A stretch of 64,000 bases of DNA, taken from positions 20-64,019 of the forward strand of contig CALXTY010000001.1 of assembly GCA_944391535.1 (NCBI GenBank), given 5' to 3'. Positions 1 through 64,000 of this stretch are shown piece after piece. The position numbers and the translations under genes were made by a program. The notes under the pieces are model-generated. The model searched no databases, was not told the origin of the DNA, and saw nothing but the letters and a program-made list of their open reading frames with translations. The DNA comes from an uncultured Alphaproteobacteria bacterium. GTDB taxonomy: Bacteria; Pseudomonadota; Alphaproteobacteria; CAAGCB01; CAG-977. Numbering within the stretch: the first letter of the stretch is position 1; the number at the start of each line of letters is the position of its first letter.

Positions 1-1274
1 GCGTCTTTTGTGCGACAACCGGCTATCCTTCGGTCGGTACGTTCTTTGAACAAAGATTGGTCTTGGGAAAAGGAAACGGTGTCTACGGGTCTAAAACAGG
101 ACAGTACGAATTTTTTTCTCCTACCGCGGCAGATGCCGCAGTAACGTCAGAATACGGTTACGGATATGAGTTGTCTTCTGATCAAATCAATGATGTGTGT
201 TGGTTGTCTTCGGGGAGAGTTCTGGCAATCGGAACCGTCGGCGCCGATTTCACGTTGGAAACCATCGGCGGTGAAGGAACCATCCCGATGAGTGTAAAAG
301 CTCAACGGCATTCCACGTATGGCAGTGAATCGGTCGCGCCGGTTAAAGTCGGCAGCACGACTTTGTTCGTTCAGCATTATGGCAGAAAATTGCGCGCTTT
401 CGCTTATGACAGTAATTCCGACGATTATATCGCCAGAGATTTAACAACCTTGGCACCGCATATTACCTTCAGCGGAATTAAAGAAATGGCCTTGCAACAA
501 GAACCTGTCCCCGTCGTCTGGTGCGCTTTGAAAAACGGAATGTTGGCCGGATTGACTTATGAAGCTTCCGAAGCGGTTAAAGCTTGGCATTTCCATGAAA
601 TATGCAAAGGACGTGTTGAAAGTATCGCTACCGTTCCGGCGGAAAACGGAGGAAATGACGAACTCTTTTTATTGGTTCAACGTAATATTAACGGATCGGT
701 AAAAAGATACATTGAAGTGATGGAAAAGGGAATCGAAGAAGACGCGCAAGATACAAAAGAGTGTTTCTTTGTTGACAGCGGGTTGTCTTATCACGGTGAG
801 GCTGTATCTCAACTTGCCGGATTGGATCATCTGGAAGGGGAAACGGTCGCAATTCTGGCGGACGGAGCCGTTCAAACCGAAAAAGTCGTTCAAAACGGTA
901 TGATTGCTCTGGATACACCGGCGTGTGTCGTTCATGTCGGTTTGCCGTTCGTTTCCATCCTGCAAACAATGCCTCTTGTCGCCGTCGGTCATGACGGTGT
1001 CTCAGAAACGTCAACAAAAAGAATTTCGGGTGTCCTGTTGCGTCTCTATAAGACTCTGGGATTGTCCGTCGGATCCTCGGATCATCTGGAAAAACAAAGC
1101 TTCCGAAATTCCAGTGATCCGATGAATGCTCCTCCGGCTCTTTTCTCCGGTGATAGAAAAGTGTCTTTTTGCGCAAGTTGGAATCGTGTGGCGAATATTC
1201 GCATCGAACAGGATCAACCTTTGCCTTTGACTCTTTTAAGCATTTTCCCTCTCGTCTCAACAAACAGAATTTAA
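1..1274 (+). CDS. Phage structural protein, 5'-partial (ORF runs off the window start; frame 3 is open from nt 3)
   Basis: Long ORF open to the window edge. Sits immediately upstream of a lysis cassette (holin, endolysin, spanins). No recognisable catalytic motifs. Function assigned by context only. Confidence 0.4.
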   Translation, partial: VFCATTGYPSVGTFFEQRLVLGKGNGVYGSKTGQYEFFSPTAADAAVTSEYGYGYELSSDQINDVCWLSSGRVLAIGTVGADFTLETIGGEGTIPMSVKAQRHSTYGSESVAPVKVGSTTLFVQHYGRKLRAFAYDSNSDDYIARDLTTLAPHITFSGIKEMALQQEPVPVVWCALKNGMLAGLTYEASEAVKAWHFHEICKGRVESIATVPAENGGNDELFLLVQRNINGSVKRYIEVMEKGIEEDAQDTKECFFVDSGLSYHGEAVSQLAGLDHLEGETVAILADGAVQTEKVVQNGMIALDTPACVVHVGLPFVSILQTMPLVAVGHDGVSETSTKRISGVLLRLYKTLGLSVGSSDHLEKQSFRNSSDPMNAPPALFSGDRKVSFCASWNRVANIRIEQDQPLPLTLLSIFPLVSTNRI

Positions 1275-1284
1275 GGAGATCTCT

Positions 1285-1695
1285 ATGAGTAAATCATCAC
1301 TCTCAATATTAACAAACAGTGCTAAAAATACGTTTAATCTTTTGAAAGACTGGCAAACCTCTAAAGACAATGAAGATGATTATTATCAACAGGCCGACAG
1401 CTTGTTAAAACAAACCCAATACGAAACAAAAAAAATAAAACGGGAAAATCGTGAAAAAAAAGGAGAAGCCATCGCAAACGCCGGTGCTTCCGGTATTGCC
1501 GTGTCGTCTTTTAACGATGCGTTACTCTATAACGATCTGAAAACGGCTCAGGAAGTCTATCAAAAACAAGAACAAGCCAGAGAACAGGCGTATAATTTAA
1601 GAAAACAAGCTAAAAAAGAAAGCCGTAACAGAAAAAATCAAGCCTTTTCTTATTCGATCGGCCTGTTGACCGATTTCGGCGGATTGAACCGTTAG
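1285..1695 (+). CDS. Hypothetical phage protein, K/E/Q-rich, likely coiled-coil
   Basis: 136-aa ORF between the structural gene and the lysis genes, 10 nt after the previous stop. Charged, low-complexity composition. Confidence 0.35.
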   Translation: MSKSSLSILTNSAKNTFNLLKDWQTSKDNEDDYYQQADSLLKQTQYETKKIKRENREKKGEAIANAGASGIAVSSFNDALLYNDLKTAQEVYQKQEQAREQAYNLRKQAKKESRNRKNQAFSYSIGLLTDFGGLNR

Positions 1696-1727
1696 TCCGC
1701 CTTTGCCCCTAAAAGGAGTCTATAGTT

Positions 1728-1892
1728 ATGGGAAATATTAAAGAAGGAGTCACGATTTCCGCCGGACTGACAGCTCCGGCTTGGATGCCGATCTTTAATG
1801 AATGGGTCGGTTGCCTGATCGGAATTGCAACCTTACTCTATATTTGCGTTAAAATTTATGTCTTGCTTCGTCAATCGGGAGACGCCGAATGA
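1728..1892 (+). CDS. Putative holin (54 aa, single TM; below the ORF-track size cutoff)
   Basis: ATG at 1728 is preceded by AAAAGGAG. The product MGNIKEGVTISAGLTAPAWMPIFNEWVGCLIGIATLLYICVKIYVLLRQSGDAE has one hydrophobic helix and a charged C-terminus. Its stop overlaps the endolysin start (ATGA). Confidence 0.4.
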   Translation: MGNIKEGVTISAGLTAPAWMPIFNEWVGCLIGIATLLYICVKIYVLLRQSGDAE

Positions 1893-2347
1893 TTTCAAAA
1901 AAAAGCATGGATCTGATTAAAACATTCGAAGGTTTTTCCGCTTTGGAATATACCTGTGTCGCCGGAAAAAGAACAATCGGTTACGGCCATGTGTTGGCGC
2001 CGGGTGAAAAGTATGTTTGCGGACTGTCCGAACAAAAAGCCGAATATCTTTTAAAACAAGATCTTGATCTTATGGAAAAAGCTTTAAACCGTTTGGTAAA
2101 AGTTCCTTTGGCTGCTCATCAAAAAGAGGCTCTGCTCAGTTTTATTTTCAATGTCGGAATAAGAGCTTTCCAAAAATCGACGTTATTAAAGGAATTGAAT
2201 GAAGGCAATTACGATCAGGTCCCCAAACAACTTCAGCGATGGATCTATGTTAACGGAAAACCTTGTAACGGACTTATCCGGCGAAGAAAGGCCGAAGCGG
2301 ATTTATTTGAAAAACGAGCGGAACGGAAACGTTCCGTTTTTTTATGA
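1889..2347 (+). CDS. Phage lysozyme / endolysin (glycoside hydrolase family 24)
   Basis: N-terminal motif LIKTFEGFSALEYTCVAGKRTIGYGH matches the GH24 (T4/lambda R-like) catalytic E...D...T signature. Confidence 0.8.
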   Translation: MISKKSMDLIKTFEGFSALEYTCVAGKRTIGYGHVLAPGEKYVCGLSEQKAEYLLKQDLDLMEKALNRLVKVPLAAHQKEALLSFIFNVGIRAFQKSTLLKELNEGNYDQVPKQLQRWIYVNGKPCNGLIRRRKAEADLFEKRAERKRSVFL

Positions 2348-2358
2348 AAGGAAAATAA

Positions 2359-2574
2359 ATGAGTTTTGATAATGTTGTTTCTTTTTTTGAACAGGTCGTC
2401 TTTTGGTTCGGAACGGTGGTCGCCGCCGCTTCTGTGATTGTGAAAGCGACACCGACCCAAAAAGACGATGATTTCTTGGCGAAAATCGTCAAAGTGCTGG
2501 ATCTGGTTTCTATTGTAAATGCTAAAATTCAGGAAAACGAACAAAACGTAAAGAGCGAAAAAAATGTCGTTTAA
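2359..2574 (+). CDS. Small membrane protein of the lysis cassette (putative antiholin or lysis accessory)
   Basis: 71 aa with one hydrophobic segment (FWFGTVVAAASVIV), between the endolysin and the spanin genes. Confidence 0.3.
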   Translation: MSFDNVVSFFEQVVFWFGTVVAAASVIVKATPTQKDDDFLAKIVKVLDLVSIVNAKIQENEQNVKSEKNVV

Positions 2575-2773
2575 TGAATTCGGCATCATCGGTATAGGAG
2601 CAAGCTTGTTAGTGGGATTGCTTTCTTTCTTCGCCTATAAATTTGGACGTGCAAAGGAAAAATTAGATCATGAAGAAGAAAAATCAAAAACTCTGGCCTA
2701 CATTCGCGCTTTACGTCAAAATCTGGATGATTGTGATGTCGTTAAGCGCTTGCACGATACGTTTAAACGGTGA
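2564..2773 (+). CDS. Putative i-spanin (Rz-like)
   Basis: N-terminal TM (IIGIGASLLVGLLSFFAY) followed by a charged periplasmic coiled-coil. Another gene is embedded in its +1 frame. Confidence 0.4.
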   Translation: MSFNEFGIIGIGASLLVGLLSFFAYKFGRAKEKLDHEEEKSKTLAYIRALRQNLDDCDVVKRLHDTFKR

Positions 2774-2879
2774 TTTTTGTGATATATACTCGCCCGTTTT
2801 CCCGGATTATGAAAATGATACGCCGGAAACGATCCGACAGATTGATGAAAACAATATCGTTTATTTGGAATGTTTTTAA
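2670..2879 (+). CDS. Putative o-spanin (Rz1-like lipoprotein), overlapping/embedded architecture
   Basis: Starts inside the i-spanin gene in another frame. MKKKNQK n-region, then lipobox L-S-A-C (MSLSAC). Confidence 0.4.
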   Translation: MKKKNQKLWPTFALYVKIWMIVMSLSACTIRLNGDFCDIYSPVFPDYENDTPETIRQIDENNIVYLECF

Positions 2880-2885
2880 GAAAAA

Positions 2886-2909
2886 CAGCCCGAAAGGGCT
2901 GTTTTTTTA
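2886..2909. terminator. Rho-independent terminator (CAGCCCgaaaGGGCTG + T7), likely bidirectional
   Basis: Perfect 6-bp stem with GAAA loop, followed by TTTTTTT and preceded by AAAAA. Lies at the end of the lysis cassette and the 3' end of the convergent Sel1 gene. Confidence 0.6.
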
Positions 2910-3671
2910 AAAAGATCTTCTTCTTCTGTTGCCGACACGATTCGAATTTTCTTCTTCTTCTTTTTCTTCTTCTTCTTGTGAAAAAAGACGGGAAGAGCGT
3001 TTGTTTTGCTCTTTTTCTTTGCTGGCATTTTTTTCTTCTTTTGCTTTTTGATCTCTGATCAACGCTTCAATCAAAGGATTATCGTAAACATTTTTTTCTT
3101 CGTCTTTGGTTTCGTATTTCGAGATATCAACTCCGAAATCCATATATTGTTGCGCAATTTTATCTTCTAGTTTATCCAATTCCAATTGTTGATGCTGATT
3201 AAACAGATCAATCAAATCCAAAGTGCTTTGAATCATCGGATTAGCTAATGAAATCTCATCCAAATTCATACGGGCTTCCAATCTGTTGCGGAACGGAACC
3301 GCTTTCTGATTCCCTAGTAAAACGGCTGTCTGATACCACTTGTAAGCAAAAATATTGCTTTGACTGACACCGTTTCCTTTTTCGTACAGCTTCCCCAGTT
3401 CCAATTGAGAAGGTGTATGGTTTCTCATCGCAGCAGAAGTAAAACAGTCGGCCGCGGCCATAAAAGCATCTTCGTTAGCGTCGCTTAACAGTAACATACC
3501 GCGTTCGTATAAAGCTTCCGGATCTGTCATTTTTGCGCATACTGCGCTGGCGTTGATATATTTTGCCAAAGTATTTTCCTGTTCCCCTTCAGAAGCTTTG
3601 AAGCTGGTCTGGGCGTAAACAGAACCATTTGCGATAAAAAAAATCAAAAATATCAGAAATGCCTTGAACAC
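2907..3671 (-). CDS. Sel1-repeat (TPR-like) secreted protein with C-terminal poly-Glu tail
   Basis: Signal peptide MFKAFLIFLIFFIANGSVYA. Sel1-type repeats (GxxYxxG..Ax.WYxxAA pattern). C-terminal EEEEKEEEEN is encoded by a (CTT/GAA)n tract at ~2930-2990. Confidence 0.7.
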   Translation of the reverse strand: MFKAFLIFLIFFIANGSVYAQTSFKASEGEQENTLAKYINASAVCAKMTDPEALYERGMLLLSDANEDAFMAAADCFTSAAMRNHTPSQLELGKLYEKGNGVSQSNIFAYKWYQTAVLLGNQKAVPFRNRLEARMNLDEISLANPMIQSTLDLIDLFNQHQQLELDKLEDKIAQQYMDFGVDISKYETKDEEKNVYDNPLIEALIRDQKAKEEKNASKEKEQNKRSSRLFSQEEEEKEEEENSNRVGNRRRRSF

Positions 3672-3740
3672 GAGATCATATCCTTAAATAATAAGTGACA
3701 GTATCATATTTTTATAAAGTTTAAGCTAAATAGGCAAAAA

Positions 3741-5774
3741 ATGAAACGGCTTTTATATTTTTTTTCGTTTTTCTTTTTTTTAATTTTTTTTCAAACTTCT
3801 GTGCAAGCGGCAGTTCAAGCGGATTTGTTACTACAAAAAGAAAATATTTCCGCGGGACAAGAATTTTTTCTTGCGTTGAAGCTGTCTTTACCGTCCGGAG
3901 GACATGTCTATTGGCAAAACCCGGGAGATTCCGGAGAACCGATTGAATTGAAATTAAAGCTGCCGGAAGGATTTCGCGAAATTCAACGTTATTGGCCGGC
4001 TCCTGAAAAATTCACGGTAGGACCGTTCACCGAATACGGTTATAAAAATCAGGCTTATGTCGTGGCGAAAATCAAAGCTTCTGAAAATTTAAAACAAGGT
4101 GAGGTCTTTGTCATTGATGCCAAAGCCACATGGCTGTTTTGCCATAACGAATGCATACCGATGTCTCAGGATTTGTCTGTTTTGGGAATCGGCGGAAAAA
4201 TAAATGAGAGAGAAAACAAGGAAATCAGTCGTGTCATTCAAAATATGCCGAAAGAAAATAAAGAAACGCTCTTTTTTGAAACACCCGATACTTTGATTTT
4301 ATCCCTACCGGCTCATAAAGAGGTAAAAAGTGCTTATTTTTTCTCTAAGAATCTGAAAATTTTGAATTATTCCGCTACGCAAAATTTAAAGGAAGCCGGA
4401 GGAAAATTCTATCTATTCATGAAAAAATCCGATACGATGTCGGCTCAGCCGTTGGATTTGTTGGAAGGAACTCTTGTCCTTTATGATGAACGGCGTGAAC
4501 CGGTATGTTCTTTTGATGTTAAAGCATTGAAAACGGATGAAAATCTTCCTGTTTTTACAGAACCGTTCGTGTGGATCGATTTTTTAACGGCTCTGTTTTT
4601 CGCTTTTTCCGGCGGCGTTTTGTTAAATCTTATGCCGTGTGTTTTTCCGGTGTTGTCATTAAAAGCTTTTCGTTTGTTGAATGCCGCGCGGGATGTTTCC
4701 GTAGCCGATCGGCGTAAGGCGGGGTTAAGCTATACCGCAGGAGTTTTGTTGTCTTTTTGTTGCATCGGTTTAATTCTGATCGCTTTGCGAGCCGCCGGAT
4801 CTGAAATGGGGTGGGGATTCCAATTACAATATCCTCCGTTTGTTTTGGGGTTGTGTTTGTTCCTGTTCTTTTTGGGATTGGTTTTTTCGGATATTGTCAG
4901 CGTTGGCGAAAAATTATCCGCATTCAGTTTGAATGTCGGACGAAACTGGGGGGATTTCGGAACGGGAGTCCTGGCTGTTTTGGTCGCGACCCCTTGTGCC
5001 GCACCGTTTATGGGAACGGCTTTGGGATACGGATTGATGAATCCGGCCGTTGTGACAATGTGTGTCTTTTTTGCAATGGGATCGGGGTTGGCTTTCCCGT
5101 TTTTATTGCTGGATTTCTATCCTGCTTTGGGGCGCTTCTTACCTAAAGCGGGGCCGTGGATGGTGATGTTCAGGCAATTTTTGGCTTTTCCTTTATACGC
5201 CGCCGCCGCTTGGTTGCTTTGGGTCTTGAGCGCTCAAGAGGGAAGTGTGGCATTGGCGGTCGGCTTGAGCTGTGTCGTCGCAGTTTCTTTTGCCGTATGG
5301 TTGGCCGGAGCCGCTCAATCGAAAAACTTAAAAAGAATTTCTGTCTTTGTAACGCTTTTTACGCTCTTTTTAATTATTGTTGGCCTTTATTCTCTTTCTC
5401 CTGTCCGTTTGTCGGAAAAAGAAAAAAACAGGATTGATTGGATTGATTATAATGCCGCAGAAATTCAAGACTACAGACAAGCCGGAGTGCCGGTGTTCAT
5501 TAAATTTTCCGCCAAATGGTGTTTGACTTGTCTGGTCAATGAAAAGACTGTTTTCAGTTCTGAAAAAATCGCAAAAGCCTTTCGTCAAAAAGGCGTTGTC
5601 GCTTTTTCGGCCGACTGGACAAACCGCAGCGATGAAATTACCGCGGCTTTGGAAAGCTTCGGACGAGGGGGAATACCGTTGTATGTGTATTATGCGCCTT
5701 ATTCGAAACAGCCTCGGATTTTGCCTCAACTGGTTACTTCAAAAACGATTTTGTCTTTGGTTGACGGATTGTAA
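3741..5774 (+). CDS. dsbD: Thiol:disulfide interchange protein DsbD
   Basis: 677 aa with a signal peptide, a periplasmic N-domain, a multi-TM core containing conserved Cys residues, and a C-terminal thioredoxin-like domain with WCLTC (CxxC). Confidence 0.8.
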   Translation: MKRLLYFFSFFFFLIFFQTSVQAAVQADLLLQKENISAGQEFFLALKLSLPSGGHVYWQNPGDSGEPIELKLKLPEGFREIQRYWPAPEKFTVGPFTEYGYKNQAYVVAKIKASENLKQGEVFVIDAKATWLFCHNECIPMSQDLSVLGIGGKINERENKEISRVIQNMPKENKETLFFETPDTLILSLPAHKEVKSAYFFSKNLKILNYSATQNLKEAGGKFYLFMKKSDTMSAQPLDLLEGTLVLYDERREPVCSFDVKALKTDENLPVFTEPFVWIDFLTALFFAFSGGVLLNLMPCVFPVLSLKAFRLLNAARDVSVADRRKAGLSYTAGVLLSFCCIGLILIALRAAGSEMGWGFQLQYPPFVLGLCLFLFFLGLVFSDIVSVGEKLSAFSLNVGRNWGDFGTGVLAVLVATPCAAPFMGTALGYGLMNPAVVTMCVFFAMGSGLAFPFLLLDFYPALGRFLPKAGPWMVMFRQFLAFPLYAAAAWLLWVLSAQEGSVALAVGLSCVVAVSFAVWLAGAAQSKNLKRISVFVTLFTLFLIIVGLYSLSPVRLSEKEKNRIDWIDYNAAEIQDYRQAGVPVFIKFSAKWCLTCLVNEKTVFSSEKIAKAFRQKGVVAFSADWTNRSDEITAALESFGRGGIPLYVYYAPYSKQPRILPQLVTSKTILSLVDGL

Positions 5775-5777
5775 AGA

Positions 5778-7235
5778 TTATTTGGGCGGTTTGCCTTTTA
5801 TCGCAACGATTTTTAGACTGTGAGGAAAGATTTTTTTCCCGTCGGGAACCGATTGCGGGACAAAACGAATCACGGCCGTCCCTTCATGGAGAACGGTGAA
5901 TTGTTTGCTCAGCCAGCTTTCTTGACGAGCTGTTTGTGCGGACAGCGGTGTTAAGATAAAAGAGGGATTGGCTCCGAGCAATCCGGACGGATCTTGCAGG
6001 ATGAGGTTATATCCCGTATTTTTAATGTACATATGTCCGCCTTTGCGTGTTGCGTCGTTTTCATATAAAGGCGTATAAACCGATAACCTGATGATGTCTC
6101 CGACCATGACGGGGATAGAGCTGTTTTCTTTTTTTAAAGTCAGATGAATAAATCGTGGATCTGACGGTCTGAAATAAAGCGCCATAATGGCTTCTTGATC
6201 TTCGGGTGTCGGCGCGGGCAGTTTTTTCGTTTCCAGATCTGGGTTTTCTTTTTGTTCGGTATTCATTCCGACCCATGTCGGCATCAATGGGAAAAAGGTT
6301 TTATATTTATTGTCGAAAGCGTCTTTTTTAATAAATTTCATAAAAGGAGTTTCTTCAATCATTTTTTCGGGCGGCAAAGGCAGCGCTTTCGGGATATTAA
6401 ACTGTTTCAGATCTTTTGGAGCCAAGACGGTTTTTAACCAATAAGGTCTGAATTTTTCCAGATAAGCTTTGTGAAAATCGGATAAATTTTTTTGAGATTC
6501 CTCGAACAGGTTTTCAAATCTCAGATAAATTTTTTTATCTTTTTCCCGATTGACGCGATTCATTCCCAGTTCGCTCAATAAGACGGCTTGCAGAAAGTCT
6601 TTTTTATCGGCGTACAATTGTGCCAGATTATAGAAGGCGTAAAGATTGGAGCTTAATACGGCTTGTTTTAAAAGATCTTCGGCTTTTTTTTCATCTTTTT
6701 TGACGCCGATCCCAAATCTGTAATAAACGCCTAATGTATTCATGGCGCCGCTGTGATTGTTTTTGATGGCTTTTTGAAAATAATTTGCGGCGGACGCATA
6801 ATTTCGTTTCACGCCGACACCTTCTTGATAGAGCAGTCCCATTTGAAAAGCGGCATTACGATTATTTGAATCGGCTTGATATTTCAAATGATGAACATAC
6901 ATTGCGCCAGAAAATCCGCTGATTTTTTCTTTAAAACGATCAAGTATGCCGATTTTATCAAGAGCGGACAAATCGCCTTTTTCAAGGTCTTTTAAAAATG
7001 CGGCGTAAGGAATGGTTTTATTTTGCTCTTTTTTCATGATTAACTCGCAGACGCGAACGACATATGCGGCGCTGGGTTGTTCTTTTTCATATTTTTTCAT
7101 GATGCGCAAAGCTTCATTGCAATTTCCCGCATTGAAGGCTTCCACGCCGACGTCGAAAGAGTCTCGATCAACGGTTTGAGCCTGAAGTCCCGTTAAGTCG
7201 GAGAAGAAAAAAAGAGAAAGAAGAAAAAAAATCAT
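5778..7235 (-). CDS. Sel1-repeat protein (EnhC/LpnE-like), secreted
   Basis: Signal peptide, then multiple Sel1 repeats (AxxYFQKAIKNNHSGAMNTLGVYY, etc.). Confidence 0.7.
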   Translation of the reverse strand: MIFFLLSLFFFSDLTGLQAQTVDRDSFDVGVEAFNAGNCNEALRIMKKYEKEQPSAAYVVRVCELIMKKEQNKTIPYAAFLKDLEKGDLSALDKIGILDRFKEKISGFSGAMYVHHLKYQADSNNRNAAFQMGLLYQEGVGVKRNYASAANYFQKAIKNNHSGAMNTLGVYYRFGIGVKKDEKKAEDLLKQAVLSSNLYAFYNLAQLYADKKDFLQAVLLSELGMNRVNREKDKKIYLRFENLFEESQKNLSDFHKAYLEKFRPYWLKTVLAPKDLKQFNIPKALPLPPEKMIEETPFMKFIKKDAFDNKYKTFFPLMPTWVGMNTEQKENPDLETKKLPAPTPEDQEAIMALYFRPSDPRFIHLTLKKENSSIPVMVGDIIRLSVYTPLYENDATRKGGHMYIKNTGYNLILQDPSGLLGANPSFILTPLSAQTARQESWLSKQFTVLHEGTAVIRFVPQSVPDGKKIFPHSLKIVAIKGKPPK

Positions 7236-7951
7236 TATTTTGCTTTTTTAATCGGTTCTGAAGAACGGTTTAGGAAAATATTTTCAAATTTTTTTTGTTG
7301 ATCGATACTTTTTTCCCATCGTTTGGCGGTATGAATATTTTCTGAAATATTTCCGGAACCGTTTTTATAAATAACGGCAAGAGCCATTTTTGCGTTAATA
7401 TCGCCTTGTCTGGCCGCTTTTTGATAAAAGTAAACGGCTTTTTTCATGTTTTTTTCGACATATTCTCCGTTTTCATACCAACGAGCCAACATGATTTGCG
7501 CTTCAGCATCTCCGTTTTCTGCCGCTTTTTGAGCATATTGCAGTCCTTTTTCAAAATCTTGAAGCACATTTTCTCCGTTTATATAAATCAAAGCCATGGT
7601 CATTTGCGCCGGCGCATAGCCTGCATCCGCTGCTTTTTCGTAATAGTCCAAAGCTTTTGTAATATTAACGGGCATTCCTTTTCCCGTAAAATTCATGGCT
7701 CCCAAGGCGAAGGCCGCTTCGGGAAGATTCAGCAGATCGGCTTGAGCAAAATAAACCGACGCTTTTTGATAATCGCCTTTTTCATAATAGCTTAAAGCCC
7801 TGTTTAGCGGATTATAGGAAAAGTTCTTAGGTTGTCGGTTGAGGAAAAAAAAGAAGGTGATTAAACATAAAACGCCGATAAAAATTAAAGCCTTGTAAAG
7901 AGAAATCCGTTCTTTTTTCTGCATTATTGTTTTCCTTTTTCGGACTTTCAC
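7235..7951 (-). CDS. Sel1-repeat protein with N-terminal membrane anchor
   Basis: Contains ALGAMNFTGKG, YYEKAADAGYAPAQ and WYENGEYVEKNMKKAVYFYQKAA Sel1 repeats. Stop/start abuts the upstream Sel1 gene. Confidence 0.7.
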   Translation of the reverse strand: MKVRKRKTIMQKKERISLYKALIFIGVLCLITFFFFLNRQPKNFSYNPLNRALSYYEKGDYQKASVYFAQADLLNLPEAAFALGAMNFTGKGMPVNITKALDYYEKAADAGYAPAQMTMALIYINGENVLQDFEKGLQYAQKAAENGDAEAQIMLARWYENGEYVEKNMKKAVYFYQKAARQGDINAKMALAVIYKNGSGNISENIHTAKRWEKSIDQQKKFENIFLNRSSEPIKKAK

Positions 7952-8053
7952 TGGATAAAAGCAGTATAGACAATCAAAGGTATTTTAAAAGTAAAAAGAT
8001 TGAAAAAACTTTTAATTTTTGCTAATTTTTATTTGTTTTTTATGGAGACCCGA

Positions 8054-9448
8054 ATGTCTTTTTTGTGTCGCGAGCAAATAAAGTCGTTTCATTTCACACG
8101 TTGTTTTTTTGATGAAGAAACTAAAACGGCTCATTTGTTGTACGCGTTTAACGACGGGGCGATAGAGTTTGAAGAAAAAATCCGCTTTTGTGAAGCCCCT
8201 TCAATTCCGGATCCCGCCAGACGTCAGGTTTTGGAAATATGTTTGCGTTTGCTTCATTTGGCCGCCGGTGTCAGTTACTACAAATTATTTGTTCCTGATG
8301 AAATTAAGGTTGATTGCACACGTTTGTCAAAACGGGAGGCGGATTTTTTTAATTTGTTTTATACGGCGGGTTTGGGAGAATTTTCTTACAGAAACAATGT
8401 GGCTTTGAATATCCGTTTTCCCTTTGATGCCGACCGCACGGACGATTCGGTCGCATCAATAACATTGAAAAAGCGGATTGTTGTTCCCGTGGGCGGCGGA
8501 AAAGATTCGATCGTTTCGATAGAGGCTTTGAAATCATCAAGCTTTTCTCCGATTTTATTTTCCGTTGGTTTGCCGCGACCGATTAAAGAAACAATAGAGA
8601 TATCAGGATTGCCGTCAATTTTGGTTCAACGTCATTTATCCGATCAGCTTATAAAAATCAATGAATGCTCGAATAAATATCATGCATTAAACGGCCATGT
8701 CCCGGTCACGGGGATCATTGCGTTTATTTTAATGGTCGCCGCCGTTTTATATGACTTTTCTGCTGCGGCTTTGTCAAATGAACGTTCGGCAAATGTCGGG
8801 AATACGGAAAAAGACGGTCGCGCGATTAATCATCAATGGAGTAAATCTTTGGAATTTGAACGGGCGTTTGACAGTCTGAAATCTTTGATTCTTCCGGAAT
8901 TTCATTATTTTTCACTTTTGCGTCCGCTGTCTGAATTGACGATAGCTTCTTTATTCGCCAAGACAAAAAAATATGATTTCGTTTTTACCAGTTGTAATAA
9001 GGCTTTTAAACTTGATGAAAATAAAAGGTTGGATCGTTGGTGCGCGAATTGTGATAAATGTCGTTTCGTTTTTTTGGCTTTGGCTCCTTTTATGGACAAG
9101 GAAAAGTTGATTCGCATTTTCGGGCGCAATATGCTAAATGATCTCTCACAGCTTCAGGGATACAAAGAGCTGTTGGGCTTGTCGGCCTTTAAGCCTTTTG
9201 AGTGCGTCGGAGAGATTGAAGAATCTGTATTGGCTTTTTTAATGTTGTCGGACAGTCCGCAATGGCGTGATGAAGCTGTTATCAAGACATTGTCAAACGA
9301 CGTTTACCTGCATTATAAGGAAAAAAAAACAGAGTTTATGAAAAGAATTTTTTCGTCATCGTCTGATCACTTGATACCGGAGGAATACGCTAATGTTATT
9401 GGAAACTTTAAAAAACAGACCTGTCACAGTGTGGGGGAACGGTATTGA
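8054..9448 (+). CDS. PP-loop ATP-pyrophosphatase-family protein; candidate UDP-MurNAc-L-Ala-L-Glu epimerase (MurL-like)
   Basis: SGGxDS-type PP-loop (VPVGGGKDS) and C-terminal CxxC(D)KC cysteines. GGAGA RBS lies 5 nt before the ATG at 8054 (the ORF track starts at 8000). The 3' end overlaps a murD located outside a dcw cluster. The MurL assignment is an inference. Confidence 0.45.
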   Translation: MSFLCREQIKSFHFTRCFFDEETKTAHLLYAFNDGAIEFEEKIRFCEAPSIPDPARRQVLEICLRLLHLAAGVSYYKLFVPDEIKVDCTRLSKREADFFNLFYTAGLGEFSYRNNVALNIRFPFDADRTDDSVASITLKKRIVVPVGGGKDSIVSIEALKSSSFSPILFSVGLPRPIKETIEISGLPSILVQRHLSDQLIKINECSNKYHALNGHVPVTGIIAFILMVAAVLYDFSAAALSNERSANVGNTEKDGRAINHQWSKSLEFERAFDSLKSLILPEFHYFSLLRPLSELTIASLFAKTKKYDFVFTSCNKAFKLDENKRLDRWCANCDKCRFVFLALAPFMDKEKLIRIFGRNMLNDLSQLQGYKELLGLSAFKPFECVGEIEESVLAFLMLSDSPQWRDEAVIKTLSNDVYLHYKEKKTEFMKRIFSSSSDHLIPEEYANVIGNFKKQTCHSVGERY

Positions 9449-10670
9449 AGGCCGTGCGGTAACAATTTTTTTGGAAAAACGCAATTGCACGGTAAATGTT
9501 GTGGAAGATCCCGTATCCATCCCTTTTTCCGGCGTTATTGTTAAATCGCCTGGGATCAGTTTGTACCGTCAAGAAATCAAGATGGCAAAACAATACGGAG
9601 CTATTTTTACTTCCGCGACGAATTTATTTCTGGAAGCCGCTCTTTTGCAACCGGAATACAGACCGTTTTTGATCGGCGTGACAGGAACGAAAGGCAAATC
9701 GACGACGTCTTCTTTGATTGCTCATTTGTTAAAAGCGCAGGGACATCGCGTTGCTTTGTGCGGCAATATCGGCGATCCGTCGATTTCTTATGCCGAAGAC
9801 TTGGATAAATATGATATTTTTGTCGTTGAAATGTCCAGTTATCAATGTGCGGATTTGCAATATTCATTTGATATTTCGGTTATTTTGAATTTATATCCGG
9901 AACATATTGATTGGCATAAGACTCATGAACAATATTTTCATGACAAATTAAATATTTTGGCGCATCGCAAACCGGAACAAGGTGTCATATTGAATGCGCA
10001 AGATCCTTTAACGGCGATTTATGTTAAAAAACCGGAAAATGCCGTTTATTTTGACGCATTAAATGCGATACATATCATGGGGGACTATTTTTATGACGGA
10101 ACGAAAAAATTATTTAAAACGGATATCGTTCCGTTACGCGGGGAACATAATTTGAAAAATGTTTGTGCGGCGCTGACTGCTGTTGAACAAGTCAGCGGTT
10201 CATTGATCGGCTGTGAAGAAGCGTTAAAGACGTTTCAAGCCTTACCGCATCGGTTGCAAACGGTGGCTGTTAAAAACGGCGTGACATATGTGGACGACAG
10301 TATTTCAACGACGCCGGAAACGGCGATTGCCGCTTTAAAATCGTTTGGTTATTCCAATGTTGTATTAATAGCCGGCGGTTATGACAGAGAACAAGATTAT
10401 CAAGAGTTGGCCTCTTTTGTTGCTCGAGGAGGCGCTTCGGCTGTTGTTGCTTTGCCTCAGACGGGGCATCGTTTGGCGGAAAGCATTTCGGACAAGGGCG
10501 GAAAAAGCGTTATGGCGATAAATATGAAAGATGCGGTTCAGAAAGCGGCATCTTTGGCTCATTTCGGCGGTGTGGTTCTTCTTTCTCCCGCGGCGCCGAG
10601 TTATGGCACGTACAAGGATTTTCAAGAGCGCGGAGAAGATTTTTTAAGATGTGTCAACGAGTTGGAATAG
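9393..10670 (+). CDS. murD: UDP-N-acetylmuramoylalanine--glutamate ligase (MurD family; possibly the L-Glu-adding MurD2 type)
   Basis: N-terminal Rossmann GNGIEGRA, Mur ligase P-loop GVTGTKGKSTT, and C-terminal domain. Neighbours are not mraY/ftsW. Confidence 0.8.
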   Translation: MLLETLKNRPVTVWGNGIEGRAVTIFLEKRNCTVNVVEDPVSIPFSGVIVKSPGISLYRQEIKMAKQYGAIFTSATNLFLEAALLQPEYRPFLIGVTGTKGKSTTSSLIAHLLKAQGHRVALCGNIGDPSISYAEDLDKYDIFVVEMSSYQCADLQYSFDISVILNLYPEHIDWHKTHEQYFHDKLNILAHRKPEQGVILNAQDPLTAIYVKKPENAVYFDALNAIHIMGDYFYDGTKKLFKTDIVPLRGEHNLKNVCAALTAVEQVSGSLIGCEEALKTFQALPHRLQTVAVKNGVTYVDDSISTTPETAIAALKSFGYSNVVLIAGGYDREQDYQELASFVARGGASAVVALPQTGHRLAESISDKGGKSVMAINMKDAVQKAASLAHFGGVVLLSPAAPSYGTYKDFQERGEDFLRCVNELE

Positions 10671-10675
10671 AACTT

Positions 10676-11263
10676 TTACCGTCTTGCTTTTAAAGCGGTT
10701 TGGATCGTTCCGTCGTCCAGATAATCCAATTCTCCGCCCACGGGAATGCCCTGAGCCAGTGAAGAAATTTTAACGGGCAGTTTTTTAAATCGTTCAATAA
10801 TGTAATGTCCGGTCGTCTGTCCGTCGACGGTGGCGGGCAAAGCCAAAATGATTTCCGAAACTTCCTGTTGCCTGATTCTGTTTTCCAGTACAGGCAGGCG
10901 CAATTCGTCGGGGCCGATGCCTTCTATGGCGGACAGCAATCCGCCCAGAACGTGATATTTTCCTTTAAAAGCCGCGCTACGCTCGATCGCCCATAGATCG
11001 GCGACGTCCTGAACGACGCAGAGAACGGTTTTATCTCGGCGTTGATCTTGGCAAATATGACAAGGGGAGCAAGAATCCAAATTTCCGCAAACAGGGCAGG
11101 TTCGGATATGTTCAATAACGTTCTGAATGCTTTGTGCCAAAGGAACAAGAAGACTTTCCTTTTTTTTAATCAAATGCAGAACGACACGTCTCGCCGATCT
11201 TTTTCCAAATCCCGGCAATCGAGCAAACAGACGGATTAACGACTCCAGTTCCGTTTCAGTCAT
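10676..11263 (-). CDS. recR: Recombination protein RecR
   Basis: C4 zinc finger CPVCGNLDSCSPCHIC, a Toprim domain, and the conserved dnaX-ybaB-recR order. Confidence 0.9.
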   Translation of the reverse strand: MTETELESLIRLFARLPGFGKRSARRVVLHLIKKKESLLVPLAQSIQNVIEHIRTCPVCGNLDSCSPCHICQDQRRDKTVLCVVQDVADLWAIERSAAFKGKYHVLGGLLSAIEGIGPDELRLPVLENRIRQQEVSEIILALPATVDGQTTGHYIIERFKKLPVKISSLAQGIPVGGELDYLDDGTIQTALKARR

Positions 11264-11268
11264 TTTTC

Positions 11269-11577
11269 TTAAAAAGGCAGTTTCATTCCCGGCGGCAGGA
11301 TACCGTTCAGTCCTTGGTTCATTTCCGATACGACTTTTTGTTGCGCATCATTAAAAGCGGCGACAAGCAAGTCTTCCAACACGGCGACGTCTTGCGGATC
11401 AATCAGGGACGGATCGATTTTTACTTTTTTTACTTCGTTTTTGCCACTCATCACGACTTCGACCAGTCCGCCTCCGGCTGATCCCGTTATTTCCGTTTGC
11501 GCCAACTTTTCTTGTTCAGCCAACAGCTTTTGCTGCATTTGTTGAGCTTGTTTCATGATTTGACTAAAATCGGTCAT
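11269..11577 (-). CDS. ybaB: Nucleoid-associated protein YbaB/EbfC
   Basis: 102 aa, Q-rich N-terminus (MKQAQQMQQKL) and the GGGLVEV motif. Lies between dnaX and recR. Confidence 0.85.
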   Translation of the reverse strand: MTDFSQIMKQAQQMQQKLLAEQEKLAQTEITGSAGGGLVEVVMSGKNEVKKVKIDPSLIDPQDVAVLEDLLVAAFNDAQQKVVSEMNQGLNGILPPGMKLPF

Positions 11578-13313
11578 TCGTCATATCCTTCGTTTGTTTG
11601 GGGAGCGATTTGCATTGTTTCATCTGTTTCTTCGATAAAGTCTTCCGATGCGCTTTCATTTTCTTTTAATCGAATTGTATCGATTTTAGCTGACGGGAAA
11701 GCTTTCAGAACAGCCGTCACCAACGGATGTTGCGTCATGGTTTTTTTCAGATTTTCCGCGTTTTGCAACGCTTGTTGACGCAACGTTTGTCCGCCTTGTT
11801 TGTTGACGACGGAAACAACCCAGTTTTGATGCGTCCACAAGCGTAATTTTTCCACCATTTCTCCGGCCAGATGATTCGGCGTCCGTTCCAAGGGGAAGAA
11901 TTCGATTTTGCCTTGTTCAAAAGAAACCACGCTGACAAAATTTTCAACATTGTAAGCAAACATCATTTCGTTTTGCTTATAGGCGTACGCGACGATATCG
12001 GCCAAAGAACGGAACATCACCGACTGTTGGGGCGATATTTGAGGCTGTTCGGCGGGGACAACGTTTCCGATGCTAGGCGCGGCGTTCCAGTTTTTCTGCG
12101 TGACGGCGGACGAAGCCTGCGGATAGCCGTTCGGGATGACGGGAGTTGACGCAGTTTCTGATCTTAACGTTTTAATCAGATCCGCCGGAGTTGGCAGATC
12201 TGCGGCGTAGGCCAAGCGGATCATCACCATTTCGGCCGCCTGTTTTTCCGAGGGAGCTTTGATCGTTTCATCAATTCCCTTGAGCAACATTTGCCATGTT
12301 TTTGTTAAGACGGACATCGGCAAGCTTTCGGCCATTTGCAGACAATGTTGACGTTCTGATGCGGCCATGGATCCGTCATCTGCGAGTTCGGGTGCGATTT
12401 TCACTTTTGTCAACCAATGGGTCAGATCCAACAGATCTTGCAGGACGACGCTCGGAGCCGCGCCGAAGGCATACAGTTTTTCAAAAGTTTCCAGTGCGGT
12501 TTTTATTTCGCCTTTCATCACCTGTTCGTACAAAGAAACAACGGCGGCTCGATCCGCCAACCCGATCATGGATCGCACCAATTCGGCGCTGACTTTTCCG
12601 GCGCCGTGAGCGATGGCCTGATCCAGCAAAGACAGACCGTCTCTGACGGAACCGTCAGCGGCGCGAGCGATTAAATTTAGAGCTTCCTCATCGGCGGAGA
12701 CATTTTCTTTTGCGACGATGTTTTTAAAGTGTTCTGTCAGCAGATCCGGTTCGACGCGTCTAAGATCGAAGCGTTGACACCGGGACAAGACTGTTGTCGG
12801 TACTTTTCGGATTTCCGTTGTGGCAAAGATAAATTTGACGCGTTCGGGCGGTTCTTCCAACGTTTTCAGCAAAGCGTTGAAAGCGGCGGGGGAAAGCATA
12901 TGCACTTCGTCGATGATATAAATTTTAAATCTTGCTGAAGTCGGATTGTAGCGTGTTGTATCAATGATTTCGCGAACATTGGCGACGCCGGTATTGCTGG
13001 CGGCGTCGATTTCGACGACATCGACATGACGGTCTTCGGCGATGGCACGGCAATGTTCGCAAACGCCGCAAGGTTCGGTTGTCATGCCGCCTTTGCCGTC
13101 GGGGCCGATGCAGTTTAATGCCCTGGCGATGATGCGAGCCGAAGTGGTTTTGCCGATTCCGCGAATACCGGTCAAGATATAGGCTTGAGCGATTCTGTTT
13201 GTTTCGATGGCGTTTTTTAACGTTCTGACCAAAGCGTCTTGTCCGATCAGATCGGCGAAGGTCGTCGGTCGGTATTTACGGGCTAAGACGCGGTATTGTG
13301 TATTTTCAGTCAT
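11574..13313 (-). CDS. dnaX: DNA polymerase III subunit tau/gamma
   Basis: AAA+ Walker A GIRGIGKTT, Zn-module CGVCEHC, DEVHML Walker B, and the SRC motif. Confidence 0.9.
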   Translation of the reverse strand: MTENTQYRVLARKYRPTTFADLIGQDALVRTLKNAIETNRIAQAYILTGIRGIGKTTSARIIARALNCIGPDGKGGMTTEPCGVCEHCRAIAEDRHVDVVEIDAASNTGVANVREIIDTTRYNPTSARFKIYIIDEVHMLSPAAFNALLKTLEEPPERVKFIFATTEIRKVPTTVLSRCQRFDLRRVEPDLLTEHFKNIVAKENVSADEEALNLIARAADGSVRDGLSLLDQAIAHGAGKVSAELVRSMIGLADRAAVVSLYEQVMKGEIKTALETFEKLYAFGAAPSVVLQDLLDLTHWLTKVKIAPELADDGSMAASERQHCLQMAESLPMSVLTKTWQMLLKGIDETIKAPSEKQAAEMVMIRLAYAADLPTPADLIKTLRSETASTPVIPNGYPQASSAVTQKNWNAAPSIGNVVPAEQPQISPQQSVMFRSLADIVAYAYKQNEMMFAYNVENFVSVVSFEQGKIEFFPLERTPNHLAGEMVEKLRLWTHQNWVVSVVNKQGGQTLRQQALQNAENLKKTMTQHPLVTAVLKAFPSAKIDTIRLKENESASEDFIEETDETMQIAPQTNEGYDE

Positions 13314-13605
13314 CTTTTTTCGGGAGCGGCGTTAAAATAAAAAAGGAAATCGGACAGCGACCCGCATTGAACCGTTACGGCTGCTTTCTTCCGAACCTGA
13401 CCGGGTTGGCGGCCAAGACGTCCGCGCCGATTTCCGATTTCTATTTATGAGTATTTTTGTTTTAAGTGCAAGCAGAACTTTTTTTATTTTGGAAAATAGG
13501 TTAAAAAAGTCTTATTTTCCGCCGTTTTTTGATCAATGCTTGACAAAAGTCTATTTTGTGTTTTTTCTGTTTGGCACTTAATTTGTTTTTCCAGGAGTAC
13601 GCTTT

Positions 13606-14547
13606 ATGGCAAAAGCTATTGTTTTTCCCGGGCAGGGGTCTCAATCTGTCGGTATGGGGAAGGATTTGGCGGACGCATTTACAGTCGCCAAGGAAGTTTT
13701 TTTGGAAGTGGATGACGCCTTATCGGAAAATCTCAGCAAGAAGATGTTTGAAGGTCCGGCGGAAGATTTGCTGTTGACCGAGAACGCTCAGCCGGCGTTA
13801 ATGGCGGTCAGTATGGCCGTTGTTCGTGTTTTGCAAGAGGAAGGCAAAGTGTCGCTTTCCGAAACGTTTAAATACGCGGCGGGTCATTCGTTGGGAGAAT
13901 ATTCCGCTTTATGTGCGGCAGGCGCTTTTGACATAACGACGGCGGCACGTTTGCTTCGCACGCGCGGTAAAGCGATGCAGCAGGCGGTTCCCGTCGGACA
14001 AGGCGGTATGGCGGCACTGATCGGCGCCGATTTTGAACAGGCTCGCGAGGTGGCGGCGGAAGCGGCACAGGGTGACGTTTGCGTTGCCGCGAACGACAAT
14101 GCCCCCGGTCAAGTGGTTTTAAGCGGGACGACGGCGGCGATAGACCGTGCGGTTGAGATCGCCTCAAAGAAAGGGATCAAGCGCGCCGTCAAGTTGGCGG
14201 TCAGTGCGCCGTTCCACAGTCCTTTAATGCAGCCTGCCGCGGACGTGATGGCGGAAGCGTTGTCAAACGTTCGCATCAAGGCGCCGCGTTTTCCGGTTAT
14301 CGCGAACGTTACGGCGCGTCCGGAAACGGAACCCGAAGAAATTAGCAAGTTGTTAGTAGCTCAAGTCACGGGGTCTGTCCGTTGGCGCGAAAGTATGCTG
14401 TTCGCGCAGGAAAACGGTGTGGATACGTTGGTTGAAGCCGGATCCGGCAAAGTGCTGACGGGTATGGCGAAGCGCATTCACCCCGAATTAAAAGGGATAG
14501 CGTTAAATACGCCGCAAGATATTGAAGAATTTTTGAAGACACTTTAA
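13606..14547 (+). CDS. fabD: Malonyl-CoA:ACP transacylase
   Basis: FPGQGSQ and GHSLGEYSAL active-site motifs. Conserved fab cluster order. Confidence 0.9.
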   Translation: MAKAIVFPGQGSQSVGMGKDLADAFTVAKEVFLEVDDALSENLSKKMFEGPAEDLLLTENAQPALMAVSMAVVRVLQEEGKVSLSETFKYAAGHSLGEYSALCAAGAFDITTAARLLRTRGKAMQQAVPVGQGGMAALIGADFEQAREVAAEAAQGDVCVAANDNAPGQVVLSGTTAAIDRAVEIASKKGIKRAVKLAVSAPFHSPLMQPAADVMAEALSNVRIKAPRFPVIANVTARPETEPEEISKLLVAQVTGSVRWRESMLFAQENGVDTLVEAGSGKVLTGMAKRIHPELKGIALNTPQDIEEFLKTL

Positions 14548-14562
14548 GAGTTAGGAAAAGAG

Positions 14563-15297
14563 ATGGATTTTACAGGAAAATGCGCTCTGGTAACCGGAGC
14601 AACCGGCGGGATCGGCCGCGTCATTGTGAAAAAATTGCATGATGCCGGCGCGACAGTGATTTTAACGGATATGCGTCAGGAATCTCTTGACGAATTTGCC
14701 GCCGAGTTAAAAGAAAGAGTTTTTGCTTTTGCCTGCAACTTAGGGGATCCCGCCGATATTGACGCGTTGGTTTCCAAGGCGGAAAAAGCAGCCGGTGCGA
14801 TTGACATTTTGGTCAATAACGCCGGATTGACCAAAGACAATCTGTTCATGCGCATGAAGGACGAGGATTGGAATTTGGTATTAAATGTGAACCTGACCGC
14901 CGGTTTTCGTTTGGCACGTGCGGCCATACGCGGGATGATGAAACGCCGTTACGGGCGCATCATATCGATGGCTTCCGTTGTCGGCGTGACGGGTAATCCG
15001 GGACAGGCGAACTATTCCGCTTCCAAGGCGGGCATGATCGGCATGACGAAATGCCTTGCGGCGGAGGTTGCTTCTCGCGGCATAACGGCGAACTGTGTGG
15101 CTCCGGGCTTTATCAAGACGGCCATGACGGACGCTTTGCCGGAAGAAGCGAAGGAAAAACTGGCACGCAGCATTCCGATGGCGCGTTTAGGGTTGCCTGA
15201 AGACGTTGCGAACGCCGTTGTTTTCCTGGCCAGTGACGAAGCGTCTTACATTACCGGACAGACGATTCACGTTAACGGCGGAATGGCTATGATTTAA
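14563..15297 (+). CDS. fabG: 3-oxoacyl-ACP reductase
   Basis: SDR family. TGATGGIG cofactor site and the YSASKAG catalytic motif. Confidence 0.9.
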   Translation: MDFTGKCALVTGATGGIGRVIVKKLHDAGATVILTDMRQESLDEFAAELKERVFAFACNLGDPADIDALVSKAEKAAGAIDILVNNAGLTKDNLFMRMKDEDWNLVLNVNLTAGFRLARAAIRGMMKRRYGRIISMASVVGVTGNPGQANYSASKAGMIGMTKCLAAEVASRGITANCVAPGFIKTAMTDALPEEAKEKLARSIPMARLGLPEDVANAVVFLASDEASYITGQTIHVNGGMAMI

Positions 15298-15443
15298 GAT
15301 TTTTTTTCTTTTTGGAAAGAAGTCTTAAATGCAAGCGTGTTTTTTTGACTGGTAAAGGTCAAAAAAGTGTGTTAAAGAATGGCATTCGTGAGTGTCTTTG
15401 TTGCTTTTAACAATGACATCGTGTTTAACAAGAGGAATATAAA

Positions 15444-15677
15444 ATGAGTGATATTGCCGAACGCGTAAAGAAAATTGTCGTAGAACACTTGGGCGTCGAA
15501 CCTTCCAAGGTAACCGATTCTTCAAGCTTTATCGACGACTTGAACGCAGACAGCTTGGATACCGTTGAATTGGTCATGGCGTTTGAAGAAGAATTTTCAG
15601 TTGAAATTCCCGATGACGCCGCGGAAAAGATCCTGACCGTTCAGGACGCTATCGACTACATCAGCAAGAACGCTTAA
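15444..15677 (+). CDS. acpP: Acyl carrier protein
   Basis: 77 aa. [11 protein letters not shown] phosphopantetheine attachment motif. Confidence 0.9.
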
Positions 15678-15784
15678 TAACGTTGAAATATCCGTGCCGA
15701 TTTTTTCCGATGATTCGGAGGGTCGGCACGTCTTGCATTAAATGGGAATAATACTTTTGTTTTAAAACTTTTTTAGGAGTCACT

Positions 15785-17044
15785 ATGAGGAGAGTCGTTG
15801 TTACTGGGATGGGGCTGTTGTCACCGATGGGGCGTGGAGTGGAAACGACATGGCAAGGATTGATTCAAGGAAAATCAGCGATCACACCGGTAACAAGATA
15901 CGACGTTTCGGAATCGCCGGCAAAGATTGCAGGTCAGATTCCTTTTGGGACGCAAGAAGGTCAATTCGATCCTGATTCAGTGATGGCTCCGAAAGAACAG
16001 CGTCGTGTCGATCCGTTTATTTTGTACGGTATTTGTGCCGGAACCGATGCTGTGGAAGATTCCGGATGGAAACCCGAAACGGACGAAGACCGTTTCCGTA
16101 CGGGTGTTATGATCGGGGCGGGGATCGGCGGTTTAAGCGCGATTTCCGATAACGCTGTGATTTTAAAGGAACACGGACCGCGTCGCATCAGCCCGTTCTT
16201 TATTCCGTCCTGTTTAATCAATTTAATTTCCGGACAGTTGTCCATTAAATACGGTTTTTATGGACCGAACCATTCGTGCGTAACGGCGTGTGCGACGGGA
16301 ACGCATGCGATCGGGGACGCCGCCCGTTTGATTATGTGGGGCGATGCCGACGTGATGGTTGCCGGCGGTGCCGAGGCGGCGGTTCATCCGTTGGCGATGG
16401 CCGGTTTTGCTCAGGCAAAAGCACTGTCGACACACTATAACGACACGCCGGAAAAAGCGTCCCGTCCTTGGGATAAGGGGCATGACGGTTTCGTTATGGG
16501 TGAAGGCGCCGGTGTCGTTGTGTTGGAAGAATACGAACACGCCAAAAAACGCGGCGCGAAAATTTACGGGGAAGTGATCGGGTACGGGTTGTCCGGTGAC
16601 GGTTACCATGTAACGGCTCCGGCCGCGGACAGTCGCGGATCAAAACACGCGATGCGCATGGCTTTGAAAAATGCCGGGATTAATCCGGAAGAAATCGGGT
16701 ATATCAACGCGCACGGGACATCAACACCGGCAGGCGATATTTTGGAAGTCAACGCCGTTAAAGACGTGTTTGGTTCATATGCGACGCAGGTGTCCATGTC
16801 TTCAACGAAATCAAGTATCGGTCACTTGTTAGGGGCGGCCGGCGCGGTGGAAGCAATTTTCTGTTTGAAGGCGTTACAGGAAGGTGTTTTGCCTCCGACA
16901 CTGAATTTGGAAGACCCGATCGAAGGCGCCGAAGATATGGATTTGGTTGCATTAAAGGCTAAAGAACGCAAATTAAAAGCCGTTATGTCCAATTCATTCG
17001 GTTTTGGCGGAACGAACGCTTCCGTCATTTTCAAAGCGGTTTAG
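15785..17044 (+). CDS. fabF: 3-oxoacyl-ACP synthase II
   Basis: Active-site Cys context (HSCVTACATG), the catalytic His pair (HGTSTPAGD) and GHLLGAAG. Confidence 0.9.
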   Translation: MRRVVVTGMGLLSPMGRGVETTWQGLIQGKSAITPVTRYDVSESPAKIAGQIPFGTQEGQFDPDSVMAPKEQRRVDPFILYGICAGTDAVEDSGWKPETDEDRFRTGVMIGAGIGGLSAISDNAVILKEHGPRRISPFFIPSCLINLISGQLSIKYGFYGPNHSCVTACATGTHAIGDAARLIMWGDADVMVAGGAEAAVHPLAMAGFAQAKALSTHYNDTPEKASRPWDKGHDGFVMGEGAGVVVLEEYEHAKKRGAKIYGEVIGYGLSGDGYHVTAPAADSRGSKHAMRMALKNAGINPEEIGYINAHGTSTPAGDILEVNAVKDVFGSYATQVSMSSTKSSIGHLLGAAGAVEAIFCLKALQEGVLPPTLNLEDPIEGAEDMDLVALKAKERKLKAVMSNSFGFGGTNASVIFKAV

Positions 17045-17054
17045 GATTTTTTAA

Positions 17055-18311
17055 ATGCCTGCCGGCTGGAAGTTTTTTTTCAGATTATTTGTGCTGGTGG
17101 CGCTTTGTCTGTGCGGCGGCAGTGTATTCAGCTTTTATTCTTTGCTTTACGAGCAAAACGGTGTTGAGGAATCAACGGTTGTTTTGGTTGAGAAGGGTGA
17201 AAGTTTAAATCAGATCGCCCGTCGTTTGAAAGAAAACGATTTATTAAGCAGTATTGCCGTGTTTAAAGTCGCGGCAAGACTTTCAGGAAAATCTACGCGT
17301 TTAAGAGCCGGAGAATATCGTATTCCGGCTCATGCAAGCGCTAAAGAGATTTTGGATATTTTGGTTTCCGGTCAAACGGTCGTGCGTCGTGTCACCATTC
17401 CCGAAGGAAAAACCAGCCGACAAATTTTTGATTTATTGTTACAGACGCCCGGTCTTTATGGCGATTTGCCGTCTCCGCCCCCTCCGAACGGCGCTTTATT
17501 GCCGGAAACATACGTGTTCAGTTACGGTCTGCCGCGCACGATTATTTTGGAACGTATGTTAGGGGGAATGCAAAAAACGATTGAAGAATTATGGCCTTTA
17601 CGGGATCCGGATTTGCCGTATACGACGAAGGAAGAAGCTTTGGTGTTGGCTTCGATTGTTGAAAAAGAGACTTCCGTTCCCGAAGAACGCGCCAGAATAG
17701 CGGGCGTTTTCGTTAATCGTTTAAGGAAGGGAATGCGGTTGCAGACTGATCCGACGGTGATTTATGCGGTCACGAACGGAACGATGGAACTGAAACGTCG
17801 TTTGACGCATAAGGATTTAAGAACGGATCATCCTTTTAACACTTATATGAACAAAGGACTGCCGCCGGCTCCGATTTGCAATCCCGGACGCGAATCGATT
17901 TTGGCGGTATTGCGACCGCAAAAGACGAACGAGATTTATTTCGTGGCGGACGGGACGGGCGGTCACGTTTTTTCAAAAACGTTTGAAGAACATAAACGCA
18001 ATATAGCCAATTGGAAGCGGGCGAGACGTAAAAAACGAACGGCTGCCGTAAAGAAAAAACCGACAGTTCAAAAAACGGTGAAAAAGCCTCAAGCGCAAAA
18101 GACACCGACAAAGAAGACTGTGGCAAAACCGGCGCAATTCGCTCCTGCCGTTGCCGAAACGGCGGAGGAAATAAAGAAAAAAGAGATTTTGGATCAACAG
18201 GATTTGTCATTGGATATTGTCGATGACGCTTTAATCGAAGCGACAAGCGAAAAACCCGTAGATCCGGCGAAAACGCAGACAGGATCGGCGCAGGCGGAAG
18301 GAACGAAATGA
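17055..18311 (+). CDS. mltG: Endolytic murein transglycosylase MltG (YceG) with an atypical C-terminal Lys/Pro/Thr-rich extension
   Basis: N-terminal TM and a YceG-like domain (ETYVFSYG, VTNGTMELKRRLTHKDL). Conserved position after fabF. Roughly 100 extra low-complexity residues at the C-terminus. Confidence 0.75.
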   Translation: MPAGWKFFFRLFVLVALCLCGGSVFSFYSLLYEQNGVEESTVVLVEKGESLNQIARRLKENDLLSSIAVFKVAARLSGKSTRLRAGEYRIPAHASAKEILDILVSGQTVVRRVTIPEGKTSRQIFDLLLQTPGLYGDLPSPPPPNGALLPETYVFSYGLPRTIILERMLGGMQKTIEELWPLRDPDLPYTTKEEALVLASIVEKETSVPEERARIAGVFVNRLRKGMRLQTDPTVIYAVTNGTMELKRRLTHKDLRTDHPFNTYMNKGLPPAPICNPGRESILAVLRPQKTNEIYFVADGTGGHVFSKTFEEHKRNIANWKRARRKKRTAAVKKKPTVQKTVKKPQAQKTPTKKTVAKPAQFAPAVAETAEEIKKKEILDQQDLSLDIVDDALIEATSEKPVDPAKTQTGSAQAEGTK

Positions 18312-19051
18312 AGATTTTATTTCTTTTTGCCATTCTTTTTTGCACACAGGCCTTTGCTTCATTGGAAGCCGGACAAAAAGCCTTTATTCAAGGCGATTAT
18401 AACAAGGCGTTCGAACAATGGCGTCAAGCGGCGGAACAAGGGGATTTAACGGCGCAACGCAACATTGCGCATTTATACCGTTGGGGAAAAGGTGTTCCTC
18501 AAGATTTAATGCAGGCGGCTTTTTGGTATTATACGGCGGCAAAGGGCGGATTGGATACGGCTCAATATAATTTGGGCGTGATGTATTTGCGCGGGGAAGG
18601 CGTTCCCAGAAACGAAGAAGAAGGCATCATTTGGTTGGAACGCGCGGCGGAACAGAACAATGAAAAAGCAAAGAAAAAGTTGGCTCATTTAAAAATCGAA
18701 ATTGATCACGAACTGCCGACGGAAGAAGATTTGCTTAAACCCGTAAAGCATAAACCTCAGCCGTCTTCAAAAAGTCCGTCAATAAAAGTGATGACGGTCA
18801 GTCGAAAAGAACCGCCTTTATACGCTCATTTGGCGTCTTATTATACTCAGGAAACCTTGGAAAAGGGGTGGGAAGAATTAAAGCAGACTTTCCCCGAGCT
18901 TTCAAAATTCAAGACTCTTGAAACGCAGGTGACGTTGCCCGAAAAAGGGAAATACATCCGTTTGTATATCAAGGGGAAACCTGAAGAGATCAAACAAGTT
19001 TGCAGTCTGTTAAATGCGAAGAAACAATATTGCCTGATCAGCTATCCGTAG
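18308..19051 (+). CDS. Secreted Sel1-repeat protein with C-terminal SPOR-like domain
   Basis: Signal peptide, Sel1 repeats (NIAHLYRWGKG, YNLGVMYLRGEGV), and a C-terminal ~80 aa resembling a SPOR fold. Start overlaps the mltG stop (ATGA). Confidence 0.55.
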   Translation: MKILFLFAILFCTQAFASLEAGQKAFIQGDYNKAFEQWRQAAEQGDLTAQRNIAHLYRWGKGVPQDLMQAAFWYYTAAKGGLDTAQYNLGVMYLRGEGVPRNEEEGIIWLERAAEQNNEKAKKKLAHLKIEIDHELPTEEDLLKPVKHKPQPSSKSPSIKVMTVSRKEPPLYAHLASYYTQETLEKGWEELKQTFPELSKFKTLETQVTLPEKGKYIRLYIKGKPEEIKQVCSLLNAKKQYCLISYP

Positions 19052-20105
19052 GCTGTTGCGGTTCGATTTGCGTAATTTTATAAGATTTTTCGGCTTTTTT
19101 ATTTGACCAGATCAATTTGGCATAAGTACGCATATCGATCACTTTATCCGTTTCATCGAGGATTTCTTGTCCGAGGATGGCTTCCAGAACGTCTTCCATC
19201 GTGACGATTCCCAACCATGTTCCCAGTTCGTCATAAACGACTCCGATATGGTTGTGAGAACGGAGCATTTCGCGGAAAACGTAATCGACACTGGAAGTGG
19301 AAGCGATTTCCAGAATGGGGCGAACGGAATGATCGATTTGTAATGTCGGATCTTTTCCCAACATATCGGATTTATGAACATACCCCAAAAAGACTTCTTC
19401 ATCCTCATTTTTCATGACGGGATATCTTGAAAACGAATGTTGCGTAGCGATTTGAATAAATTCTCTGACAGAGATGCCTGCAAGGACGGTGGCGCAGACA
19501 TTACGGGGTGTCAGCAGATTTTTAATTTTAATTTCTTCCAGATTTAAAGTGTTGCAAATCATCTTATATTCATCGTCATCGATGAAATTGGCCGTATGTC
19601 CCATTTTAGTCAAGGCCTTGATTTCTTCGCGAATATCCGTTTTAACGCCGTTTTTCGGCGTGATCATTTTGGTCAGCAATTCAAACAGGATCAGGAAAGG
19701 TTTTAACAGGAATAACATAATTCCCAGAACGAAACACAGGAAACCGACCAATTTATACCAGTAGGTGGCACCGATGGTTTTAGGAATGATTTCGCTACAC
19801 GTCAGAATGGCGACTGTCATGACGGCGGAAGCCACGGCGACATAGTTTGATCCGAACACGACGGCGACTTGTGCGCCGATACAGGAAGCGCCGGCCGTAT
19901 TGGCGATCGTGTTCAACATTAAGATGGCGGCCAGAGGCCTGTCGATGTGTGACTTCAGGAAGGAAATTTTTTTATACAGGTTGGGTTGTTTTTCTTCCAA
20001 TCGGGCGATATAGCTGGGAGTAATGGAAAGCAAAGAGGCTTCCATTAAGGAACACAGAAAGGAAATTCCGACGGTTAAGATGACCAGAATGACGAGAAGG
20101 GTCAT
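19038..20105 (-). CDS. CNNM/CorC-family transporter-associated protein (DUF21 + tandem CBS domains)
   Basis: Four N-terminal TM helices (DUF21) followed by a CBS pair. Typical of the HlyC/CorC family. Confidence 0.7.
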   Translation of the reverse strand: MTLLVILVILTVGISFLCSLMEASLLSITPSYIARLEEKQPNLYKKISFLKSHIDRPLAAILMLNTIANTAGASCIGAQVAVVFGSNYVAVASAVMTVAILTCSEIIPKTIGATYWYKLVGFLCFVLGIMLFLLKPFLILFELLTKMITPKNGVKTDIREEIKALTKMGHTANFIDDDEYKMICNTLNLEEIKIKNLLTPRNVCATVLAGISVREFIQIATQHSFSRYPVMKNEDEEVFLGYVHKSDMLGKDPTLQIDHSVRPILEIASTSSVDYVFREMLRSHNHIGVVYDELGTWLGIVTMEDVLEAILGQEILDETDKVIDMRTYAKLIWSNKKAEKSYKITQIEPQQPTDS

Positions 20106-20171
20106 GAAAAGCCTCTGATAAAAAAAGGTAATAAAGAATAAGTAGCACCAAAGAGAAAGCGGGTAAAGTGA

Positions 20172-20203
20172 AAACGGCGGAAAGAGTTTCCGCCGTTTTT
20201 TTA
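20172..20203. terminator. Hairpin terminator (AACGGCGGaaagagtttCCGCCGTT + T-run) downstream of the antiporter gene
   Basis: 8-bp GC-rich stem, T7 run on the + strand and A-run upstream. Positioned 3' of the minus-strand aaxC-like gene. Confidence 0.45.
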
Positions 20204-20219
20204 ATTTTGAAAAGAGAGG

Positions 20220-21677
20220 TTATACTTTAATGATGCCTCTCCAGAACAGGAAAAGAGCGAAGATCGAAACGATCAGCAACAGCCATGCGAACCATATTTC
20301 GCGTTTTCCGAATATTGTTTGATTCGGATCGTTTTCTTTTCTTGACCAGATAAAGACAGGGATACCGGCGGTCAGGAACAGGACGGCCATTAGCAGATAT
20401 TCCAGTCCCGCCGCATAGATCAGCCATACGGCATAAGCGGATCCGAGGATCGAACAGATCAAAGCTCCGGATCTCGGGACGGCGGCGTTTGCCGGATATT
20501 CACCGTCTTCACAGATTTTCCACAGATAAGCCATACTTGACAAGTAAGCCGGCAGCACCATGACACCCGTAATGGAGAGCATTGTATTCCACGCGTTATT
20601 GGAAAAATAGACCATTAAGATCGCCAATTGCATCAAGGAGCTGGTGACCCACAAAGAAACGGACGGAGATTTATGTTCGTTTTCTTTGGCGAAGACTTTG
20701 GGGAAAGTGCCGTTTTGCGCTGCGGCGAAAGGAATTTCGGCTGTAATCATCGTCCACGCCAACCAACTGGCAAGAACGGCGATCAACAAACCGATATTCA
20801 TCAACCAACTGCCCCAATTTCCGACGACTTTTTCCAAGACGCCGGCGGTGGACGGATTCGGTACGGCGGCCAGTTCGGCTTGGCTCATAAAACCGTACGG
20901 CAGAACGGAGAGCAGCACATAAATAATCAGACAACCCAAAAATCCGATAAAGGTGGCTTTACCGACTTCGGCTTTATTTTCGGCTCTGTCGGACAGCACG
21001 ACGGCACCTTCGATACCGATGAACGCCCACAGCGTGACCAACATCGTTCTTTTGACCTGATCGGGAACGGATCCCAACGCCGCTTGTCCGTGAGAAACCA
21101 GATTACCCCAGAAATCGACTTCGAACTGATGAATTTTAAAGGCGAATATCATAATCAGGATAAAGATGAACAAAGGCAGGATTTTGAATATGGTTGCGAT
21201 TGTGTTAATAAAGCTGGCTTGTTGTACGCCGCGCAGAACGACGAAGTTGAAGAACCAGATCAGGACGGATCCGCCGATAATGGAATAAAGGTTGTTTCCG
21301 CCTTGGAAATAGGGCGGGAAAAAGTAATTCAAGGCGTCCATCGTAATGACGGCATAACCGACGTTTCCGAAGATTTGGCAAAGCCAATATCCCCAACCGA
21401 TTGTAAATCCCATAAAGGGACCGAATCCTTCTCTGGCGTACATATAGATGCCGGCGGTCAGATCCGGTTTTGCATCTGAGAGAATACGGAAAGAGTTTGC
21501 AAGAAAATACATACCGATGCCGGTAATCAGCCAAGCCAATAAAACGGCTCCGACGGATGCGCCGGCCGCCATATTTTGAGGCAAGCTGTAAATCCCTCCT
21601 CCGATCATTGAACTGATCACGACACTGGCCAGAGCAATCAGCCCTAATTTTTTTGTGTCATTTTGTTGCTGTGCCAT
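20220..21677 (-). CDS. aaxC: APC-family arginine:agmatine antiporter (AaxC/AdiC-like)
   Basis: 485 aa, ~12 TM, amino-acid/polyamine/organocation family composition. Lies immediately downstream of a pyruvoyl-dependent arginine decarboxylase. Confidence 0.7.
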
Positions 21678-21749
21678 TTTGATATCCTTTTAAATAAAAA
21701 AAAGCGGTATCGCTTTTTATTTAAAAAACAATACCGCTTGAAATAAAGA

Positions 21750-22331
21750 TTACAGTTTAACGGGGTCTGCCGTTTCGAAATTCAAGAATCCCAAAGCCGT
21801 CAGACAGTAAGCAAACTGTTGTGTGATATTGATATAGTTATGGAACAGTTGGAATTCGCTGTGTTTTTCAACGCCGCGTAATTCCAATTCGTGATTTAAT
21901 GACTTATTCAACCACATTTCGGCGTGTCCTTTGGCGATATCGTCATCAATGTAGGTCGGGAAATATTCGACATATTCCGCAGCCCATCCGCCGATCAATT
22001 TACCGTTTTTGTCTTTTCCCCAACAGATGCCGACGCCGGTGGCAATCGCGCGATGTTCGTTAATGCATGCTCCGTTTCCCGCAATAATGACTTCGAGAAC
22101 GGCTCCGTGTTTAAAGAATTTTGTCACCTTATCGACGGGAACGATATTATTATACAGTTCCGGCGGCAAAACGGACGTATAAGGAACAACGTTGAAATCC
22201 TGAATTTTTGCTTGTGTTAAAGCCGAGTCATAACAAAAAGTTTCAAACGGTTGCGGCGGAATGCCGTCATCTGCCTGTCCGGCTCCGCCTGTATGAAAAG
22301 CCAAAGTCGGATAGCGTGTACCTACTAACAT
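21750..22331 (-). CDS. aaxB: Pyruvoyl-dependent arginine decarboxylase (PdaD/AaxB-like)
   Basis: 193 aa. The VPYT52-S53VLPPE self-cleavage serine context is the same as in Chlamydia AaxB. Conserved GHAEMWL region. Confidence 0.75.
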
Positions 22332-22339
22332 ATCTTACC

Positions 22340-22537
22340 TCCTGAATAATATTAAAACAAAAAAGAAATTTTCCCTTTTCGTGAAAATATTAGAAAAAAA
22401 TAAAAATAAGTCATAGATAGACTTCTTTTCATAAATAATTATATCCCTATACATATATATATATTCTTGTTGTTGTATTCGTTTTTTGTTTTTATCAATT
22501 TATATTTTTTTTATTTGTTTTTATATGCGAGGATATT
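22340..22537. promoter_or_regulatory. AT-rich divergent intergenic control region (aaxB-aaxC operon vs porin gene), includes an (AT)n tract
   Basis: ~200 bp that looks strongly AT-rich by eye, with ATATATATATAT and A/T runs (curved-DNA-like), between divergently oriented genes. Confidence 0.3.
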
Positions 22538-23824
22538 ATGAGATCTATAAATCAGAAAGATGTGAAGAAAACGTCATTTTTTTCATTTGCATGCGCCGCA
22601 CTGCTATTTCCTTGCAGTGTTTTTGCGCAGCAAGTGACAGAATTTGAACTTACGGAACAATTTGACCTATCCGTTCCTCAGACAACAAAAAGCGGTAAAT
22701 TGTCAACACGGTTGAAAAACGCCATGCATCGATTGGATAATGATGTCGAAGGATTTGAAAAAAAATATAACGATTTTAAATCGAAATTATCCGACGACTA
22801 CGGCATACAATATTCTTTAGATGTGTCGTTTATGGGGCAAAAAGGCGTGCCGAACGGGGGAAAAACGGCGACACAAACCATTTATGCGCCGACTATGTCA
22901 TGGCAGATTTTTAATGATGACACATACGGTTCGGGAACGATTAATCTGTCTTATACGGCGGCGCGTTATTGGGGTAATAACGGTGAAAATATCGGGAATA
23001 ACCTCTATGTGGCCAATTCAATCAACGATTTTACGACGCCGTCTAACGCGTTTGACCAATTAAGCTATACTCAGTCTTTGTTTGACGATAAGCTTTCGAT
23101 TACAGTCGGTCAATTTCCGCTATATGATTTTGACGGGACGCAATACGATTCTAATCAACAAACGAATTTTATCAACTACGCCCTTTCTCAGAACGCCAGT
23201 GAAACATATCCGATCGCCGGATTGGGAGCGTATGTTCAGTACAATCCGAACAGTGAATGGTCTTTTGCCGGCGGTTTTCAGAACGCTCGGAACATAACGG
23301 GAGAAACGCTGTCCGCAAAAGGATGGGGGGATCATCGTTTTACAACGTTCGGGTCGATTTCTTATACACCGACGATTAACGGCCAGTCAGGGCAGTATTC
23401 CTTGTTGGTCTATAACCAGCCCAGCGTTGAAACTCAGCCTCAAAACACGACGGGCTGGTCAATCAATATGTCACAGAATTTGACGGAAAAATGGGGCGTC
23501 TTTTTGCGCGCCAACGCCGCGACCGGAGATTCCATGCCGATCACTCAGTCGTATGTCATCGGCGGAGTTTACAATAATCCTTTAAATCGCAATCCGTTGG
23601 ATCAGATCGGATTGGCGGTGGCTTACAACAAAGTCAGCAAGGAATACTTTGATTCCGCCGAACCGATGCGTCAGTATGAAACCGTATTGGAAACGTATTG
23701 GAATATCGGGATCACACAGTTTTTAACCATCGCTCCGGACATTCAGGTTTATATTCATCCGGCATCGAAACGTGACAGGGATTTCGGAACGGTATTCAGT
23801 TTACGCGGCACGATCTTGTTGTAA
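22538..23824 (+). CDS. Outer-membrane porin (OprB/AaxA-like)
   Basis: Signal peptide (AALLFPCSVFAQQ) followed by alternating amphipathic beta-strand-like sequence. Divergent from the decarboxylase-antiporter pair. Confidence 0.5.
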   Translation: MRSINQKDVKKTSFFSFACAALLFPCSVFAQQVTEFELTEQFDLSVPQTTKSGKLSTRLKNAMHRLDNDVEGFEKKYNDFKSKLSDDYGIQYSLDVSFMGQKGVPNGGKTATQTIYAPTMSWQIFNDDTYGSGTINLSYTAARYWGNNGENIGNNLYVANSINDFTTPSNAFDQLSYTQSLFDDKLSITVGQFPLYDFDGTQYDSNQQTNFINYALSQNASETYPIAGLGAYVQYNPNSEWSFAGGFQNARNITGETLSAKGWGDHRFTTFGSISYTPTINGQSGQYSLLVYNQPSVETQPQNTTGWSINMSQNLTEKWGVFLRANAATGDSMPITQSYVIGGVYNNPLNRNPLDQIGLAVAYNKVSKEYFDSAEPMRQYETVLETYWNIGITQFLTIAPDIQVYIHPASKRDRDFGTVFSLRGTILL

Positions 23825-24349
23825 ATTTTCACGAGAGCCTGCATTTATCAGGCTCTTTTTTTTATCTTTTTGCATTCTCCACAGGGTAAAGGAGTAGATC
23901 AAAATATTGGTTGTGTCTTCGATGGCGCCGCCGACGGAATGTCCGGCGATATCGTGGATCAGCCACAGGAAGCAACAAAAAATGAAACAGATTCTCAATT
24001 TGATGCCGCCGGAATAAGCGGCGACGAAAGTCGCAAGGACAACGGCGGCGACAGGTAACAAACTGTAAGGATTTTTATAACTCAGATAACCGGAAATCAA
24101 GGCGATCACCGCAAAAGGATAAGCGATGAGCGCGCCTTTGAAATGAATATTCAAATACATTCTGGTTCCGACGATGATTTTGGAAAGACAAGCGCTGAAG
24201 TTTCCCAACAAGAAATGATGCAGACTGAACAGCCCGTTTGATATGGCGAACAGGAGAAACAGTTTTTTATCGTTTTTTTGCAAAGCGCCGGTCAATGAAA
24301 CGGCGTAGGCCACATACCCCAGAATTTGCGGTAAAGAAAAAAATTCCAT
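23801..24349 (-). CDS. Inner-membrane protein, YgjV-like (183 aa)
   Basis: Six predicted TM segments. Start refined to ATG at 24349 (the ORF track starts at 24469 and would overlap hisF by 108 nt). Last gene of the ubiA-hisH-hisF operon. Confidence 0.45.
   Translation of the reverse strand: MEFFSLPQILGYVAYAVSLTGALQKNDKKLFLLFAISNGLFSLHHFLLGNFSACLSKIIVGTRMYLNIHFKGALIAYPFAVIALISGYLSYKNPYSLLPVAAVVLATFVAAYSGGIKLRICFIFCCFLWLIHDIAGHSVGGAIEDTTNILIYSFTLWRMQKDKKKSLINAGSRENLQQDRAA
23834..23863 (+). terminator. Rho-independent terminator after the porin gene (AGAGCCTGcatttatCAGGCTCT + T8)
   Basis: Perfect 8-bp stem, 7-nt loop, then TTTTTTTT. Confidence 0.6.
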
Positions 24350-24360
24350 TTTCTTAATTC

Positions 24361-25122
24361 CTATATCAGGCGGATATTGATCATGTTTTGCTTCAACGCT
24401 TTTTTCAGATTCGGGATCGGCAACGTTCCGTAATGGAAGATCGAAGCTGCCAAAGCCGCATCCGCGCATCCTTTTGTAAAGACGTCAATGAAATGTTCGG
24501 GATCTGGACCGGCGCCGCCTGAAGCGATGACAGGCAGGTTTGTGTTTTTGGATACCAGAGCCGTCAATTCCAGATCGAATCCTTTTTGCGTTCCGTCGGC
24601 GTCCATAGATGTCAGCAGGATTTCGCCGGCTCCCAAAGATTCGACTTCTTTAACCCAATCCAGCACTTTTTTAGGCGTTTTTTTCTGTCCGGCGTTGGTA
24701 ACGACATGGAAATCATTGTCGTAACGTTTGGCGTCGACGGCAATAACGACGCATTGCGAACCGAATTGTTCCGCGGCTTGCCTGATCAATGTCGGATTTG
24801 TAACGGCCGCCGTGTTTAACGACACTTTATCGGCGCCTGCCAACAATAAGGATCGGATGTCTTCTAATGTTTTAATGCCGCCGCCGACGGTAAACGGGAT
24901 AAAGACTTTTTTAGCGACGCGTTCCACAACGTCCAGCATTGTTTTTCGTCCGTCGTTTGTCGCGGTAATATCCAGAAAGACCAATTCGTCGGCGCCTTCT
25001 TGAGAATACTTTCCGGCCAAAGAAACGGGATCTCCGGCGTATTTCAGGTTTTCAAAATTAACCCCTTTAACGGTTTGACCGTCTTTCACGTCCAGACAGG
25101 GAATGATTCTTTTTGTCAGCAT
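24361..25122 (-). CDS. hisF: Imidazole glycerol phosphate synthase cyclase subunit HisF homolog (isolated hisH/hisF pair, no hisA)
   Basis: TIM-barrel HisF motifs ([23 protein letters not shown]). Directly downstream of hisH, without the rest of the his operon. Confidence 0.8.
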
Positions 25123-25126
25123 CGTT

Positions 25127-25714
25127 TTATCCTTTAATCCAACGTTGAAGGGTATCGTAACCGGTTTTTCCGCTTTTTTCGGGATGGAATTGAGTGGCGG
25201 TCATATGACCGACCTGCACGGCGGCGGTGAAAGGAATATGGTATTCGGCTGTCGCCGATACGATTGAAGGATCGTCGCACACGGCGTGATAAGAGTTGAC
25301 GAAATAATAGAAATCGTCTTTTAAAAAGGTGTTGGCCGAAGTCGTGTTTATTTTATTCCACCCGATTTGAGGTATTTTTCCTTGAGTAAACCGGACATTT
25401 TTTCCTTTTAACAAACACAATCCCTTTACATCGGGCGCTTCTTCGGACGCTTCGAACAAGACCTGCAATCCGACGCAGATTCCCAAGAAAGGAATGCCGT
25501 TCAGAATGACTTTGCGCAACGGTTCCGCCAATCCTTTGGTTGTCAAAGACGCCATGACCTGTCCGAAATGCCCTTGCCCCGGAAAGATCAGACGATCCGC
25601 GTTCAAGAGATCTTTTTCTTTGTCGGACACGATATAGTTGACGGCGAAAGAATCCAACAGATTTGTCACGCTTTTTAAGTTGCCGCCGCCGTAATCAAGG
25701 ATAGTCAGCATCAT
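25127..25714 (-). CDS. hisH: Glutamine amidotransferase HisH homolog
   Basis: Class I GATase with Cys nucleophile GICVGLQ and the catalytic His (HFHPEKS). Confidence 0.8.
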
Positions 25715-25720
25715 TTCCTC

Positions 25721-26641
25721 TCAAAAAAACAAAGAGCCGTACATAAAGAAAGCCATATACAGTCCGTAGCCCAACACCAACAAGATCAGGATTTTATCCG
25801 ACGTCAGGACATCGACCGGATCGGCGTATGTTTTTGATTCGATCAGCAGGCTGTAGCGCATGCAAATCAACAATACCAAAGGAACGGACCACACTCTTGC
25901 GTTTGACGGATCGGGCAGGACGGGAATGGGCGAGATGGCCCACAAAGCATAAAAAGCGATGGTCAGCGTCAAACACATATACATATTTTTATCAAGAAAT
26001 TCAGGGGTGTAGAATTTCAGGACACCGTTGATTTCATGATTATTGTCGATTCTTTTAAGCAATTCGTTACGTCTTTTGCCCAAGCCCAAATAAGCGGCCA
26101 TTGTCGTTACGGTCAAATAAAGCCAGACGGAGACAGTGGTTTCGATCAGGAAAGCCCCGTAAAAGATTCGGATCAGAAAACCGAAAACCAGAATGGCGAT
26201 ATCCAGCAAGGGTATTTGTTTAGCTTTCAGGGAATAAACGATATTTAAGACAAGATAGGTCAGCAACAACGCCGTTGTCGCGCAGACGTTTGAAACGCAA
26301 CGGTTAATGAAGAGCGAGGCGCAGATTAAAATCAGGAACAGGATTTTTGCGGTTTTAGGTCGGACTTGTCCCGCGGCGATGGGGCGAGTTTTTTTAATTT
26401 CATGAATTTTATCTGTTTCGATATCGTTTAAATCATTAAAGACATAGACGCTCGAAGCCATGAAATTAAAGGCCCACCAGCCGATAAAGACGATCAGGAA
26501 ACTTTCGGGATCAAACAGATGTCCGCTGAAGATCAACGGAGCAAAGACCAAAGCGTTTTTCAGCCAATGTTTTGGCCGGCATAACCGTATCAGAGGAAAT
26601 ATTTTAGAAAAAGCCATGATGAACTCCGCGATTTTTTTCAC
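25721..26641 (-). CDS. UbiA-family polyprenyl-phosphate prenyl/glycosyl transferase (DPPR-synthase-like)
   Basis: ~8 TM and the Asp-rich motif NDLNDIETD. First gene of an operon with hisH/hisF paralogs. Confidence 0.65.
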   Translation of the reverse strand: MKKIAEFIMAFSKIFPLIRLCRPKHWLKNALVFAPLIFSGHLFDPESFLIVFIGWWAFNFMASSVYVFNDLNDIETDKIHEIKKTRPIAAGQVRPKTAKILFLILICASLFINRCVSNVCATTALLLTYLVLNIVYSLKAKQIPLLDIAILVFGFLIRIFYGAFLIETTVSVWLYLTVTTMAAYLGLGKRRNELLKRIDNNHEINGVLKFYTPEFLDKNMYMCLTLTIAFYALWAISPIPVLPDPSNARVWSVPLVLLICMRYSLLIESKTYADPVDVLTSDKILILLVLGYGLYMAFFMYGSLFF

Positions 26642-26759
26642 AATAGCATTGTTTTTTTTAAAATGAAAGTGCGGACGGCTTTGTTAAAAAAGAGTGGATT
26701 TTTTCTAAAAATTTATTGCAAAATGGAAATTAAGGGACTATAACCTTTGTTAGATTTAT

Positions 26760-26835
<76 letters not shown>

Positions 26836-26837
26836 AT

Positions 26838-26866
26838 CAAAAGGGTGTCGACAGACACCCTTTTTT
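26838..26866 (+). terminator. Terminator hairpin after tRNA-Lys (AAGGGTGTCgacaGACACCCTT + T6)
   Basis: 9-bp stem followed by a T-run, immediately 3' of the tRNA. Confidence 0.55.
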
Positions 26867-26962
26867 GTTAAGGAAAATCGATTTAAGTGAATTGTTTTGA
26901 TCTTTTTTTTAAAATCTGTTTTTATTGATGCAAAACACCCATTGATTTAAAGGGCTTTTCAG

Positions 26963-27586
26963 ATGTCTGAAAAACTAAATTGCACTTCTTTGGAAACGCC
27001 GCGTCTGATTTTAAACGGTTTTAGCGAAAACGATTTTAACGACCTGGTTCGAATCGCTTTGGATTTGAACAAAGAGGCCATTCAAGGCAAATGTAAACCT
27101 TTTGTCGCTTTTTATAACGGTTTGAACGGTGTGTGCGATGAGAAAAAAACGCAAGAAAATGTCAGAATATATTTGGATCGCGTTTTGGGAAAGACGGACA
27201 CAAACGACGATAAATGGATGCATTGTTACGCCGTTCGGGAAAAACCGGATATGAAATTGATCGGATTGGCCGGTTTTGTTTTTTTTAGAGATTCTCGGGA
27301 TAAATCGATCATTCATCATGATTTGGGATACTTTATGTCTCTTCGTTTTCAACGGCGGGGCTATATGCTTGAAGCGGCAAAAGAGGTTTGTCGTCATTTT
27401 TTCGAACAATTCGATTTGTTGGAAGCGACAATGCATCCCGAAAATAAGGCTTCGTCTTCATTGCTTGAAAAATTAGGATTCCGTATCGTAGGGATTGATG
27501 AGAAATCCAAATATAATGGCGAACCTCGATTAAAATTTAAATTGACGAAGAACGGATTTTTTCATGCAAATAAACAAGCGGGATAA
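26963..27586 (+). CDS. GNAT-family N-acetyltransferase
   Basis: Acetyl-CoA-binding core resembling RimJ/RimL-type GNATs (FQRRGYMLEAAKEVCRHFFE). Confidence 0.55.
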   Translation: MSEKLNCTSLETPRLILNGFSENDFNDLVRIALDLNKEAIQGKCKPFVAFYNGLNGVCDEKKTQENVRIYLDRVLGKTDTNDDKWMHCYAVREKPDMKLIGLAGFVFFRDSRDKSIIHHDLGYFMSLRFQRRGYMLEAAKEVCRHFFEQFDLLEATMHPENKASSSLLEKLGFRIVGIDEKSKYNGEPRLKFKLTKNGFFHANKQAG

Positions 27587-27591
27587 CGCTC

Positions 27592-29301
27592 ATGTATAAG
27601 ATTTATGAAAGATATGAAAAAACATTCAATGCCCTTTTTTTGTTAATTCCGTATTTTCTTCTGTTTTCTTGTTGGGACGGTTTGTTTCGAGATTCGGATA
27701 ATTATACGCATGCTGTTCGTGTTCTTGACTTTTTGAAGAGTGGTGTTTGGGCGGAACAGCCTTTTGTCCACAGCAATTATCCGAAGGGGGAGATTTTGAA
27801 CTTTACGCGCATTGTCGACATGTTGTGGACTTTATGCGCGTTGCCGTTTATGCCGTTTTATTCTTTAAAAGAATCCGTTTTTTTCGGCGGCGTCCTGATG
27901 CAACCGTGCGTGGCGATTTTAACGGCGTGGGCCATAACGGTTCAGTTGAAACCGTATTTTGGCGCGATCGCTCGTTTGTTCGGTTTGATTTTTTTCTTTT
28001 TATTGCAGGCGATATTGCAAATATATATGTTCGCCCGTCCGGATCATCATACGATTGTGATTTGCTTGGGCTGTTGGCAATTGGCTTGTTTTCTGATTTA
28101 CATCAAAGAACGAAAAATCATTTACATGAAGCTTGCCGGCGTTTTGGGCGGCCTTCTTTTATGGGTGACGATTGAAGGCATTCTTTTTTCGTACGCTGTG
28201 GCGGCGAGTTGGGTTCTTTTATGGATTTTCGGTCAAGAAGACTTAAAATCCGTAAAGACATTTATGCTGTTTGCTTTTGTCGGCAGTCTTGTCTTTTTAT
28301 TGTTAAACCCGCCGTATGAAGGTCTGCTTTTCTTGGATAACGGGCGCTTGTCCGTTTTACCGGTGACCGCTTTCGGTTTTTCCGCGTTGGCGTTTTATAT
28401 CGCGGATTTATCCTGCTTTCATTCGGTTATGCAAAAAAATTCGAGCCGTTTCGGCGCAATTGTTTTTTTAACGATTGTGTTCAGTCTTTTATTTTTGGCT
28501 GTTTTCGGAGGCTGGAACGTGGTCTTCGCTCCGTATTTTCCTTCATCGATCAGAAACAGATGGCTTCTTTCCGTCGGGGAGTTCTTTCCCGCAAATCATT
28601 CGGGATTGGCTTTCGCGTCATTTGCTTTGCCGTCGATTTTTGCTTTTCTTTTCGGCGTGTGCGCTTTTAAATCGGCGTCCTCTCAAGAAAGAAAAGGACT
28701 GATTTTAACGCTGATTCCGTTGTTTTTCTTTTTTCTTTTAACACTGAAACATATTCGTTTTTCTGAAAATGCCGCCGTTTTCAGCGTCTTTCCGGTTGTT
28801 TTATTCTGGAATAATTTTATTACGGAAGGAAAAAAGGAAAGATCAAAATTTGACGGGGTTATTTTATTTTCGGCTTTTTGTTTCGGCGTTCTTTACCTAA
28901 GCGTCTGTTTGCTTCAGACTCAGGAAGCTTATTCTCATCATCAACATTCCGTTTATGGATTGGAACGAATTGTTCCGTATCTTTCCGATTTTGAAAAGGA
29001 CGGATCTTTGTTGGTGTATCCGTCTCAAGGCTCTGAAACCATTTGGTCGACGGAGCGGTTTGTAATCGGGACACCGAATCATCGCAATATCGAAGGCGTT
29101 GTCGATTCTCATGCGTTGCTGTACGGCAAAGATCGAAATAAGGTCATTGATCTTTTAAATAAACATTCTGTTCGAGGCGTTTTACTGACGGACGAACAAA
29201 AACCGACAGGCGTTTTGTTGAGCTTGGAGTGTGTGCAAAAAATAGAAAACACGCCCGAAAAACTGGTCTTGTATCGTGTGAATTTGGCAACGTGTCGATA
29301 A
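27592..29301 (+). CDS. Polytopic membrane protein, GT-C-fold glycosyltransferase-like (paralog of 42159..44021)
   Basis: More than 10 TM. First-loop Asp motif DSDNYTHAVRVLDF...HSNYPKGEILNFTRIVDM is shared with the 664-aa paralog. Fold assignment is an inference. Confidence 0.4.
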   Translation: MYKIYERYEKTFNALFLLIPYFLLFSCWDGLFRDSDNYTHAVRVLDFLKSGVWAEQPFVHSNYPKGEILNFTRIVDMLWTLCALPFMPFYSLKESVFFGGVLMQPCVAILTAWAITVQLKPYFGAIARLFGLIFFFLLQAILQIYMFARPDHHTIVICLGCWQLACFLIYIKERKIIYMKLAGVLGGLLLWVTIEGILFSYAVAASWVLLWIFGQEDLKSVKTFMLFAFVGSLVFLLLNPPYEGLLFLDNGRLSVLPVTAFGFSALAFYIADLSCFHSVMQKNSSRFGAIVFLTIVFSLLFLAVFGGWNVVFAPYFPSSIRNRWLLSVGEFFPANHSGLAFASFALPSIFAFLFGVCAFKSASSQERKGLILTLIPLFFFFLLTLKHIRFSENAAVFSVFPVVLFWNNFITEGKKERSKFDGVILFSAFCFGVLYLSVCLLQTQEAYSHHQHSVYGLERIVPYLSDFEKDGSLLVYPSQGSETIWSTERFVIGTPNHRNIEGVVDSHALLYGKDRNKVIDLLNKHSVRGVLLTDEQKPTGVLLSLECVQKIENTPEKLVLYRVNLATCR

Positions 29302-29307
29302 AAGGTG

Positions 29308-30429
29308 TTATTTTTTTTCGATCATCAACAACGGGACGCACATTTCTTTTGACGTCATGCCGGAATGATTGGCTTTAAACAAAATCGGATCCCGTTCGCC
29401 CGTAAAATAACGCAACGCCCTTTTGCCGTAAGCGATCGCAACGAAGTCCCCCAAAAAGTCGGGAACCATAAAGTGCATTTTGCCGTTGCCGATAAGGCCT
29501 GTTTTTAAAAATTCGTCTTTTGTGAACAAACGGAAATCATCGGAAAACAGGCGGTTGAAGCAGGCTTGGAAATCATTCAGGGCGTGTTCTTTGACAAAGA
29601 ACGTGATAAATCTGGATTCCAAAGCCGGCGGACGGATCAGCATCTGACACAGATCGGGATAATCGTTTAACGAGATTTCTTCGACATCGATTTCTCCGTG
29701 ATCCGCGGTGATGATCAGCAGGGAATCTTCGAGCCGATCCGCCAACGCTTTCAGATGAATGTCCAGATCTGACAGGATATCCTTGATTTCCTGAGAATAA
29801 CTGCCGTGTTTATGCGCGCTGGCATCAGGTTCTTTCCAATAAGCCGCAAGTAACTTTGAGTGATCGTTTTGTTTGCACAAGGAAAGAATTTGTTCACAAA
29901 AGGCTTTAAAATCAAGAGGATCGTTTCTGTCAAATTTTTGAATTTTGTGAAATTCGACAGACGGATTGCGCGCGGTTATTTTGTCATAAATGGTTTCATA
30001 TTTCAGAATATCCGTTGCCGGCGGCGGCGTTTGTAATTTTTTACCGCTGTAGCAGGCGGTGTTCGGGAAATTTTCGATGATTTCGTCATATTGCTTATAA
30101 TAACTCGACCACCCCAGCCAACCGCTTTCATACGGCGTCAATCCGGAGTGACAAGCCGTTGTCGCCGCTGTCGTTGTCGGCGGAAAGACGGAAAAGATCT
30201 GCGCGGAGATATGCTGTCGGATAAAGCTTGTTTCGGGCAGATTTTGTTCGATCAGATCCGTTCCCATACCGTCAAGGATCATGAAGATGACGTTTTTATA
30301 ATTTTTAGCCAAGCGTTCGTCCAGAATCTTTAAGGAGGAGTGAAACGTGTCGACATGATAATGCTTCAGTAAAGAGTTGCTGAGGGAAACAAGACTGTTG
30401 TCGTAATCGAATTGAAAAGACTTTTGCAT
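29308..30429 (-). CDS. Alkaline-phosphatase-superfamily enzyme (type I phosphodiesterase / nucleotide pyrophosphatase family)
   Basis: MILDGMGTD metal site, FPPTTTAATTACHSGLTPYESGW nucleophile region, and ITADHGE. Confidence 0.6.
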   Translation of the reverse strand: MQKSFQFDYDNSLVSLSNSLLKHYHVDTFHSSLKILDERLAKNYKNVIFMILDGMGTDLIEQNLPETSFIRQHISAQIFSVFPPTTTAATTACHSGLTPYESGWLGWSSYYKQYDEIIENFPNTACYSGKKLQTPPPATDILKYETIYDKITARNPSVEFHKIQKFDRNDPLDFKAFCEQILSLCKQNDHSKLLAAYWKEPDASAHKHGSYSQEIKDILSDLDIHLKALADRLEDSLLIITADHGEIDVEEISLNDYPDLCQMLIRPPALESRFITFFVKEHALNDFQACFNRLFSDDFRLFTKDEFLKTGLIGNGKMHFMVPDFLGDFVAIAYGKRALRYFTGERDPILFKANHSGMTSKEMCVPLLMIEKK

Positions 30430-30440
30430 AAGGGAACTCC

Positions 30441-31667
30441 TTAGAATTCGGGTAATTTTTCGCCTTTTTTCAATCGGTCGGCATATTCGATCGTTGCGGC
30501 GAACAAAACGTCACCGGAAGAATTCAAAGCGGTTTCAACGGAATCCTGAATAACACCCAGCGTAAAGCCTACGGCGACAACCTGCATGGCGATATCGTTT
30601 CCGATGCCGAACAATGAACAGGCCAAAGGAATCAACAGAATGGAACCTCCGGCGACTCCCGAAGTGCCGCACGCGCTGATGGCGGCAAGAATGCTCATCA
30701 CGACAGCGGCGGGCAGAGTTACATCAATGCCCAAAGTATAAGCGGCGGTCATGGCCATAACCGTAATCGTGACGGCGGCGCCGTCCATATTAATGGTTGC
30801 GCCCAAAGGAATGGAAACGGAATAAACGTCTTTATCGAGCTTCAATTCTTCGCACAGTTCCATATTCACGGGAATGTTCGCGGCGGAACTTCTGGTAAAG
30901 AAAGCGGTGATGCCGCTTGATTTCAGACACTTAAAGACCAGCGGATAGGGATTTCGGCGCAGGTAGCAAAAAACGATCAAGGGGTTGACGACCAAAGCGA
31001 CCAGAGCCATCGTCCCGACCAACAGAGCCAGAATTTGTCCGTATGTCGTAAAGATGCTCAAGCCGTTTTCGGAAACGGTTGAAAAGACGATTCCCATAAT
31101 ACCGATCGGAGCGAAGCTGATGATCCAACGCACGACAATCGTCAAAGCGTCCGAGAATTCGGCGACCGTTTTTTTTGTTTCTTCCGAAGCGACTTTTTTC
31201 AAGGCGATGCCGAAGATCACGGCCCAGCACAGAATGCCGATATAGTTTGCGGACAATAAAGCGTTAACGGGGTTGTCGATCAGTTTGAACAAAATGGAAA
31301 GCGTAATTTCTTTTAATCCGCCGGGGGCGTGTTCCTGAGCGGCCTGAATGAACTGCATTTTAACGGGGAAGGCGAAGCTGGTGATAACGGCGACAACCGC
31401 GGCGGAAAAGGTGCTGAACAGGTAAAGAAAGATGATTTTTTTCAACCGTCCGGCATGATTTCCCTGCGCGTTGATCAAAGCGCTCATGACCAACAAAAGC
31501 ACCAGGACGGGGGCGACTGATTTCAACGCATTGATAAAGAATGTCCCCGGCAAAGCGATAACGGCCGCTTCGGGCAGAAAAAGTCCTGCGATCGTACCGA
31601 TCATCAAACCGATGATAATTCGTCCGACCAGACCGATTTGAGAGAAAAAAGAAACGATTTTTTTCAT
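30441..31667 (-). CDS. sstT: Serine/threonine:Na+ symporter SstT (DAACS family)
   Basis: 408 aa. Dicarboxylate/amino-acid:cation symporter family architecture, with N-terminus similar to SstT. Confidence 0.65.
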   Translation of the reverse strand: MKKIVSFFSQIGLVGRIIIGLMIGTIAGLFLPEAAVIALPGTFFINALKSVAPVLVLLLVMSALINAQGNHAGRLKKIIFLYLFSTFSAAVVAVITSFAFPVKMQFIQAAQEHAPGGLKEITLSILFKLIDNPVNALLSANYIGILCWAVIFGIALKKVASEETKKTVAEFSDALTIVVRWIISFAPIGIMGIVFSTVSENGLSIFTTYGQILALLVGTMALVALVVNPLIVFCYLRRNPYPLVFKCLKSSGITAFFTRSSAANIPVNMELCEELKLDKDVYSVSIPLGATINMDGAAVTITVMAMTAAYTLGIDVTLPAAVVMSILAAISACGTSGVAGGSILLIPLACSLFGIGNDIAMQVVAVGFTLGVIQDSVETALNSSGDVLFAATIEYADRLKKGEKLPEF

Positions 31668-31799
31668 GCTTGACCCCCTCGGTTAAAAACTTTTTTCGCT
31701 ACTATATAAAAAATGACAGGTTTTGTAAAAGGAATGATAACTTTTGTCTTGATTGCGCTTGAAAAACATATTTTCTACCCTGAAAGAAAAGGGGGAAGA

Positions 31800-32294
31800 A
31801 TGGTTATCGTTTTTGATAAGATGCAATCAGGCTATACATATGCATACAGCGCCGCTCCGGGATCTGATTTCGATCCGGATTTCACGCCCGATCTGACGCC
31901 GAAAGAAATGTTGGCTCTCGGTGTTTTTGAAGGACACTATATGACGGACTGTCAAAACGAATTCCCGTCCGATTGGTTTGAAAACGCTAAAATTTCTACG
32001 GATAAACCGGACGTTTCCTGCAATTATTTTAAAGTCAAATCACGCCAGTCTTTAAGCGTGTGGCGTCAAAAAGGGTGGATTCTGGAACCAGATCCGCGCG
32101 GTTGGTTTCAATGGTATTGCCGTTATTATATGGGCAGACGGATTGCCGGACTGGATCGGATTCAAATCAGACGCTGGCGGGCGTTTCGCCGGCATAAAGC
32201 GCAGATCGAACACCATTGCTTGCCGTTGGATATGACGTGCCGTTTGCGCCAACGCCAAGCATTGCTCCAATGGGCTTACGATCCGTTTGTTTAA
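31800..32294 (+). CDS. Hypothetical protein (164 aa, Trp/Arg-rich C-terminus)
   Basis: Strong RBS AAAGGGGGAAG before the ATG at 31800 (the ORF track starts at 31713). No recognisable motifs. Confidence 0.35.
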   Translation: MVIVFDKMQSGYTYAYSAAPGSDFDPDFTPDLTPKEMLALGVFEGHYMTDCQNEFPSDWFENAKISTDKPDVSCNYFKVKSRQSLSVWRQKGWILEPDPRGWFQWYCRYYMGRRIAGLDRIQIRRWRAFRRHKAQIEHHCLPLDMTCRLRQRQALLQWAYDPFV

Positions 32295-32464
32295 AGCGGT
32301 TCAATCTGATATTCCTCTTTTTTGACCGCCGGAAATGTCGATGATCGCCTTTTGTTTTTTTTTCGTCGTGTTAAGCGCGCTACAACAGAGCGGATATCTT
32401 AAAAAAACACCCGTCGCATAAAAAACGGCGTGAAAAACACGCCGTTTAATGTCAGTTTTTGGGA

Positions 32465-33238
32465 TTATATCCCCAGTTTTCTGAATTCTTCCAATTCTTC
32501 AACGGTGTTGATATCGGCGGGAGCCGCTTCGTTTAACTTGATTTTGTCAACGATCAACGCCTGCATGTGATATCCGTTTTGCAAGAAACGCAACTGTTCG
32601 AGCTTTTCGCGTTTTTCCAAAACGGCTTCTTTCATCGTCAGGAACTTTTTCAACACGTCCGTTTTAAAGACGTAAATGCCGATATGATGATAATAATCCT
32701 GATACGCGCACGTTTCCGGATCACGGATGTAAGGCGCCAAAGCGCGGGTAAAGTAAACGGCTCTTCCTTGCGTTTCGCCTTTTTCCAATCCCATGACGAT
32801 TTTAACGTTGTTGGGGTTTTCGGCGTCTTTTAAAGATTTAAACACCATGCCGCAGGTGGCGATATCGCAGTTTGTTTCTTCGATAATCTTAATCAGACGG
32901 TTGTTGATGGCGGGATCGACATTGATATTGTCGCCCTGAAAGTTAACGGCGATATCGTATTTTGTGCCGTCCGGATCGATTTGTTTTAACGCCGTGGCGA
33001 TTCTGTCCGTTCCGGAAGGCAGGTTGGGATCGGTCAAAACGCATTGAGCGCCGAATTTTTCGGCTTCCTGCATAATCTTTTCATCACCGCAGGCAATGCA
33101 GACGTCACCGTCAATCGCCGCTTTGACGTTTTCATAAACTCTTTGAATCAAGGTTTTCCCGTTAATATCCAACAACGGTTTGTTCGGCAGACGCGTTGCG
33201 GCCAATCTGACGGGAATCATTGTAATGACTTTACTCAT
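32465..33238 (-). CDS. kdsB: 3-deoxy-manno-octulosonate cytidylyltransferase (CMP-KDO synthetase)
   Basis: MIPVRLAATRLPNKPL N-terminal signature. Start set at MSKVIT (the ORF track extends to 33292). Confidence 0.85.
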   Translation of the reverse strand: MSKVITMIPVRLAATRLPNKPLLDINGKTLIQRVYENVKAAIDGDVCIACGDEKIMQEAEKFGAQCVLTDPNLPSGTDRIATALKQIDPDGTKYDIAVNFQGDNINVDPAINNRLIKIIEETNCDIATCGMVFKSLKDAENPNNVKIVMGLEKGETQGRAVYFTRALAPYIRDPETCAYQDYYHHIGIYVFKTDVLKKFLTMKEAVLEKREKLEQLRFLQNGYHMQALIVDKIKLNEAAPADINTVEELEEFRKLGI

Positions 33239-33254
33239 CTTTTCCTCTTTAGTG

Positions 33255-33911
33255 TTATTTTTGTGCCAATAACCATGTTTTAAATTCTTCAAGACTGTGC
33301 ATTTCGGGAATCCACTTCATGTCTTCGGGCAGATCGGTCGTAAATTCGCAACGATAACGCACGGGGTGCGCGCCGACATTGATGGCGGCGTGCTGATTGT
33401 AAATTCTGTCATCGACCAAGACGGTTTCTTCCGCCTTTAAGCCGTATTTTTCAAAGCATTCCTTAAGCATATCCTCTTTTGCCGTGTCATGCATGAATTT
33501 GCCGTGTTGCACGCATTCGATCGTCAAAAAATCCGTAACGTCTTTTAACAGCTCGTTGAGTAATTTTTTCTTTGTTTCCACGTCAAAAGTGGCGGATAAC
33601 GTGAACTGCTTATACCCTAATTGATTCAGTTCCTTTAATGTTTCCACGACATGGGGATAAAGCGGACGGTTGTTAAAAAATTCGGGAGAATGACAAAAGT
33701 CGTAATCCATTTGCGTTCCCAAAGTCGGATGCGTTTTTAATTCCAACGCGCCGTATTTCGGCTGGATCGGCAGGACTTTGGGCAGATCTTCCCATTTCAG
33801 GCCGACATAGGACTCTTTATAATTCGGGTGGTTTGTCAGAAAGTTGAAATAAGCGAAGTTCAAATTTGCCAAAACGCCGTCAACGTCCCAGAAAATATTT
33901 TTGATAGCCAA
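33255..33911 (-). CDS. HAD-superfamily hydrolase (5'(3')-deoxyribonucleotidase-like)
   Basis: FWDVDGVL motif I and a downstream Asp motif. Sits between rimO and kdsB. Confidence 0.5.
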   Translation of the reverse strand: MAIKNIFWDVDGVLANLNFAYFNFLTNHPNYKESYVGLKWEDLPKVLPIQPKYGALELKTHPTLGTQMDYDFCHSPEFFNNRPLYPHVVETLKELNQLGYKQFTLSATFDVETKKKLLNELLKDVTDFLTIECVQHGKFMHDTAKEDMLKECFEKYGLKAEETVLVDDRIYNQHAAINVGAHPVRYRCEFTTDLPEDMKWIPEMHSLEEFKTWLLAQK

Positions 33912-33976
33912 TTTTTTTCTCCTGATAAAAAGTAAATTAAAATCAGGATAAACGGGGCTTTCTCTGAATGCAAGTG

Positions 33977-35296
33977 TTAAACGGTTTCGCCAAACAGATC
34001 GTAGTCGTCCGCGTCCGTGATTTTGACGTTGACGAATTGTCCGGCTTCAACGGGTTCGGGGCAGGAAAAAAAGACTTTTCCGTCAACGTCCGGTCCGTTG
34101 GAAAAATCCCGTCCGACATAAAGATCTTCCTCTTCGTCAAAGCCTTCGCATAAAACGTTTCTGATCTGACCGATACAGCTTTGTTGATAGTCCTGACTGA
34201 TTTTCGCCTGTTGCGTCATAAGCAGATCAAAACGCTCTTGTTTGATGTCTTCGCCGATCTGATCCGTAAAATCATAAGCGGGCGTTCCTTCTTCCCGGGA
34301 ATAAGCGAACGCGCCCAATCGGTTGAATTTTGTTTCTTTGACAAACTTGAGCAATTCTTCGAACTGTTCGTCCGTTTCCGCCGGAAAACCGACTATCAGC
34401 GTTGTGCGAATGACGATGTCCGGAATTGCGCGGCGAAGCTTTTCGATCACGGATTTGATCTGCGCTTTGTCGCCGTGTCTGTTCATACGCTTTAAAACGG
34501 GATCGCTGATGTGCTGGATCGGCATGTCGATATAGGGTAAGACACGAGGATTGTCACGCATTTCGGCAATGAGTTCGTCCGTTATTTTATCGGGATAACA
34601 ATAAAAGATCCTGATCCACGGAATGTTTGTTTCCTCTTTTAACCGGCGCAACAGTTCCGGTAAGGCGTTCTTTTTATAAAGATCTTCGCCGTAACGCGAA
34701 GTGTCTTCCGCAATCAGATTCAGCTCTTGAATGCCGGCGGCTTCCAGATCCTGCGCTTCCTCAATGATGCTTTCGATCGTGCGGGAACGATAGCGCCCGC
34801 GTATTTTCGGAATGGCGCAATAAGAACAACGGTTGTTGCACCCTTCGGAGATGCGCAGGAAAGCATAGGGCGCGTCATCGGACAACATTCTTTCGCCTTC
34901 AATGGACGTTTGCTCGTAATCTCCGAAGCTTTGATATTTTTCGTTTTTAAAAGACTGCCGGATCGTGTCAACGATTTGATGAATGCCGGCCAATCCCGTC
35001 ACCGCATCGATTTCGGGCAGCTTTTCCAGAATTTGTTCGCGCCAGCGTTCCGCCAGACAACCGGTGACAACCAGCTTTTTTAACTTTCCCGTTTTTTTCA
35101 GTTTGGCAATCTCTTTAATTGTTTGGATTGATTCTTCTTTGGCGTCGCCGATAAAACCGCAAGTGTTAATCAGAATGACTTCCGCTTCTGCGGCGTTTCC
35201 CGTGATTTCGTAATCGGCGTTATCCAAATGCGCCAACATCATTTCGGTGTCGATCGTGTTTTTGGAACACCCCAGAGAAATAAATCCGATTTTCAT
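33977..35296 (-). CDS. rimO: Ribosomal protein S12 methylthiotransferase RimO
   Basis: MTTase N-domain cysteines, radical-SAM CNNRCSYC, and a C-terminal TRAM domain. Size 439 aa. Confidence 0.8.
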   Translation of the reverse strand: MKIGFISLGCSKNTIDTEMMLAHLDNADYEITGNAAEAEVILINTCGFIGDAKEESIQTIKEIAKLKKTGKLKKLVVTGCLAERWREQILEKLPEIDAVTGLAGIHQIVDTIRQSFKNEKYQSFGDYEQTSIEGERMLSDDAPYAFLRISEGCNNRCSYCAIPKIRGRYRSRTIESIIEEAQDLEAAGIQELNLIAEDTSRYGEDLYKKNALPELLRRLKEETNIPWIRIFYCYPDKITDELIAEMRDNPRVLPYIDMPIQHISDPVLKRMNRHGDKAQIKSVIEKLRRAIPDIVIRTTLIVGFPAETDEQFEELLKFVKETKFNRLGAFAYSREEGTPAYDFTDQIGEDIKQERFDLLMTQQAKISQDYQQSCIGQIRNVLCEGFDEEEDLYVGRDFSNGPDVDGKVFFSCPEPVEAGQFVNVKITDADDYDLFGETV

Positions 35297-35354
35297 GCAG
35301 TCCTGCCCTTAAAATTTTTTCGGTATAATAAACGCCGGTAACGGAAAGTCAAAC

Positions 35355-35780
35355 CTATAAACGATTTATTTTGTTTTTTTCCGATTTAAGCAAGTCTTTT
35401 AAAGAGATTTCTTTCATTTGTTTTCTGATTTTTTTATTCAGCGAAGCCCAGACTTTGCACGCCGAACAATTTTCGGATTTCGGACAAAAATCTTTGTCAA
35501 AGACGCAATCGACCAGAGCGATGTTTCCTTCCATAGCCTCGACGATTTCCAAAAGCGAGATTTCTTTGGGCGGTTTTGCCAGCATGAAGCCGCCTTTTGC
35601 GCCGCGGAAAGAATCAACCAGACCGGTCTGATTCAGTTTCAGGATCAACCGGCTGATATATTTTTCTGAGATTTCTTGAGAAGAAGCGATATCTTTCATC
35701 AGTCTGGGTTCCTCTTTGGCATACAGAGCCAGATCGAGTAAAATTCTTAATCCGTAGCGTCCTTTGGTTGATATTTTCAT
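35355..35780 (-). CDS. Rrf2-family transcriptional regulator (IscR/CymR-like, Cys-containing)
   Basis: wHTH N-terminus (MKISTKGRYGLRILLDLA) and a C-x-x-C-x-x-x-C-type cysteine cluster. Divergent from cysK. Confidence 0.75.
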   Translation of the reverse strand: MKISTKGRYGLRILLDLALYAKEEPRLMKDIASSQEISEKYISRLILKLNQTGLVDSFRGAKGGFMLAKPPKEISLLEIVEAMEGNIALVDCVFDKDFCPKSENCSACKVWASLNKKIRKQMKEISLKDLLKSEKNKINRL

Positions 35781-35849
35781 GACGGAGCCTTTTTTTAAGA
35801 GAAGATGTTTTTTATACTACCATTTCAGTCAGGATTGACAAACGAAATA

Positions 35850-35868
35850 AAAGTTTTATTTCAACTTT
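35850..35868. promoter_or_regulatory. Inverted repeat AAAGTT-n7-AACTTT in the Rrf2/cysK divergent intergenic region (candidate operator)
   Basis: Perfect 6-bp dyad overlapping a putative cysK promoter (TAGAAT -10 at 35877-35882). Confidence 0.25.
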
Positions 35869-35923
35869 AAAAGTCATAGAATGGCGGGCAACGGTCAATC
35901 TTTATTTTGAAAGAAGAAAAACA

Positions 35924-36856
35924 ATGGCGAAGATATACAAGACGGTTTCGGAATTAATCGGTCACACCCCTTTGATGGAATTATCGAAATATGAAAAAGC
36001 CGAAGGAGCAAAGGCTTTGATTTTAGCCAAGTTGGAAATGTTCAATCCGGCGGGATCGGTCAAGGATCGGGTGGCGAAATCGATGATTGACGATGCGGAA
36101 AACAGGGGGCTTTTAAAAGAAGGATCCGTCATTGTGGAACCGACCAGCGGGAACACAGGGATCGGTTTGGCGTGTGTCGGGTTGTCGCGCGGTTATAAAG
36201 TGATATTGACGATGCCCGAAACGATGAGTGTCGAGCGGCGCAGTTTGTTAAAAGCGTACGGGGCGCAGATTGTTTTGACGGACGGATCGAAAGGCATGGC
36301 GGGCGCGGTTGAAAAAGCCGAAGAAATCGCCAAGCAAACGCCGAACAGCTTTATTCCGGGACAATTTTCGAACCCGTCCAATCCGGCGATTCACGAAAAG
36401 ACGACCGGTCCCGAAATCTGGCAGGATACGGACGGGAAGGTTGACTTTTTTGTTGCGGGAGTCGGTACCGGCGGGACATTGACGGGTGTCGGGCGTTATT
36501 TGAAAGCGCAAAATCCGAATGTTAAGATCATTGCCGTGGAACCGGATTCTTCTCCCCTTTTGTCGGAAGGCAAAGCGGGACCGCACGGATTGCAGGGGAT
36601 CGGGGCGAATTTTGTTCCCGAAACGCTGGATCGCGGCATTTATGACGAAATTATTCGCGTTACGGACGAACAAGCGTATGAAACAGGGCGTCTTTTGGCG
36701 CGTCGGGAAGGGCTGTTGGTCGGCATTTCTTCTGCGGCGGCCGTTTATGCGGCTTTGCAAATCGCCAAACGAGAAGAAAATGAAGGAAAGACGATCGTCG
36801 CTTTGTTGCCTGATACCGGCGAAAGATATCTGTCAACGCCAATGCTTTCGGAATAA
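35924..36856 (+). CDS. cysK: Cysteine synthase A (O-acetylserine sulfhydrylase)
   Basis: PLP-lysine motif NPAGSVKDR, the TSGNTG loop, and the GTGGT glycine-rich loop. Confidence 0.9.
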   Translation: MAKIYKTVSELIGHTPLMELSKYEKAEGAKALILAKLEMFNPAGSVKDRVAKSMIDDAENRGLLKEGSVIVEPTSGNTGIGLACVGLSRGYKVILTMPETMSVERRSLLKAYGAQIVLTDGSKGMAGAVEKAEEIAKQTPNSFIPGQFSNPSNPAIHEKTTGPEIWQDTDGKVDFFVAGVGTGGTLTGVGRYLKAQNPNVKIIAVEPDSSPLLSEGKAGPHGLQGIGANFVPETLDRGIYDEIIRVTDEQAYETGRLLARREGLLVGISSAAAVYAALQIAKREENEGKTIVALLPDTGERYLSTPMLSE

Positions 36857-36859
36857 AAC

Positions 36860-37930
36860 TTAGAAAGTTGATTTTTCAAGGGTTACGGTCGTATCCAATC
36901 GTAATAACAGGTCGGTCAGACGTCTCAGGAAATCACCTCTGAGAACACGCAGAGGGACTTCTTTTCCCTGTTTGCTTTGGAAACTGATTTTATCCGGAGA
37001 TTTAATAAAGTTTGCAATCGTTTGCGCGATATCGGCGTTTCTTTGCCTGTGCGCATTGGAAAAAGACAGGTAAGAGACTATTTTTTGAATGCCTTTATTA
37101 CTCAATTCGGCGGGGCTGGGGGTATTGGGTTGACGCAAGTAAAGCGTGTCGATGTATTTTTTATATCCTTGCACCAAAGCTTTTTCCGTATAGGCAAAAG
37201 ACAAAGACGAAACGGAAGCGCCGTCTAAGAAGTTTTTCAAATCCGTCAACGAATTTCCTTTTTGAACCAAGTGTTTAAAGGCTAACAACAGCTGTCCCTG
37301 CTGCGCGTTGGAAATGTTTTCAAAAGTGATTGAGCCGCCCCAATGCCCCAGACATTTATCATCAATATCGGCTTTCAGGATCATTTTTTTAGCTTGCGGG
37401 TAATACGTATATTCTCCTTTAACGTTGGCGGATACATGATTGCATCCGGCCAATAACAAAGCATACAGAGGATTATCAATCAAATCTTGGGCAGGATTGA
37501 AAAAGGCTAAGGTATCAATAACGTTTTCATCCGATTTTTTTAACAGCCGTGCGATATCGATCAGGCGGAAAGAAACGTTTTTTGCACTAAAAGACAATTT
37601 TGTGGCGATATGATTTGTTTCTTTATAGTGGTGAACGACGAAGGTTTTTATAGTATTTTTTAAAGCGGGCAAGTCATTTAAACGAACTGACACATCTTTT
37701 AAGACGGCAAGATCGGAAACGGATAGATCCAAATTTTGATAAGAGATGGCGTTGCTTAGTTTATTGCGGTTTAAAAAGTTATGGATATTTTTTTGTTCTT
37801 CGTCTTTTTGCAAGAAGACCATGAAAACACCGCAAGCCGTAAACAGCAGAAGCAGAATCGTTACGGCGACCCACATACTTTTTGTCATGAATCGTTCTCC
37901 TGTCTGTACGGGGCGTGATAAGGCATCCAA
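36860..37930 (-). CDS. Hypothetical membrane-anchored periplasmic protein
   Basis: N-terminal TM and no known motifs. Overlaps the upstream unknown gene by 46 nt (operon). Confidence 0.4.
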   Translation of the reverse strand: MDALSRPVQTGERFMTKSMWVAVTILLLLFTACGVFMVFLQKDEEQKNIHNFLNRNKLSNAISYQNLDLSVSDLAVLKDVSVRLNDLPALKNTIKTFVVHHYKETNHIATKLSFSAKNVSFRLIDIARLLKKSDENVIDTLAFFNPAQDLIDNPLYALLLAGCNHVSANVKGEYTYYPQAKKMILKADIDDKCLGHWGGSITFENISNAQQGQLLLAFKHLVQKGNSLTDLKNFLDGASVSSLSFAYTEKALVQGYKKYIDTLYLRQPNTPSPAELSNKGIQKIVSYLSFSNAHRQRNADIAQTIANFIKSPDKISFQSKQGKEVPLRVLRGDFLRRLTDLLLRLDTTVTLEKSTF

Positions 37931-39588
37931 TTGGGTTTTTCATGTCTTTTGCGGATCAAACCGATCAAGTCGGCGACTTCGGCACAAGCTTCCTGTTCAC
38001 ACGCGGCGGCGGAAGACAATTCCAGAACACCTTCGGCGAAAGGAGCCGTTTTTTTGTGTTGTTTTTTTTCTTCCGACGTCATCAAACGCAGTCTGCCGCT
38101 GACAATATGCCATCCCGTCCGGTTTAACAAACCGCTGGTTTGCGTGATCAGGAATTCCGACGGCCATTGAGCCCATGCTTTATCCAGTCCTAAAGAAGCG
38201 ACATTTACCAACATATTTACCCTGATGGGTTTTTGTGTGATTGCCGTGGCTGTCAACATTGCGGGCAGGTTATCGATTTTGTCGACGCCGATCATATAAG
38301 CCAGTCTTCCCAAGTAATCGGATTTTGTCAATTCATTATAATCGGCCATCATCAGCTGATGTTCGCGTAAATCTTCGGCTCGTCTGGCATTTTCCCGCAA
38401 GCGTGCCAGATTTTGAGTTTTATCGGAAACGATGGTCCATTTTCCCCCCGGTTTTCGTTCCAGAACAGCGGCATAAATTAATTTTTCTTCCGCACTTTCC
38501 GTATCGGTATTTTTTGTTTCCGGCAGATCCATTCCCGGTATGCCCTGAGGAACGGTTGTCGCAAAGAATTTCATTTGTCTGGCGCCGAGGCAGAAGATAT
38601 CTGCAAAGCTTTCCGCCGTTCTCAGAATGTTATCGGTGACGGTATTTTCCAAAAACAGCTCTTCGTTTTCCGTTACGGCGGCAATTGTGAAAGGCGCGCA
38701 CCCCGACCATGGAGAGTAGCCCCCGTTTTTTTTGTTACGTTGACTTTTTAAGAAACCCAGATAGTGAATTTTTAATTCTGGATCCGAATCGATCAGGTAG
38801 CTGAGGATTTGATTGTTTTTATCTGCGCCGTAACGGTTCAGCAGGACAAGGTTGAGATTTTTTCGACCGGTAAAGCGTCCTTCCGTGAAATAGCCGTCAA
38901 GAGTTGTTTCCAGATGTCCCTTTTCATTAAAAACGGAGACTTCCGCACGTCCATAGATCAGGTTTTCCGAACAAGAATTGCTGCCGACGCTAATGAACCA
39001 GTTTTTAACGTTATCGGCTGTTTTATCGGTTGTATAAAGAATGGAGCAACTTTTATCTTTGGAATAAATTCTGTGTTCCAGAGCCGTTTGCGGATCAATA
39101 TGTGCGACAATTTTTTGTTTTCCCGCCGGCGGAGCCCATTCTTTGACGGGGAAACCGTCTTTGGATCGAGCGGTATTGACGGCGGCGGCTTGTAATTGTC
39201 GGATTTTTACTTTGAGCGTGCCTTTTTCCGGTTTCCAGTTGTCTGTTGCCGAAGCCGATCCCTGATAGACCAAAGTGTTTGCGCTGTATCCGTCAATTAG
39301 TGCTTGCAAGGCGGAAGGGCATTTGTTGTTTAAAACCAATGCGACTTTTGTCATTAAAGCATTCAATGCTTTTTCTTTGAACGCGGATTCTTCTTGCGCG
39401 AAGATTTTTAAATTTAATATGTCGTCGCACCATTGCCCTGAATTGGCTTCGGCGAATACTTCGACGCCTTCTTTTTCGGAATAGGCGATTCTTTTCATTT
39501 CATGTCCAGTTTGTATGTCAAGCGTTTGAGCGCTTGCCCGAATTGTCATGAAAAAAAATAAAGTCGCTGTTTTAAAAAAACTGTTCAT
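37885..39588 (-). CDS. Hypothetical secreted protein (567 aa)
   Basis: Signal peptide MNSFFKTATLFFFMTIRASAQ. No recognisable domains. Confidence 0.4.
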   Translation of the reverse strand: MNSFFKTATLFFFMTIRASAQTLDIQTGHEMKRIAYSEKEGVEVFAEANSGQWCDDILNLKIFAQEESAFKEKALNALMTKVALVLNNKCPSALQALIDGYSANTLVYQGSASATDNWKPEKGTLKVKIRQLQAAAVNTARSKDGFPVKEWAPPAGKQKIVAHIDPQTALEHRIYSKDKSCSILYTTDKTADNVKNWFISVGSNSCSENLIYGRAEVSVFNEKGHLETTLDGYFTEGRFTGRKNLNLVLLNRYGADKNNQILSYLIDSDPELKIHYLGFLKSQRNKKNGGYSPWSGCAPFTIAAVTENEELFLENTVTDNILRTAESFADIFCLGARQMKFFATTVPQGIPGMDLPETKNTDTESAEEKLIYAAVLERKPGGKWTIVSDKTQNLARLRENARRAEDLREHQLMMADYNELTKSDYLGRLAYMIGVDKIDNLPAMLTATAITQKPIRVNMLVNVASLGLDKAWAQWPSEFLITQTSGLLNRTGWHIVSGRLRLMTSEEKKQHKKTAPFAEGVLELSSAAACEQEACAEVADLIGLIRKRHEKPNWMPYHAPYRQENDS

Positions 39589-39649
39589 GTCGGCAACTAT
39601 AAAATATAATTGACAAAAATGACAGTATTAAAACGAAAAGGAAGAAAAA

Positions 39650-40651
39650 TTGATCGTTCCGGATAAAAAAACAGCAACATACCTCAACGAACCGGTTACT
39701 CCGAAAGGGGTTTTGCGTTTATGTCGGGCGGGTGTGGTGTCTGCATTTGACTTTTTAAAAGCGGCGGCATTGTGCCGGTCAGATAAAAAATGGAGCAAAT
39801 TTATTGTTTTGATACTGCGTTTTTTATCAGGACTGAGCTTTTTGTCGGCAATCTTTTTTTTCACCATATCTCAATGGGACTTTTTTTATCGGACAAGCGG
39901 TTTCACTCTTTTGTGCGTTTTGTTTGTTTTGTGCGCATGGTTTCGCGACCGTTTCGGAGCTGCCGATTATGTCGGTGCCGGTTTGATCGGATTTATGATT
40001 TTTTTGCCGGATGTTGTTTTTAGAACCAACGTGTTTTTGTATGAACAGTTTTTTTTATGGTTTGTTTTGTTGGTTGTCTGGTCTTGTTTTGCAAGACAAT
40101 GCGGTCTTTGGCTGTTGAGCTTTTTTGTTCTCAACGTTGCAATTCTTTTATACGGCGTCCAATTTGTCGTGCCTTCTTTTATTTTCAGTTTGTCTGAATT
40201 TTGTCTTTGGTCGGCGCTTTTTAATTTGAGCTGTTTGATCGTACTGGAAAAAGTCTCGGAAAAAAGACCGGATCTCATTTTGAAAGGATTTCGTTTTTTT
40301 CCTCTGTTATGGGCTTTTTCGCTTTTGCTTTTGGGGTGCGTTTCTCAATGTGTCGCGTCGGGAAAAATCAGTTTTTCAGATAGTTGTTTTTTGTTGTGTT
40401 TGTTGTCCTCAGTATTTTGCGGATATGTTTATCGCGTGCGCATACCGGACAGGCGGGTTCAACGATTGGTCTTATTGTTCGGAGCCATATGTCTTGTTTG
40501 TTTGTGCTATCGTTTCATTTATTTTTTTATTTTTGCACCTCGTTTGCAAAACACCTTGTTTTCCTTTGTTTTTTCGGGGATTGTGGGCGGCGCTTTGATC
40601 TGGGAGCGTTTGTCTGCTCTTCAAGTGAAAGGATATGAAAATGTCGACTGA
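39650..40651 (+). CDS. Polytopic membrane protein, DUF2157-like
   Basis: Soluble N-terminal ~55 aa followed by ~8 Phe/Leu-rich TM helices. First gene of a 3-gene operon ending in a GDYXXLXY protein. Confidence 0.4.
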   Translation: MIVPDKKTATYLNEPVTPKGVLRLCRAGVVSAFDFLKAAALCRSDKKWSKFIVLILRFLSGLSFLSAIFFFTISQWDFFYRTSGFTLLCVLFVLCAWFRDRFGAADYVGAGLIGFMIFLPDVVFRTNVFLYEQFFLWFVLLVVWSCFARQCGLWLLSFFVLNVAILLYGVQFVVPSFIFSLSEFCLWSALFNLSCLIVLEKVSEKRPDLILKGFRFFPLLWAFSLLLLGCVSQCVASGKISFSDSCFLLCLLSSVFCGYVYRVRIPDRRVQRLVLLFGAICLVCLCYRFIYFFIFAPRLQNTLFSFVFSGIVGGALIWERLSALQVKGYENVD

Positions 40652-41663
40652 TTTTTCTTTGCGACAATTGTTGGCGTGCCTCAACATTTCTGTTTTTGAT
40701 CCGTTGGTCGAACCTTCCTTAAAAAAAGCGTGTCAAATTGACGCCGAACAAAAAGCGGAAAAGAAAAATCCGTTTCACAGCGTTTTTTCATTAATTGTTT
40801 TGCAAATCGCCGCGTTGTTATGTTTTTACGGTTTTCGTTCGCATTCTTTTTCTGCCGGATTGTTTTTTGTTTTGTTTGGCGGAATGTTTTTATACAAGAC
40901 GACTTCTCAGGGATATCATTATTTTTTTAAAATTTATTTTTTAGCCGGTTTGCTGTTGTGGGGAGAAAAACTTTTTTTGTTTTCCCCTTTTTTGGTTGCG
41001 GTTTTGCTTTTGTTTTTTTTGTTGCGCAATCTGACCAATCCCAAAGCCAGAGATAACAGGGTTTTGTCTGCATTGTGGTTTTTTGGCGTTGTCGTTTGGA
41101 CAGTTTTTTTATTTTATCCGGAATTTTTTTCTTGGACGCTTTGTTTTTTTTCTTTATTGGGTGTTTTAGGACTGTTGTTTCCGTTGAAAAACATTTATTT
41201 TCGAGAAGCGTCCGTCATTTTTTCAGTTATGCCCCTTTTTTTATTATTGGTCAGCGAGTTATTTTGTTTAGAGCAAAAAACGTTTTTTTGTTCAAGGAAC
41301 GAATTTCTGATCGCATTTACGTTTTTCGCCGAGTTTTTTTTGCTGTTCTTTTGTCTTCGAACAGACCTTGAAACGAATGAGACGTTTTCATTTCTGTTTG
41401 CTGATTTTTTGTTGTTTTTGACAGGATTGTTTTTGTCGAACGGGTTGAGTGGAACAATTACTTTGTTTACGATCGCCTTTTTTACCGATGCTCGTGATTT
41501 GGGACGTTCGGCGATAATTTTATTTTCGTGTTTTTTGCTGACTTTCTTTTTATCTTTGCCTCTGTCTTTTCTGACGGCGGGGTGGGTTTGTTCTTTTTCG
41601 GGGCTTGTTTTTGCTTTGTTTTATATTCGCTTAAAACGTTTTTGTCTGCAGGAGAATAAGTGA
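40635..41663 (+). CDS. Polytopic membrane protein, DUF4401-like
   Basis: ~10 TM helices. Overlaps its neighbours by 17 nt and 4 nt (translational coupling). Confidence 0.4.
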   Translation: MKMSTDFSLRQLLACLNISVFDPLVEPSLKKACQIDAEQKAEKKNPFHSVFSLIVLQIAALLCFYGFRSHSFSAGLFFVLFGGMFLYKTTSQGYHYFFKIYFLAGLLLWGEKLFLFSPFLVAVLLLFFLLRNLTNPKARDNRVLSALWFFGVVVWTVFLFYPEFFSWTLCFFSLLGVLGLLFPLKNIYFREASVIFSVMPLFLLLVSELFCLEQKTFFCSRNEFLIAFTFFAEFFLLFFCLRTDLETNETFSFLFADFLLFLTGLFLSNGLSGTITLFTIAFFTDARDLGRSAIILFSCFLLTFFLSLPLSFLTAGWVCSFSGLVFALFYIRLKRFCLQENK

Positions 41664-42214
41664 TGCGTCGTTTTGTCGTCTTGTTTTGTCCTGTGCTTGT
41701 TTTGGTCGTTTTGATCGGTCGATATGTTTCTGATTCTCGATTGTATCATTCGCAAACGATTCTTTTATTGCCGGTATCCGTCTTGCAAATGGGGCAAGAT
41801 ACTTTTTCTTCATATGTTCGATTGCGATATGACAATTTTATTCCGGTTCGCGATTTGTCCGATAAAAAAGGCGTCATTGTCGTGGACAGATTAAACGACG
41901 GTCGCGTTGTTTTTGTCAGCGTTGCATCGGATCGTCCGTTGCGCCCTAGAGAAGTGTTATTAAAATATGAGATTGTTCCCTCTTTATCTTTTGACGATCA
42001 AAAGAAAGAAGCGAACATTCGTTTTGCTTCGGATTTTTTTCGTTTTATCAAAAAGAAAAAACGACACCTTTCAGCCGTTCGATATGCTGTTGTACACGTA
42101 GACGATGCGGGCAATACCGTTTTGACCGGATTGGCGGACGGTAACGGAATTTTATTGGTTAAGGGGTTGAGGGGGGCTTTTTTTGACAGTCATCGAAATT
42201 CACCCAGAAAATAA
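41660..42214 (+). CDS. GDYXXLXY-domain protein (184 aa, N-terminal TM)
   Basis: Size and topology match the family. The motif SYVRLRYDNF corresponds to GDYxxLxYDi. Confidence 0.5.
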   Translation: MMRRFVVLFCPVLVLVVLIGRYVSDSRLYHSQTILLLPVSVLQMGQDTFSSYVRLRYDNFIPVRDLSDKKGVIVVDRLNDGRVVFVSVASDRPLRPREVLLKYEIVPSLSFDDQKKEANIRFASDFFRFIKKKKRHLSAVRYAVVHVDDAGNTVLTGLADGNGILLVKGLRGAFFDSHRNSPRK

Positions 42215-44021
42215 AGTATTTTTCTTTAATTTTATCTGGAACGTTCGGGGCGGGTTTGACGAAACAAAAGCGATCTTTTTGCAACAACAGTTTTCCCAGA
42301 AAAGTTTGAGAGTTAAAAACGACAATCTCTTTTTTGAATTGTTTGGGCAAATAGTAATAAGGATTGTCCAAAATAATCGTTTTGACACGCCTTTCTTGGA
42401 GTAAATTTTTCGCTTCGATCAAATTTTTTCCATGCAGGATCTTGTAAGCGGTGATAATTCCTTGGGCATTGGAATGATAAGGCGATCCGATCACGCCCCG
42501 TCCCGATCCCCAAGCTGTTTCCGGTCCTCTGGAAGAAGATGTTAAAATACTGCCGTTTTCTTTTGAGATATAAGGCAGATATTCATCTGGATATGTCAAC
42601 ATATTTTGAGATTGCAGTTGAGTATCGTAAGACAGGCAGAGCAAAAAGAAGAAAGCGCATAGCAAATAGATGCCACATGGGATGATCAAGACGCTTTTAA
42701 AGCAATTTTTGTGCAGGAAAGTCAATTTTTGATACCAGATATGCAGACAAAGAGACATCAACAATGCGGCAAAGACGGCTCCTGTTCGCCCGAATCTTCT
42801 GCTGAGCAGCGTCATGACGGTAAAGAACAAGACGGGCACAAGAATGATGATTAACAATTTTTTAGATTGTTTTGGGGCGAAGATCAGCGTTGGAACAGAC
42901 AGACAGGTTGCTAGCATCAGCAGACCGTTGAATTTGATCAACGCACTTGTTTTGCCGAAAGTTGGCAATAATTCAGAGATATATTTTGCCCAAATGTCAA
43001 ACAGCTCTGGAGAAATCGGAGACGTAAAAACATTTTTGGCTCCGAACAGGAACAGCAGGAAGCCGAGACACAAAAAGGAAGCAAAAGAAATAAAGAACAA
43101 ACGGGACATAAAAGAGGAAAGGAGACTTTCTTTTTCAAAAAACTCTTCCATATAGAAGGAAACGAAAGCAAGTCCGATAACGGTGACCAACAAGACGGAC
43201 AATCTTCCGTTATCAGGGAAAAGCAATCCCTGCATAGGCGGGTTTATAATCAGACAAAAAGCGGCGGTTAAAAAGAAATATTGAGTAAAGAATCTGATTT
43301 GTGTCATGTTTTGCTTTTTAATCAGCCAGACAAAGATCATTCCGGCGATAATCAGCATATTGTTCAAGAAACCTTCGGGTGTTGTCCAAACAGACAATCC
43401 GGCGATCAAACCGGCGGTTTGAAAGAAAGCGATATTTTGGGTTTTAAAGCCGCGCATCAAACAGCCCAGGATAATGATTTGCAAAAGATTTAACAAGATA
43501 TGGTGATCAGCCCTGCCGGCGGTAAACAGGACAAGAACGGCAAATTGACAGAAATAAAAAGTCAGGAACAGCAGTCTCAGGATAGGGCCGAAGTATGCTT
43601 TTCCCGTCCAGATCAACGCGATCGAAGATAAAAGGGCTATCACGATTTGATACAGGAAACACCCGTACAGGACGGCTTGTTTTACGTCCGTGAACGGCAG
43701 GAAAGGAAGGCTTGTCGCAAACAAGACCATATCCATGGCTCTGGTAAAATGCAGAATTTGTCCGAAAGGATAATTATCATGCATATATCTGATTTCCGCC
43801 CATGAACCGGACTGAATAAAGTCGATTAAGCGCAAGGCGTGAGTATAATTATCGGTTTCCTGTAAACTTAAATTAGAAAAGTGCAACAGAAACAGTTGCC
43901 AGATTAAGATAAAGAAAGAAACAATCACATATTCATATTTAGAATACAGAGAAGGGAAATTTTTTAAAGAAGATAAAGGATTAAAAATCAAAGAGATCTC
44001 CTTGTCTGGTATCAACATCAT
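42159..44021 (-). CDS. Polytopic membrane protein, GT-C-fold glycosyltransferase-like (paralog of 27592..29301)
   Basis: ETDNYTHALRLIDF...HDNYPFGQILHFTRAMDM motif shared with the paralog. The ORF-track start at 44153 would overlap tdk by 173 nt, so the start is set at the internal Met pair (44021). Confidence 0.4.
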   Translation of the reverse strand: MMLIPDKEISLIFNPLSSLKNFPSLYSKYEYVIVSFFILIWQLFLLHFSNLSLQETDNYTHALRLIDFIQSGSWAEIRYMHDNYPFGQILHFTRAMDMVLFATSLPFLPFTDVKQAVLYGCFLYQIVIALLSSIALIWTGKAYFGPILRLLFLTFYFCQFAVLVLFTAGRADHHILLNLLQIIILGCLMRGFKTQNIAFFQTAGLIAGLSVWTTPEGFLNNMLIIAGMIFVWLIKKQNMTQIRFFTQYFFLTAAFCLIINPPMQGLLFPDNGRLSVLLVTVIGLAFVSFYMEEFFEKESLLSSFMSRLFFISFASFLCLGFLLFLFGAKNVFTSPISPELFDIWAKYISELLPTFGKTSALIKFNGLLMLATCLSVPTLIFAPKQSKKLLIIILVPVLFFTVMTLLSRRFGRTGAVFAALLMSLCLHIWYQKLTFLHKNCFKSVLIIPCGIYLLCAFFFLLCLSYDTQLQSQNMLTYPDEYLPYISKENGSILTSSSRGPETAWGSGRGVIGSPYHSNAQGIITAYKILHGKNLIEAKNLLQERRVKTIILDNPYYYLPKQFKKEIVVFNSQTFLGKLLLQKDRFCFVKPAPNVPDKIKEKYFIFWVNFDDCQKKPPSTP

Positions 44022-44622
44022 TCGTTTCAGAGGGTTCATAGACGGAACTGAAAGGATAATGTTTCGCGCATCTGGGCTCATAGATGTCGGCGGCGCCCAG
44101 TTCAATATCGGATTTTGATCCGCTGCATTTATAAGTGAAGATGGCATCTTCATTGCAAATGGCGCATCGTGCGTGCAAGGGGATGCATCTGTCGGCGATT
44201 TTTTTCAGTTTTGCGATAATTTCGAAAGGCTCTCCTTTCCAGTTCATATCAAGTCCGCAACAAACGACATTCAGTCCCCGATCAATCAACGTTTGGATGC
44301 AGGCGATGATGTCTCCGCCGAAGTAAGGTTCCGTAAAGAACTGGATTTCATCAAAAAAGACAGCCTGAGCTTTTTCAATGGCGTCCGATGAAAGAATCTC
44401 GTCCGTGTTTGTCAAATTGAACGCTTCTGCGGCGACGCCGTCATGTGTTTTGATTTCACAGATACCGTATCTGGTATCGAAAGACGGCTTGATCAGCATC
44501 ATTTCTCCGTCAAACGATCGGGCTTTTTTTAACAATGCGGATGTTTTTCCTGCGAACATAGGGCCGGTGATGACTTCGAGCGAACCTTTCGGCATATTTT
44601 TGTTTCCAATTATTGACGACAC
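43981..44622 (-). CDS. tdk: Thymidine kinase
   Basis: P-loop GPMFAGKTS, FFDEIQFF, and a C-terminal Zn ribbon (CxxC...CxxH). Confidence 0.85.
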   Translation of the reverse strand: MSSIIGNKNMPKGSLEVITGPMFAGKTSALLKKARSFDGEMMLIKPSFDTRYGICEIKTHDGVAAEAFNLTNTDEILSSDAIEKAQAVFFDEIQFFTEPYFGGDIIACIQTLIDRGLNVVCCGLDMNWKGEPFEIIAKLKKIADRCIPLHARCAICNEDAIFTYKCSGSKSDIELGAADIYEPRCAKHYPFSSVYEPSETNDVDTRQGDLFDF

Positions 44623-44734
44623 GTTTTACGTAGCATTGCCCGTATCTTTTTGTCATGTCCAGAAAAAAAGAAAAAACGTGAGATTTCTCTTGTTTTTGAC
44701 GGGCGATAAAAAGTTAACGAAAGACGGAAATATT

Positions 44735-44763
44735 TTGAAAAAATATTTAATTCATTATATAAC
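44735..44763 (+). promoter_or_regulatory. Candidate sigma70 promoter for oadGAB (TTGAAA-17-TATAAC)
   Basis: -35 TTGAAA at 44735-44740, a 17-bp spacer, and -10 TATAAC at 44758-44763, about 48 bp upstream of the oadG ATG. Confidence 0.35.
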
Positions 44764-44810
44764 GGAAAAAATAAAGGGGTTCGTTACAATATTTAAGACA
44801 GAGGTTTTTC

Positions 44811-45011
44811 ATGTTGGTGGAAGGATTGGAATTAACGCTGATCGGAATGTTGGGCGTTTTTTTGTTTTTGCTGTTACTGATTGCGTCAATGTATGCGCAG
44901 GCGGCGATTTTTAAATATCTGGGTGTGTCGGACGATCGGGAATCGGACATACGGACCGACGATGAATCATTAATCGCTGCGGCGATTGCGGTTAAGCTGA
45001 AAAACGGCTAA
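44811..45011 (+). CDS. oadG: Oxaloacetate decarboxylase gamma subunit
   Basis: 66 aa, single TM. Immediately precedes oadA and oadB. Confidence 0.7.
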   Translation: MLVEGLELTLIGMLGVFLFLLLLIASMYAQAAIFKYLGVSDDRESDIRTDDESLIAAAIAVKLKNG

Positions 45012-45017
45012 GTTAGG

Positions 45018-46799
45018 GTGAAAAAAATGGCAAAAAAAGTTATTAATTTTATGTGTACGGCATTTCGTGACGGTTTTCAGTCCGTTTTCGGAATGCGGGT
45101 TCTTCCCAAGGATTATTTTCCTGCGATTGAAATGGCGAAAGATGCCGGTATCCGCTATTTTGAAGCCGGCGGCGGCGCGGCGTTTCAGTCGGCTTTTTTC
45201 TACTGTAACGAAAACGCCTTTGATGTGATGGATAAGTTCCGCGAAGTCGCGGGGTCAGACGCGAATTTGCAGACGTTGGCTCGCGGTATCAACGTGGTCG
45301 GCTTGGATTCCATGTCGACCGATTTGATCAAATTGCATGCCAAATTGTTCAAAAAGCACGGCATGACGACGATTCGCAATTTTGACGCGCTGAATGATCC
45401 GAACAATCTGATTGTTTCGGGGCAAGCCATTAAGGATGCCGGTTTGCAACATCAGATGACGATCACGATCATGTCTTTGCCGCCCGGTTGCGAAGGGGCG
45501 CACGATCCCGATTTTTATGAGCAGCGTTTGCGCGCGGTTTTGGACGCGGAAGTTCCTTTTGATTCGTTGTGTTTAAAAGACGCGTCGGGGACGTGCACGC
45601 CGGCGATTGTTCATGAAACGATCAAGCGGATGCGCAAATTGACGGACAAGCCGATATCTTTCCATACGCACGAAACGGCGGGAACGTCCGTTCTGTGTTG
45701 TATGTCGGCGATTGAAGCCGGAGCGGATACGGTGGATTTGTCATTGGCGCCTGTTTCGGGCGGGACGTGTTCTCCGGACGTTTTGACGATGTGGCACGCT
45801 TTGCGCGGAACGGATTATGTTTTGGACGTCGATCCGCAGAAGATTTTGGAAACGGAAGAATTTTTAAAGAACGCTTTAAGCGAATACCTGTTACCTCCGG
45901 AAGCCACGAAAGTCGAACCGCGCGTGCCTTGGTCTCCGTTGCCCGGCGGCGCGTTGACGGCGAACACGCAGATGTTGCGTGACAACGGCATTATGGATAA
46001 ATTCCCCGAAATCGTCAAAGCGATGGAAGAAGTGGTTCGCAAAGGCGGTTACGGAACGTCCGTGACACCGGTTTCTCAATTCTATTTCCAACAGGCTTTC
46101 AACAACGTCATGCAAGGGCCGTGGAAAAAAATCGCCGAAGGGTACGGCAAAATGGTGTTGGGCTATTTCGGACGCACGCCGCATGAACCGGATCCCGAAG
46201 TGGTCAAGATCGCTTCGGAACAGTTGGGGTTGGAACCGACGAAGGAATCTCCGTTGGCGATTAACGACCGCAATCCGAAAAAGCAGGTTTCTCATTTTGT
46301 TGAAGTCCTTAAAGAAAACGGTTTGCCGCAAACCGATGAAAACATCTTTATCGCCGCCGCTTGCGGGGATAAAGGGATCGCTTTCTTAAAAGGGGAAGGC
46401 AAGATCGGTGTCAGATATAAAGAAAAACCGCGTGCGACTTCGGGCGATTTCAATGTGACGGTTGACGGCAAAAATTACAAAGCCTCTTTGAACGGCGATA
46501 CGGTTGTCGTGAACGGAAAATCGTTCAATGTGACGGTGGGCGCCGCGGGGCAGACGGTCGCAAAGCCGGTGAATGCTCAAGGAACGGCGACGGATGTCGT
46601 TTCCCCCGTTCCGGGAACGGTGATCAAATTGTTGGTCAAGGAAGGCGATCAAATTACAAAAGCGCAACCGATCGCGATTTTGGAAGTCATGAAAATGGAA
46701 AATCCCATACCTGCTCCCGCAGACGGCATTGTTGAAAAGATTGCCGTTCATCAAGGTGATCAGGTGGTGACCGGTCAATTGTTGATGACGCTGAAATAA
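45018..46799 (+). CDS. oadA: Oxaloacetate decarboxylase alpha subunit (carboxyltransferase + biotin carrier)
   Basis: Pyruvate-carboxyltransferase TIM-barrel N-domain and a C-terminal biotinyl domain with EVMKME. Confidence 0.9.
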
Positions 46800-46809
46800 G
46801 GGGGGTTCG

Positions 46810-48168
46810 ATGGATTCCGACACACAGATTTTTAAAGCGCAAAGACGCCACAAATTTATCATGTGGACGGTCGTTGCTTTATGCGCGCTGTTTTCATTGT
46901 GTAACATTTTGGCGGCGGCATCCGGCGGACGGATCGGCCAAATGTTTTCAGAATATATGGATAACCATGAATCTTTTGCTCTGTTGGTTAAATCGACAGG
47001 CCTGTACGGCTTTTTTGCCGACACGGGAACGGCGGTGTCTTCGACGGGCAAAGAAATGCTGGTTTCCATGGGGATCGGTCAACTGATTATGATCGGCATC
47101 AGCTTGGTTTTGATTTATTTGGCGATTGCCAAGGGATTTGAACCGTTATTATTGATTCCGATCGGATTCGGCGGTTTGTTGTCAAATGCGCCCGGAGCCG
47201 GCGTGGCCGAAGTTTTAGACGGCGTGACAGGCTTTTTGATGTATATTTATAACATCGGGATCGCGCCTCCGAGCATTTTCCCGTTGATTATTTTTATGGG
47301 CGTGGGAGCCATGACCGATTTCGGTCCGATGATCGCCAACCCCAAAGTCGCCTTGTTGGGCGGCGCCGCGCAGTTCGGTATTTTTGCGACCGTTCTGGGA
47401 GCTTTGGCGTTAACGGATATGGGATTGGTTGATTTTTCATTGAAACAAGCGGCTTCCATCGGGATTATCGGCGGAGCCGACGGCCCGACGGCGATCTTTT
47501 TGACGGGACGCTTGGCACCCGAATTGATGGGGGCTATTGTTGTCGCGGCCTATTCCTATATGGCGTTGGTGCCGATTATTCAGCCGCCGATCATGCGCGC
47601 TTTGACAACGGTTGAAGAACGTAAGATCAAGATGAAACAATTGCGTGAAGTCACACGTAAGGAAAAGATCATTTTCGTGTTCTTGGTTGTTTTGTTGTGC
47701 GTTCTTTTCGTTCCTTCGGCGGCGCCGTTGATGGGAATGTTGATGTTCGGCAATTTGCTCAAAGAAAGTAAAGTTGTTGATCGTTTGGCTAAAACGGCGG
47801 CAAATGATCTGTGCAATATCGTGACGATTTTTATCGGATTGACGGTCGGATCGAAATTGTCGGCGGACAAGTTTTTGGCAAAAGAAACGCTGGGTGTTTT
47901 GATTTTGGGGCTTGTCGCTTTTTCAATAGCCACTGCGGCCGGTGTTTTAATGGCGAAGCTGATGAATTGTTTCAGTAAGGAAAAGCTCAATCCGTTAATC
48001 GGAGCGGCCGGAGTCTCTGCAGTGCCGATGGCGGCTCGCGTTGCCGATCGTGTGGCGAAAGAAGCTGACCCGACGAACTTTATATTGATGCATGCCATGG
48101 GACCGAACGTTTCGGGCGTGATCGGATCGGCTGTTGCCGCCGGTATATTGCTGGTGATGTGCAGTTGA
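46810..48168 (+). CDS. oadB: Oxaloacetate decarboxylase beta subunit (Na+ pump)
   Basis: Polytopic membrane protein of the Na+-transporting decarboxylase beta family, following oadA. Confidence 0.85.
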
Positions 48169-49823
48169 TGACGGAAAACAAAGACTTAACGCAAAAGACG
48201 ACAACCGGCGGGTCGGGGCAATCCCGAGCCGTCGGCTTGTTTTTATTGGGACGCTATAAGGAAGCGGCGGCGGCTTATGATGAGCTGTTGCGCCAAGATC
48301 CTGATAATATTGTTTTTTGGACGAATAAAGTCGTATGTTTTTTACAGATGTACAAGCCTGATTCTGTTTTTTTTGATCAGATGCTCGGTCATGTCAATCA
48401 ATTACCGGCACAGGGTTTTTTATGTTTGGCCGACGTTTTAAACGGTTTGGAACGGCGCGAAGAAGCTTTGATTTTTGTGAATAAAGCATTGGAAATTGAG
48501 CCGGATAATATAGAGGCGTGTTTGTTAAAAGCGTCTTTGCTGGAAAATTTGGATCGTTCGGAAGAGTTATATCTTTTTGTAGAGGCTGTATATTCCCGTT
48601 TAAAGTCTGACGAACGTATTCTTTGTTTGGCGGCATTTTATTCGGCGTTATTTTGGAATATGCGACAATCGGAGTATTTTCTAAAGAAGGCATTGAAAGT
48701 AAATAAGTATGCGGTTTTACAAAGCAATCTTTTTTATGCCAGTCTTTCGGCGGCGGGCAACGATAAAAAAGTTGCCGCTTTCGGGGCTCAAGCTTTAGAC
48801 GAGCGGGAAGATAATCCGGTTGTTTGGTTGGCGTTGGGCGATGCTTATGTTAATTTGGGACATTATGCTGTTGCTGTTGATTCTTATGAAAAACTGTCAG
48901 AATTGACGACCGTGACCGATGAGATCAAGCTGAATTGGGGAAGAGCGCTTCTGAAAGAGAAGCGATACGAACAGGCGTTTGATTTGTTAAATCAGATTAA
49001 TGACGTCAGCGATGATTTATTTATATTGATGTCCGAGATTTTATTTAAGATGCGACAGGTCGGTTTGCGTAAGGAAGCTTGTGAAAAAGCATCGTTTTGG
49101 CGTTTGTCACGTCCTCTGAATGTCGATATCGAGTATCTGTGTTCTGCTTTTTTAAACGATCAAGAAACAGGATCCGCTCCGTTGACATATGTTCGTTTGA
49201 TAAATGACGCGTATGCGCTGGAACAGGCATATCAAACTGCGAATGACAAGAATTATTTCGGGGCGGCTATATTGGATCAGATATTGGATAAAATAAAGTG
49301 TCCGATCGGTCAATCCATGAATGTGTTGGACGCCGGATGCGGGACGGGAGCGGCCGCGGATATTTTAAAAGACGTCAGTCGTCCGAAAGGGTGTTTGACG
49401 GGCGTTGACATTTCGGAGATTGCGTTGGATCTTGCTTCGGATCGCGGGGTTTATGATGATTTAAAGGAAGACGATATGCTGTCGTATTTCAATGCTTGTG
49501 ACGAAGAATACGATTTGATCGTTTGTTTGAATTCATTATGTTATTTTTCGGATTTGGCGGTTGTATTCAAAGCGGCACGGAAAGCATTAAAGCCGAATGG
49601 AATTTTTATTTTTACTGTTTTAAACAGTTCGTCGGAACAAGCTTATTCTGTGGATATTTACGGTTGTTATTCTCATAACGCAGAGTATGTTGACAGGTGT
49701 TTAATGGCAGAGAATTTTCAAAAGCAACATCATTTGAATGATATGCTATGGAAAGAAAAGCAAGGGGAAAAGGTTTATTGCGATGCCTTCGCCGTACAGA
49801 AAAGAAATGATACGGATCAGTGA
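48159..49823 (+). CDS. TPR-repeat protein fused to class I SAM-dependent methyltransferase
   Basis: N-terminal TPRs and C-terminal motif [16 protein letters not shown] with post-I acidic residue. Confidence 0.65.
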
Positions 49824-51210
49824 TATTATCGATCGGGTAAATGAGAAAAACACCGAAGAAGACTATCAATCTGCTTTGTCGATCGGCTTGGCTTTTTTGG
49901 AAAAAGACGATGAAAATTATTCGCTATGGATTGCCATCGGGAATGCTTATTACGGTTTAAAACGGTACGACGAGGCGGAACAGGCATACTTAAAAGCGTC
50001 TGAGCTGTCCTTTCAAGACGTGATATCGTTGTCGAATTTAGCCGGTTTATATTTCGAAACGAACCGTTTTAAAGAAGGCTTGTCCGTCTGTGATCAAGCT
50101 TTGGCTCGTCGATCGGATTACGTAAATGTGTATATACATCGCGGTAATATGTTGTCTTCTTTAAATCGATACGCAGAGGCAAAGAAAGATTATCAAAAAG
50201 CCTTGGAGCTGTCTCCCGAAGATCCGTTGACTTTATTTAATTACGCTTATGCTCTGGTGATGACGGAGGAACCGGAACAAGCCGGAGATCTTTATCGCAG
50301 ATTATTAGCGACGGCGCCGGAAGATCCGGAATATTTGTTTGCATACGCTTCTTTTTTGGAAAAGATGCAAGAATATGAAAGAGCCGCGGAAATTTATTTA
50401 AGACTGCTTAAACAAGAGGATAAATCGATCAATCATATAATTTTGGGCGGTTGTTTATACAATCTGTTATTGTGTAATGAAACGGAAACGGTTTTTCGTT
50501 TAACGGACGAATGGTTGCGGGCTTTTCCGGATAATCCGGTGGCGTTGCATACATTGGAAACATTAAAAAATTCACATGAAGTGGATCGGGCATCCGTTGC
50601 GTATGTTCAGGAGTTGTTTGATGCTTTTGCGGATTCCTTTGATTCTGTTTTGTCCGGATTGTCTTATCGGGCGCCGGAATTGGTGGCGGAGGCGGTAAAG
50701 CAAAAAGGCCAATCCTTTTCTTGCGTTTTGGATTTGGGATGCGGGACGGGATTATGCGGGCAAGCATTACAAGAAGAAGGCATAGAAACGCTTTCGCTGA
50801 CGGGGGTGGATTTGTCAACCGGTATGTTGGAAAAAGCCAGGCAAAGGAATATTTATAACAATTTGATTCAAAGCGATATTTTATCTTTTCTTCCACTGAA
50901 TGAGGGGCGTTTTGATTTGATCATTTCAGCCGACGTGTTTACGTATTTGGGGGATTTGTCCAAATTGTTCAGCGGACTTCATAAAGCTTTGAAGTCCGGC
51001 GGGACAGTGGTTTTTACAGTCAGCGAGAATAAAGAAAATAAAGATCAATATGCGTTTGAACTTTCGGGACGTTTTGTTCACGGCAGGGAATATATTTTAA
51101 AGGAACTGAAAAAAGCTGGTTTCTTAATACAAAGGATTTCCGAAGTTGATTTACGACAGGAATTGGGACAATCGGTTTATGGTTTATTGGTTATATGTAT
51201 GAAAAAATAA
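49783..51210 (+). CDS. TPR-repeat protein fused to class I SAM-dependent methyltransferase (tandem paralog)
   Basis: TPRs plus VLDLGCGTGLCGQAL motif I. Start is ambiguous (49738, 49783 or 49807). Confidence 0.65.
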   Translation: MPSPYRKEMIRISDIIDRVNEKNTEEDYQSALSIGLAFLEKDDENYSLWIAIGNAYYGLKRYDEAEQAYLKASELSFQDVISLSNLAGLYFETNRFKEGLSVCDQALARRSDYVNVYIHRGNMLSSLNRYAEAKKDYQKALELSPEDPLTLFNYAYALVMTEEPEQAGDLYRRLLATAPEDPEYLFAYASFLEKMQEYERAAEIYLRLLKQEDKSINHIILGGCLYNLLLCNETETVFRLTDEWLRAFPDNPVALHTLETLKNSHEVDRASVAYVQELFDAFADSFDSVLSGLSYRAPELVAEAVKQKGQSFSCVLDLGCGTGLCGQALQEEGIETLSLTGVDLSTGMLEKARQRNIYNNLIQSDILSFLPLNEGRFDLIISADVFTYLGDLSKLFSGLHKALKSGGTVVFTVSENKENKDQYAFELSGRFVHGREYILKELKKAGFLIQRISEVDLRQELGQSVYGLLVICMKK

Positions 51211-51283
51211 AAACTTGATCTTTTTTTAACAATCTTGTTAAAAAAAGACGTGAGTTGTTTTTATTTGTCGGAGACAGGAAATA

Positions 51284-52552
51284 ATGACAGAGATAACGGA
51301 AGAAATTGTTGAAGTAAAAGTTGAAAAAAAAAGAATTCGTTTGTTTTCAAAAGCTTGGTTTGAAAAGTTGTTGAATAACGAAGCGACAAGCGGTTTAGTG
51401 ATGATCTTTGCGATGATTGTCGCCATTATTTGTGCGAACACAGCGGCTAGAGAACCTGTGCATCACTTTTTGCTAACGACGATCACTTTGGGGATCGGCG
51501 ATCAAATGTTTCCGAAATCCATTGAATGGTGGGTAAATGATATTTTAATGGTCTTTTTCTTTTTGCAAGTCGGATTGGAACTTAAGCGTGAAATGAAAGA
51601 AGGGTTTTTATCCGATATTCGTCAGGTTTTTGTTCCATGTATTGCCGCTCTGGGCGGGATCTGTTGTCCGGCGGTGATTTATGCGATTATCAATAATTCG
51701 TCTCCGCAATATATGCACGGTTGGGCGATTCCGACGGCGACGGATATCGCTTTTGCCGTTTGCGTTTTAATGTTGGTTGGCAAACACGTTCCGCAGGCGG
51801 CGAAAATTTTCTTGTTGGCGATTGCCATTTTTGATGATTTGGGAGCGATTATCATTATTGCTTTATTCTATAATCAAGGTGTTTATTTGTCTTTATTAGG
51901 CTATGCCTGTATAGCGATTTTTGCCTTGTATTTGCTCAATAAGATGCAGGTGACGTATTTTTTGCCTTATTTATTATTAGGTGTTGTGCTGTGGTTGTGC
52001 TTTTTAAACGGAGGCATTCATACAACAATCGCCGGTGTTGTTGTCGCAATGGCTTATCCGATGCGAGTGGACGGGGAAAAGGAATCTCCGTTAAACCGAC
52101 TGATGAAAGTGTTAAAACCGTGGGTGGATTTCTTTATTTTACCGGTATTCGCTTTCGCCAGTGCGGGACTTTATTTTGGCGGCGTAACGGTAGAAACATT
52201 TACGCATACGTTGACATTAGGGATTATTTTCGGTCTTTTTCTCGGTAAACAGATTGGTATTTTTGCCACGACTTGGGTTTTGATCAAATTAAAAATTGCC
52301 GCTTTTCCGAAGTCTGTAACGATGTTGGATCTGTATGGTGTCGCCGTTGTTGCGGGGATCGGTTTTACGATGGCGTTGTTTGTCGGGAAATTGGCGTTAC
52401 CGGGTGAAACGATGCAACAGGAAATTCGATTGGGCGTTATTTGCGGTTCTGTGATTTCCGCATTATGGGGAGCGGTCGTTTTCCATTATGGTCGCCGTTT
52501 GAAACAGTGGTTTATGGTTAAAGTGTTAAAGAAAGAAAATCTACCGCTGTAG
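51284..52552 (+). CDS. nhaA: Na+/H+ antiporter NhaA
   Basis: NhaA fold with the conserved ATDIAFA and DDLGAI motifs. Confidence 0.85.
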   Translation: MTEITEEIVEVKVEKKRIRLFSKAWFEKLLNNEATSGLVMIFAMIVAIICANTAAREPVHHFLLTTITLGIGDQMFPKSIEWWVNDILMVFFFLQVGLELKREMKEGFLSDIRQVFVPCIAALGGICCPAVIYAIINNSSPQYMHGWAIPTATDIAFAVCVLMLVGKHVPQAAKIFLLAIAIFDDLGAIIIIALFYNQGVYLSLLGYACIAIFALYLLNKMQVTYFLPYLLLGVVLWLCFLNGGIHTTIAGVVVAMAYPMRVDGEKESPLNRLMKVLKPWVDFFILPVFAFASAGLYFGGVTVETFTHTLTLGIIFGLFLGKQIGIFATTWVLIKLKIAAFPKSVTMLDLYGVAVVAGIGFTMALFVGKLALPGETMQQEIRLGVICGSVISALWGAVVFHYGRRLKQWFMVKVLKKENLPL

Positions 52553-52565
52553 TTGCCAGCAAAAA

Positions 52566-52592
52566 AGCCCCGAAATATTCGGGGCTTTTTTG
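52566..52592 (+). terminator. Rho-independent terminator of nhaA (AGCCCCGAAatatTCGGGGCT + T6)
   Basis: Perfect GC-rich stem with a T-run. Confidence 0.7.
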
Positions 52593-52597
52593 TATAA

Positions 52598-53150
52598 AGA
52601 AAACCCCGCGCTAGGCGCGTGGTTCGGGAAAGCTTATAGCTATGCACAAAAAACTCCTTTGATACAATGAAAGTCGGTCTGGTGGAACGACAATCGCTGA
52701 AGTCAAAGGAGCTATCATATGAATGATTTAAATAAACTATCACACACGACATGGAATTGCAAATATCACATAGTGTTTGCACCGAAATACCGCCGAAGAT
52801 GAGCGTGTCAGGATTTATGGGCTTTCTAAAGGGCAAAAGCAGTTTGATGATCTGCGAACACTGGAGCAACATCAAGTTCAAATACCGCAACAGGGAATTT
52901 TGGTGTAAAAGATATTATGTAGATACGGTTGGCAAAAATACGCGGCTAATCGCTGAATACATCAGGAAACAATTGGAAGAGGATGCCGCTTCGGATCAAC
53001 TGACCTTAGATATCACCGACCCGTTTACGGGTAGTAAGTAACGGATTGCACGCACTAAACCGACTTAACACCGTTCAGGCGTCGCCAGTGCCATGAGGGC
53101 TACGCCCGTATATGAAGAACCCCGCGTTTTACGCGGGGATCCCTTTTTGT
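52598..53150 (+). mobile_element. IS200/IS605-family insertion sequence remnant (internally deleted IS200-like)
   Basis: Terminal hairpins (CCGCGCtagGCGCG at the left end, CCCCGCGttttaCGCGGGG at the right). Interrupted tnpA with near-identity to enterobacterial IS200 TnpA peptides. About 150 bp shorter than an intact IS200. Confidence 0.7.
52719..53041 (+). pseudogene. tnpA: IS200 Y1-transposase tnpA, disrupted by an internal out-of-frame deletion
   Basis: Frame a gives MNDLNKLSHTTWNCKYHIVFAPKYRRR*. Frame b continues ...EIPPKMSVSGFMGFLKGKSSLM...KFKYRNREFWC.RYYVDTVGKN. About 40 codons, including the HxH catalytic region, are missing. Confidence 0.7.
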
Positions 53151-53157
53151 TTTGTTT

Positions 53158-54171
53158 TTAACGACCCTTTCCTTTTTGAGCGGCCGCTTTAACTGCGGAT
53201 TTGCTTTTTTCCAGTTTGACCTGTTTAAGAATGACCGCACAATTGGTTTTTTCTCCGTTTGAACGGTTGACGGCGATCTTGTCCAATCCCAACTGTTCGG
53301 CGGTACGTTTGTATTTCGTCATATACGGGAATAAAGCGCGGGACAATTTATAAGCTTGTTTTTCGCTGATGGATAATTTTGCAGACGTTTCCATAATCTT
53401 GTCGTCTTTTAAGAATTGGTTTCCGTCGTAGTCTTTGCATAAAGTATCAACGATCTGCTTTGTCGATCTGTTTTCAGCGAAATATTGCGGTTCCAGTTCT
53501 TTTTGTTTTTTCAGTTCTCGGGCGATCTGAGACATATAATCGACGTATGTATCCGCATAGGAAGATTTTACTTTCAGGTCATACCATGTTAACAAGGCAT
53601 CGGCGCGCGCTTTTTCGACATCACCTGTTTCTTTGAACGTTTTATCAAAAGCCGTGCTCATCGGCGCATAACCGGATTTTTGATGGGCGGCCCAGATTTT
53701 AGGATTTTTTTCACGCATTTCATGAGCGTACATCACTTCGGCTGCGCAAGCGTCTGCTTCGATCGCAAAACCGCTGACCAGAAAAGCCTTGGGGGTCATT
53801 TCGGGAGAAGTCGTTTCCATTTTGGAATCCTGCCAGGCATGACGGACTTCATGGACAAAAGTAACGGCCAAATCTTCGTCCGACATGGCAGGATTAAGAG
53901 CCACTAAATTATTGTCGGGAGAAAAATAACCGTAATAATTCATTTTTTCGAAAATAATTTTCGACCCTTTTTGTTCAAGGAACTCAAGCGTCTGTTGTCC
54001 GGTTTTGCTTTCGGCCAACATTTTTTTCAATCGTTCGAGTCTTTCTGGCGATTGATCGGCTTTTTGTTTTTTAAACGCCTTTGCCAAAGGACGGGAACGA
54101 TCCGCCTGTTGACCGCTGGGATAATGAGAAATGTTTCCGATTGCCAAAAATTCGTGGTAGCTTAAAACCAT
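53158..54171 (-). CDS. Hypothetical protein with HExxH zincin-like motif
   Basis: VTFVHEVRHAWQD (HExxH) with downstream Glu residues. No signal peptide. Confidence 0.4.
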   Translation of the reverse strand: MVLSYHEFLAIGNISHYPSGQQADRSRPLAKAFKKQKADQSPERLERLKKMLAESKTGQQTLEFLEQKGSKIIFEKMNYYGYFSPDNNLVALNPAMSDEDLAVTFVHEVRHAWQDSKMETTSPEMTPKAFLVSGFAIEADACAAEVMYAHEMREKNPKIWAAHQKSGYAPMSTAFDKTFKETGDVEKARADALLTWYDLKVKSSYADTYVDYMSQIARELKKQKELEPQYFAENRSTKQIVDTLCKDYDGNQFLKDDKIMETSAKLSISEKQAYKLSRALFPYMTKYKRTAEQLGLDKIAVNRSNGEKTNCAVILKQVKLEKSKSAVKAAAQKGKGR

Positions 54172-54248
54172 AATAAAGTTCTCCCTGACTAACTAAAGAG
54201 CACTATGAGGGAAAAAATAATTTTTGTCAACTTTTTTGTACATTTTTT

Positions 54249-55490
54249 TTATAAATAAAGTTCTTCCGGCGTAAAACTTTTTCCGGCGGCGCCATTATTG
54301 ACGACGTGCATATACAACTGATAAAGTTTTTGGGCTTTTTGCAGGGCGAAACGGACGACATCTCTTTGAGTATCGAAGCCTTTTTGAGGATCGATCAAAG
54401 GAACCATAATCCTGATGACGGCTGTTTTTCCGTTTTCTTTAAAGAGCATATCGTTGTCCATATAGGGTTGATAAGGGGCTTGTATCGTCGCCAAAGGCGT
54501 CATTGCGAAAGACAGATCCATAAAGCCCTGCGGCATTTTATGTATAATTTTGATTTCACGTGGAAATTCTTGGGGATCGAATTCGACCCATGCCGCTTCT
54601 TCAGCACTTCCGGTCGGTTTTTGCATTCCCAGTTCGGGAAAAAGTTTTTTAACAAAAATTTGCATATCGTTAAAAAATTTCCCCACAATAGTATCTTCGG
54701 CTTCGCGATATCCGGGGGGCAGATTAAAGACGCCTCCGGGGAAGACGCGAAAGTCTGATGCGGAAGCTTTCTTTTTCGGGGTAAAGAGCATTTCACTATG
54801 TTGTGCGGAGATACCTTGCGAGGCAGACTGAAAAGCGAGCGCTTCTGTTGATATGTTTTGACAGGACGTCATTTGTTTTTTATCAGTGGCGGAATCGTTT
54901 TGATTTTGGACAATCGCACAGGATGTGACAGGCGGATTGTCTTGTTGCATTTGTCTGCGCCCTTGTTCGATCGCTTGTCGGATCAGCGTTTTTTTATAGG
55001 CGGATCTTTCGGGGGTGGCGCTGTTAGATTCAGCGGCGGCGCGTAAAAACCAATGTTCTATTTCTTCATAGCTCAGGTAGCTGGAAAAGTATTCGGAAGG
55101 TTCAAGGCTTGAAAAATAGGCTTGAGGAGAGAATAGACAAGTTAGATATTCATCCCAATATCCCTCTTGGACGCCTTTTTCGCCGAATTCAAAATATCGT
55201 TGAGCTTGCAGATTTTGTTTTGGCTGGTCAATTTTGTTTTCAATCAGTATAGCGCATTTCTGTCTGTTTGTCATTTCTTCAAAAACAAACAAGATATCGA
55301 CGGATCCCAGCGGTTCTAAGGAGGGGGTGTGCCATGCGCCGATCATTCGTCTGAATTGGCGCGTGCCGTTATAAAGTTTACTGACCAACCATTTTTTAAA
55401 AGGGTCAGAGGACAGCATTTCTTCTAAAACCAGAAGATCCATGTCTCTTTCGGCCAACAAAGTAAACGGAGGAGCGGCTAAATCAATCAT
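54249..55490 (-). CDS. Hypothetical protein with N-terminal PD-(D/E)xK (RecB-like) nuclease motifs
   Basis: D(ILFVFEE)...ILIENKID...QAQRY, i.e. D / ExK / QxxxY motifs within the first ~110 aa. The C-terminal ~300 aa are unassigned. Confidence 0.4.
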   Translation of the reverse strand: MIDLAAPPFTLLAERDMDLLVLEEMLSSDPFKKWLVSKLYNGTRQFRRMIGAWHTPSLEPLGSVDILFVFEEMTNRQKCAILIENKIDQPKQNLQAQRYFEFGEKGVQEGYWDEYLTCLFSPQAYFSSLEPSEYFSSYLSYEEIEHWFLRAAAESNSATPERSAYKKTLIRQAIEQGRRQMQQDNPPVTSCAIVQNQNDSATDKKQMTSCQNISTEALAFQSASQGISAQHSEMLFTPKKKASASDFRVFPGGVFNLPPGYREAEDTIVGKFFNDMQIFVKKLFPELGMQKPTGSAEEAAWVEFDPQEFPREIKIIHKMPQGFMDLSFAMTPLATIQAPYQPYMDNDMLFKENGKTAVIRIMVPLIDPQKGFDTQRDVVRFALQKAQKLYQLYMHVVNNGAAGKSFTPEELYL

Positions 55491-55547
55491 GCAATGTTAT
55501 CCAATATGAAAGCTTTTTTTCTTTTATATACTGAACAGTATTTTTTA

Positions 55548-56291
55548 TCAAACATTAAAAAAGATTGATTTTCCGTGACGCATAATATTTTCAGCTTGTT
55601 GTGTTCTGGATCCGTCCGAGTGCATCAGGACGATCCCCGCGGATAATGTGGCGGCGGAACGTACACCTTTTCTTGCGATGACGATAAAACGTTTGGCGGG
55701 CAATCCTTCTTTTGTCCATATGGGCACAATCTGCAGGGCTCCCAATCTGGGATACAGCAGGGTCATGATTTCCGGCAATCGGTCGGCTCTGTTAATCATT
55801 GCGAAGCGACCGCGGGCGGAAACGTAGCGCAGACAGTTTAAGATCCATTCGTTCAAGGGACACTCTGATTCTCGGTGAGCGATATCGCGGATTTTAGAAG
55901 GAGAGGGTTGTTTATCAAGAACAAAGGGAGGATTTGTTACGACCCAATCGAAAGTCCCTGTTTGCAAACCGTCGATTTTTTTGGAACGTATATCGGCTTG
56001 CAAGATATTGATTTTGTCGGACAGTCGGTTCATGGCAATATTATCCCGAGCCAAATTGATCATTTCAGTTTGGATTTCGATTCCTTTTATTGTTATGTCG
56101 GGGCATCTGGCCGCTATACATAAGCTGACGGCCGCCGAACCGGCGCCGACGTCAAGGATTTTTTGTCCTTTTTTTGCGTTGACGCACGCTGCGAGCAGGA
56201 CGGCGTCGCTGGTCGCCCGATAACCGTTGACCGGTTGCTTTAGTTTAATTTTACCGCCCAAGAAATCGTCAATTGTAAAAGGATAATCCAT
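55548..56291 (-). CDS. trmN6: tRNA1(Val) (adenine37-N6)-methyltransferase
   Basis: Class I MTase motif I ILDVGAGSAAVSL and the TNPPF catalytic motif. Confidence 0.7.
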   Translation of the reverse strand: MDYPFTIDDFLGGKIKLKQPVNGYRATSDAVLLAACVNAKKGQKILDVGAGSAAVSLCIAARCPDITIKGIEIQTEMINLARDNIAMNRLSDKINILQADIRSKKIDGLQTGTFDWVVTNPPFVLDKQPSPSKIRDIAHRESECPLNEWILNCLRYVSARGRFAMINRADRLPEIMTLLYPRLGALQIVPIWTKEGLPAKRFIVIARKGVRSAATLSAGIVLMHSDGSRTQQAENIMRHGKSIFFNV

Positions 56292-56400
56292 GTGTCACCT
56301 GTAAAGATTGAAGCAGTGTACATTTTTTTTAAGGATAAAGTAACTTTTTTCTTGCAGCTGTGAATTTTTATGTTATTCTCGGCGCTGTATTGAATGACGT

Positions 56401-56476
<76 letters not shown>

Positions 56477-56483
56477 TAAAAAC

Positions 56484-56507
56484 CGCAGGAAACTGCGGAT
56501 TTTTTAT
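56484..56507 (+). terminator. Terminator hairpin after tRNA-Ala (CCGCAGgaaaCTGCGG + T6)
   Basis: 6-bp stem with GAAA loop, followed by ATTTTTTAT. Confidence 0.55.
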
Positions 56508-56625
56508 GCCTAAAAGAAAATGGTTAATTTTTAAGTTTTGCATTTTTTGACTATTTTTTGACCGTTTTGACACCTGAAAACATCTTCTTTGACAATCGAG
56601 AACCGTAAAAATTCTTTTGCGCGGG

Positions 56626-56785
56626 TAATTTCGGAAATTTCGATTTTAACAAAAGCAATCTGTCGTCCTTCTTACGGAATTTCGGTAATAAGGGAAACGA
56701 TAAACCTCTTTTCTTATTTTATCGGCGATTCTTGTGAAAGAGCTATCTTCGGTATTTTCGGGAAAACTCGGAAATCTCGTTTCAG
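56626..56785. repeat. Four copies of a TCGGnAATTTCG-like motif between tRNA-Ala and the HU gene
   Basis: The four copies are tcggaaatttcga, cggaatttcgg, tcggtattttcgg and tcggaaatctcg. They are spaced irregularly within 160 bp. Confidence 0.25.
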
Positions 56786-56791
56786 GCATAA

Positions 56792-56825
56792 AAAAGGCGC
56801 GTCCGAACGGACACGCCTTTATCTG
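56792..56825. terminator. Bidirectional hairpin terminator 3' of the HU gene (GGCGCGTCCgaacGGACACGCC flanked by A- and T-runs)
   Basis: 9-bp stem with one mismatch. A5 upstream and T-rich downstream. Confidence 0.45.
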
Positions 56826-56839
56826 TTTTTGAACCGGTA

Positions 56840-57112
56840 TTAGTTCAAGGCGTCTTTCAGACCTTTACCGGCTTTGAATTTCGGCTGTTTGGAAGCCGGA
56901 ATCTTGATTTTGGCACCGGTGCGCGGATTGCGACCTTCGGCCGCAGCACGCTTGGCAACGCTGAACGTGCTGAAGCCGACCAAGCGAACTTCGTCGCCTT
57001 TTTTCAATGTCGCGGCAACCGTGTTCAACAAGGCTTCCGTCGCTTTTTCGGAATCAACTTTCGTCAAGCCGGTGTTCTTCGCGATTTCAGCCACTAATTC
57101 TGCTTTGTTCAT
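56840..57112 (-). CDS. DNA-binding protein HU
   Basis: 90 aa. Contains MNKAELV, the beta-arm RNPRTGA and KIPA, i.e. the canonical HU/IHF fold signature. Confidence 0.9.
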   Translation of the reverse strand: MNKAELVAEIAKNTGLTKVDSEKATEALLNTVAATLKKGDEVRLVGFSTFSVAKRAAAEGRNPRTGAKIKIPASKQPKFKAGKGLKDALN

Positions 57113-57744
57113 AATGCAACTCCATAATCAAATATAAACAGAAGCACAGCTTATCCTTTTTTCAAGGTTTAAGCAAAGTCTTTTCTTGATTGTCAATGCC
57201 CTGTCGCTTAATAGAAAGGTCATTTTCCTTTTTCTAAATTGATACGTGAAACCAAAAAATATTGTCTAAACAAGAACAATGCATTATAATTACTCCTAAT
57301 AAGAAGTTGCAGTCCTATTGTATAGACTGTTTTTCCCTTCTTCTTTTTCAATATTTTTTAGAATTGAAAGGACGAATGACAATGGAAATATCAGTTTATT
57401 TAATCTGTTCTTCTTTTACAGTTTCTCTGGGCGGGAGATAAGAACAAATCTATACAATTGGACGAAACCCGAGAAGCTGTAAAAACGAAAAAAATCTCCC
57501 ACCAAAATAGAGGAGCCTTTTAATTAAGGCTCCTTTTCTCTTGATTGTCAATTCCCTCCGCCTGACGGAAGAAAAACGGTTTCCCCGACTTTCGCTCCGG
57601 TGTCGTTGCAAGCCGGGCGATTCCCCTCCTTTTTCTTGGAATGACAATCGCTTTCTTCTCCCCGACGAAGCACCTCGTAAGGGTTTCAGGCGCGACGCCA
57701 AAAACCCTTTAACAAGTGCTTTTTACAGAGAAGGAGCTTTCAAA

Positions 57745-58617
57745 ATGACTGATAAATTCGACCTCATCGAAACCGTTTCAAACACCATCATCGAACGTTT
57801 GGAAAACTTTTCGGGCGAATGGGAAAAGCCGTTCATTTCCTCTTTTGCCCGGAACATCACGACAAAAAAGGCTTATCGCGGCATCAATATCCTAATTTTG
57901 AACTTTGCCGCTTTGTTCAACGGATTTTCTTCGTCCGTTTGGGGAACTTATCGGCAATGGCAGGAAAAAGGCTATCAGGTCAAGAAAGGCTCAAAGGCGA
58001 CGACCATCGTTTTCTGGAAGCCGCTTTCGTATAAATGCGAAGTCGAAAACACGGAAACCGGGGACATCGAAGAAGTCGAAAATCAGGCTTTTGTCGCCCG
58101 CGCTTATTCCGTTTTTAACGGTTCGCAAGTCGAGGGATTCGGCGAAGACATCGAAAAAGCCGAATTTAGCGTTGAAAAGGACGTGATGGCGTTCTTTGAA
58201 AACACGGACATCACCTATTTTTACGGCGCGACTTTGGCAGGCTATGACCCGAAAAACAATGTTGTCTTAATGCCGGAAAGAAAAGACTTCAAAACGGAAA
58301 CCGGTTTCGTTTCGACTTTGGCGCACGAAACAATCCACGCGACCGGACACAAGAACCGCTTAAACCGGGATATGAAAGGCCGTTTCGGAAATGAATCCTA
58401 CGCCTTTGAGGAACTGATCGCCGACATCGGCGCGGGATTTGTCGCCGGATATTTAGGCTATGACTATCAATTCAGCAAAAACAACCTTGCATATCTTAAA
58501 TCTTGGCTCAAGGTTTTGAAGAACGACAAAAAGGCGATTTTCAAAGCCTGCTCCGAAGCGCAAAAGGCTTTTGACTATCTGCTGACATTTCAGGAAATCG
58601 GACGGGAAGCGGCTTGA
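57745..58617 (+). CDS. ardC: ArdC-family antirestriction protein (ssDNA-binding N-domain + zincin-like metalloprotease domain)
   Basis: N-terminal YRGINILIL, C-terminal HExxH (LAHETIHATGH). AAGGAG RBS lies 8 nt before the ATG at 57745 (the ORF track begins at 57541 upstream of the RBS). Confidence 0.75.
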   Translation: MTDKFDLIETVSNTIIERLENFSGEWEKPFISSFARNITTKKAYRGINILILNFAALFNGFSSSVWGTYRQWQEKGYQVKKGSKATTIVFWKPLSYKCEVENTETGDIEEVENQAFVARAYSVFNGSQVEGFGEDIEKAEFSVEKDVMAFFENTDITYFYGATLAGYDPKNNVVLMPERKDFKTETGFVSTLAHETIHATGHKNRLNRDMKGRFGNESYAFEELIADIGAGFVAGYLGYDYQFSKNNLAYLKSWLKVLKNDKKAIFKACSEAQKAFDYLLTFQEIGREAA

Positions 58618-58647
58618 CCGCTTCCCGCAAAAAGAGGAGAAAGGACA

Positions 58648-58809
58648 ATGAAGATTGCATTTTTCAGACTGACGGTTTACGGCGCGGACGGCTACGAAAA
58701 AGAACATTTCGATTTTCACAGCAAAGCCGCGCAACTGTCCAAATTTTACGAACTGATAGCGCAGGGCTACAAGCGCAACGATTTGGAAAAGACGACATAT
58801 TACTTCTAA
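58648..58809 (+). CDS. Small hypothetical protein (53 aa) downstream of ardC
   Basis: AGGAGAAAGG RBS and ATG at 58648. Product is MKIAFFRLTVYGADGYEKEHFDFHSKAAQLSKFYELIAQGYKRNDLEKTTYYF. Below the ORF-track cutoff. Confidence 0.3.
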   Translation: MKIAFFRLTVYGADGYEKEHFDFHSKAAQLSKFYELIAQGYKRNDLEKTTYYF

Positions 58810-58903
58810 AAAATTCGGGCAGACACGATGCTGTGTCCGCCCCATTTTTCGCCCGATGCCACACCCGATTGCTTCGCAATCCGCCCGAAAAAAAATTTGT
58901 TCT

Positions 58904-60319
58904 TTAAGCATCTGTATTTTCATCATATTCTTCTGTTGGTAATTTTCTAATCTTATCAGATAAATGATCAACGAAAGACCTTAATTGTTCTAAACATTCA
59001 TCATAAGTAATTATACGCACATTTTTTTGATTATTTCTATAAAGTTCAAATGAGCGTTTATGAGATTTTTCAGTTAAACTGTTTAATTTTCCAACAATCA
59101 ACAATCCTTGAACATTATAGGCTTCAATATTTTTTTCTTCTGTCTCATGTGCTAGATTTGCAATATTAGTTTCAAGGTTATATTTTTGTGCTAAGAATTG
59201 AGATATTGCACCTGATAATTCATCAGACGGCGCAAAAACATCTGTTCCTCTATATGGTGTAATTTCTAATAACTTTGTAGATGGTTTCTTTATTTCAACA
59301 ATAAATGTATTATTTACAATTTTATGTTTTAGCAAAAAGTCAGGATATTTTCCATTGGTATTGTCAAACGATTTTCCACCAACATATGCTTGACTTTTAA
59401 ATTGTATATAAGGAGACCCCGCAAACAACGTCAACAACATAGGATTTTTTTGTAAAAAGTCTTGGTAACATTCCTCTTTGTGATTACCGCTAATTAAAAT
59501 CTCAAATTCATTTTTTAGAGCAGTCAGATATCCGAAGTCGATATTATCTTTTATTGCTAAAAGCCCCTCTTTATCTGCTGATGATATGTTTGATTTTTGG
59601 AAATCAACATTTCTAAGCGTCTTATATATAACATCCTTTTTTAGAGGAACTTTCTTTTCTGGATATTTCGTAGGAGCCAATTTATGTAAAATTTCTGAAT
59701 ACACAAATAAGGATTTACTGAAAGAAATTTCATCTCTCCCCTTTTCAACAATTCTATCAAGTCCACGTCTTATGGCATCTAAGTCCATATCATTTATAGT
59801 TATAGATGTTTCATTTACTTCTGATATACCATTTTTATTTATAATTAACTCAGAACAATTAGGTTGTTCTTCTGATATTTTTCGGGCAATTATATGATAT
59901 TCTCTTCTAAATCCCAATCCCTGAACAAGTGTAGATAAAAAAAGTTTTGGTAATCCTTTTAAAACACTAAATTTTCCATCATCACTTTTTTCTATACTAA
60001 TTTTATATCCATTAAAAATAATTCTTTCTATACCGTATTTTGGGAGTAAGAAATTTGGACTCTGTGCAAAAGTATTAAATGGATAAATTTTTGTAATTTT
60101 GTTTTTTGTATCAATTTCTAAAAGTAATTTGATGTGTTTTTTGTCCGTTTTTTCATCTTCTATAATGACGTCAGTTACGCTATCTATATAGGAATAAAAA
60201 CATTTTATTCTGCCATTATCTTCCTCTATCTTTATTCGTTCTTCTGCTGATTTCACTACGTCAAAATCAAGACCATCAGCGTCAAAATCGTCAAAGTTTA
60301 TTTCTTCTGTTGCATCCAT
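58904..60319 (-). CDS. Shedu-like defence protein (C-terminal DUF4263 PD-(D/E)xK nuclease domain, divergent N-terminal domain)
   Basis: C-terminal YPDFLL...TFIVEIKKP...GAISQ gives D / ExK / Q motifs in the order typical of DUF4263. Looks strongly AT-rich by eye. Lies 168 bp downstream of gajB on the same strand. Confidence 0.5.
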   Translation of the reverse strand: MDATEEINFDDFDADGLDFDVVKSAEERIKIEEDNGRIKCFYSYIDSVTDVIIEDEKTDKKHIKLLLEIDTKNKITKIYPFNTFAQSPNFLLPKYGIERIIFNGYKISIEKSDDGKFSVLKGLPKLFLSTLVQGLGFRREYHIIARKISEEQPNCSELIINKNGISEVNETSITINDMDLDAIRRGLDRIVEKGRDEISFSKSLFVYSEILHKLAPTKYPEKKVPLKKDVIYKTLRNVDFQKSNISSADKEGLLAIKDNIDFGYLTALKNEFEILISGNHKEECYQDFLQKNPMLLTLFAGSPYIQFKSQAYVGGKSFDNTNGKYPDFLLKHKIVNNTFIVEIKKPSTKLLEITPYRGTDVFAPSDELSGAISQFLAQKYNLETNIANLAHETEEKNIEAYNVQGLLIVGKLNSLTEKSHKRSFELYRNNQKNVRIITYDECLEQLRSFVDHLSDKIRKLPTEEYDENTDA

Positions 60320-60487
60320 TGTTCAGACTCCAATCAGCTTTATATTTTCTTTGAGAGATAACCTAAAGTTTAATCGACGTAAAGGTGTAATTAGAATTAA
60401 TTTTTTGAAGCTTTCAAGGCTATTATCAGATTAAAAAAATTGATATACGAAACAATCGAATCTGTTTGATTTTCGACAAAATCTATT

Positions 60488-62242
60488 TTAAGTGAGATTG
60501 GTTTTTTTTTGGAGATATTGAGTATAAGTAAAATAGTTTTTCTCCCCGACAAGATTAAGTAGAAACGATTTGAATTTATCGTCAATAGGTATAGATACAA
60601 ACAGAAATAACCTTTTTTTAGGCCTAGAACAGCATACATAAAACAAATTACGGTTTCTCTCAAAAGAAGGTTTGTCTTTTTCAGGAATGTCAGATTCTTT
60701 TGTAAACAGAGGGACAAACTTTTCAAACTGATAAAGATTCCATCCTTTGCTGATTACGAAAACAACATTTTCATATTCTTCTCCTTTAACGCCATGTTCC
60801 GTAGAAAAGAGAGCTTCGGGATACAAAAAATCTATAGCGGCCAAAAATTGTGAGTAATCTAAATCTAGAAATGATTGAACAGAGGTATCTGAAAAATATA
60901 TTGTTTCAGGCGCATTATGGTAGATACCATACCATTTATCCAATTCTGGGGATGTTGGGATTAGCTTCATTTGATATATAATTTCAATAATATCAATGGC
61001 TTTTTTGCTTCGAGCTTTTTCTAATCTTTTTTGAAAAATTTTCCATTTACTTTTTTCGGATTTCTTAGTAATTGGATATCTCTTAATTTTAAGTGTATCA
61101 AAAAGCAGCTGCATATTGGATGTTTCGAGGGCGTTGTAGATTGGTTCAACTATGTTCATAAAAAACAAAAGAAAAGGATCTTCTTTATTTTTTAAACTAT
61201 CTTTTAGAATGTATAAAAGTTTTTCATAACCTTGTTGCATAGCAAGAACGTTATGCGTAATCATTAAAACTTTCATCTTTTCGTCACTGGCTATATCTTG
61301 CGCTATTTTTTCAGTAATTTTAGTTAATCGGATTTTTAACTCTTCTGATGGTAAATCATCTTTAAAACTACGGTCTGTACGGCGAACACCGGTATAATCC
61401 TCACATGTGATTACAGTAACCTCACCTTGAAAATCATCAATTGCAGATATTTGTGGCAGGCTTGGACGAAGAATACTTAAAAGCTCAACGATTTTTGGCG
61501 CAGATCTAAAATTGGATTTTTTTTCTATGACTTTTAGATTTCCGTGTTCAATAATACCACATGCTTTGTTGGATTGATATATAGTTTGCCACGCATCTCC
61601 GAAAAAACCAAATTGAGGAGCTTTATTTTCAGAAATAAAATATTTAATGAAACGTTCAATAATCGGATTATAAGAATCTTGATACTCATCAATCAGAATT
61701 AAAGGGTATTTACTTGAAAATATATGGCGAAATTTTGCATTATCCAAAAGCTTGCAAAATAAATCCAACACTTCATTGTGGTAAAGAAACCGAATACCGT
61801 TTTCTATATATCGGTGTCCTAAAGTATATGTAACTTCAGAAATCTCGTCTGATTCATCTTGATGATCTATTATGAAGTTTGAATCTGTTTTAACAGCATT
61901 AATAAGAAAGCTCTGATACTGCTTGATTGCATTCCAAGCAAAGGAATGTATTGTAGAAGGAATAATGAAAGAATCTTTTGGTAATCTTTCTGTTATTACA
62001 TCAACGGCTGCATTTGTATAAGTGATGCAAACTATATTCTGCTTTCTTTTGTTATATTCAGCCCATTTGTTCGATTGAAGCCATTCAATGGCCTTATTAA
62101 GGGAGTAGGTTTTACCAGAACCCGCGCCAGCTTCAACACGAAAACTTTTTCCTTCTTGTAATGCTTCTATAATCTGTTGATCCGCTTTATCGGCTTCGGC
62201 TTTTGCGTGTTCATAATTAGAACTGTATTGATTTTTGTCCAT
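60488..62242 (-). CDS. gajB: Gabija GajB, UvrD/PcrA-like helicase
   Basis: SF1 helicase motifs I (GAGSGKTYSL), Ia (CITYTNAAVDVITERL) and II (LILIDEYQDS). Immediately downstream of an OLD-family ATPase-TOPRIM gene. Confidence 0.7.
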   Translation of the reverse strand: MDKNQYSSNYEHAKAEADKADQQIIEALQEGKSFRVEAGAGSGKTYSLNKAIEWLQSNKWAEYNKRKQNIVCITYTNAAVDVITERLPKDSFIIPSTIHSFAWNAIKQYQSFLINAVKTDSNFIIDHQDESDEISEVTYTLGHRYIENGIRFLYHNEVLDLFCKLLDNAKFRHIFSSKYPLILIDEYQDSYNPIIERFIKYFISENKAPQFGFFGDAWQTIYQSNKACGIIEHGNLKVIEKKSNFRSAPKIVELLSILRPSLPQISAIDDFQGEVTVITCEDYTGVRRTDRSFKDDLPSEELKIRLTKITEKIAQDIASDEKMKVLMITHNVLAMQQGYEKLLYILKDSLKNKEDPFLLFFMNIVEPIYNALETSNMQLLFDTLKIKRYPITKKSEKSKWKIFQKRLEKARSKKAIDIIEIIYQMKLIPTSPELDKWYGIYHNAPETIYFSDTSVQSFLDLDYSQFLAAIDFLYPEALFSTEHGVKGEEYENVVFVISKGWNLYQFEKFVPLFTKESDIPEKDKPSFERNRNLFYVCCSRPKKRLFLFVSIPIDDKFKSFLLNLVGEKNYFTYTQYLQKKTNLT

Positions 62243-62256
62243 AAATAAATTCCTTC

Positions 62257-64000
62257 CTATTCAAGAACTTTCTGGTCATTAAGCCACTTTAATCCAGATT
62301 TAATATACGCAGGAATGGTATATTCATGATATTCGTATATAAGTTTAAGGGCAAAAGTCGTTTTGCTTTTTTCATTAAATTCCAGATCGTCTTCGGTTGG
62401 GGGATCATTCAATTTATAATATTCGCGATTAACATTCCTAATTGCTTCCTCTAAAGAATGACCGCACAATCCGTTTTCCATTGTTTGAAATTCAATGTGG
62501 CATTTGTCTTTAGTTTTATCGTCGGGAGACATTGTTACAATGTCATTCAGAGTGATTTTCGTTTTATCATCTTCTGAAGACTGCTTGTTCCTACGAATCC
62601 ACCATTTTAATGTTTCATTGGATGTTGTATCGCCACTAGAAACAGGGGAAGATTTATAATATTTTTTCCCGTTTCTAGTTTGTTCCGACATAGAATCCAA
62701 ATCGGTAAGAATAAGGCATGGAATACCTAAAAACTCAGCAAAAGGAATAAACTTATAAGCATATGCCCCTCCAATTTCTATTAAAGCATAATACTGAGCA
62801 GGCAACTTATATTTTTGAGAATCGAAAATGCCTTCTTCCCCGCACTTTTCAATCATATCAGGTAGCAACAGACGTTCTGACGCACCTTCAACAAAGATAG
62901 CTTTATCAGCAAAAAATAAATCACATTTGGTTAGAGTAAGGTATTTTCTAATAAAATCGATGTTGTCAGAATGTTTCTGAGCAAATGTATTCAAATTTTT
63001 ATAAACAACCCCTGTTTTTGTTTTCTGAGCATACCGTATTTTCGAGAAAACCATAGTATTTGCGATGTGAGCAGAATGAGATGTCAAAAAAGTCTGAATT
63101 TTTACAGAGGTAATTTTTTTTAGAAAAGCTTCTAAGTAATCTGCAAAGGCGTGTTGCATCTGTGGATGCATATGTGACTCAGGTTCTTCAATGAATAATA
63201 ACGGAATGCAAGCTGTTCCGCATTGTTCCACTTCCTTTGCAAACGCTGCGAGAAGAAATTCCATTTTAATCAAATTCTTATACCCAAGACCATTAGAAGA
63301 ACCGGGGAGAAATTCTTCACTGTTCCCAGCTGTATAGGAAAGCCGTGTCTGATTTATTATTTGATCATTAATGTTTAATTGAGTTGTAACGCCTAATTGA
63401 AGTTCTTCGCCATTGGGATACCCAAAACCAATTGCACTACTTACAAGCTCACCCAGAATTTGATCACTTAGTTGCTGAATGTCTTTATTTGCTTTTTCGA
63501 CAGCGGAACGTAATTGCTTTATTTTTTTTGAAACATCTGAACCTAATTCATCTTCACTACGTTCAAAGAATTTTGAAATTAGTTCTAATAAAGAATCTTT
63601 TTGTGTCCCATCTTCTCCGAGAGAGCGTTCTGCTGGAATAATATCGTAAGGGAAAAGCTCTTTTAATTCTTTATATGATTTAAGCTGTTTTTCTTCAGGG
63701 TGCTTAGGGTTTACTGCATATACAGTAAATTCAAAAAGATTTTGAAAATTGGTAATAATAGTATTATGTGCATCTGTTTTAGGGGAAAAGGAGCCATCTT
63801 TATAATAGCTTTCTTCTAAAAGATTAAATAATTTCTTCTCATCTGATTTTAATTTAAATTCCACGCGGATCAGAGCTTCGTTTATACTCTCATCTACATC
63901 AATGATAAAAGGTGATAATGCGCCTAAATTATCACCCGAGGCCTCTAAAGAATAATTTACAAAAAACTCTATAGATATAGGCTCAATCTGCTCACATAAT
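62257..64000 (-). CDS. gajA: Gabija GajA, OLD-family ABC-ATPase + TOPRIM nuclease (5'-partial; N-terminus beyond window end)
   Basis: Walker B/D-loop LLFIEEPESHMHPQMQ, a C-terminal TOPRIM motif FVEGASERLLLPD, and DxD. The reading frame stays open to nt 64000. Precedes the UvrD-like gene by 14 nt. Confidence 0.7.
   Translation of the reverse strand, partial: LCEQIEPISIEFFVNYSLEASGDNLGALSPFIIDVDESINEALIRVEFKLKSDEKKLFNLLEESYYKDGSFSPKTDAHNTIITNFQNLFEFTVYAVNPKHPEEKQLKSYKELKELFPYDIIPAERSLGEDGTQKDSLLELISKFFERSEDELGSDVSKKIKQLRSAVEKANKDIQQLSDQILGELVSSAIGFGYPNGEELQLGVTTQLNINDQIINQTRLSYTAGNSEEFLPGSSNGLGYKNLIKMEFLLAAFAKEVEQCGTACIPLLFIEEPESHMHPQMQHAFADYLEAFLKKITSVKIQTFLTSHSAHIANTMVFSKIRYAQKTKTGVVYKNLNTFAQKHSDNIDFIRKYLTLTKCDLFFADKAIFVEGASERLLLPDMIEKCGEEGIFDSQKYKLPAQYYALIEIGGAYAYKFIPFAEFLGIPCLILTDLDSMSEQTRNGKKYYKSSPVSSGDTTSNETLKWWIRRNKQSSEDDKTKITLNDIVTMSPDDKTKDKCHIEFQTMENGLCGHSLEEAIRNVNREYYKLNDPPTEDDLEFNEKSKTTFALKLIYEYHEYTIPAYIKSGLKWLNDQKVLE

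Follow-up and report, generated by a model that had tools for sequence, protein, structure and literature searches.

Does a murD gene that lies outside a dcw cluster, and whose start is overlapped by the gene for a PP-loop protein, belong to an alternative route to the D-glutamate of peptidoglycan? Such an arrangement occurs in a window of DNA from an uncultured alphaproteobacterium (the window is the whole stretch analyzed, 64,000 nucleotides). The first-pass annotation had read it as a MurL–MurD2 pair, a system represented in X. oryzae by XOO_1319 (MurL) and XOO_1320 (MurD2) (Feng et al., 2017, via PMC8788868 and PMC5808125), with orthologues of the pair in Stenotrophomonas (SmltD), Micromonospora, and Salinispora (PMC8788868, PMC5808125). 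That reading is borne out by full-length MurL homology, the specificity residues of the ligase, the conserved linkage of the two genes, and the predicted fold of MurL. These are what our analysis demonstrates; the ligation and epimerization reactions are taken from the published biochemistry of orthologues. We consider it very probable that the murL–murD2 pair is a translationally coupled operon that provides an alternative route to peptidoglycan D-Glu.

The locus and its two proteins

The two genes (Table 1) lie in different frames and overlap by 56 nt (9393–9448), in agreement with the overlap described in the first-pass annotation, and independent gene callers predicted the same genes with the same starts (4 public contigs). 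The length of 465 given earlier for the PP-loop protein is correct as a count of codons including the stop, but the protein itself is one residue shorter. Its PP-loop and Cys cluster were found, as were the flanking Sel1 genes and recR-ybaB-dnaX. The ribosome-binding site of ORF1 is GGAG, 6 nt upstream of the ATG, and that of ORF2 is a strong GGAGG at 9379–9383, 9 nt upstream of the ATG. A scan for promoter and terminator signals around the pair gave results no better than those for shuffled sequence.

The proposed placement of murD outside a dcw cluster also held: tblastn searches of the entire 64 kb, with MurI and 15 dcw proteins from E. coli as queries, matched this murD and nothing else. 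No murI was detected in the window with the E. coli MurI query, and the Pfam labels covering ~58 kb of it include neither Asp_Glu_race nor aminotransferase class IV. A murD outside the dcw cluster is a feature of Proteobacterial MurL/MurD2 systems. In contrast, canonical murD is found between mraY and ftsW, whereas the murD of the window adjoins recR.

Table 1. Coordinates of genes and sequence features of the murL–murD2 locus within the window.
Feature	Position	Strand	Description
ORF1, murL	8054-9448	+	464 aa (465 codons with stop)
ORF2, murD2	9393-10670	+	425 aa
Sel1 genes (two)	5778-7951	-	Upstream of the pair
recR	10676-11263	-	Downstream of the pair, followed by ybaB and dnaX, also on the minus strand
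Translational-coupling junction	9379-9448	+	murD2 ribosome-binding site and start codon (9393) within the 3' end of murL
PP-loop-like motif VPVGGGKDS, ORF1 residues 144-152	8483-8509	+	G147-S152 core; predicted ATP binding and pyrophosphate release
Cys cluster C314-x15-C330-x2-C333-x2-C336	8993-9061	+	Putative structural metal (Zn) site, QueC type
KPFECVGE motif (C384, E383, E387)	9191-9214	+	Invariant; candidate acid/base site for epimerization
L-Glu determinant E170	9900-9902	+	Equivalent to X. oryzae E197, E. coli D182
L-Glu determinant I304	10302-10304	+	Equivalent to E. coli K319
L-Glu determinant R332	10386-10388	+	Equivalent to X. oryzae R358, E. coli K348
L-Glu determinants P402/Y404	10596-10604	+	Equivalent to X. 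oryzae P433/F435, E. coli A414/L416

When aligned to MurL, as the first-pass annotation had suggested, ORF1 matches the NCBIfam model NF041275 from end to end (461.5 bits, E 2.3e-138; ORF1 residues 6–448 against model positions 4–442 of 447), and no other NCBIfam family, of tRNA-modification or amidotransferase type or otherwise, is matched at E ≤ 0.01. Precomputed Pfam assignments for this exact protein (P0001) consist of MurL_N (PF26299) and MurL_epimerase_C (PF26298). ORF1 is 39–42% identical to the MurL proteins of Stenotrophomonas, Pseudoxanthomonas, and Micromonosporaceae over ~440 residues (1–442 for the first two). Its score is below the NF041275 equivalog cut-off of 700 bits, which was built for and tuned to Xanthomonadales. 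Since fusion proteins with a MurD domain also score 385–503 bits against this model, the cut-off is specific to one order and cannot serve to delimit the MurL family. Orthology is thus based on full-length homology and context instead of the curated threshold. Searching our local Pfam copy with ORF1 gave nothing at E ≤ 0.01 and still nothing at E ≤ 10, which is a false negative because that copy has no MurL models. The ORF1 sequence likewise had no match in our copy of the PDB, indicating that this copy holds no sequence-detectable MurL relative with a solved structure.

ORF1 retains every column that is invariant among 55 homologues and among 79 genome-derived sequences (in the latter, G147–D151 and all four cysteines of the Cx15CxxCxxC cluster in 79/79, S152 in 78/79); because two MurL motifs, KPFECVGE among them, served as retrieval patterns, the invariance of these two in the 79-sequence set is partly circular. 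The motifs GGGKDS, NGH, SxExSA, NHQxSK, SCN, WCxxCxKC, and PFECVGE are all present. Taken together, these sequence comparisons support the assignment of ORF1 as a probable MurL epimerase orthologue. Assignment to the tRNA-thiolase, QueC, or asparagine-synthetase type was considered and rejected on the strength of the full-length MurL match and the lack of any other NCBIfam family. In public records, MurL homologues are labeled ‘endonuclease domain-containing protein’, ‘hypothetical protein’, or, in one JGI record, ‘QueC’.

ORF2 contains Mur_ligase_M and Mur_ligase_C domains and scores 307 bits against TIGR01087, the murD (D-Glu ligase) equivalog, above the cut-off of 212. It shares the three-domain Mur-ligase fold of canonical MurD (E. 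coli b0088; PDB 1UAG, 2UAG) and the same catalytic residues, with K102, N125, E146, H171, and K185 corresponding to K115, N138, E157, H183, and K198 of the E. coli enzyme. The N-terminal (UDP-binding) domain is ~28 residues shorter than in the E. coli and Xanthomonadales enzymes.

The residues that discriminate L- from D-Glu, whose inspection the first-pass annotation had also proposed, are of the L-Glu type at every position named in the mutagenesis work summarized in PMC8788868. In that work, an E197D/R358K double mutation converted X. oryzae MurD2 into a full D-Glu ligase, and a K319T mutation allowed E. coli MurD to accept L-Glu (PMC8788868). Where canonical E. coli MurD has D182, K348, A414, L416, and K319, the window ligase has E, R, P, Y, and I; the five positions also read D/K/A/L/K in P. 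aeruginosa MurD and T/R/A/W/K in S. agalactiae. Like X. oryzae MurD2, ORF2 combines E, R, P, and an aromatic residue with the absence of Lys at the K319 equivalent. The aromatic position (Y404) is Y in 31/74 and F in 42/74 MurL-linked ligases, and one Stenotrophomonas ligase has Y; Ile occupies the K319 position in 73/74. These observations support the assignment of ORF2 as a likely MurD2-type ligase, with L-Glu-type specificity residues at all named positions. We rejected a canonical D-Glu MurD given E/R/P/Y/I, and not D/K/A/L/K, at the five specificity positions.

Conservation and distribution of the pair

As in the X. oryzae-type system, the window holds a two-gene unit in the order murL then murD2, both proteins are homologous over their full length, and the invariant MurL motifs are the same. 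The two differ in that the window pair is only 39–42% (MurL) and ~35–39% (MurD2) identical to the Xanthomonadales proteins, that its overlap, at 56 nt, exceeds the usual 14–26 nt, and that its host is an uncultured alphaproteobacterium in which the pair is known from sequence.

MurL retrieved 80 species genomes; in 76 of them the gene immediately following murL is a murD, and the two genes overlap at 57 loci. The closest relative, which carries the best match to the window MurL (71% identity in a scan of genome contigs), has the same 56-nt overlap, and 56 further loci have overlaps of 1 to 26 nt. The E/R pair is present in 73 of the 74 murL-adjacent MurDs. MurL and MurD domains are also found fused, both as MurL-MurD and as MurD-MurL. 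With a single exception (L051), the murL-adjacent murD is outside a dcw context in all 76 loci.

We detected the MurL/MurD2 route in at least 598 species-level genomes and, with clustering at 50% identity, in ~2,700 sequence clusters. The nearest relatives of the host alphaproteobacterium are gut and rumen MAGs, and the record names of alphaproteobacterial MAG carriers point to human gut, horse feces, rabbit, and rumen. Sericytochromatia, Solirubrobacterales, Acetobacteraceae, and other groups are further carriers. The first-pass annotation had placed the pathway in a different lineage; the host is indeed an alphaproteobacterium, but the novelty is mild, as MurL/MurD2 was reported earlier in the Alphaproteobacteria Devosia, Pelagibacterium, and Parvularcula. 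Reviews describe the route in ‘relatively few genera’, and our literature search for newer papers on the distribution of MurD2 or MurL found nothing relevant. Given the earlier reports and the curated NCBIfam and Pfam models already in existence, the pair adds a member to a system already described. The MurL/MurD2 family extends well beyond what the literature states.

Predicted fold and proposed mechanism of MurL

Reviews from 2018 and 2021 describe MurL as having no known domain. The AlphaFold model of ORF1 (pLDDT 92.8, pTM 0.93) places GGGKDS (147–152) after a strand (142–145) and before a helix (150–161). Its best PDB matches by Foldseek are QatC, QueC, TtuA, Cap9, MnmA, and argininosuccinate synthase (ArgG), with a probability of 1.00 for PP-loop enzymes and a TM-score normalized by target of 0.59–0.64 (QueC, Cap9). 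A MurL profile weakly matches TtuA (E 0.011), with GGGKDS aligned to the PP-loop SGGKDS. Pfam and PADLOC scans of the single ORF1 sequence gave no QueC-type match, and the empty PADLOC scan indicates no sequence-level tie to QatC-type defense systems. From the predicted structure and the weak profile match, the MurL core appears to be a QueC-like PP-loop domain. A literature search for MurL together with PP-loop found nothing relevant, the lone match being ‘Mur_ligase’ in an abbreviation list.

The likeness to QueC-like enzymes (QueC 2PG3, 3BL5; QatC 9Y02; Cap9 9NTO; TtuA) extends from the predicted core fold to a glycine-rich xGGxDS loop in the same place, and MurL also has a C-terminal Cys-x(n)-Cys-x2-Cys-x2-Cys cluster. 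Given the fold match to QueC, the ORF1 Cys cluster may be a counterpart of the QueC Zn motif. In contrast, MurL lacks significant sequence similarity to these enzymes outside the loop, whose first residue is Gly and not the Ser of SGGxDS-type loops, and carries two additional domains, one of ~135 residues at the N terminus and a helical one of ~110 residues at the C terminus.

In the proposed pathway, MurD2 would join UDP-MurNAc-L-Ala to the L rather than the D isomer of glutamate, consuming ATP in the acyl-phosphate mechanism typical of Mur ligases. MurL (ORF1) would then carry out an ATP-dependent L-to-D conversion of the added Glu. Published work on MurL epimerization found that one ATP is needed and AMP is formed; ATP- and Mg-dependent, one-directional L-to-D epimerization has been published for the X. 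oryzae, Micromonospora, and Salinispora enzymes only. The product after MurL action would be the normal MurE substrate, so that neither MurI nor a D-amino-acid aminotransferase would be needed. The end product would equal that of the canonical MurD and MurI route, in which MurD uses free D-Glu from MurI, whereas the window ligase is coupled to an epimerase.

A core shared with QueC-like PP-loop ATP pyrophosphatases agrees with the published ATP-to-AMP chemistry, and MurL, like these enzymes, may begin with carboxylate adenylation and AMP release. The GGGKDS loop would adenylate the Glu alpha-carboxylate, making the C-alpha proton more acidic, while the Cys4 site (C314/C330/C333/C336) would coordinate a metal with a structural role. 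We infer that the KPFECVGE motif could supply the catalytic acid/base: within it, the FECVGE segment (C384, E383, E387) would mediate inversion before hydrolysis of the adenylate. The outcome for MurL would be stereo-inversion and hydrolysis, as opposed to the amide, nitrile, or thio-product of QueC-like enzymes. Overall, it seems likely both that MurL is a QueC-like PP-loop carboxylate-adenylating enzyme and that the MurL/MurD2 route extends beyond ‘relatively few genera’.

Alternative explanations and implications

The pair could be a genuine MurL–MurD2 that is redundant or auxiliary, with wall D-Glu coming mainly from a murI or D-amino-acid aminotransferase gene elsewhere in the genome, which might also have a canonical murD in its dcw cluster. 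Gene content is known from 64 kb of this genome only, which leaves room for such genes, but published MurL/MurD2 carriers are without any D-Glu-forming gene, and the location of the murL-linked murD outside dcw in 75 of 76 loci fits its being the only murD. An L-Glu-specialized ligase would, moreover, be purposeless unless its product were epimerized and used, and we regard an auxiliary role as improbable.

A departure of a different kind would be an ordinary D-Glu MurD outside dcw next to an unrelated PP-loop protein acting in QueC-like deazapurine synthesis, tRNA thiolation, or amidotransfer. That ORF2 passes TIGR01087 (307 bits against 212) and that the structural neighbors of ORF1 include QueC, QatC, and TtuA, with one homologue labeled QueC by JGI, would be in keeping with this. 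It is nevertheless very improbable in light of the full-length MurL match (E 2e-138, with no other NCBIfam family at E ≤ 0.01), the E/R/P/Y/I signature at all five specificity positions, and the gene order, overlap, and fusions that link both proteins across phyla. Less probable still is divergence of MurL toward another glutamyl or peptidyl substrate, or addition of another amino acid by MurD2, to give a non-canonical stem peptide. The modest identity of 39–42% to characterized MurL lineages, the score under the equivalog cut-off, and the shortened N-domain of the ligase would allow for it; against it, both proteins retain all family-invariant residues, and the Glu-site residues equal those of characterized MurD2 except for F to Y, a Tyr common to 31/74 MurL-linked ligases.

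The reading of the locus as a MurL–MurD2 operon corrects what automatic annotation would give, as ORF2 passes the murD ‘D-glutamate ligase’ equivalog yet is MurD2-type, and it places a racemase-independent D-Glu route in an uncultured Alphaproteobacteria clade near gut and rumen MAGs. The wide distribution of MurL/MurD2 bears on the use of MurD2 and MurL as narrow-spectrum drug targets in Xanthomonas and Stenotrophomonas; if true, it would weaken the case for pathogen-specific narrow-spectrum inhibitors. A QueC-like adenylating MurL would, if correct, provide the first explanation in structural terms of why an epimerase consumes ATP and acts in one direction, and the predicted PP-loop fold and the conserved Cys and Glu residues provide concrete mutagenesis targets for the MurL mechanism.

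Gene pair and surroundings

The two candidate genes lie in different frames and share an overlap of 56 nt, as read directly from the sequence, and both starts are preceded by a Shine-Dalgarno sequence. Gene callers predicted the same two genes on four independent public contigs with identical protein. When 15 E. coli dcw-cluster proteins and MurI were used as tblastn queries against the 64-kb window, the sole match was the murD of ORF2, and the Pfam labels covering ~58 kb of the window included neither a glutamate racemase nor a class-IV aminotransferase. The first-pass annotation had described an overlapping pair flanked by Sel1 genes and recR-ybaB-dnaX and lacking dcw context; this description was confirmed in every particular, coordinates included.

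Features of the window and their positions
Feature	Position	Strand	Remarks
Phage-type genes	1-2350 (also L001, 1-4720)		Phage_capsid_2; Phage_lysozyme at 1889-2347; just upstream of Sel1/DsbD block
Two Sel1-repeat genes	upstream of pair	opposite to pair	
Four Sel1-repeat proteins	2907-7951 and 18308-19051		within 16 kb
DsbD-like thiol:disulfide interchange gene	3741-5774		one Sel1-repeat gene on either side
ORF1, murL	8054-9448	+	464 aa; GGAG 6 nt 5' of ATG
ORF2, murD2	9393-10670	+	425 aa; GGAGG (9379-9383) 9 nt 5' of ATG
recR	5 nt downstream of murD2	convergent with pair	followed by ybaB, dnaX, SRP RNA
Bacterial small SRP RNA	13339-13438	-	directly upstream of dnaX
Six consecutive ORFs	36860-44153		~180-610 aa; Pfam match absent or weak (DUF2157)
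tRNA gene	56401-56473		followed by low-G+C stretch
Low-G+C stretch	within 56401-64000		G+C 0.31-0.37 vs ~0.44 elsewhere; HU-like gene, ArdC-N/MPTase-PolyVal gene

Elsewhere in the window, the low-G+C stretch after the tRNA gene looks like a mobile element that integrated at a tRNA, and the phage-type genes at the opposite end may be what is left of a prophage, or a GTA-like cluster.

Assignment of ORF1 to the MurL family

The PP-loop protein had been proposed to be MurL, and its only NCBIfam match is indeed a full-length one to NF041275, the model for this UDP-N-acetyl-alpha-D-muramoyl-L-alanyl-L-glutamate epimerase (E 2.3e-138; ORF1 residues 6-448 aligned with model positions 4-442 of 447). 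The score of 461.5 bits lies below the equivalog cut-off of 700 bits, in a model that was built for Xanthomonadales and with which MurL-MurD fusions of other lineages likewise reach only 385-503 bits. Our local Pfam copy gave no match for ORF1; precomputed Pfam annotations assign MurL_N and MurL_epimerase_C to the identical protein. Over ~440 residues, ORF1 shares 39-42% identity with the MurL proteins of Stenotrophomonas, Pseudoxanthomonas, and Micromonosporaceae. It retains all columns that are conserved without exception in 55 homologues and in 79 sequences derived from genomes, including GGGKDS (147-152), C314, C330, C333, C336, C384, NHQxSK, and PFECVGE, of which the last two served as retrieval patterns for the 79 sequences, making their invariance there partly circular, and the others are independent.

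A confident AlphaFold2 model of MurL built from the 55-sequence alignment (pLDDT 92.8, pTM 0.93) was compared with the PDB using Foldseek. The best matches were all PP-loop ATP pyrophosphatases: QatC (E 1.6e-6), Cap9 (TM-score by target 0.64), and QueC (2PG3 and 3BL5, 0.59-0.60), with TtuA, MnmA, and argininosuccinate synthase as further matches. The MurL profile also aligned VPVGGGKDS with the SGGKDS loop of TtuA (E 0.011). Both results support the PP-loop reading of ORF1. [quoted passage not shown] Because QueC-family enzymes adenylate carboxylates, the PP-loop fold would provide a structural reason for AMP formation. The invariant Cx15CxxCxxC cluster of MurL may be comparable to the zinc site of QueC, and the invariant FECVGE segment could plausibly serve as acid/base.

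Public records label MurL homologues 'endonuclease domain-containing protein', 'hypothetical protein' or '7-cyano-7-deazaguanine synthase' (P0012, P0061, P0079, P0063), and one only (P0104, JGI) uses the MurL name; annotation of these homologues is thus inconsistent.

Specificity residues of ORF2

ORF2 belongs to the Mur ligases, with both Mur_ligase_M and Mur_ligase_C present and with intact catalytic residues K102, N125, E146, H171, and K185. Its score of 307 bits with TIGR01087, the murD equivalog, is above the cut-off, and an annotation pipeline would therefore name it a D-glutamate ligase. X. oryzae MurD2 and E. coli MurD differ at E197/D182, R358/K348, P433/A414, and F435/L416 (MurD2/MurD); the MurD2 E197D/R358K double mutant switches completely to D-Glu, and K319T makes E. 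coli MurD accept L-Glu (PMC8788868). After verifying E. coli numbering on known active-site residues, we placed E. coli MurD in an alignment with 74 ligases linked to MurL. At the positions of E. coli D182, K348, A414, L416, and K319, ORF2 carries E170, R332, P402, Y404, and I304. The two decisive positions hold E in 73/74 and R in 73/74 of the MurL-adjoining ligases; P (72/74) and I (73/74) prevail at the P402 and I304 positions, and F or Y occupies the Y404 position in all 74 but one. Canonical MurD has D/K/A/L/K in E. coli and P. aeruginosa and T/R/A/W/K in S. agalactiae. Because ORF2 has E/R/P/Y/I, including L-Glu-type E170/R332, it is predicted to be a MurD2 by experimentally defined specificity criteria.

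The N-terminal domain of this clade's MurD2 lacks ~28 residues relative to E. coli (approximately residues 38-65, UDP-binding), which explains why Pfam MurD-like_N barely matches ORF2. The shortening is seen in the window (9393-9600), in its closest relative L005, in L008, and in part in L010.

Linkage and distribution of the pair

Of the 80 GTDB species genomes that scored best in a search with the MurL alignment, 76 have a murD homologue directly downstream of murL on the same strand; in two of the other four, the sequence ends too early to tell. The genes overlap in 57 of the 76 loci, a count that depends on our own start assignments. Among these 76 loci, dcw neighbours (mraY and ftsW matches) occur at one only, in a Micromonosporaceae MAG (L051, 8-4543), where murL-murD2 sits between the mraY-like and ftsW-like matches on the strand opposite to theirs. 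Plantactinospora (L043) has a MurL without murD within 6 kb. From these two layouts, actinobacterial arrangements differ from the proteobacterial one. In a MAG labelled Dichelobacter nodosus (L026), MurL has no murD in the 6 kb downstream.

Searching 1.84 billion representative proteins with MurL returned proteins of ~830-914 aa. Those examined are MurL-MurD fusions (P0131, P0134, P0187; 839-914 aa) and one of reversed order, MurD-MurL (P0256, 878 aa). Some of the former could have arisen as artefacts, through frameshifts in overlapping genes; a frameshift cannot explain the MurD-MurL order. In two other proteins, P0223 and P0184, MurL is preceded by an uncharacterised N-terminal extension of 110-190 aa.

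Together, the NF041275 match, the specificity residues, the linkage in 76/80 genomes, and the predicted PP-loop fold support the first-pass interpretation, and the pair is very probably MurL-MurD2. The exact window proteins were found in metagenome assemblies only. The nearest genomes (L005-L014; 45-71% MurL identity) are MAGs titled Alphaproteobacteria bacterium, with names that suggest an origin in human gut, horse faeces, rabbit, and rumen. Ranking among these loci is a pair 45-50% identical to that of the window on a contig binned as the Firmicute Holdemanella biformis (L009), probably a binning contaminant.

Since carriers have already been reported in Alphaproteobacteria (Devosia, Pelagibacterium, Parvularcula), as well as in Xanthomonadales and rare actinomycetes (PMC8788868), the window pair belongs to a known system. 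We found MurL in at least 598 species genomes, in more than 8,000 clusters at 90% identity, and in 2,673 clusters at 50% identity with E <= 1e-3 (1,167 of these with E <= 1e-30), and record titles include Sericytochromatia, Solirubrobacterales, Acetobacteraceae, Stellaceae, and Emcibacter. The MurL family is much larger than 'relatively few genera'.

Follow-up and report, generated by a model that had tools for sequence, protein, structure and literature searches.

A divergently arranged AaxABC-like locus, predicted to exchange arginine for agmatine, in an uncultured gut alphaproteobacterium

The window, i.e., the whole stretch of 64,000 nucleotides of DNA analysed here, carries three intact genes for homologs of the porin (AaxA), decarboxylase (AaxB), and antiporter (AaxC) of Chlamydia, together with several putative regulatory features in and around them:

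20170..20200, minus strand: G+C-rich hairpin about 20 nt past the aaxC stop codon, the probable end of the aaxBC transcript
20220..21677, minus strand: aaxC-like APC-family basic amino acid/amine antiporter of 485 aa, a predicted arginine:agmatine exchanger
21678-21749: aaxB–aaxC spacer of 72 nt
21702..21739, minus strand: terminator-like hairpin and T-run within this spacer, immediately before the ribosome-binding site of aaxC
21750..22331, minus strand: aaxB-like pyruvoyl-dependent arginine decarboxylase proenzyme of 193 aa, with predicted Thr52-Ser53 self-cleavage
22332..22537: divergent aaxB/aaxA intergenic region of 206 nt (GC 0.19), the presumed location of both promoters
22538..23824, plus strand: aaxA-like outer-membrane porin of 428 aa, divergent from aaxB
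23833..23857, plus strand: terminator-like hairpin and T-run from the terminator scan, 9 nt past the aaxA stop codon

An earlier note on this DNA had assigned it to a gammaproteobacterium. This has to be corrected, as every near-identical protein or contig carries the label of an uncultured Alphaproteobacteria or Rhodospirillaceae MAG from the gut or rumen; the organism, known from MAGs alone, is an uncultured alphaproteobacterium of the gut. We compared the locus with aaxABC of C. felis Fe/C-56 (AP006861.1; locus L088) and surveyed a set of 80 related GTDB species genomes. The chlamydial loci were retrieved using a chlamydial AaxB sequence purely as bait, and all comparisons were made on the database entries retrieved (P0409, L088-L094).

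The decarboxylase belongs to the PvlArgDC family (PF01862; 84.1 bits versus a cut-off of 22.7 in the Pfam search) and shows 73% identity to C. felis AaxB over its full length (194 aligned residues). A residue count in the translation bears out the Thr52-Ser53 processing site proposed in the earlier note (...NVVPYT/SVLPP...), and at 193 aa the protein corresponds to the long-form (about 195 aa) Thr52-Ser53 AaxB orthologs. A profile alignment brings its residues D35, N47, S53, and E119, all invariant in our alignment A1, into register with D35, N47, S53, and E109 of the M. jannaschii PvlArgDC (1N2M/2QQD), the profile match itself being weak (E-value 0.016). A 2-aminoethanethiol dioxygenase that surfaced as an AaxB relative in a single-sequence PDB search (E 0.0022) was discarded as spurious, the archaeal structure being reached by profile instead. 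The reading frame has neither a stop nor a frameshift, and the Gly-Gly before WAAEY is intact; Gly115Arg is the inactivating change in the AaxB of C. trachomatis D (PMC2720952).

On the equivalog models for archaeal-type PdaD, TIGR00286 and NF009064, the window AaxB scores 25.6 and 29.1 bits, below the respective cut-offs of 106.95 and 207, and the genuine chlamydial AaxB likewise remains under them with 32.8 and 30.7 bits. In a rooted tree, whose root has a weak support of 54–56%, the window protein groups with the chlamydial clade as its sister. Thus, in the comparison with chlamydial AaxABC and archaeal PdaD suggested by the earlier note, the decarboxylase clusters with chlamydial AaxB and not with PdaD. 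The M. jannaschii enzyme shares with AaxB the PF01862 domain, the pyruvoyl chemistry, and the aligned catalytic residues, but it is very distant, shorter (165 aa), has a Ser52-Ser53 site, and is biosynthetic with no linked antiporter.

Directly downstream, on the same strand and separated by 72 nt, lies the AaxC-type antiporter, whose APC-family membership, already noted earlier, is confirmed by matches to AA_permease_2 (203 bits) and, over the full length, to TIGR00905 (584.6 bits, above the subfamily cut-off of 409). It is 61% identical to C. felis AaxC over 478 aa. The closest solved structure is AdiC (E 1.4e-32), whose residues Y93, N101, W202, E208, and W293 align with Y97, N105, W217, E223, and W308 of the window protein; the gate and binding residues are thus retained. 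On more specific models, it scores 537 bits for the arginine-ornithine antiporter ArcD (TIGR03810; below the cut-off of 591), 476 bits for the histidine-histamine model, and 166.3 bits for AdiC (NF007929; below the cut-off of 574). The genuine C. felis AaxC displays the same pattern, with 507, 437, and 155 bits, respectively. A second ORF of 485 aa (5778-7235), considered as a paralogous antiporter, is a Sel1-repeat protein.

The porin, 206 nt from aaxB, contains an OprB domain (PF04966; 100.6 bits versus a cut-off of 22.9), and its N-terminus has the elements of the signal peptide that had been proposed: a basic n-region (KDVKK), 19 hydrophobic residues in a row, and VFA/QQ, with Ala30 of this motif kept in at least 90% of 37 homologs. 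A helical N-terminal extension of ~60 residues follows, and from about residue 90 onwards a 16-strand OprB-fold barrel. Its sole NCBIfam match is NF051888, 'porin AaxA' (E 1.4e-97), at 327.5 bits, which lies below the equivalog cut-off of 600; C. felis AaxA scores 804 bits and the protein from locus L091 471 bits. As the model was built on Chlamydia, we interpret the window porin as a diverged ortholog outside the trusted range of NF051888. Its barrel is 39% identical to C. felis AaxA over 342 aa (E 4e-82). A PDB sequence search with the porin returned no match, and an AlphaFold2 model (pLDDT 77.8, 16 strands) has as its top fold match P. putida OprB (4GEY; TM 0.69/0.71, E 1.2e-19) at 17% identity. 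Public databases annotate the protein as 'carbohydrate porin'.

Across the survey set, aaxB is directly followed by aaxC in 75 of the 80 species genomes, and an AaxA-type porin gene is present in the flanking DNA of 36. The layouts, at least four in number, are divergent as in the window (25), in the order A-B-C (3), in the order B-C-A (4), and others. The chlamydial gene order A-B-C is seen in the relatives L033, L034, and L074. A 454-aa porin neighbor in L027, considered as a replacement transporter, is a soluble protein. The porin subclades match those of AaxB+AaxC with 90–100% bootstrap. The recurrence of the porin near aaxBC in several arrangements, together with a tree that mirrors that of AaxB+AaxC, indicates that aaxA, aaxB, and aaxC move together as a single module. 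The co-occurrence of these three families, in Chlamydia as well as in 36 of the 80 genomes surveyed, is far beyond chance.

Homolog searches were dominated by near-identical gut sequences, with no chlamydial entry among the matches listed; in a search against sequences clustered at 50%, Chlamydia falls inside the query's own cluster. In the trees of AaxC and AaxA, which were built without outgroups, the chlamydial proteins stand apart as a clade of their own (100% bootstrap). The comparison with the C. felis locus, the AaxA-specific NCBIfam model, and the congruent phylogenies of all three proteins together strongly support the identification of the trio as aaxABC-like. The lateral transfer that the earlier note had envisaged is plausible, as the MAGs that have the module bear the labels of several different phyla. 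The adaptation to acidic vacuoles offered alongside it finds no footing: the module is carried by MAGs from gut and rumen, with no sign of an intracellular lifestyle.

The spacer hairpin at 21702..21739 was called by the terminator scan with 17 pairs and a T-tail, and folds with an MFE of -20.9 kcal/mol (z = -5.9 versus shuffles). A hairpin with a T-run is found in 47 of 81 aaxB-aaxC spacers, representing 45 different sequences, and two compensatory pairs occur among close relatives. Most of the gut versions, including that of the window, thus carry a conserved terminator-like hairpin at this position, whereas the chlamydial spacers of 8–22 nt have none. We predict that it acts as a partial terminator or a transcript-stabilizing element.

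The intergenic region agrees with the AT-rich divergent region described earlier, including an exact (AT)6 tract at 22453-22464, which between species is conserved only as (AT)3. Slippage at this tract as a phase-variation switch was considered and rejected: its length is constant in five of six conspecific contigs, the sixth differing by a substitution, and other species have (AT)3. An alignment of related species revealed a conserved core, GAAGTCTATCTA, on the minus strand at 22414-22425, which occurs once in the 64 kb; the palindrome AAGTC-N7-GACTT is not conserved across species, the GAAGTCTATCTA core alone being so. A sigma-70 consensus scan of the divergent region yielded no match.

The hairpin beyond aaxA has nine pairs, five of them G-C, and the tail TTTTTTAT, and sits inside the 3' end of a convergent gene of the YgjV family. 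The hairpin at 20170..20200 was called by the scan on the plus strand with 14 pairs. On the minus strand, the sequence reads AAAACGGCGGAA-actct-TTCCGCCGTTTT, with CACTTT next, and this weaker T-tail makes termination in that direction a matter of inference; the hairpin probably separates the aaxBC transcript from the downstream CNNM/CBS gene. The locus differs from the chlamydial layout, in which aaxA-aaxB-aaxC lie on one strand with 8–22 nt spacers and are co-transcribed (PMC2720952 for co-transcription), in that the porin gene runs divergently towards a terminator of its own and a terminator-like hairpin intervenes between aaxB and aaxC. The one-strand layout is an organizational trait that lies outside the biochemical definition of AaxABC.

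In their components, the Chlamydiaceae systems (C. pneumoniae CPn1033-1031) and the window are alike, with three orthologous proteins of near-equal length (193/195 aa for AaxB, 485/486 for AaxC, and 428/444 for AaxA in the window and Chlamydia, respectively), the Thr52-Ser53 site, and a porin as the third member. Their hosts differ, the Chlamydiaceae being obligately intracellular and the window host gut-associated. For the chlamydial system, exchange of arginine for agmatine has been shown experimentally and is stimulated by AaxA (PMC2720952, summarising Smith & Graham 2008). The AaxC proteins of C. pneumoniae and C. trachomatis D are demonstrated arginine:agmatine antiporters, and the system protects E. 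coli from acid shock (both as given in PMC2720952). Decarboxylation, counter-transport, porin-stimulated uptake, and acid-shock rescue of E. coli are demonstrations made for the chlamydial proteins only (PMC2720952, its references 17 and 18).

Taken together, these comparisons lead us to regard the locus as an orthologous set of chlamydial AaxABC that probably constitutes a working arginine:agmatine exchange module serving acid tolerance and/or energy. The sequences establish that all three proteins are orthologs, that catalytic and gating residues are intact, that the genes are linked and co-evolve, and that the hairpin is conserved; what follows on enzyme and transport activity, the substrate of the porin, the transcripts, and the physiological role is prediction. 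AaxA, an OprB-fold porin presumably expressed from its own divergent promoter and ended by its own terminator, would admit arginine and release agmatine across the outer membrane. AaxC would take up arginine (+1) from outside in exchange for agmatine (+2) from within. AaxB would cleave itself between Thr52 and Ser53 to generate its pyruvoyl cofactor, and the mature enzyme would use up one proton for each arginine that it decarboxylates in the cytoplasm. Each cycle would thereby remove cytoplasmic protons and export one net positive charge, raising the internal pH and the membrane potential. The benefit would be survival of the acid met in gastric passage or produced by fermentation, and possibly energy conservation, with agmatine being released into the gut lumen. 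The spacer hairpin probably passes only part of the transcripts, which would provide more of the soluble enzyme than of the membrane transporter.

The chlamydial enzyme is said, by Smith and Graham, to have a pH optimum of 3–5, and it is from the chlamydial system that the 'acid resistance' role is carried over by analogy. The enterobacterial AdiA/AdiC system (AR3) resembles AaxBC in taking up arginine, consuming a proton by decarboxylation, and expelling agmatine, but AdiA, a large PLP enzyme, has no relationship to AaxB, and the pair operates without a dedicated porin. Among the scanned ORFs of at least 150 aa in the 64-kb window, there are no agmatine-consuming or arginine deiminase genes. 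Counting against an exchange module are the separate transcription of the porin gene from the opposite strand, the lack of a sigma-70 match in the divergent region, the AaxC score near the ArcD cut-off, the porin score below the AaxA cut-off, and a closely related decarboxylase of Cetobacterium (below) that has no antiporter beside it.

Other readings of the same genes have to be weighed against such exchange. The one closest to it, with the same machinery put to another purpose and overlapping our preferred explanation, holds that the main role is energy conservation rather than acid survival, the electrogenic exchange and decarboxylation generating proton-motive force with which a gut bacterium living by fermentation would make ATP. 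Decarboxylation-driven energy conservation via precursor/product antiport is established in lactic acid bacteria. Elsewhere in the window lie genes for a Na+-pumping oxaloacetate decarboxylase (45018-48168) and for NhaA (51284-52552), suggesting that the organism already draws ion gradients from decarboxylation. The module resides on the chromosome, keeps its synteny, and shows strong conservation (AaxB identity of at least 79% across the 80 closest species genomes), as core metabolism would. Set against the acid-shock protection that the chlamydial system conferred on E. coli (PMC2720952), we consider this possible, if the less probable emphasis.

That AaxB might instead be a housekeeping, PdaD-like source of agmatine for putrescine and spermidine, with the transporter and porin in general basic amino acid uptake, draws on Cetobacterium sp. 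2A (L072). The decarboxylase of this organism falls within the same tight clade as the window AaxB, at 82% identity; its putrescine-biosynthesis operon continues with an agmatine deiminase (PF04371, 329 bits) and an N-carbamoylputrescine amidase-type CN-hydrolase, and includes neither an antiporter nor a porin. The enzyme clade is therefore not tied to exchange. Four 'Rickettsiales'-labelled MAGs likewise have aaxB without aaxC, and the CNNM/CBS gene downstream of aaxC weakly matches the polyamine exporter PaeA (63 bits, cut-off 500). However, the adjacency of aaxB and aaxC in 75 of 80 species, the co-evolving porin, the scanned window ORFs devoid of agmatine deiminase, agmatinase, and aminopropyl/carboxyaminopropyl genes, and the kinship of AaxC to a demonstrated arginine:agmatine antiporter type (PMC2720952) make a biosynthetic role unlikely.

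Still less likely is an antiporter for another pair (ArcD-like arginine/ornithine or histidine/histamine), to which the decarboxylase would be only partly coupled. Its ArcD and histidine-histamine scores far exceed that for AdiC, and 'aaxC'-annotated transporters adjoin histidine decarboxylases in gut Bacteroidota (PMC8465708). Yet C. felis AaxC scores in the same way, the AaxC proteins of C. pneumoniae and C. trachomatis D are proven arginine:agmatine antiporters (PMC2720952), and the scanned window ORFs include neither arcABC nor a histidine decarboxylase gene. Finally, the public name, the P. putida OprB fold, and the opposite strand with its own terminator could suggest an ordinary OprB-type carbohydrate porin lying beside aaxBC by chance. 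P. putida OprB shares the 16-strand barrel and PF04966 but is linked to sugar uptake genes, whereas the window porin is linked to aaxBC. The 39% identity to chlamydial AaxA versus 17% to OprB, the AaxA model as the sole NCBIfam match, and the persistence of porins near aaxB in 36 of 80 species despite rearrangement, with a matching tree, already disfavor this reading, the least probable of all; the unrelated sugar porin that the earlier note had named as a possible outcome was not what we found.

The locus reveals no new mechanism. In the literature searched, AaxABC is handled as a peculiarity of the Chlamydiaceae, with its donor unknown and its role debated (acid resistance, arginine depletion, agmatine production). 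Judged by sequence, the AaxABC-type system is not a chlamydial speciality, complete and co-evolving orthologous trios being common in uncultured gut and rumen Alphaproteobacteria. The AaxA porin component, which Smith and Graham reportedly called unique to the chlamydial system, is likewise not unique to Chlamydia, and the generic database names 'carbohydrate porin' and 'amino acid permease' can be corrected. Horizontal acquisition of aaxABC by the ancestor of the Chlamydiaceae has been proposed before, and the gut trios provide a concrete pool of relatives for testing the origin of the chlamydial genes. We tentatively raise the possibility that AaxABC is a widespread porin-coupled module of the gut and rumen, especially in uncultured Alphaproteobacteria, that the chlamydial ancestor took it from this animal-gut pool, and that its abundant uncultured hosts may be significant producers of luminal agmatine. 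The finding points to a group of gut bacteria that have never been cultured as likely to convert dietary or host arginine into agmatine, a host-active amine.

Three genes make up the module, and ORF calling recovered each of them where the earlier note had placed it. Pfam and NCBIfam scans likewise bore out the proposed antiporter, decarboxylase and porin families:

20220-21677, minus strand: aaxC-like APC basic amino acid/polyamine antiporter, 485 aa (TIGR00905, 584.6 bits; cut-off 409)
21750-22331, minus strand: aaxB-like pyruvoyl-dependent arginine decarboxylase, 193 aa (PF01862, 84.1 bits)
22538-23824, plus strand: aaxA-like OprB-family porin, 428 aa (PF04966, 100.6 bits)

In the family scan, the porin matched a single NCBIfam model, that of the chlamydial 'porin AaxA' (E 1.4e-97). 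Its predicted signal peptide is typical, with the end motif VFA/QQ, whose Ala30 is at least 90% conserved. Counting residues along the decarboxylase translation also placed the expected Thr52-Ser53 processing context (NVVPYT/SVLPP). The public annotation of all three proteins is generic.

Since the matches in the first homologue searches were dominated by near-identical gut sequences, chlamydial entries were retrieved with a chlamydial AaxB sequence as bait, and comparisons were made against the retrieved database entries, namely Chlamydia felis CF0286 (P0409), Chlamydia sp. 17-3921 (P0412) and proteins from both their loci. In C. felis, aaxA (444 aa), aaxB (195 aa) and aaxC (486 aa) lie in a row. 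The window proteins share 73% identity with C. felis AaxB over the full length, 61% with AaxC over 478 aligned residues, and 39% with AaxA over a 342-aa barrel (E 4e-82), which upholds the earlier assignment to a Chlamydia-type trio. As a control, the genuine C. felis AaxB and AaxC show the same sub-threshold NCBIfam pattern as the window proteins; the low scores are therefore a trait of the clade and not a sign of another function. The two loci share their parts and their predicted chemistry. They differ in that the window locus has a divergent porin and an internal hairpin between aaxB and aaxC, belongs to a distinct clade, and resides in a gut-associated alphaproteobacterium known from MAGs alone. 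The searchable literature describes aaxABC for Chlamydiaceae only, which are said to have gained it horizontally once their lineage had split from that of Parachlamydiaceae (PMC2720952).

Among the other loci retrieved (L093/L094 and L091/L092), an AaxB labelled 'MAG: Victivallaceae bacterium' (P0418) has exactly the gene neighbourhood known from Chlamydia (aro genes, aaxABC, DAO, mdh, pgi), so either the label is doubtful or this is a deep chlamydial lineage. A further locus (L091) has aaxA (519 aa), aaxB and aaxC in that order, with an ArtJ-like arginine-binding protein nearby and neighbours without family matches.

The functional residues are retained in AaxB and AaxC. In a weak but in-register profile alignment with the Methanocaldococcus jannaschii enzyme (1N2M, 2QQD), its Asp35, Asn47, Ser53 and Glu109 correspond to D35, N47, S53 and E119 of the window AaxB, positions that are invariant across the family; Thr52 replaces the archaeal Ser52, as it does in Chlamydia. 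The closest solved relative of AaxC is AdiC (E 1.4e-32), whose substrate-site and gate residues Y93, N101, W202, E208 and W293 are all kept. The sequence search gave no solved relative for the porin. Its AlphaFold2 model (pLDDT 77.8) has two helices followed by a 16-strand barrel from about residue 90, and its best fold match is Pseudomonas putida OprB (TM 0.69/0.71, 17% identity); the porin is therefore of the OprB fold and the AaxA subfamily. Separately, five distant PvlArgDC relatives in the AaxB-family alignment (P0251, P0254, P0255, P0264 and P0278; 35-47% identity) have signal-peptide or twin-arginine-like extensions at the N terminus, which suggests secreted or periplasmic pyruvoyl decarboxylases; we know of none described.

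The AaxB-type family is small, with 157 representatives at E <=1e-3 out of 1.84 billion. A scan of GTDB species genomes gave 581 stretches with AaxB relatives; identity is 79% or higher in the best 80, which are those closest to the window. Taxon labels of the MAGs (Opitutales, Elusimicrobiales, Mailhella and others) are as deposited. Among these best 80, aaxB is followed by aaxC in 75 loci, and the flanks of 36 include an AaxA-type porin, arranged as follows:

Divergent upstream, as in the window: 25 of 36 loci
A-B-C, as in Chlamydia: 3 of 36
Upstream with a gap: 3 of 36
B-C-A: 4 of 36
B-A: 1 of 36

Distance-based neighbour-joining trees of these 80 genomes and the chlamydial-type sequences separate chlamydial-type from gut-type clades with 100% bootstrap for both AaxC and AaxA, but only weakly (56%) for AaxB, which is short and evolves slowly. 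Porin subclades of the gut group agree with those of AaxB+AaxC at 90-100% support; therefore, the three genes are inherited together even where their order differs, which strongly supports the porin as a component of the aax system. One 'Rickettsiales'-labelled gut MAG (L027, 7992-9853) has aaxB directly followed by a porin, no antiporter nearby, and a VirB4 type IV secretion gene close to the pair. Its porin joins chlamydial AaxA (95% bootstrap) on a long branch, so this grouping is only a lead on the direction of transfer.

Alternative roles are conceivable for each component. That the decarboxylase could be biosynthetic rather than an exchange enzyme has one real support: in Cetobacterium sp. 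2A, a fusobacterium (L072, NZ_JACFAJ010000006.1, 7998-10629), the gene for an 82%-identical AaxB-type enzyme shares an operon with those for agmatine deiminase, which comes after it, and an N-carbamoylputrescine amidase-type CN-hydrolase, while antiporter and porin are both missing. There, the enzyme is predicted to serve putrescine biosynthesis, so the clade would serve both roles, with context deciding between them. In the window, that context is an antiporter and a porin, and the scanned ORFs of the 64 kb yielded no genes for agmatine use. An ArcD-like antiporter is disfavoured by the 61% identity and the NCBIfam pattern that AaxC shares with its genuine C. felis counterpart. Similarly, the unrelated OprB sugar porin that the earlier note had raised against its own reading is disfavoured: the protein is far closer to C. 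felis AaxA than to P. putida OprB (39% versus 17% identity) and is co-inherited with the other two genes.

The module also features several non-coding elements:

21739-21702, minus strand: strong hairpin and T-run in the 72-nt aaxB-aaxC spacer, directly 5' of the aaxC ribosome-binding site (-20.9 kcal/mol, z = -5.9)
20170-20200: terminator-like hairpin after aaxC
23833-23857: terminator-like hairpin after aaxA, within the YgjV coding tail
22414-22425, minus strand: core GAAGTCTATCTA in the divergent region, conserved between species, with a single occurrence in the window

The hairpin and T-run architecture recurs in 47 of 81 aaxB-aaxC spacers (45 different sequences), with two compensatory pairs among close relatives; all chlamydial-type loci and 22 others have short spacers of 8-25 nt instead. 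We infer that the hairpin may be a partial terminator or transcript-end stabiliser setting a high enzyme-to-transporter ratio. The 206-nt region between the divergent aaxB and aaxA is AT-rich as claimed (GC 0.19), with an exact (AT)6 at 22453-22464; this run showed neither conservation between species nor slippage polymorphism in the contigs compared. The GAAGTCTATCTA core is a candidate operator or promoter element.

The host had been taken for a gammaproteobacterium, which proved wrong: all named close relatives, sampled from human gut, Hadza, rumen and other animal sources, are labelled 'MAG: Alphaproteobacteria bacterium', 'uncultured Rhodospirillaceae' or similar. The DnaX close to the module bears DUF3646, a combination typical of Alphaproteobacteria. 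At least 22 metagenome contigs, as well as MAG GCA_964319645.1, encode the exact AaxB protein, in every case with unchanged neighbours (UbiA, HisH, HisF, YgjV, the divergent aaxA and aaxB, aaxC, CNNM, Sel1, MltG, FabF, etc.). The G+C content of the module is in line with that of its surroundings and the flanking synteny persists in relatives whose porin has diverged to ~55% identity; therefore, the module looks long-resident rather than recently inserted.

The next gene downstream of aaxC, also on the minus strand, encodes a CNNM/CBS-domain membrane protein (19038-20105). Its synteny holds in most of the 17 closest species genomes (L007-L023; no match in L008), while contig L001 has the CDS split into ORFs of 61 and 293 aa. 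The protein weakly matches the model of the polyamine exporter PaeA (63 bits; cut-off 500), and a link to agmatine or polyamine export is possible. A YgjV-family gene (182 aa in related contigs) runs convergently into aaxA, sharing 24 nt with its 3' end (23801-23824). Dispersed in the window (1889-2347; 2907-3671; 5778-7951; 18308-19051) are an ORF for a phage-type lysozyme and four proteins with Sel1 repeats, a family often tied to host interaction. Beyond a tRNA gene, G+C drops to 0.29-0.35, and 56401-64000 looks like a tRNA-flanked defence island:

56401-56476: tRNA-Ala
57541-58617: ArdC-like anti-restriction/zincin protein
58904-60319: Shedu SduA (PADLOC, 332 bits)
60488-62242: Gabija GajB (651 bits)
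62257-63864: Gabija GajA (547 bits)

The window further codes for an oxaloacetate decarboxylase alpha subunit (PYC_OADA and biotinyl domain) with its Na+-pumping beta subunit (OAD_beta, 509 bits) at 45018-48168, and, a few genes beyond, NhaA (51284-52552). These genes indicate that the uncultured host uses decarboxylation to conserve sodium-motive energy, so decarboxylation-driven ion gradients would belong to its repertoire.

With activities assigned by orthology within the 64-kb window, the module is best read as a functioning cycle of arginine:agmatine exchange. In it, the porin would let arginine in, AaxC would swap it for agmatine, and AaxB would decarboxylate it, using up one proton. Such a cycle would yield alkalinisation and membrane potential, and the benefit to the bacterium may be acid survival or energy.

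Follow-up and report, generated by a model that had tools for sequence, protein, structure and literature searches.

Gene content of the region

The region lies in a 64-kb stretch of DNA from an uncultured alphaproteobacterium, called the window below, and comprises seven protein-coding genes on either side of a tRNA gene. ORF and tRNA calls placed all seven genes and the tRNA-Lys where the initial annotation had put them. A paralog of one of the genes is encoded elsewhere in the window. The features are as follows:

23801-24349, minus strand: ygjV-like gene, encoding a small polytopic inner-membrane protein of 182 amino acids (Pfam Imp-YgjV, E=3.8e-33); last gene of the operon
24361-25122, minus strand: hisF, cyclase subunit of imidazole glycerol phosphate (IGP) synthase (TIGR00735)
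25127-25714, minus strand: hisH, glutaminase subunit of IGP synthase (TIGR01855)
25721-26617, minus strand: UbiA-family gene, polyprenyl-phosphate phosphoribosyltransferase homolog (PPPRS/DPPR-synthase family); first gene of the operon in its own sub-clade
26760-26835, plus strand: tRNA-Lys(CTT) (ARAGORN and Rfam), divergent from the operon
26963-27586, plus strand: GNAT acetyltransferase, RimJ/RimL-like (Pfam Acetyltransf_3, E=5e-18)
27592-29301, plus strand: GT-C-fold glycosyltransferase-like membrane protein of 569 amino acids (from its predicted structure; no Pfam family)
29308-30429, minus strand: type I phosphodiesterase/NPP enzyme of the alkaline-phosphatase superfamily, 373 amino acids (Pfam Phosphodiest, E=1.7e-17)
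42159-44153, minus strand: second GT-C paralog, 664 amino acids, 16 kb away and 32% identical over 534 amino acids to the 569-amino-acid protein (E=6e-86)

Several start sites could be refined. The longest ORF of the ygjV-like gene reaches 24469, and both the homologs and the HisF stop favor 24349. The likely start of hisH is 25711, its homologs being 194 amino acids long. The UbiA-family ORF offers a GTG at 26641; its homologs are all 298 amino acids long, which points to the ATG at 26617, and a GGAG sits 8 to 11 nt ahead of that codon. The genes of the UbiA-HisH-HisF-YgjV series are spaced by 4 to 11 nt and so fit a single operon, and in one sub-clade the genes overlap, in the order UbiA-HisH-HisF-Mem373-YgjV. 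The comparison drew on about 45 related clade loci, the flanking DNA of each reaching 10 kb at most; 44 clade loci yielded 33 distinct HisH+HisF sequences.

Assignment of HisH and HisF

The initial annotation had proposed HisH and HisF as possible paralogs of the WbuY/WbuZ type, acting in a surface-sugar pathway, and profile scores did not bear this out. HisF passed the TIGR00735 equivalog model (368.1 bits against a cut-off of 294.55) and HisH passed TIGR01855 (192.4 against 105.4 bits), whereas HisF fell below the cut-offs of both WbuZ (TIGR03572; 284.7 versus 299.7 bits) and AglZ/HisF2 (NF038364; 230.1 versus 310 bits). HisF matched structures of Thermotoga maritima HisF with an E value of 3e-89 and, compared with the IGP synthase of that organism (PDB 1GPW/1THF), is equal in length and aligns end to end, sharing the catalytic, gate, and phosphate sites, with the HisH triad shared as well. 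When 19 distinct HisF sequences from the clade and from Melainabacteria were aligned to the T. maritima protein, residues R5, D11, K19, E46, K99, D130, E167, and D176 (T. maritima numbering) were invariant in all 19, and so were G80-82, S201-A204, and A224-S225. These include the catalytic residues Asp11 and Asp130, the ammonia gate R5/E46/K99/E167, and the two phosphate-binding loops. HisH matched the Thermus thermophilus protein (1KA9_H, E=4e-46), and its GICVG (Cys) and HPEKS (His and Glu) segments align there, such that the class-I glutaminase Cys-His-Glu triad is kept. Judged from these profiles and alignments, HisH and HisF are assigned as canonical IGP synthase subunits. The nearest HisF outside the clade comes from gut Melainabacteria, with hisH and hisF adjacent, and the window HisF shares 78% identity with its counterpart in a full Melainabacteria his operon with the order hisC-hisB-hisH-hisF-hisA/IE-hisD.

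The difference from the T. maritima system lies in the surroundings: neither hisA, hisB, nor any other his gene is close to the window genes, which have the UbiA-family phosphoribosyltransferase and ygjV as operon partners. A tblastn search with Melainabacteria HisC, HisB, HisA/IE, and HisD revealed no further his gene in the 64-kb window; the earlier description of an isolated pair thus holds within the window only. Likewise, neither the window nor the approximately 45 clade loci, over flanks of up to 10 kb each, contained hisG, hisA, hisB, hisC, hisD, or hisI/E. To our knowledge, it is unusual in Alphaproteobacteria for hisH and hisF to lie side by side with neither hisA nor hisB. A HisH-like/HisF-like pair outside a his operon is the feature shared with the acetamidino-sugar amidotransferases WbuX/WbuY/WbuZ, PseA, and HisF2/AglZ. 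However, no PP-loop partner of the WbuX/PseA type was found within 10 kb, as followed on the near-identical contigs L014 and L015, or in domain scans of the window. An amidation pair of the WbuY/WbuZ type is not supported, given the scores below cut-off, the lack of a WbuX-type enzyme nearby, and the lack of a polysaccharide gene cluster.

Conserved gene core of the clade

The hisH-hisF pair is kept in every lineage of the clade and ygjV in nearly all of them, and ygjV follows hisH-hisF directly at every clade locus that has upstream flank. Some clade loci carry tandem duplicates of ygjV. A single-sequence AF2 model of the YgjV-like protein was unusable (pLDDT 58). The gene upstream of hisH varies: it is UbiA in some lineages and DUF1015 in one, and in others it is neither of these, with a tRNA-Lys or tRNA-Gly found instead. 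DUF1015 corresponds to the SerBK serine gene (bioRxiv 10.1101/2024.10.14.618325). The tRNA-Lys is directly upstream of UbiA at L001 and L004, and directly upstream of hisH at L102, L109, and L110, which have no UbiA gene; it marks a variable spot. Lineages lacking UbiA are scattered through the HisH+HisF tree among the lineages that have it. What this gut clade conserves as a core is hisH-hisF-ygjV, and several lineages retain that core but have no UbiA gene. The recurrence of ygjV behind hisHF in several genomic contexts argues for a real functional tie, beyond a housekeeping reading, and this linkage provides a first functional lead for the YgjV family.

The UbiA-family protein

The UbiA-family protein carries the sequence NDLNDIETD. 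Its top NCBIfam models are those for decaprenyl-phosphate phosphoribosyltransferase (E=6e-56), and it scores under both equivalog cut-offs (189.8 versus 207 bits and 172.3 versus 234 bits). The MenA and UbiA models gave E values of only 1e-3 and 2e-9, and quinone and heme models in general 2e-9 or worse. The only PDB sequence matches were to Rv3806c (8J8J and 8J8K), over the full length, with residues 8-284 aligning to 16-291. A quinone prenyltransferase is thereby set aside, as the initial annotation had supposed, in favor of a full-length relative of decaprenyl-phosphate phosphoribosyltransferase. [quoted passage not shown] The 61 positions that are invariant in the family, the catalytic motifs among them, are all kept at 50% divergence within the clade, which indicates that UbiA is under selection. 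On sequence grounds, we place the protein in the polyprenyl-phosphate phosphoribosyltransferase family (Rv3806c/PPPRS) as a member, not a certified equivalog.

Homologs from outside the clade (44 to 51% identity, mostly from Bacillota) have different neighbors. None of 67 had hisH or hisF within 10 kb, and an NPP gene was likewise near none of the 67. A HAD hydrolase is encoded immediately downstream at 34 of these loci, and large polytopic proteins, including GT-C proteins of the PMT_2 and GtrII types, are further neighbors. In the clade, hisHF stands where the Bacillota UbiA loci have the HAD phosphatase, and at no clade locus does a HAD phosphatase adjoin UbiA. No flippase of the MATE, SMR, or GtrA type was recognized in the locus, where YgjV and Mem373 are the small or polytopic membrane proteins of the operon.

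The acetyltransferase, GT-C protein, and phosphodiesterase

Domain calls with Pfam confirmed that the first and third genes beyond the tRNA encode a GNAT and an NPP enzyme, and the predicted fold of the gene product between them agreed with the earlier suggestion of a GT-C protein. Of the clade loci, only L014 and L015, two near-identical contigs, carried the GNAT gene, and the GNAT and GT-C pair is confined to the species of the window among the clade loci compared.

An AF2 model of the 569-amino-acid protein built with 14 sequences (pLDDT 84.7, pTM 0.87) has at least 11 transmembrane helices (11 to 13) and a C-terminal globular domain of mixed alpha/beta type. The best Foldseek matches were AglB, STT3, and PglB (E values of 9e-11 to 3e-6, TMq 0.5 to 0.7), followed by DPY19 and ArnT, with the whole set spanning E values of 9e-11 to 8e-4. 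Residues D34, D36, D151, H152, and H153 vary little or not at all, and D34 and D36 make up the GT-C acidic motif after TM1. With STT3/AglB/PglB (GT66, GT-C_A fold) the protein shares the fold, the 11 to 13 transmembrane helices, the acidic residues of the first external loop, and the C-terminal alpha/beta domain. However, it is only about 13% identical to them, has no WWDxG motif in its sequence, and gave no Pfam STT3 match; the archaeal-STT3 NCBIfam model matched weakly (E=2e-5, 22.9 bits versus a cut-off of 450). Membership in the GT66 oligosaccharyltransferases is not supported, given the absent WWDxG and the scores below the STT3 cut-offs. We are confident of the predicted fold, which is of the GT-C type and STT3/AglB-like. 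A family profile search retrieved 2888 clusters (at 50% identity) at an E value of 1e-3 or below, and none of eight family members scanned reached a Pfam gathering score. A sizeable GT-C family with an STT3-like fold and no Pfam model is thus added. Homologs elsewhere have surroundings without UbiA, hisHF, GNAT, or NPP genes, and a GT-C gene adjoins UbiA at no other clade locus.

The NPP enzyme is cytoplasmic, with no transmembrane segment, and shows a weak ENPP4 match around its DASAH and DHG metal motifs. Among other species representatives, orthologs (94% and 74% identity) were present only at L023 and L026, between sstT and the tRNA/UbiA genes, and orthologs were also found at the metagenome loci L106 and L121.

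Comparison with described pathways

The mycobacterial decaprenyl-phospho-arabinose pathway comprises Rv3806c, Rv3807c, DprE1/DprE2, Rv3789, and the Emb/Aft GT-C enzymes. The window protein is homologous to Rv3806c over its full length, at a score below the NCBIfam equivalog cut-off, and the window contains no DprE1/E2, PAP2 phosphatase, or Emb/Aft-type GT-C. Since the host is Gram negative, the lipid would be undecaprenyl phosphate.

A second comparison is offered by the three-component pentofuranose system of Citrobacter youngae O1/O2, made up of the PPPRS-PRP protein ORF15, the MATE flippase ORF14, and the GT136 GT-C protein ORF12 (Kelly et al. 2024, PMC11127046). The window UbiA-family protein shares the N-D-x-x-D-x-x-x-D and R..E motifs, and a GT-C-fold protein and a phosphoesterase are likewise encoded within 4 kb. 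However, the region lacks a HAD (PRP) domain or gene, a recognizable flippase, and an epimerase; its GT-C protein is predicted to be closer to STT3/AglB than to ArnT; and the clade loci with UbiA do not consistently carry GT-C and NPP genes, while hisHF takes the usual place of the phosphatase. Outside the clade, the HAD and GT-C neighbors of the UbiA relatives correspond to the phosphatase and GT-C components of the three-component system (PMC11127046). The initial annotation stated that the gene combination fits no described pathway; for the part made up of UbiA, phosphatase, and GT-C, that statement is out of date because such systems have been described (Kelly et al. 2024, PMC11127046).

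Proposed functions

We lean toward reading the region as a mosaic of three units rather than as one pathway, and consider this somewhat probable. The first unit, hisH-hisF-ygjV, encodes a catalytically standard IGP synthase that converts glutamine and PRFAR to glutamate, IGP, and AICAR, together with a small membrane protein, and hisHF would serve histidine biosynthesis with the remaining his genes located elsewhere in the genome. The second unit is the UbiA-family gene, set between tRNA-Lys and hisH in one part of the clade. Its product most likely moves ribose-5-phosphate from PRPP to polyprenyl phosphate, and the resulting lipid-linked donor would feed a three-component pentofuranose glycosylation system; its cotranscription with hisHF would reflect the operon history of the clade, not shared chemistry. 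The third unit is the variable side of the tRNA, where the GNAT and GT-C pair appears to have been gained by the window's species alone, beside an NPP-type phosphoesterase that few related species share. The lipid-linked pentose may serve as donor for the GT-C protein or for its paralog at 42 to 44 kb, and the NPP enzyme may be a 5-phosphatase, both speculatively. What appeared to be a seven-gene pathway for lipid-linked glycan amidation would then consist of ordinary IGP synthase genes, a PPPRS-family member, and a species-specific insertion. Several observations speak against this reading, among them the lack of other his genes in the window and at the clade loci and the recurrence of ygjV behind hisHF. 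Moreover, the 4- to 11-nt gaps and the sub-clade overlaps are tighter than a casual neighborhood, and UbiA in the clade has beside it none of the HAD phosphatases that usually accompany PPPRS enzymes.

The single pathway first proposed, in which UbiA makes a lipid-linked (phospho)ribose or glycan that HisH and HisF, by delivering ammonia, amidate or change in some other way, with GNAT, GT-C, and NPP completing the route, is largely refuted already by the comparative data, and we regard it as highly improbable. The seven genes do not co-occur, GNAT and GT-C being species specific and NPP present in few species; hisHF-ygjV persists without UbiA; UbiA homologs outside the clade are unlinked to hisHF; HisF and HisH are of the housekeeping type by curated cut-offs and by their residues; and no WbuX/PseA-type PP-loop partner is nearby. 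These points outweigh the co-operonic arrangement of UbiA, HisH, and HisF in 13 of 13 UbiA-bearing clade species representatives, the translational coupling of the three with the polytopic membrane protein Mem373 in one sub-clade, and the placement of HisHF in the position of the Bacillota HAD phosphatase, all of which agree with such a pathway. Operon hitch-hiking is improbable too. It would make UbiA a relic that has neither a GT-C nor a phosphatase partner of its own and no glycan role in the window's species, while GNAT and GT-C modify an unrelated acceptor, for example in protein glycosylation or acetylation. The apparent repeated loss of UbiA in the clade, the absence of a HAD phosphatase or flippase gene adjoining it, and the closest structural matches of the GT-C protein, which are protein oligosaccharyltransferases and not ArnT-like GT136, are consistent with this, but UbiA keeps its 61 family-invariant positions under selection, and the WWDxG typical of oligosaccharyltransferases is not seen in the GT-C protein.

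Under the mosaic reading, the other his genes would lie in parts of the genome beyond the window. It is conceivable, if doubtful, that the clade instead has none of the other histidine-pathway genes and retains hisH-hisF-ygjV as an orphan module for another purpose, for example, to process an imported or cross-fed intermediate of the histidine or purine pathway, with YgjV as the transporter and AICAR and/or IGP as the useful product. The module stays together across at least five differing upstream and downstream contexts, hisH-hisF lies directly upstream in 18 of 18 clade-type YgjV metagenome loci that have upstream flank, and no other his gene was present at any locus examined (the window and about 45 clade loci). 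That the nearest HisF is from Melainabacteria, in which hisH and hisF are adjacent, fits acquisition of the pair alone. Furthermore, we infer that the clade belongs to the RF32 order of gut Alphaproteobacteria, which are reported to be genome reduced, with low biosynthetic capacity and without ammonia assimilation (PMC13155120, PMC13196213), so that a complete his pathway is not assured. However, the perfectly conserved PRFAR-binding and catalytic residues imply that PRFAR remains the substrate. We know of no route to PRFAR except through HisG, HisI/E, and HisA, and bis-phosphorylated intermediates are normally not transported. The clade also has further amino acid genes, ThrC, the SerBK-type DUF1015, and a CysK-like PALP enzyme, and the absence of his genes relates to a small fraction of each genome.

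Were the remaining his pathway absent from the clade, hisH-hisF-ygjV would pose a real puzzle of metabolic dependence in abundant uncultured gut bacteria, and HisHF-YgjV could be a new module through which an intermediate of the histidine or purine pathway is salvaged or cross-fed. An orphan, canonical-looking IGP synthase hard-wired to YgjV across a whole order of genome-reduced gut Alphaproteobacteria, with translational coupling to a polyprenyl-phosphate phosphoribosyltransferase and a further polytopic protein in one sub-clade, strikes us as rather unlikely. Alternatively, again if the his pathway were absent, HisHF could act at the membrane, tied to PRPP and lipid-linked ribose-phosphate chemistry. 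Such a membrane role would be reminiscent of Salmonella, in which overproduced HisHF has unexplained effects on the cell envelope.

Gene layout of the locus

The locus consists of a minus-strand operon of four genes, a divergent tRNA gene, and three further genes beyond the tRNA. All of the elements listed in the initial annotation were present in the ORF list and the tRNA scan, and their family names were backed by Pfam and NCBIfam.

Features of the window locus
23801-24349, minus strand, YgjV-like gene (ORF list; Pfam/NCBIfam), its start at 24349 just past the HisF stop
24361-25122, minus strand, HisF gene (ORF list; Pfam/NCBIfam)
25127-25714, minus strand, HisH gene (ORF list; Pfam/NCBIfam)
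25721-26617, minus strand, UbiA-family gene (ORF list; Pfam/NCBIfam)
26760-26835, divergent from the operon, tRNA-Lys(CTT) (tRNA scan)
26963-27586, plus strand, GNAT gene (Pfam/NCBIfam)
27592-29301, plus strand, gene for a 569-aa polytopic protein (ORF list)
29308-30429, convergent with the 569-aa gene, NPP-family gene (Pfam/NCBIfam), with sstT next

The genes of the UbiA-HisH-HisF-YgjV string are separated by gaps of 4 to 11 nt, the GNAT and 569-aa genes are spaced 5 nt apart, and a terminator-like hairpin follows the tRNA-Lys(CTT). The UbiA start was placed at 26617, where an ATG follows a GGAG; a GTG 8 codons upstream was rejected because of the position of the GGAG and the uniform 298-aa length of the homologs. 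An Rfam search for riboswitches, T-boxes, or his leaders upstream of the operon, covering the window and seven related loci, returned tRNAs and SRP RNA only. Counts from a promoter and terminator consensus scan were at or below shuffled expectation, and a search for att-like direct repeats flanking the insertion of the GNAT and 569-aa genes yielded short, chance-like matches only.

Downstream of the operon (20220-23824) lies an arginine-agmatine module, comprising an AaxA-like OprB porin (NCBIfam porin AaxA, E=1e-97, under the cutoff), a pyruvoyl arginine decarboxylase, and an amino-acid permease that takes the place of the AaxC antiporter. Modules of this kind, which confer acid resistance, are best known from Chlamydia; the AaxA/AaxB/AaxC-like module is kept downstream of the hisHF operon in most loci of the clade, that is, the uncultured gut alphaproteobacterial relatives sharing hisH-hisF. 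A CNNM/CBS transporter gene, also downstream (19038-20105), is intact in the window (355 aa); several metagenome contigs nearly identical to the window (L014, L016/L017) have it split, giving ORFs of 61 and 293 aa.

HisH and HisF resemble the housekeeping enzyme

HisF scored 368 bits on the hisF equivalog model (cutoff, 294.55) and fell under the cutoffs for WbuZ (284.7 versus 299.7) and AglZ/HisF2 (230 versus 310), while HisH scored 192 bits (cutoff, 105.4). HisF aligned end to end with the Thermotoga maritima HisF structures (E of about 1e-89), and HisH aligned with that of Thermus thermophilus (E=4e-46) with its Cys and His-Glu motifs in register. Across 19 distinct HisF sequences, drawn from the clade and Melainabacteria, no variation was seen at the catalytic aspartates, at the four ammonia-gate positions, or in either phosphate-binding loop. 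The nearest HisF outside the clade, at 78% identity, is encoded in a gut Melainabacteria operon, hisC-hisB-hisH-hisF-hisA/IE-hisD. No PP-loop partner of the WbuX/PseA type was found within 10 kb of hisHF. The earlier assignment of HisH and HisF as WbuY/WbuZ-type paralogs is contradicted by the equivalog scores and by the missing PP-loop partner; judged by its sequence, HisHF is an ordinary IGP synthase, predicted to convert PRFAR and glutamine to IGP and AICAR.

One otherwise identical metagenome contig (L017:1086-1669) has hisH split over two frames, with a called product of 120 aa, reflecting either an assembly error or a natural frameshift.

The UbiA-family protein and its linkage to hisHF

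The best models for the UbiA-family protein were decaprenyl-phosphate phosphoribosyltransferase families (E=6e-56; 190 bits, under the 207-bit equivalog cutoff), and the MenA, UbiA, and heme O synthase models scored far weaker. The only solved structures matched by its sequence, over the full length, were those of Rv3806c (8J8J/8J8K). The quinone-enzyme models being weak and the Rv3806c match full length, the protein is therefore not the menaquinone or ubiquinone ortholog, in keeping with the initial annotation. The NDxxDxxxD and GKRxxE motifs are invariant in an alignment of 16 sequences from the clade and its Bacillota relatives. Mutagenesis of the Citrobacter youngae enzyme showed the first motif to be essential; its conserved active-site R..E residues could be changed to alanine with activity retained (PMC11127046). 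The protein is thus a homolog of the polyprenyl-phosphate phosphoribosyltransferases (PPPRS).

Scanning the UbiA alignment against 185,579 species genomes gave 80 loci. In all 13 gut-alphaproteobacterial loci, one of them in a bin labeled Limosilactobacillus gorillae, hisH-hisF directly followed UbiA, and none of the remaining 67 had hisH or hisF within 10 kb. Those 67 loci, mostly from Bacillota with a few bins carrying other labels, encode proteins of 44 to 51% identity; a HAD hydrolase immediately downstream was the recurrent neighbor (34 loci), and large polytopic proteins, including PMT_2-type and GtrII-type GT-Cs (membrane glycosyltransferases), recurred upstream. A three-component pentofuranose system consisting of PPPRS with phosphatase, flippase, and GT-C has been described (Kelly et al. 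2024, PMC11127046); of its three parts the comparison covered two, the PPPRS with phosphatase and the GT-C, and the nonclade loci match both.

Within the clade the constant unit is hisH-hisF, nearly always with ygjV, and it occurs in several settings.

Arrangements of the hisH-hisF locus in the clade
UbiA-hisH-hisF-ygjV
UbiA-hisH-hisF-Mem373-ygjV, with overlapping stop and start codons; also forms without Mem373 and/or ygjV
DUF1015-hisH-hisF-ygjV
tRNA-Lys or tRNA-Gly upstream of hisH-hisF-ygjV, without UbiA, in otherwise different neighborhoods
hisH-hisF-ygjV-ygjV

DUF1015 is the SerBK serine-metabolism family, making it an amino-acid gene (bioRxiv 10.1101/2024.10.14.618325). In a neighbor-joining tree of HisH plus HisF, lineages lacking UbiA are interspersed among those bearing it; UbiA was therefore lost several times while hisHF-ygjV stayed, or, less probably, was gained repeatedly. 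Delivery of ammonia by HisHF to a lipid-linked sugar is contradicted by the housekeeping type of the HisHF sequences, by the persistence of hisHF-ygjV without UbiA, and by the absence of UbiA-hisHF linkage outside the clade.

Mem373, a polytopic protein of 373 aa without a Pfam or NCBIfam match, is encoded between hisF and ygjV in one subclade (L030:4935-6056, L031, L032, and L117-L120) and has shrunk to a 108-aa remnant in three further loci (L034, L008, and L122). The L030 contig (CAVCSV010000008.1) comes from the bin labeled 'Limosilactobacillus gorillae' but carries the alphaproteobacterial synteny UbiA-hisH-hisF-Mem373-ygjV-OprB-AaxC and is very probably misbinned.

Genes beyond the tRNA

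The AlphaFold2 model of the 569-aa protein, built with 14 homologs, was confident (pLDDT 84.7, pTM 0.87), and Foldseek against the PDB returned AglB, STT3, and PglB first (E of 9e-11 to 3e-6, TM 0.5-0.7), followed by DPY19 and ArnT. The modeled protein has a predicted GT-C fold, which bears out the original GT-C-like call. Its conserved residues include two acidic ones following TM1 (D34, D36) and a DHH triplet; no WWDxG motif was seen, and no Pfam model covers the family. The family is far from rare, a profile search giving 2888 clusters at 50% identity with E<=1e-3 and 595 at E<=1e-30. A second paralog, 32% identical, is encoded in the window at 42159-44153. The family, uncharacterized and STT3/AglB-like, has at least three paralogous lines (window 42159-44153, window 27592-29301, and related loci L018-L021), and one distant member showed a weak AglB core-like match. 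The 569-aa protein had no similarity to Mem373 in profile comparison or to a 546-aa protein adjoining a Christensenellaceae UbiA.

In relatives with a 76%-identical UbiA, sstT directly follows tRNA-Lys, and the GNAT, GT-C, and NPP genes are all absent. The GNAT and 569-aa proteins were found in no other species; NPP orthologs turned up in two further species representatives and in two contigs from metagenomes. Homologs of the 569-aa protein elsewhere adjoin efflux pumps, peptidases, or a HAD gene, never UbiA, hisHF, GNAT, or NPP.

A single lipid-linked glycan or modification pathway, as initially proposed for all of these genes, is not supported by this distribution, with GNAT and GT-C in no other species, NPP in a few, and UbiA missing from several lineages that keep hisHF-ygjV. 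The best-supported reading is a three-part mosaic. It would comprise a conserved hisH-hisF-ygjV operon for a standard IGP synthase; a gene of the PPPRS family that, in only part of the clade, sits between tRNA-Lys and hisH; and a variable spot across the tRNA, holding GNAT and GT-C in the window species and NPP in a few species. The original interpretation stands for the GT-C fold and the subfamily of the UbiA protein, as well as for GNAT and NPP, both right by Pfam/NCBIfam; the HisHF paralogy and the single pathway find no support. The genes themselves are of familiar types, and their arrangement, an operon particular to this clade, is unusual. Tentatively, the PPPRS homolog might supply one of the GT-C paralogs with a lipid-linked pentofuranose, and the cytoplasmic NPP enzyme could possibly stand in for the missing HAD phosphatase; conserved co-occurrence backs neither link.

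The YgjV link and the histidine question

A metagenome scan with the YgjV alignment gave 18 clade-type loci having upstream flank, and hisH-hisF lay directly upstream of ygjV in every one. This strict linkage is the most interesting residue of the finding, whether the module is housekeeping or orphan, and it offers a first hint, from gene context, at what YgjV-family proteins do; the literature gave no function for them. The family presumably belongs to the MtN3-like clan of Pfam. An internal 3+3 TM repeat, such as PQ-loop/SemiSWEET proteins have, received no significant support from hhalign (E=0.5), and a single-sequence AlphaFold2 model (pLDDT 58, pTM 0.28) was too poor for use. In four loci (L112, L113, L114, and L115) ygjV is tandemly duplicated after hisF, the copies being 44 to 52% identical to the window YgjV.

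The initial description of hisH and hisF as an isolated pair holds within the 64-kb window, where no other his gene occurs; hisA, hisB, hisC, hisD, and hisI/E were likewise absent from about 45 clade loci, each with up to 10 kb of flank. In Alphaproteobacteria, hisH and hisF side by side with neither hisA nor hisB would be an atypical arrangement. These points favor the view that hisH-hisF-ygjV is an orphan module serving something other than classical histidine synthesis, as does the reduced biosynthetic capacity reported for RF32, the gut order of GTDB to which we infer the clade belongs and whose members are described as genome reduced and metabolically limited (PMC13155120, PMC13196213). 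That literature makes general statements of reduced metabolism and nothing was found in it on histidine. However, conservation at the PRFAR site is perfect and PRFAR has no other known source, and we consider an orphan role unlikely, a housekeeping role in histidine synthesis being the more probable reading. Something more interesting would emerge if the clade lacked the rest of the his pathway, a prospect we rate slightly lower still.

Source clade and other features of the window

Human-gut metagenome contigs were essentially identical to the window, including a near-identical one of 92.6 kb (L014) and another (L015) with 100% identity for eight of nine compared window proteins, those that it covers. 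The closest named relatives are MAGs labeled 'Alphaproteobacteria bacterium', 'uncultured Rhodospirillaceae bacterium UMGS1296', and 'Rhodospirillales bacterium RUG12246'. Clade loci are carried by the MAGs CALYBD01, URSF01 (UMGS1296), JAJXEL01, JAZNBT01, CALXOZ01, CACYSU01 (RUG12246), DJSW01 (UBA6324), DEDN01 (UBA2903), DJPN01 (UBA6411), CAAGCY01, and CAAGEP01, and scaffold_697 of ENA ERZ28614196 is nearly identical to the window.

A MurL-like UDP-MurNAc-L-Ala-L-Glu epimerase (8000-10670; NCBIfam E=3e-138, 461 bits versus a cutoff of 700) overlaps a Mur-ligase gene, and the pair resembles the alternative MurD2/MurL pathway for peptidoglycan D-glutamate known from Xanthomonadales, here in a gut alphaproteobacterium. 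The low-GC (31 to 37%) stretch after tRNA-Ala (56401-63864) is a defense island at a tRNA, with an ArdC-like anti-restriction protein/metallopeptidase, Shedu SduA, and a Gabija-like pair (OLD-type TOPRIM ATPase and UvrD helicase). Genes for the alpha subunit, which has a biotin domain, and the beta subunit of an oxaloacetate decarboxylase Na+ pump lie in the region 45018-51210, and after them come two TPR-plus-SAM-methyltransferase genes in tandem. In a conserved gene run with no family above cutoff (36860-41663), a 567-aa product is soluble, a 356-aa product is predicted to have a single TM segment, and two products, 333 and 342 aa long, have 9 TM segments each; the 567-aa and 356-aa proteins are also kept in related species (L001, L024, and L026).
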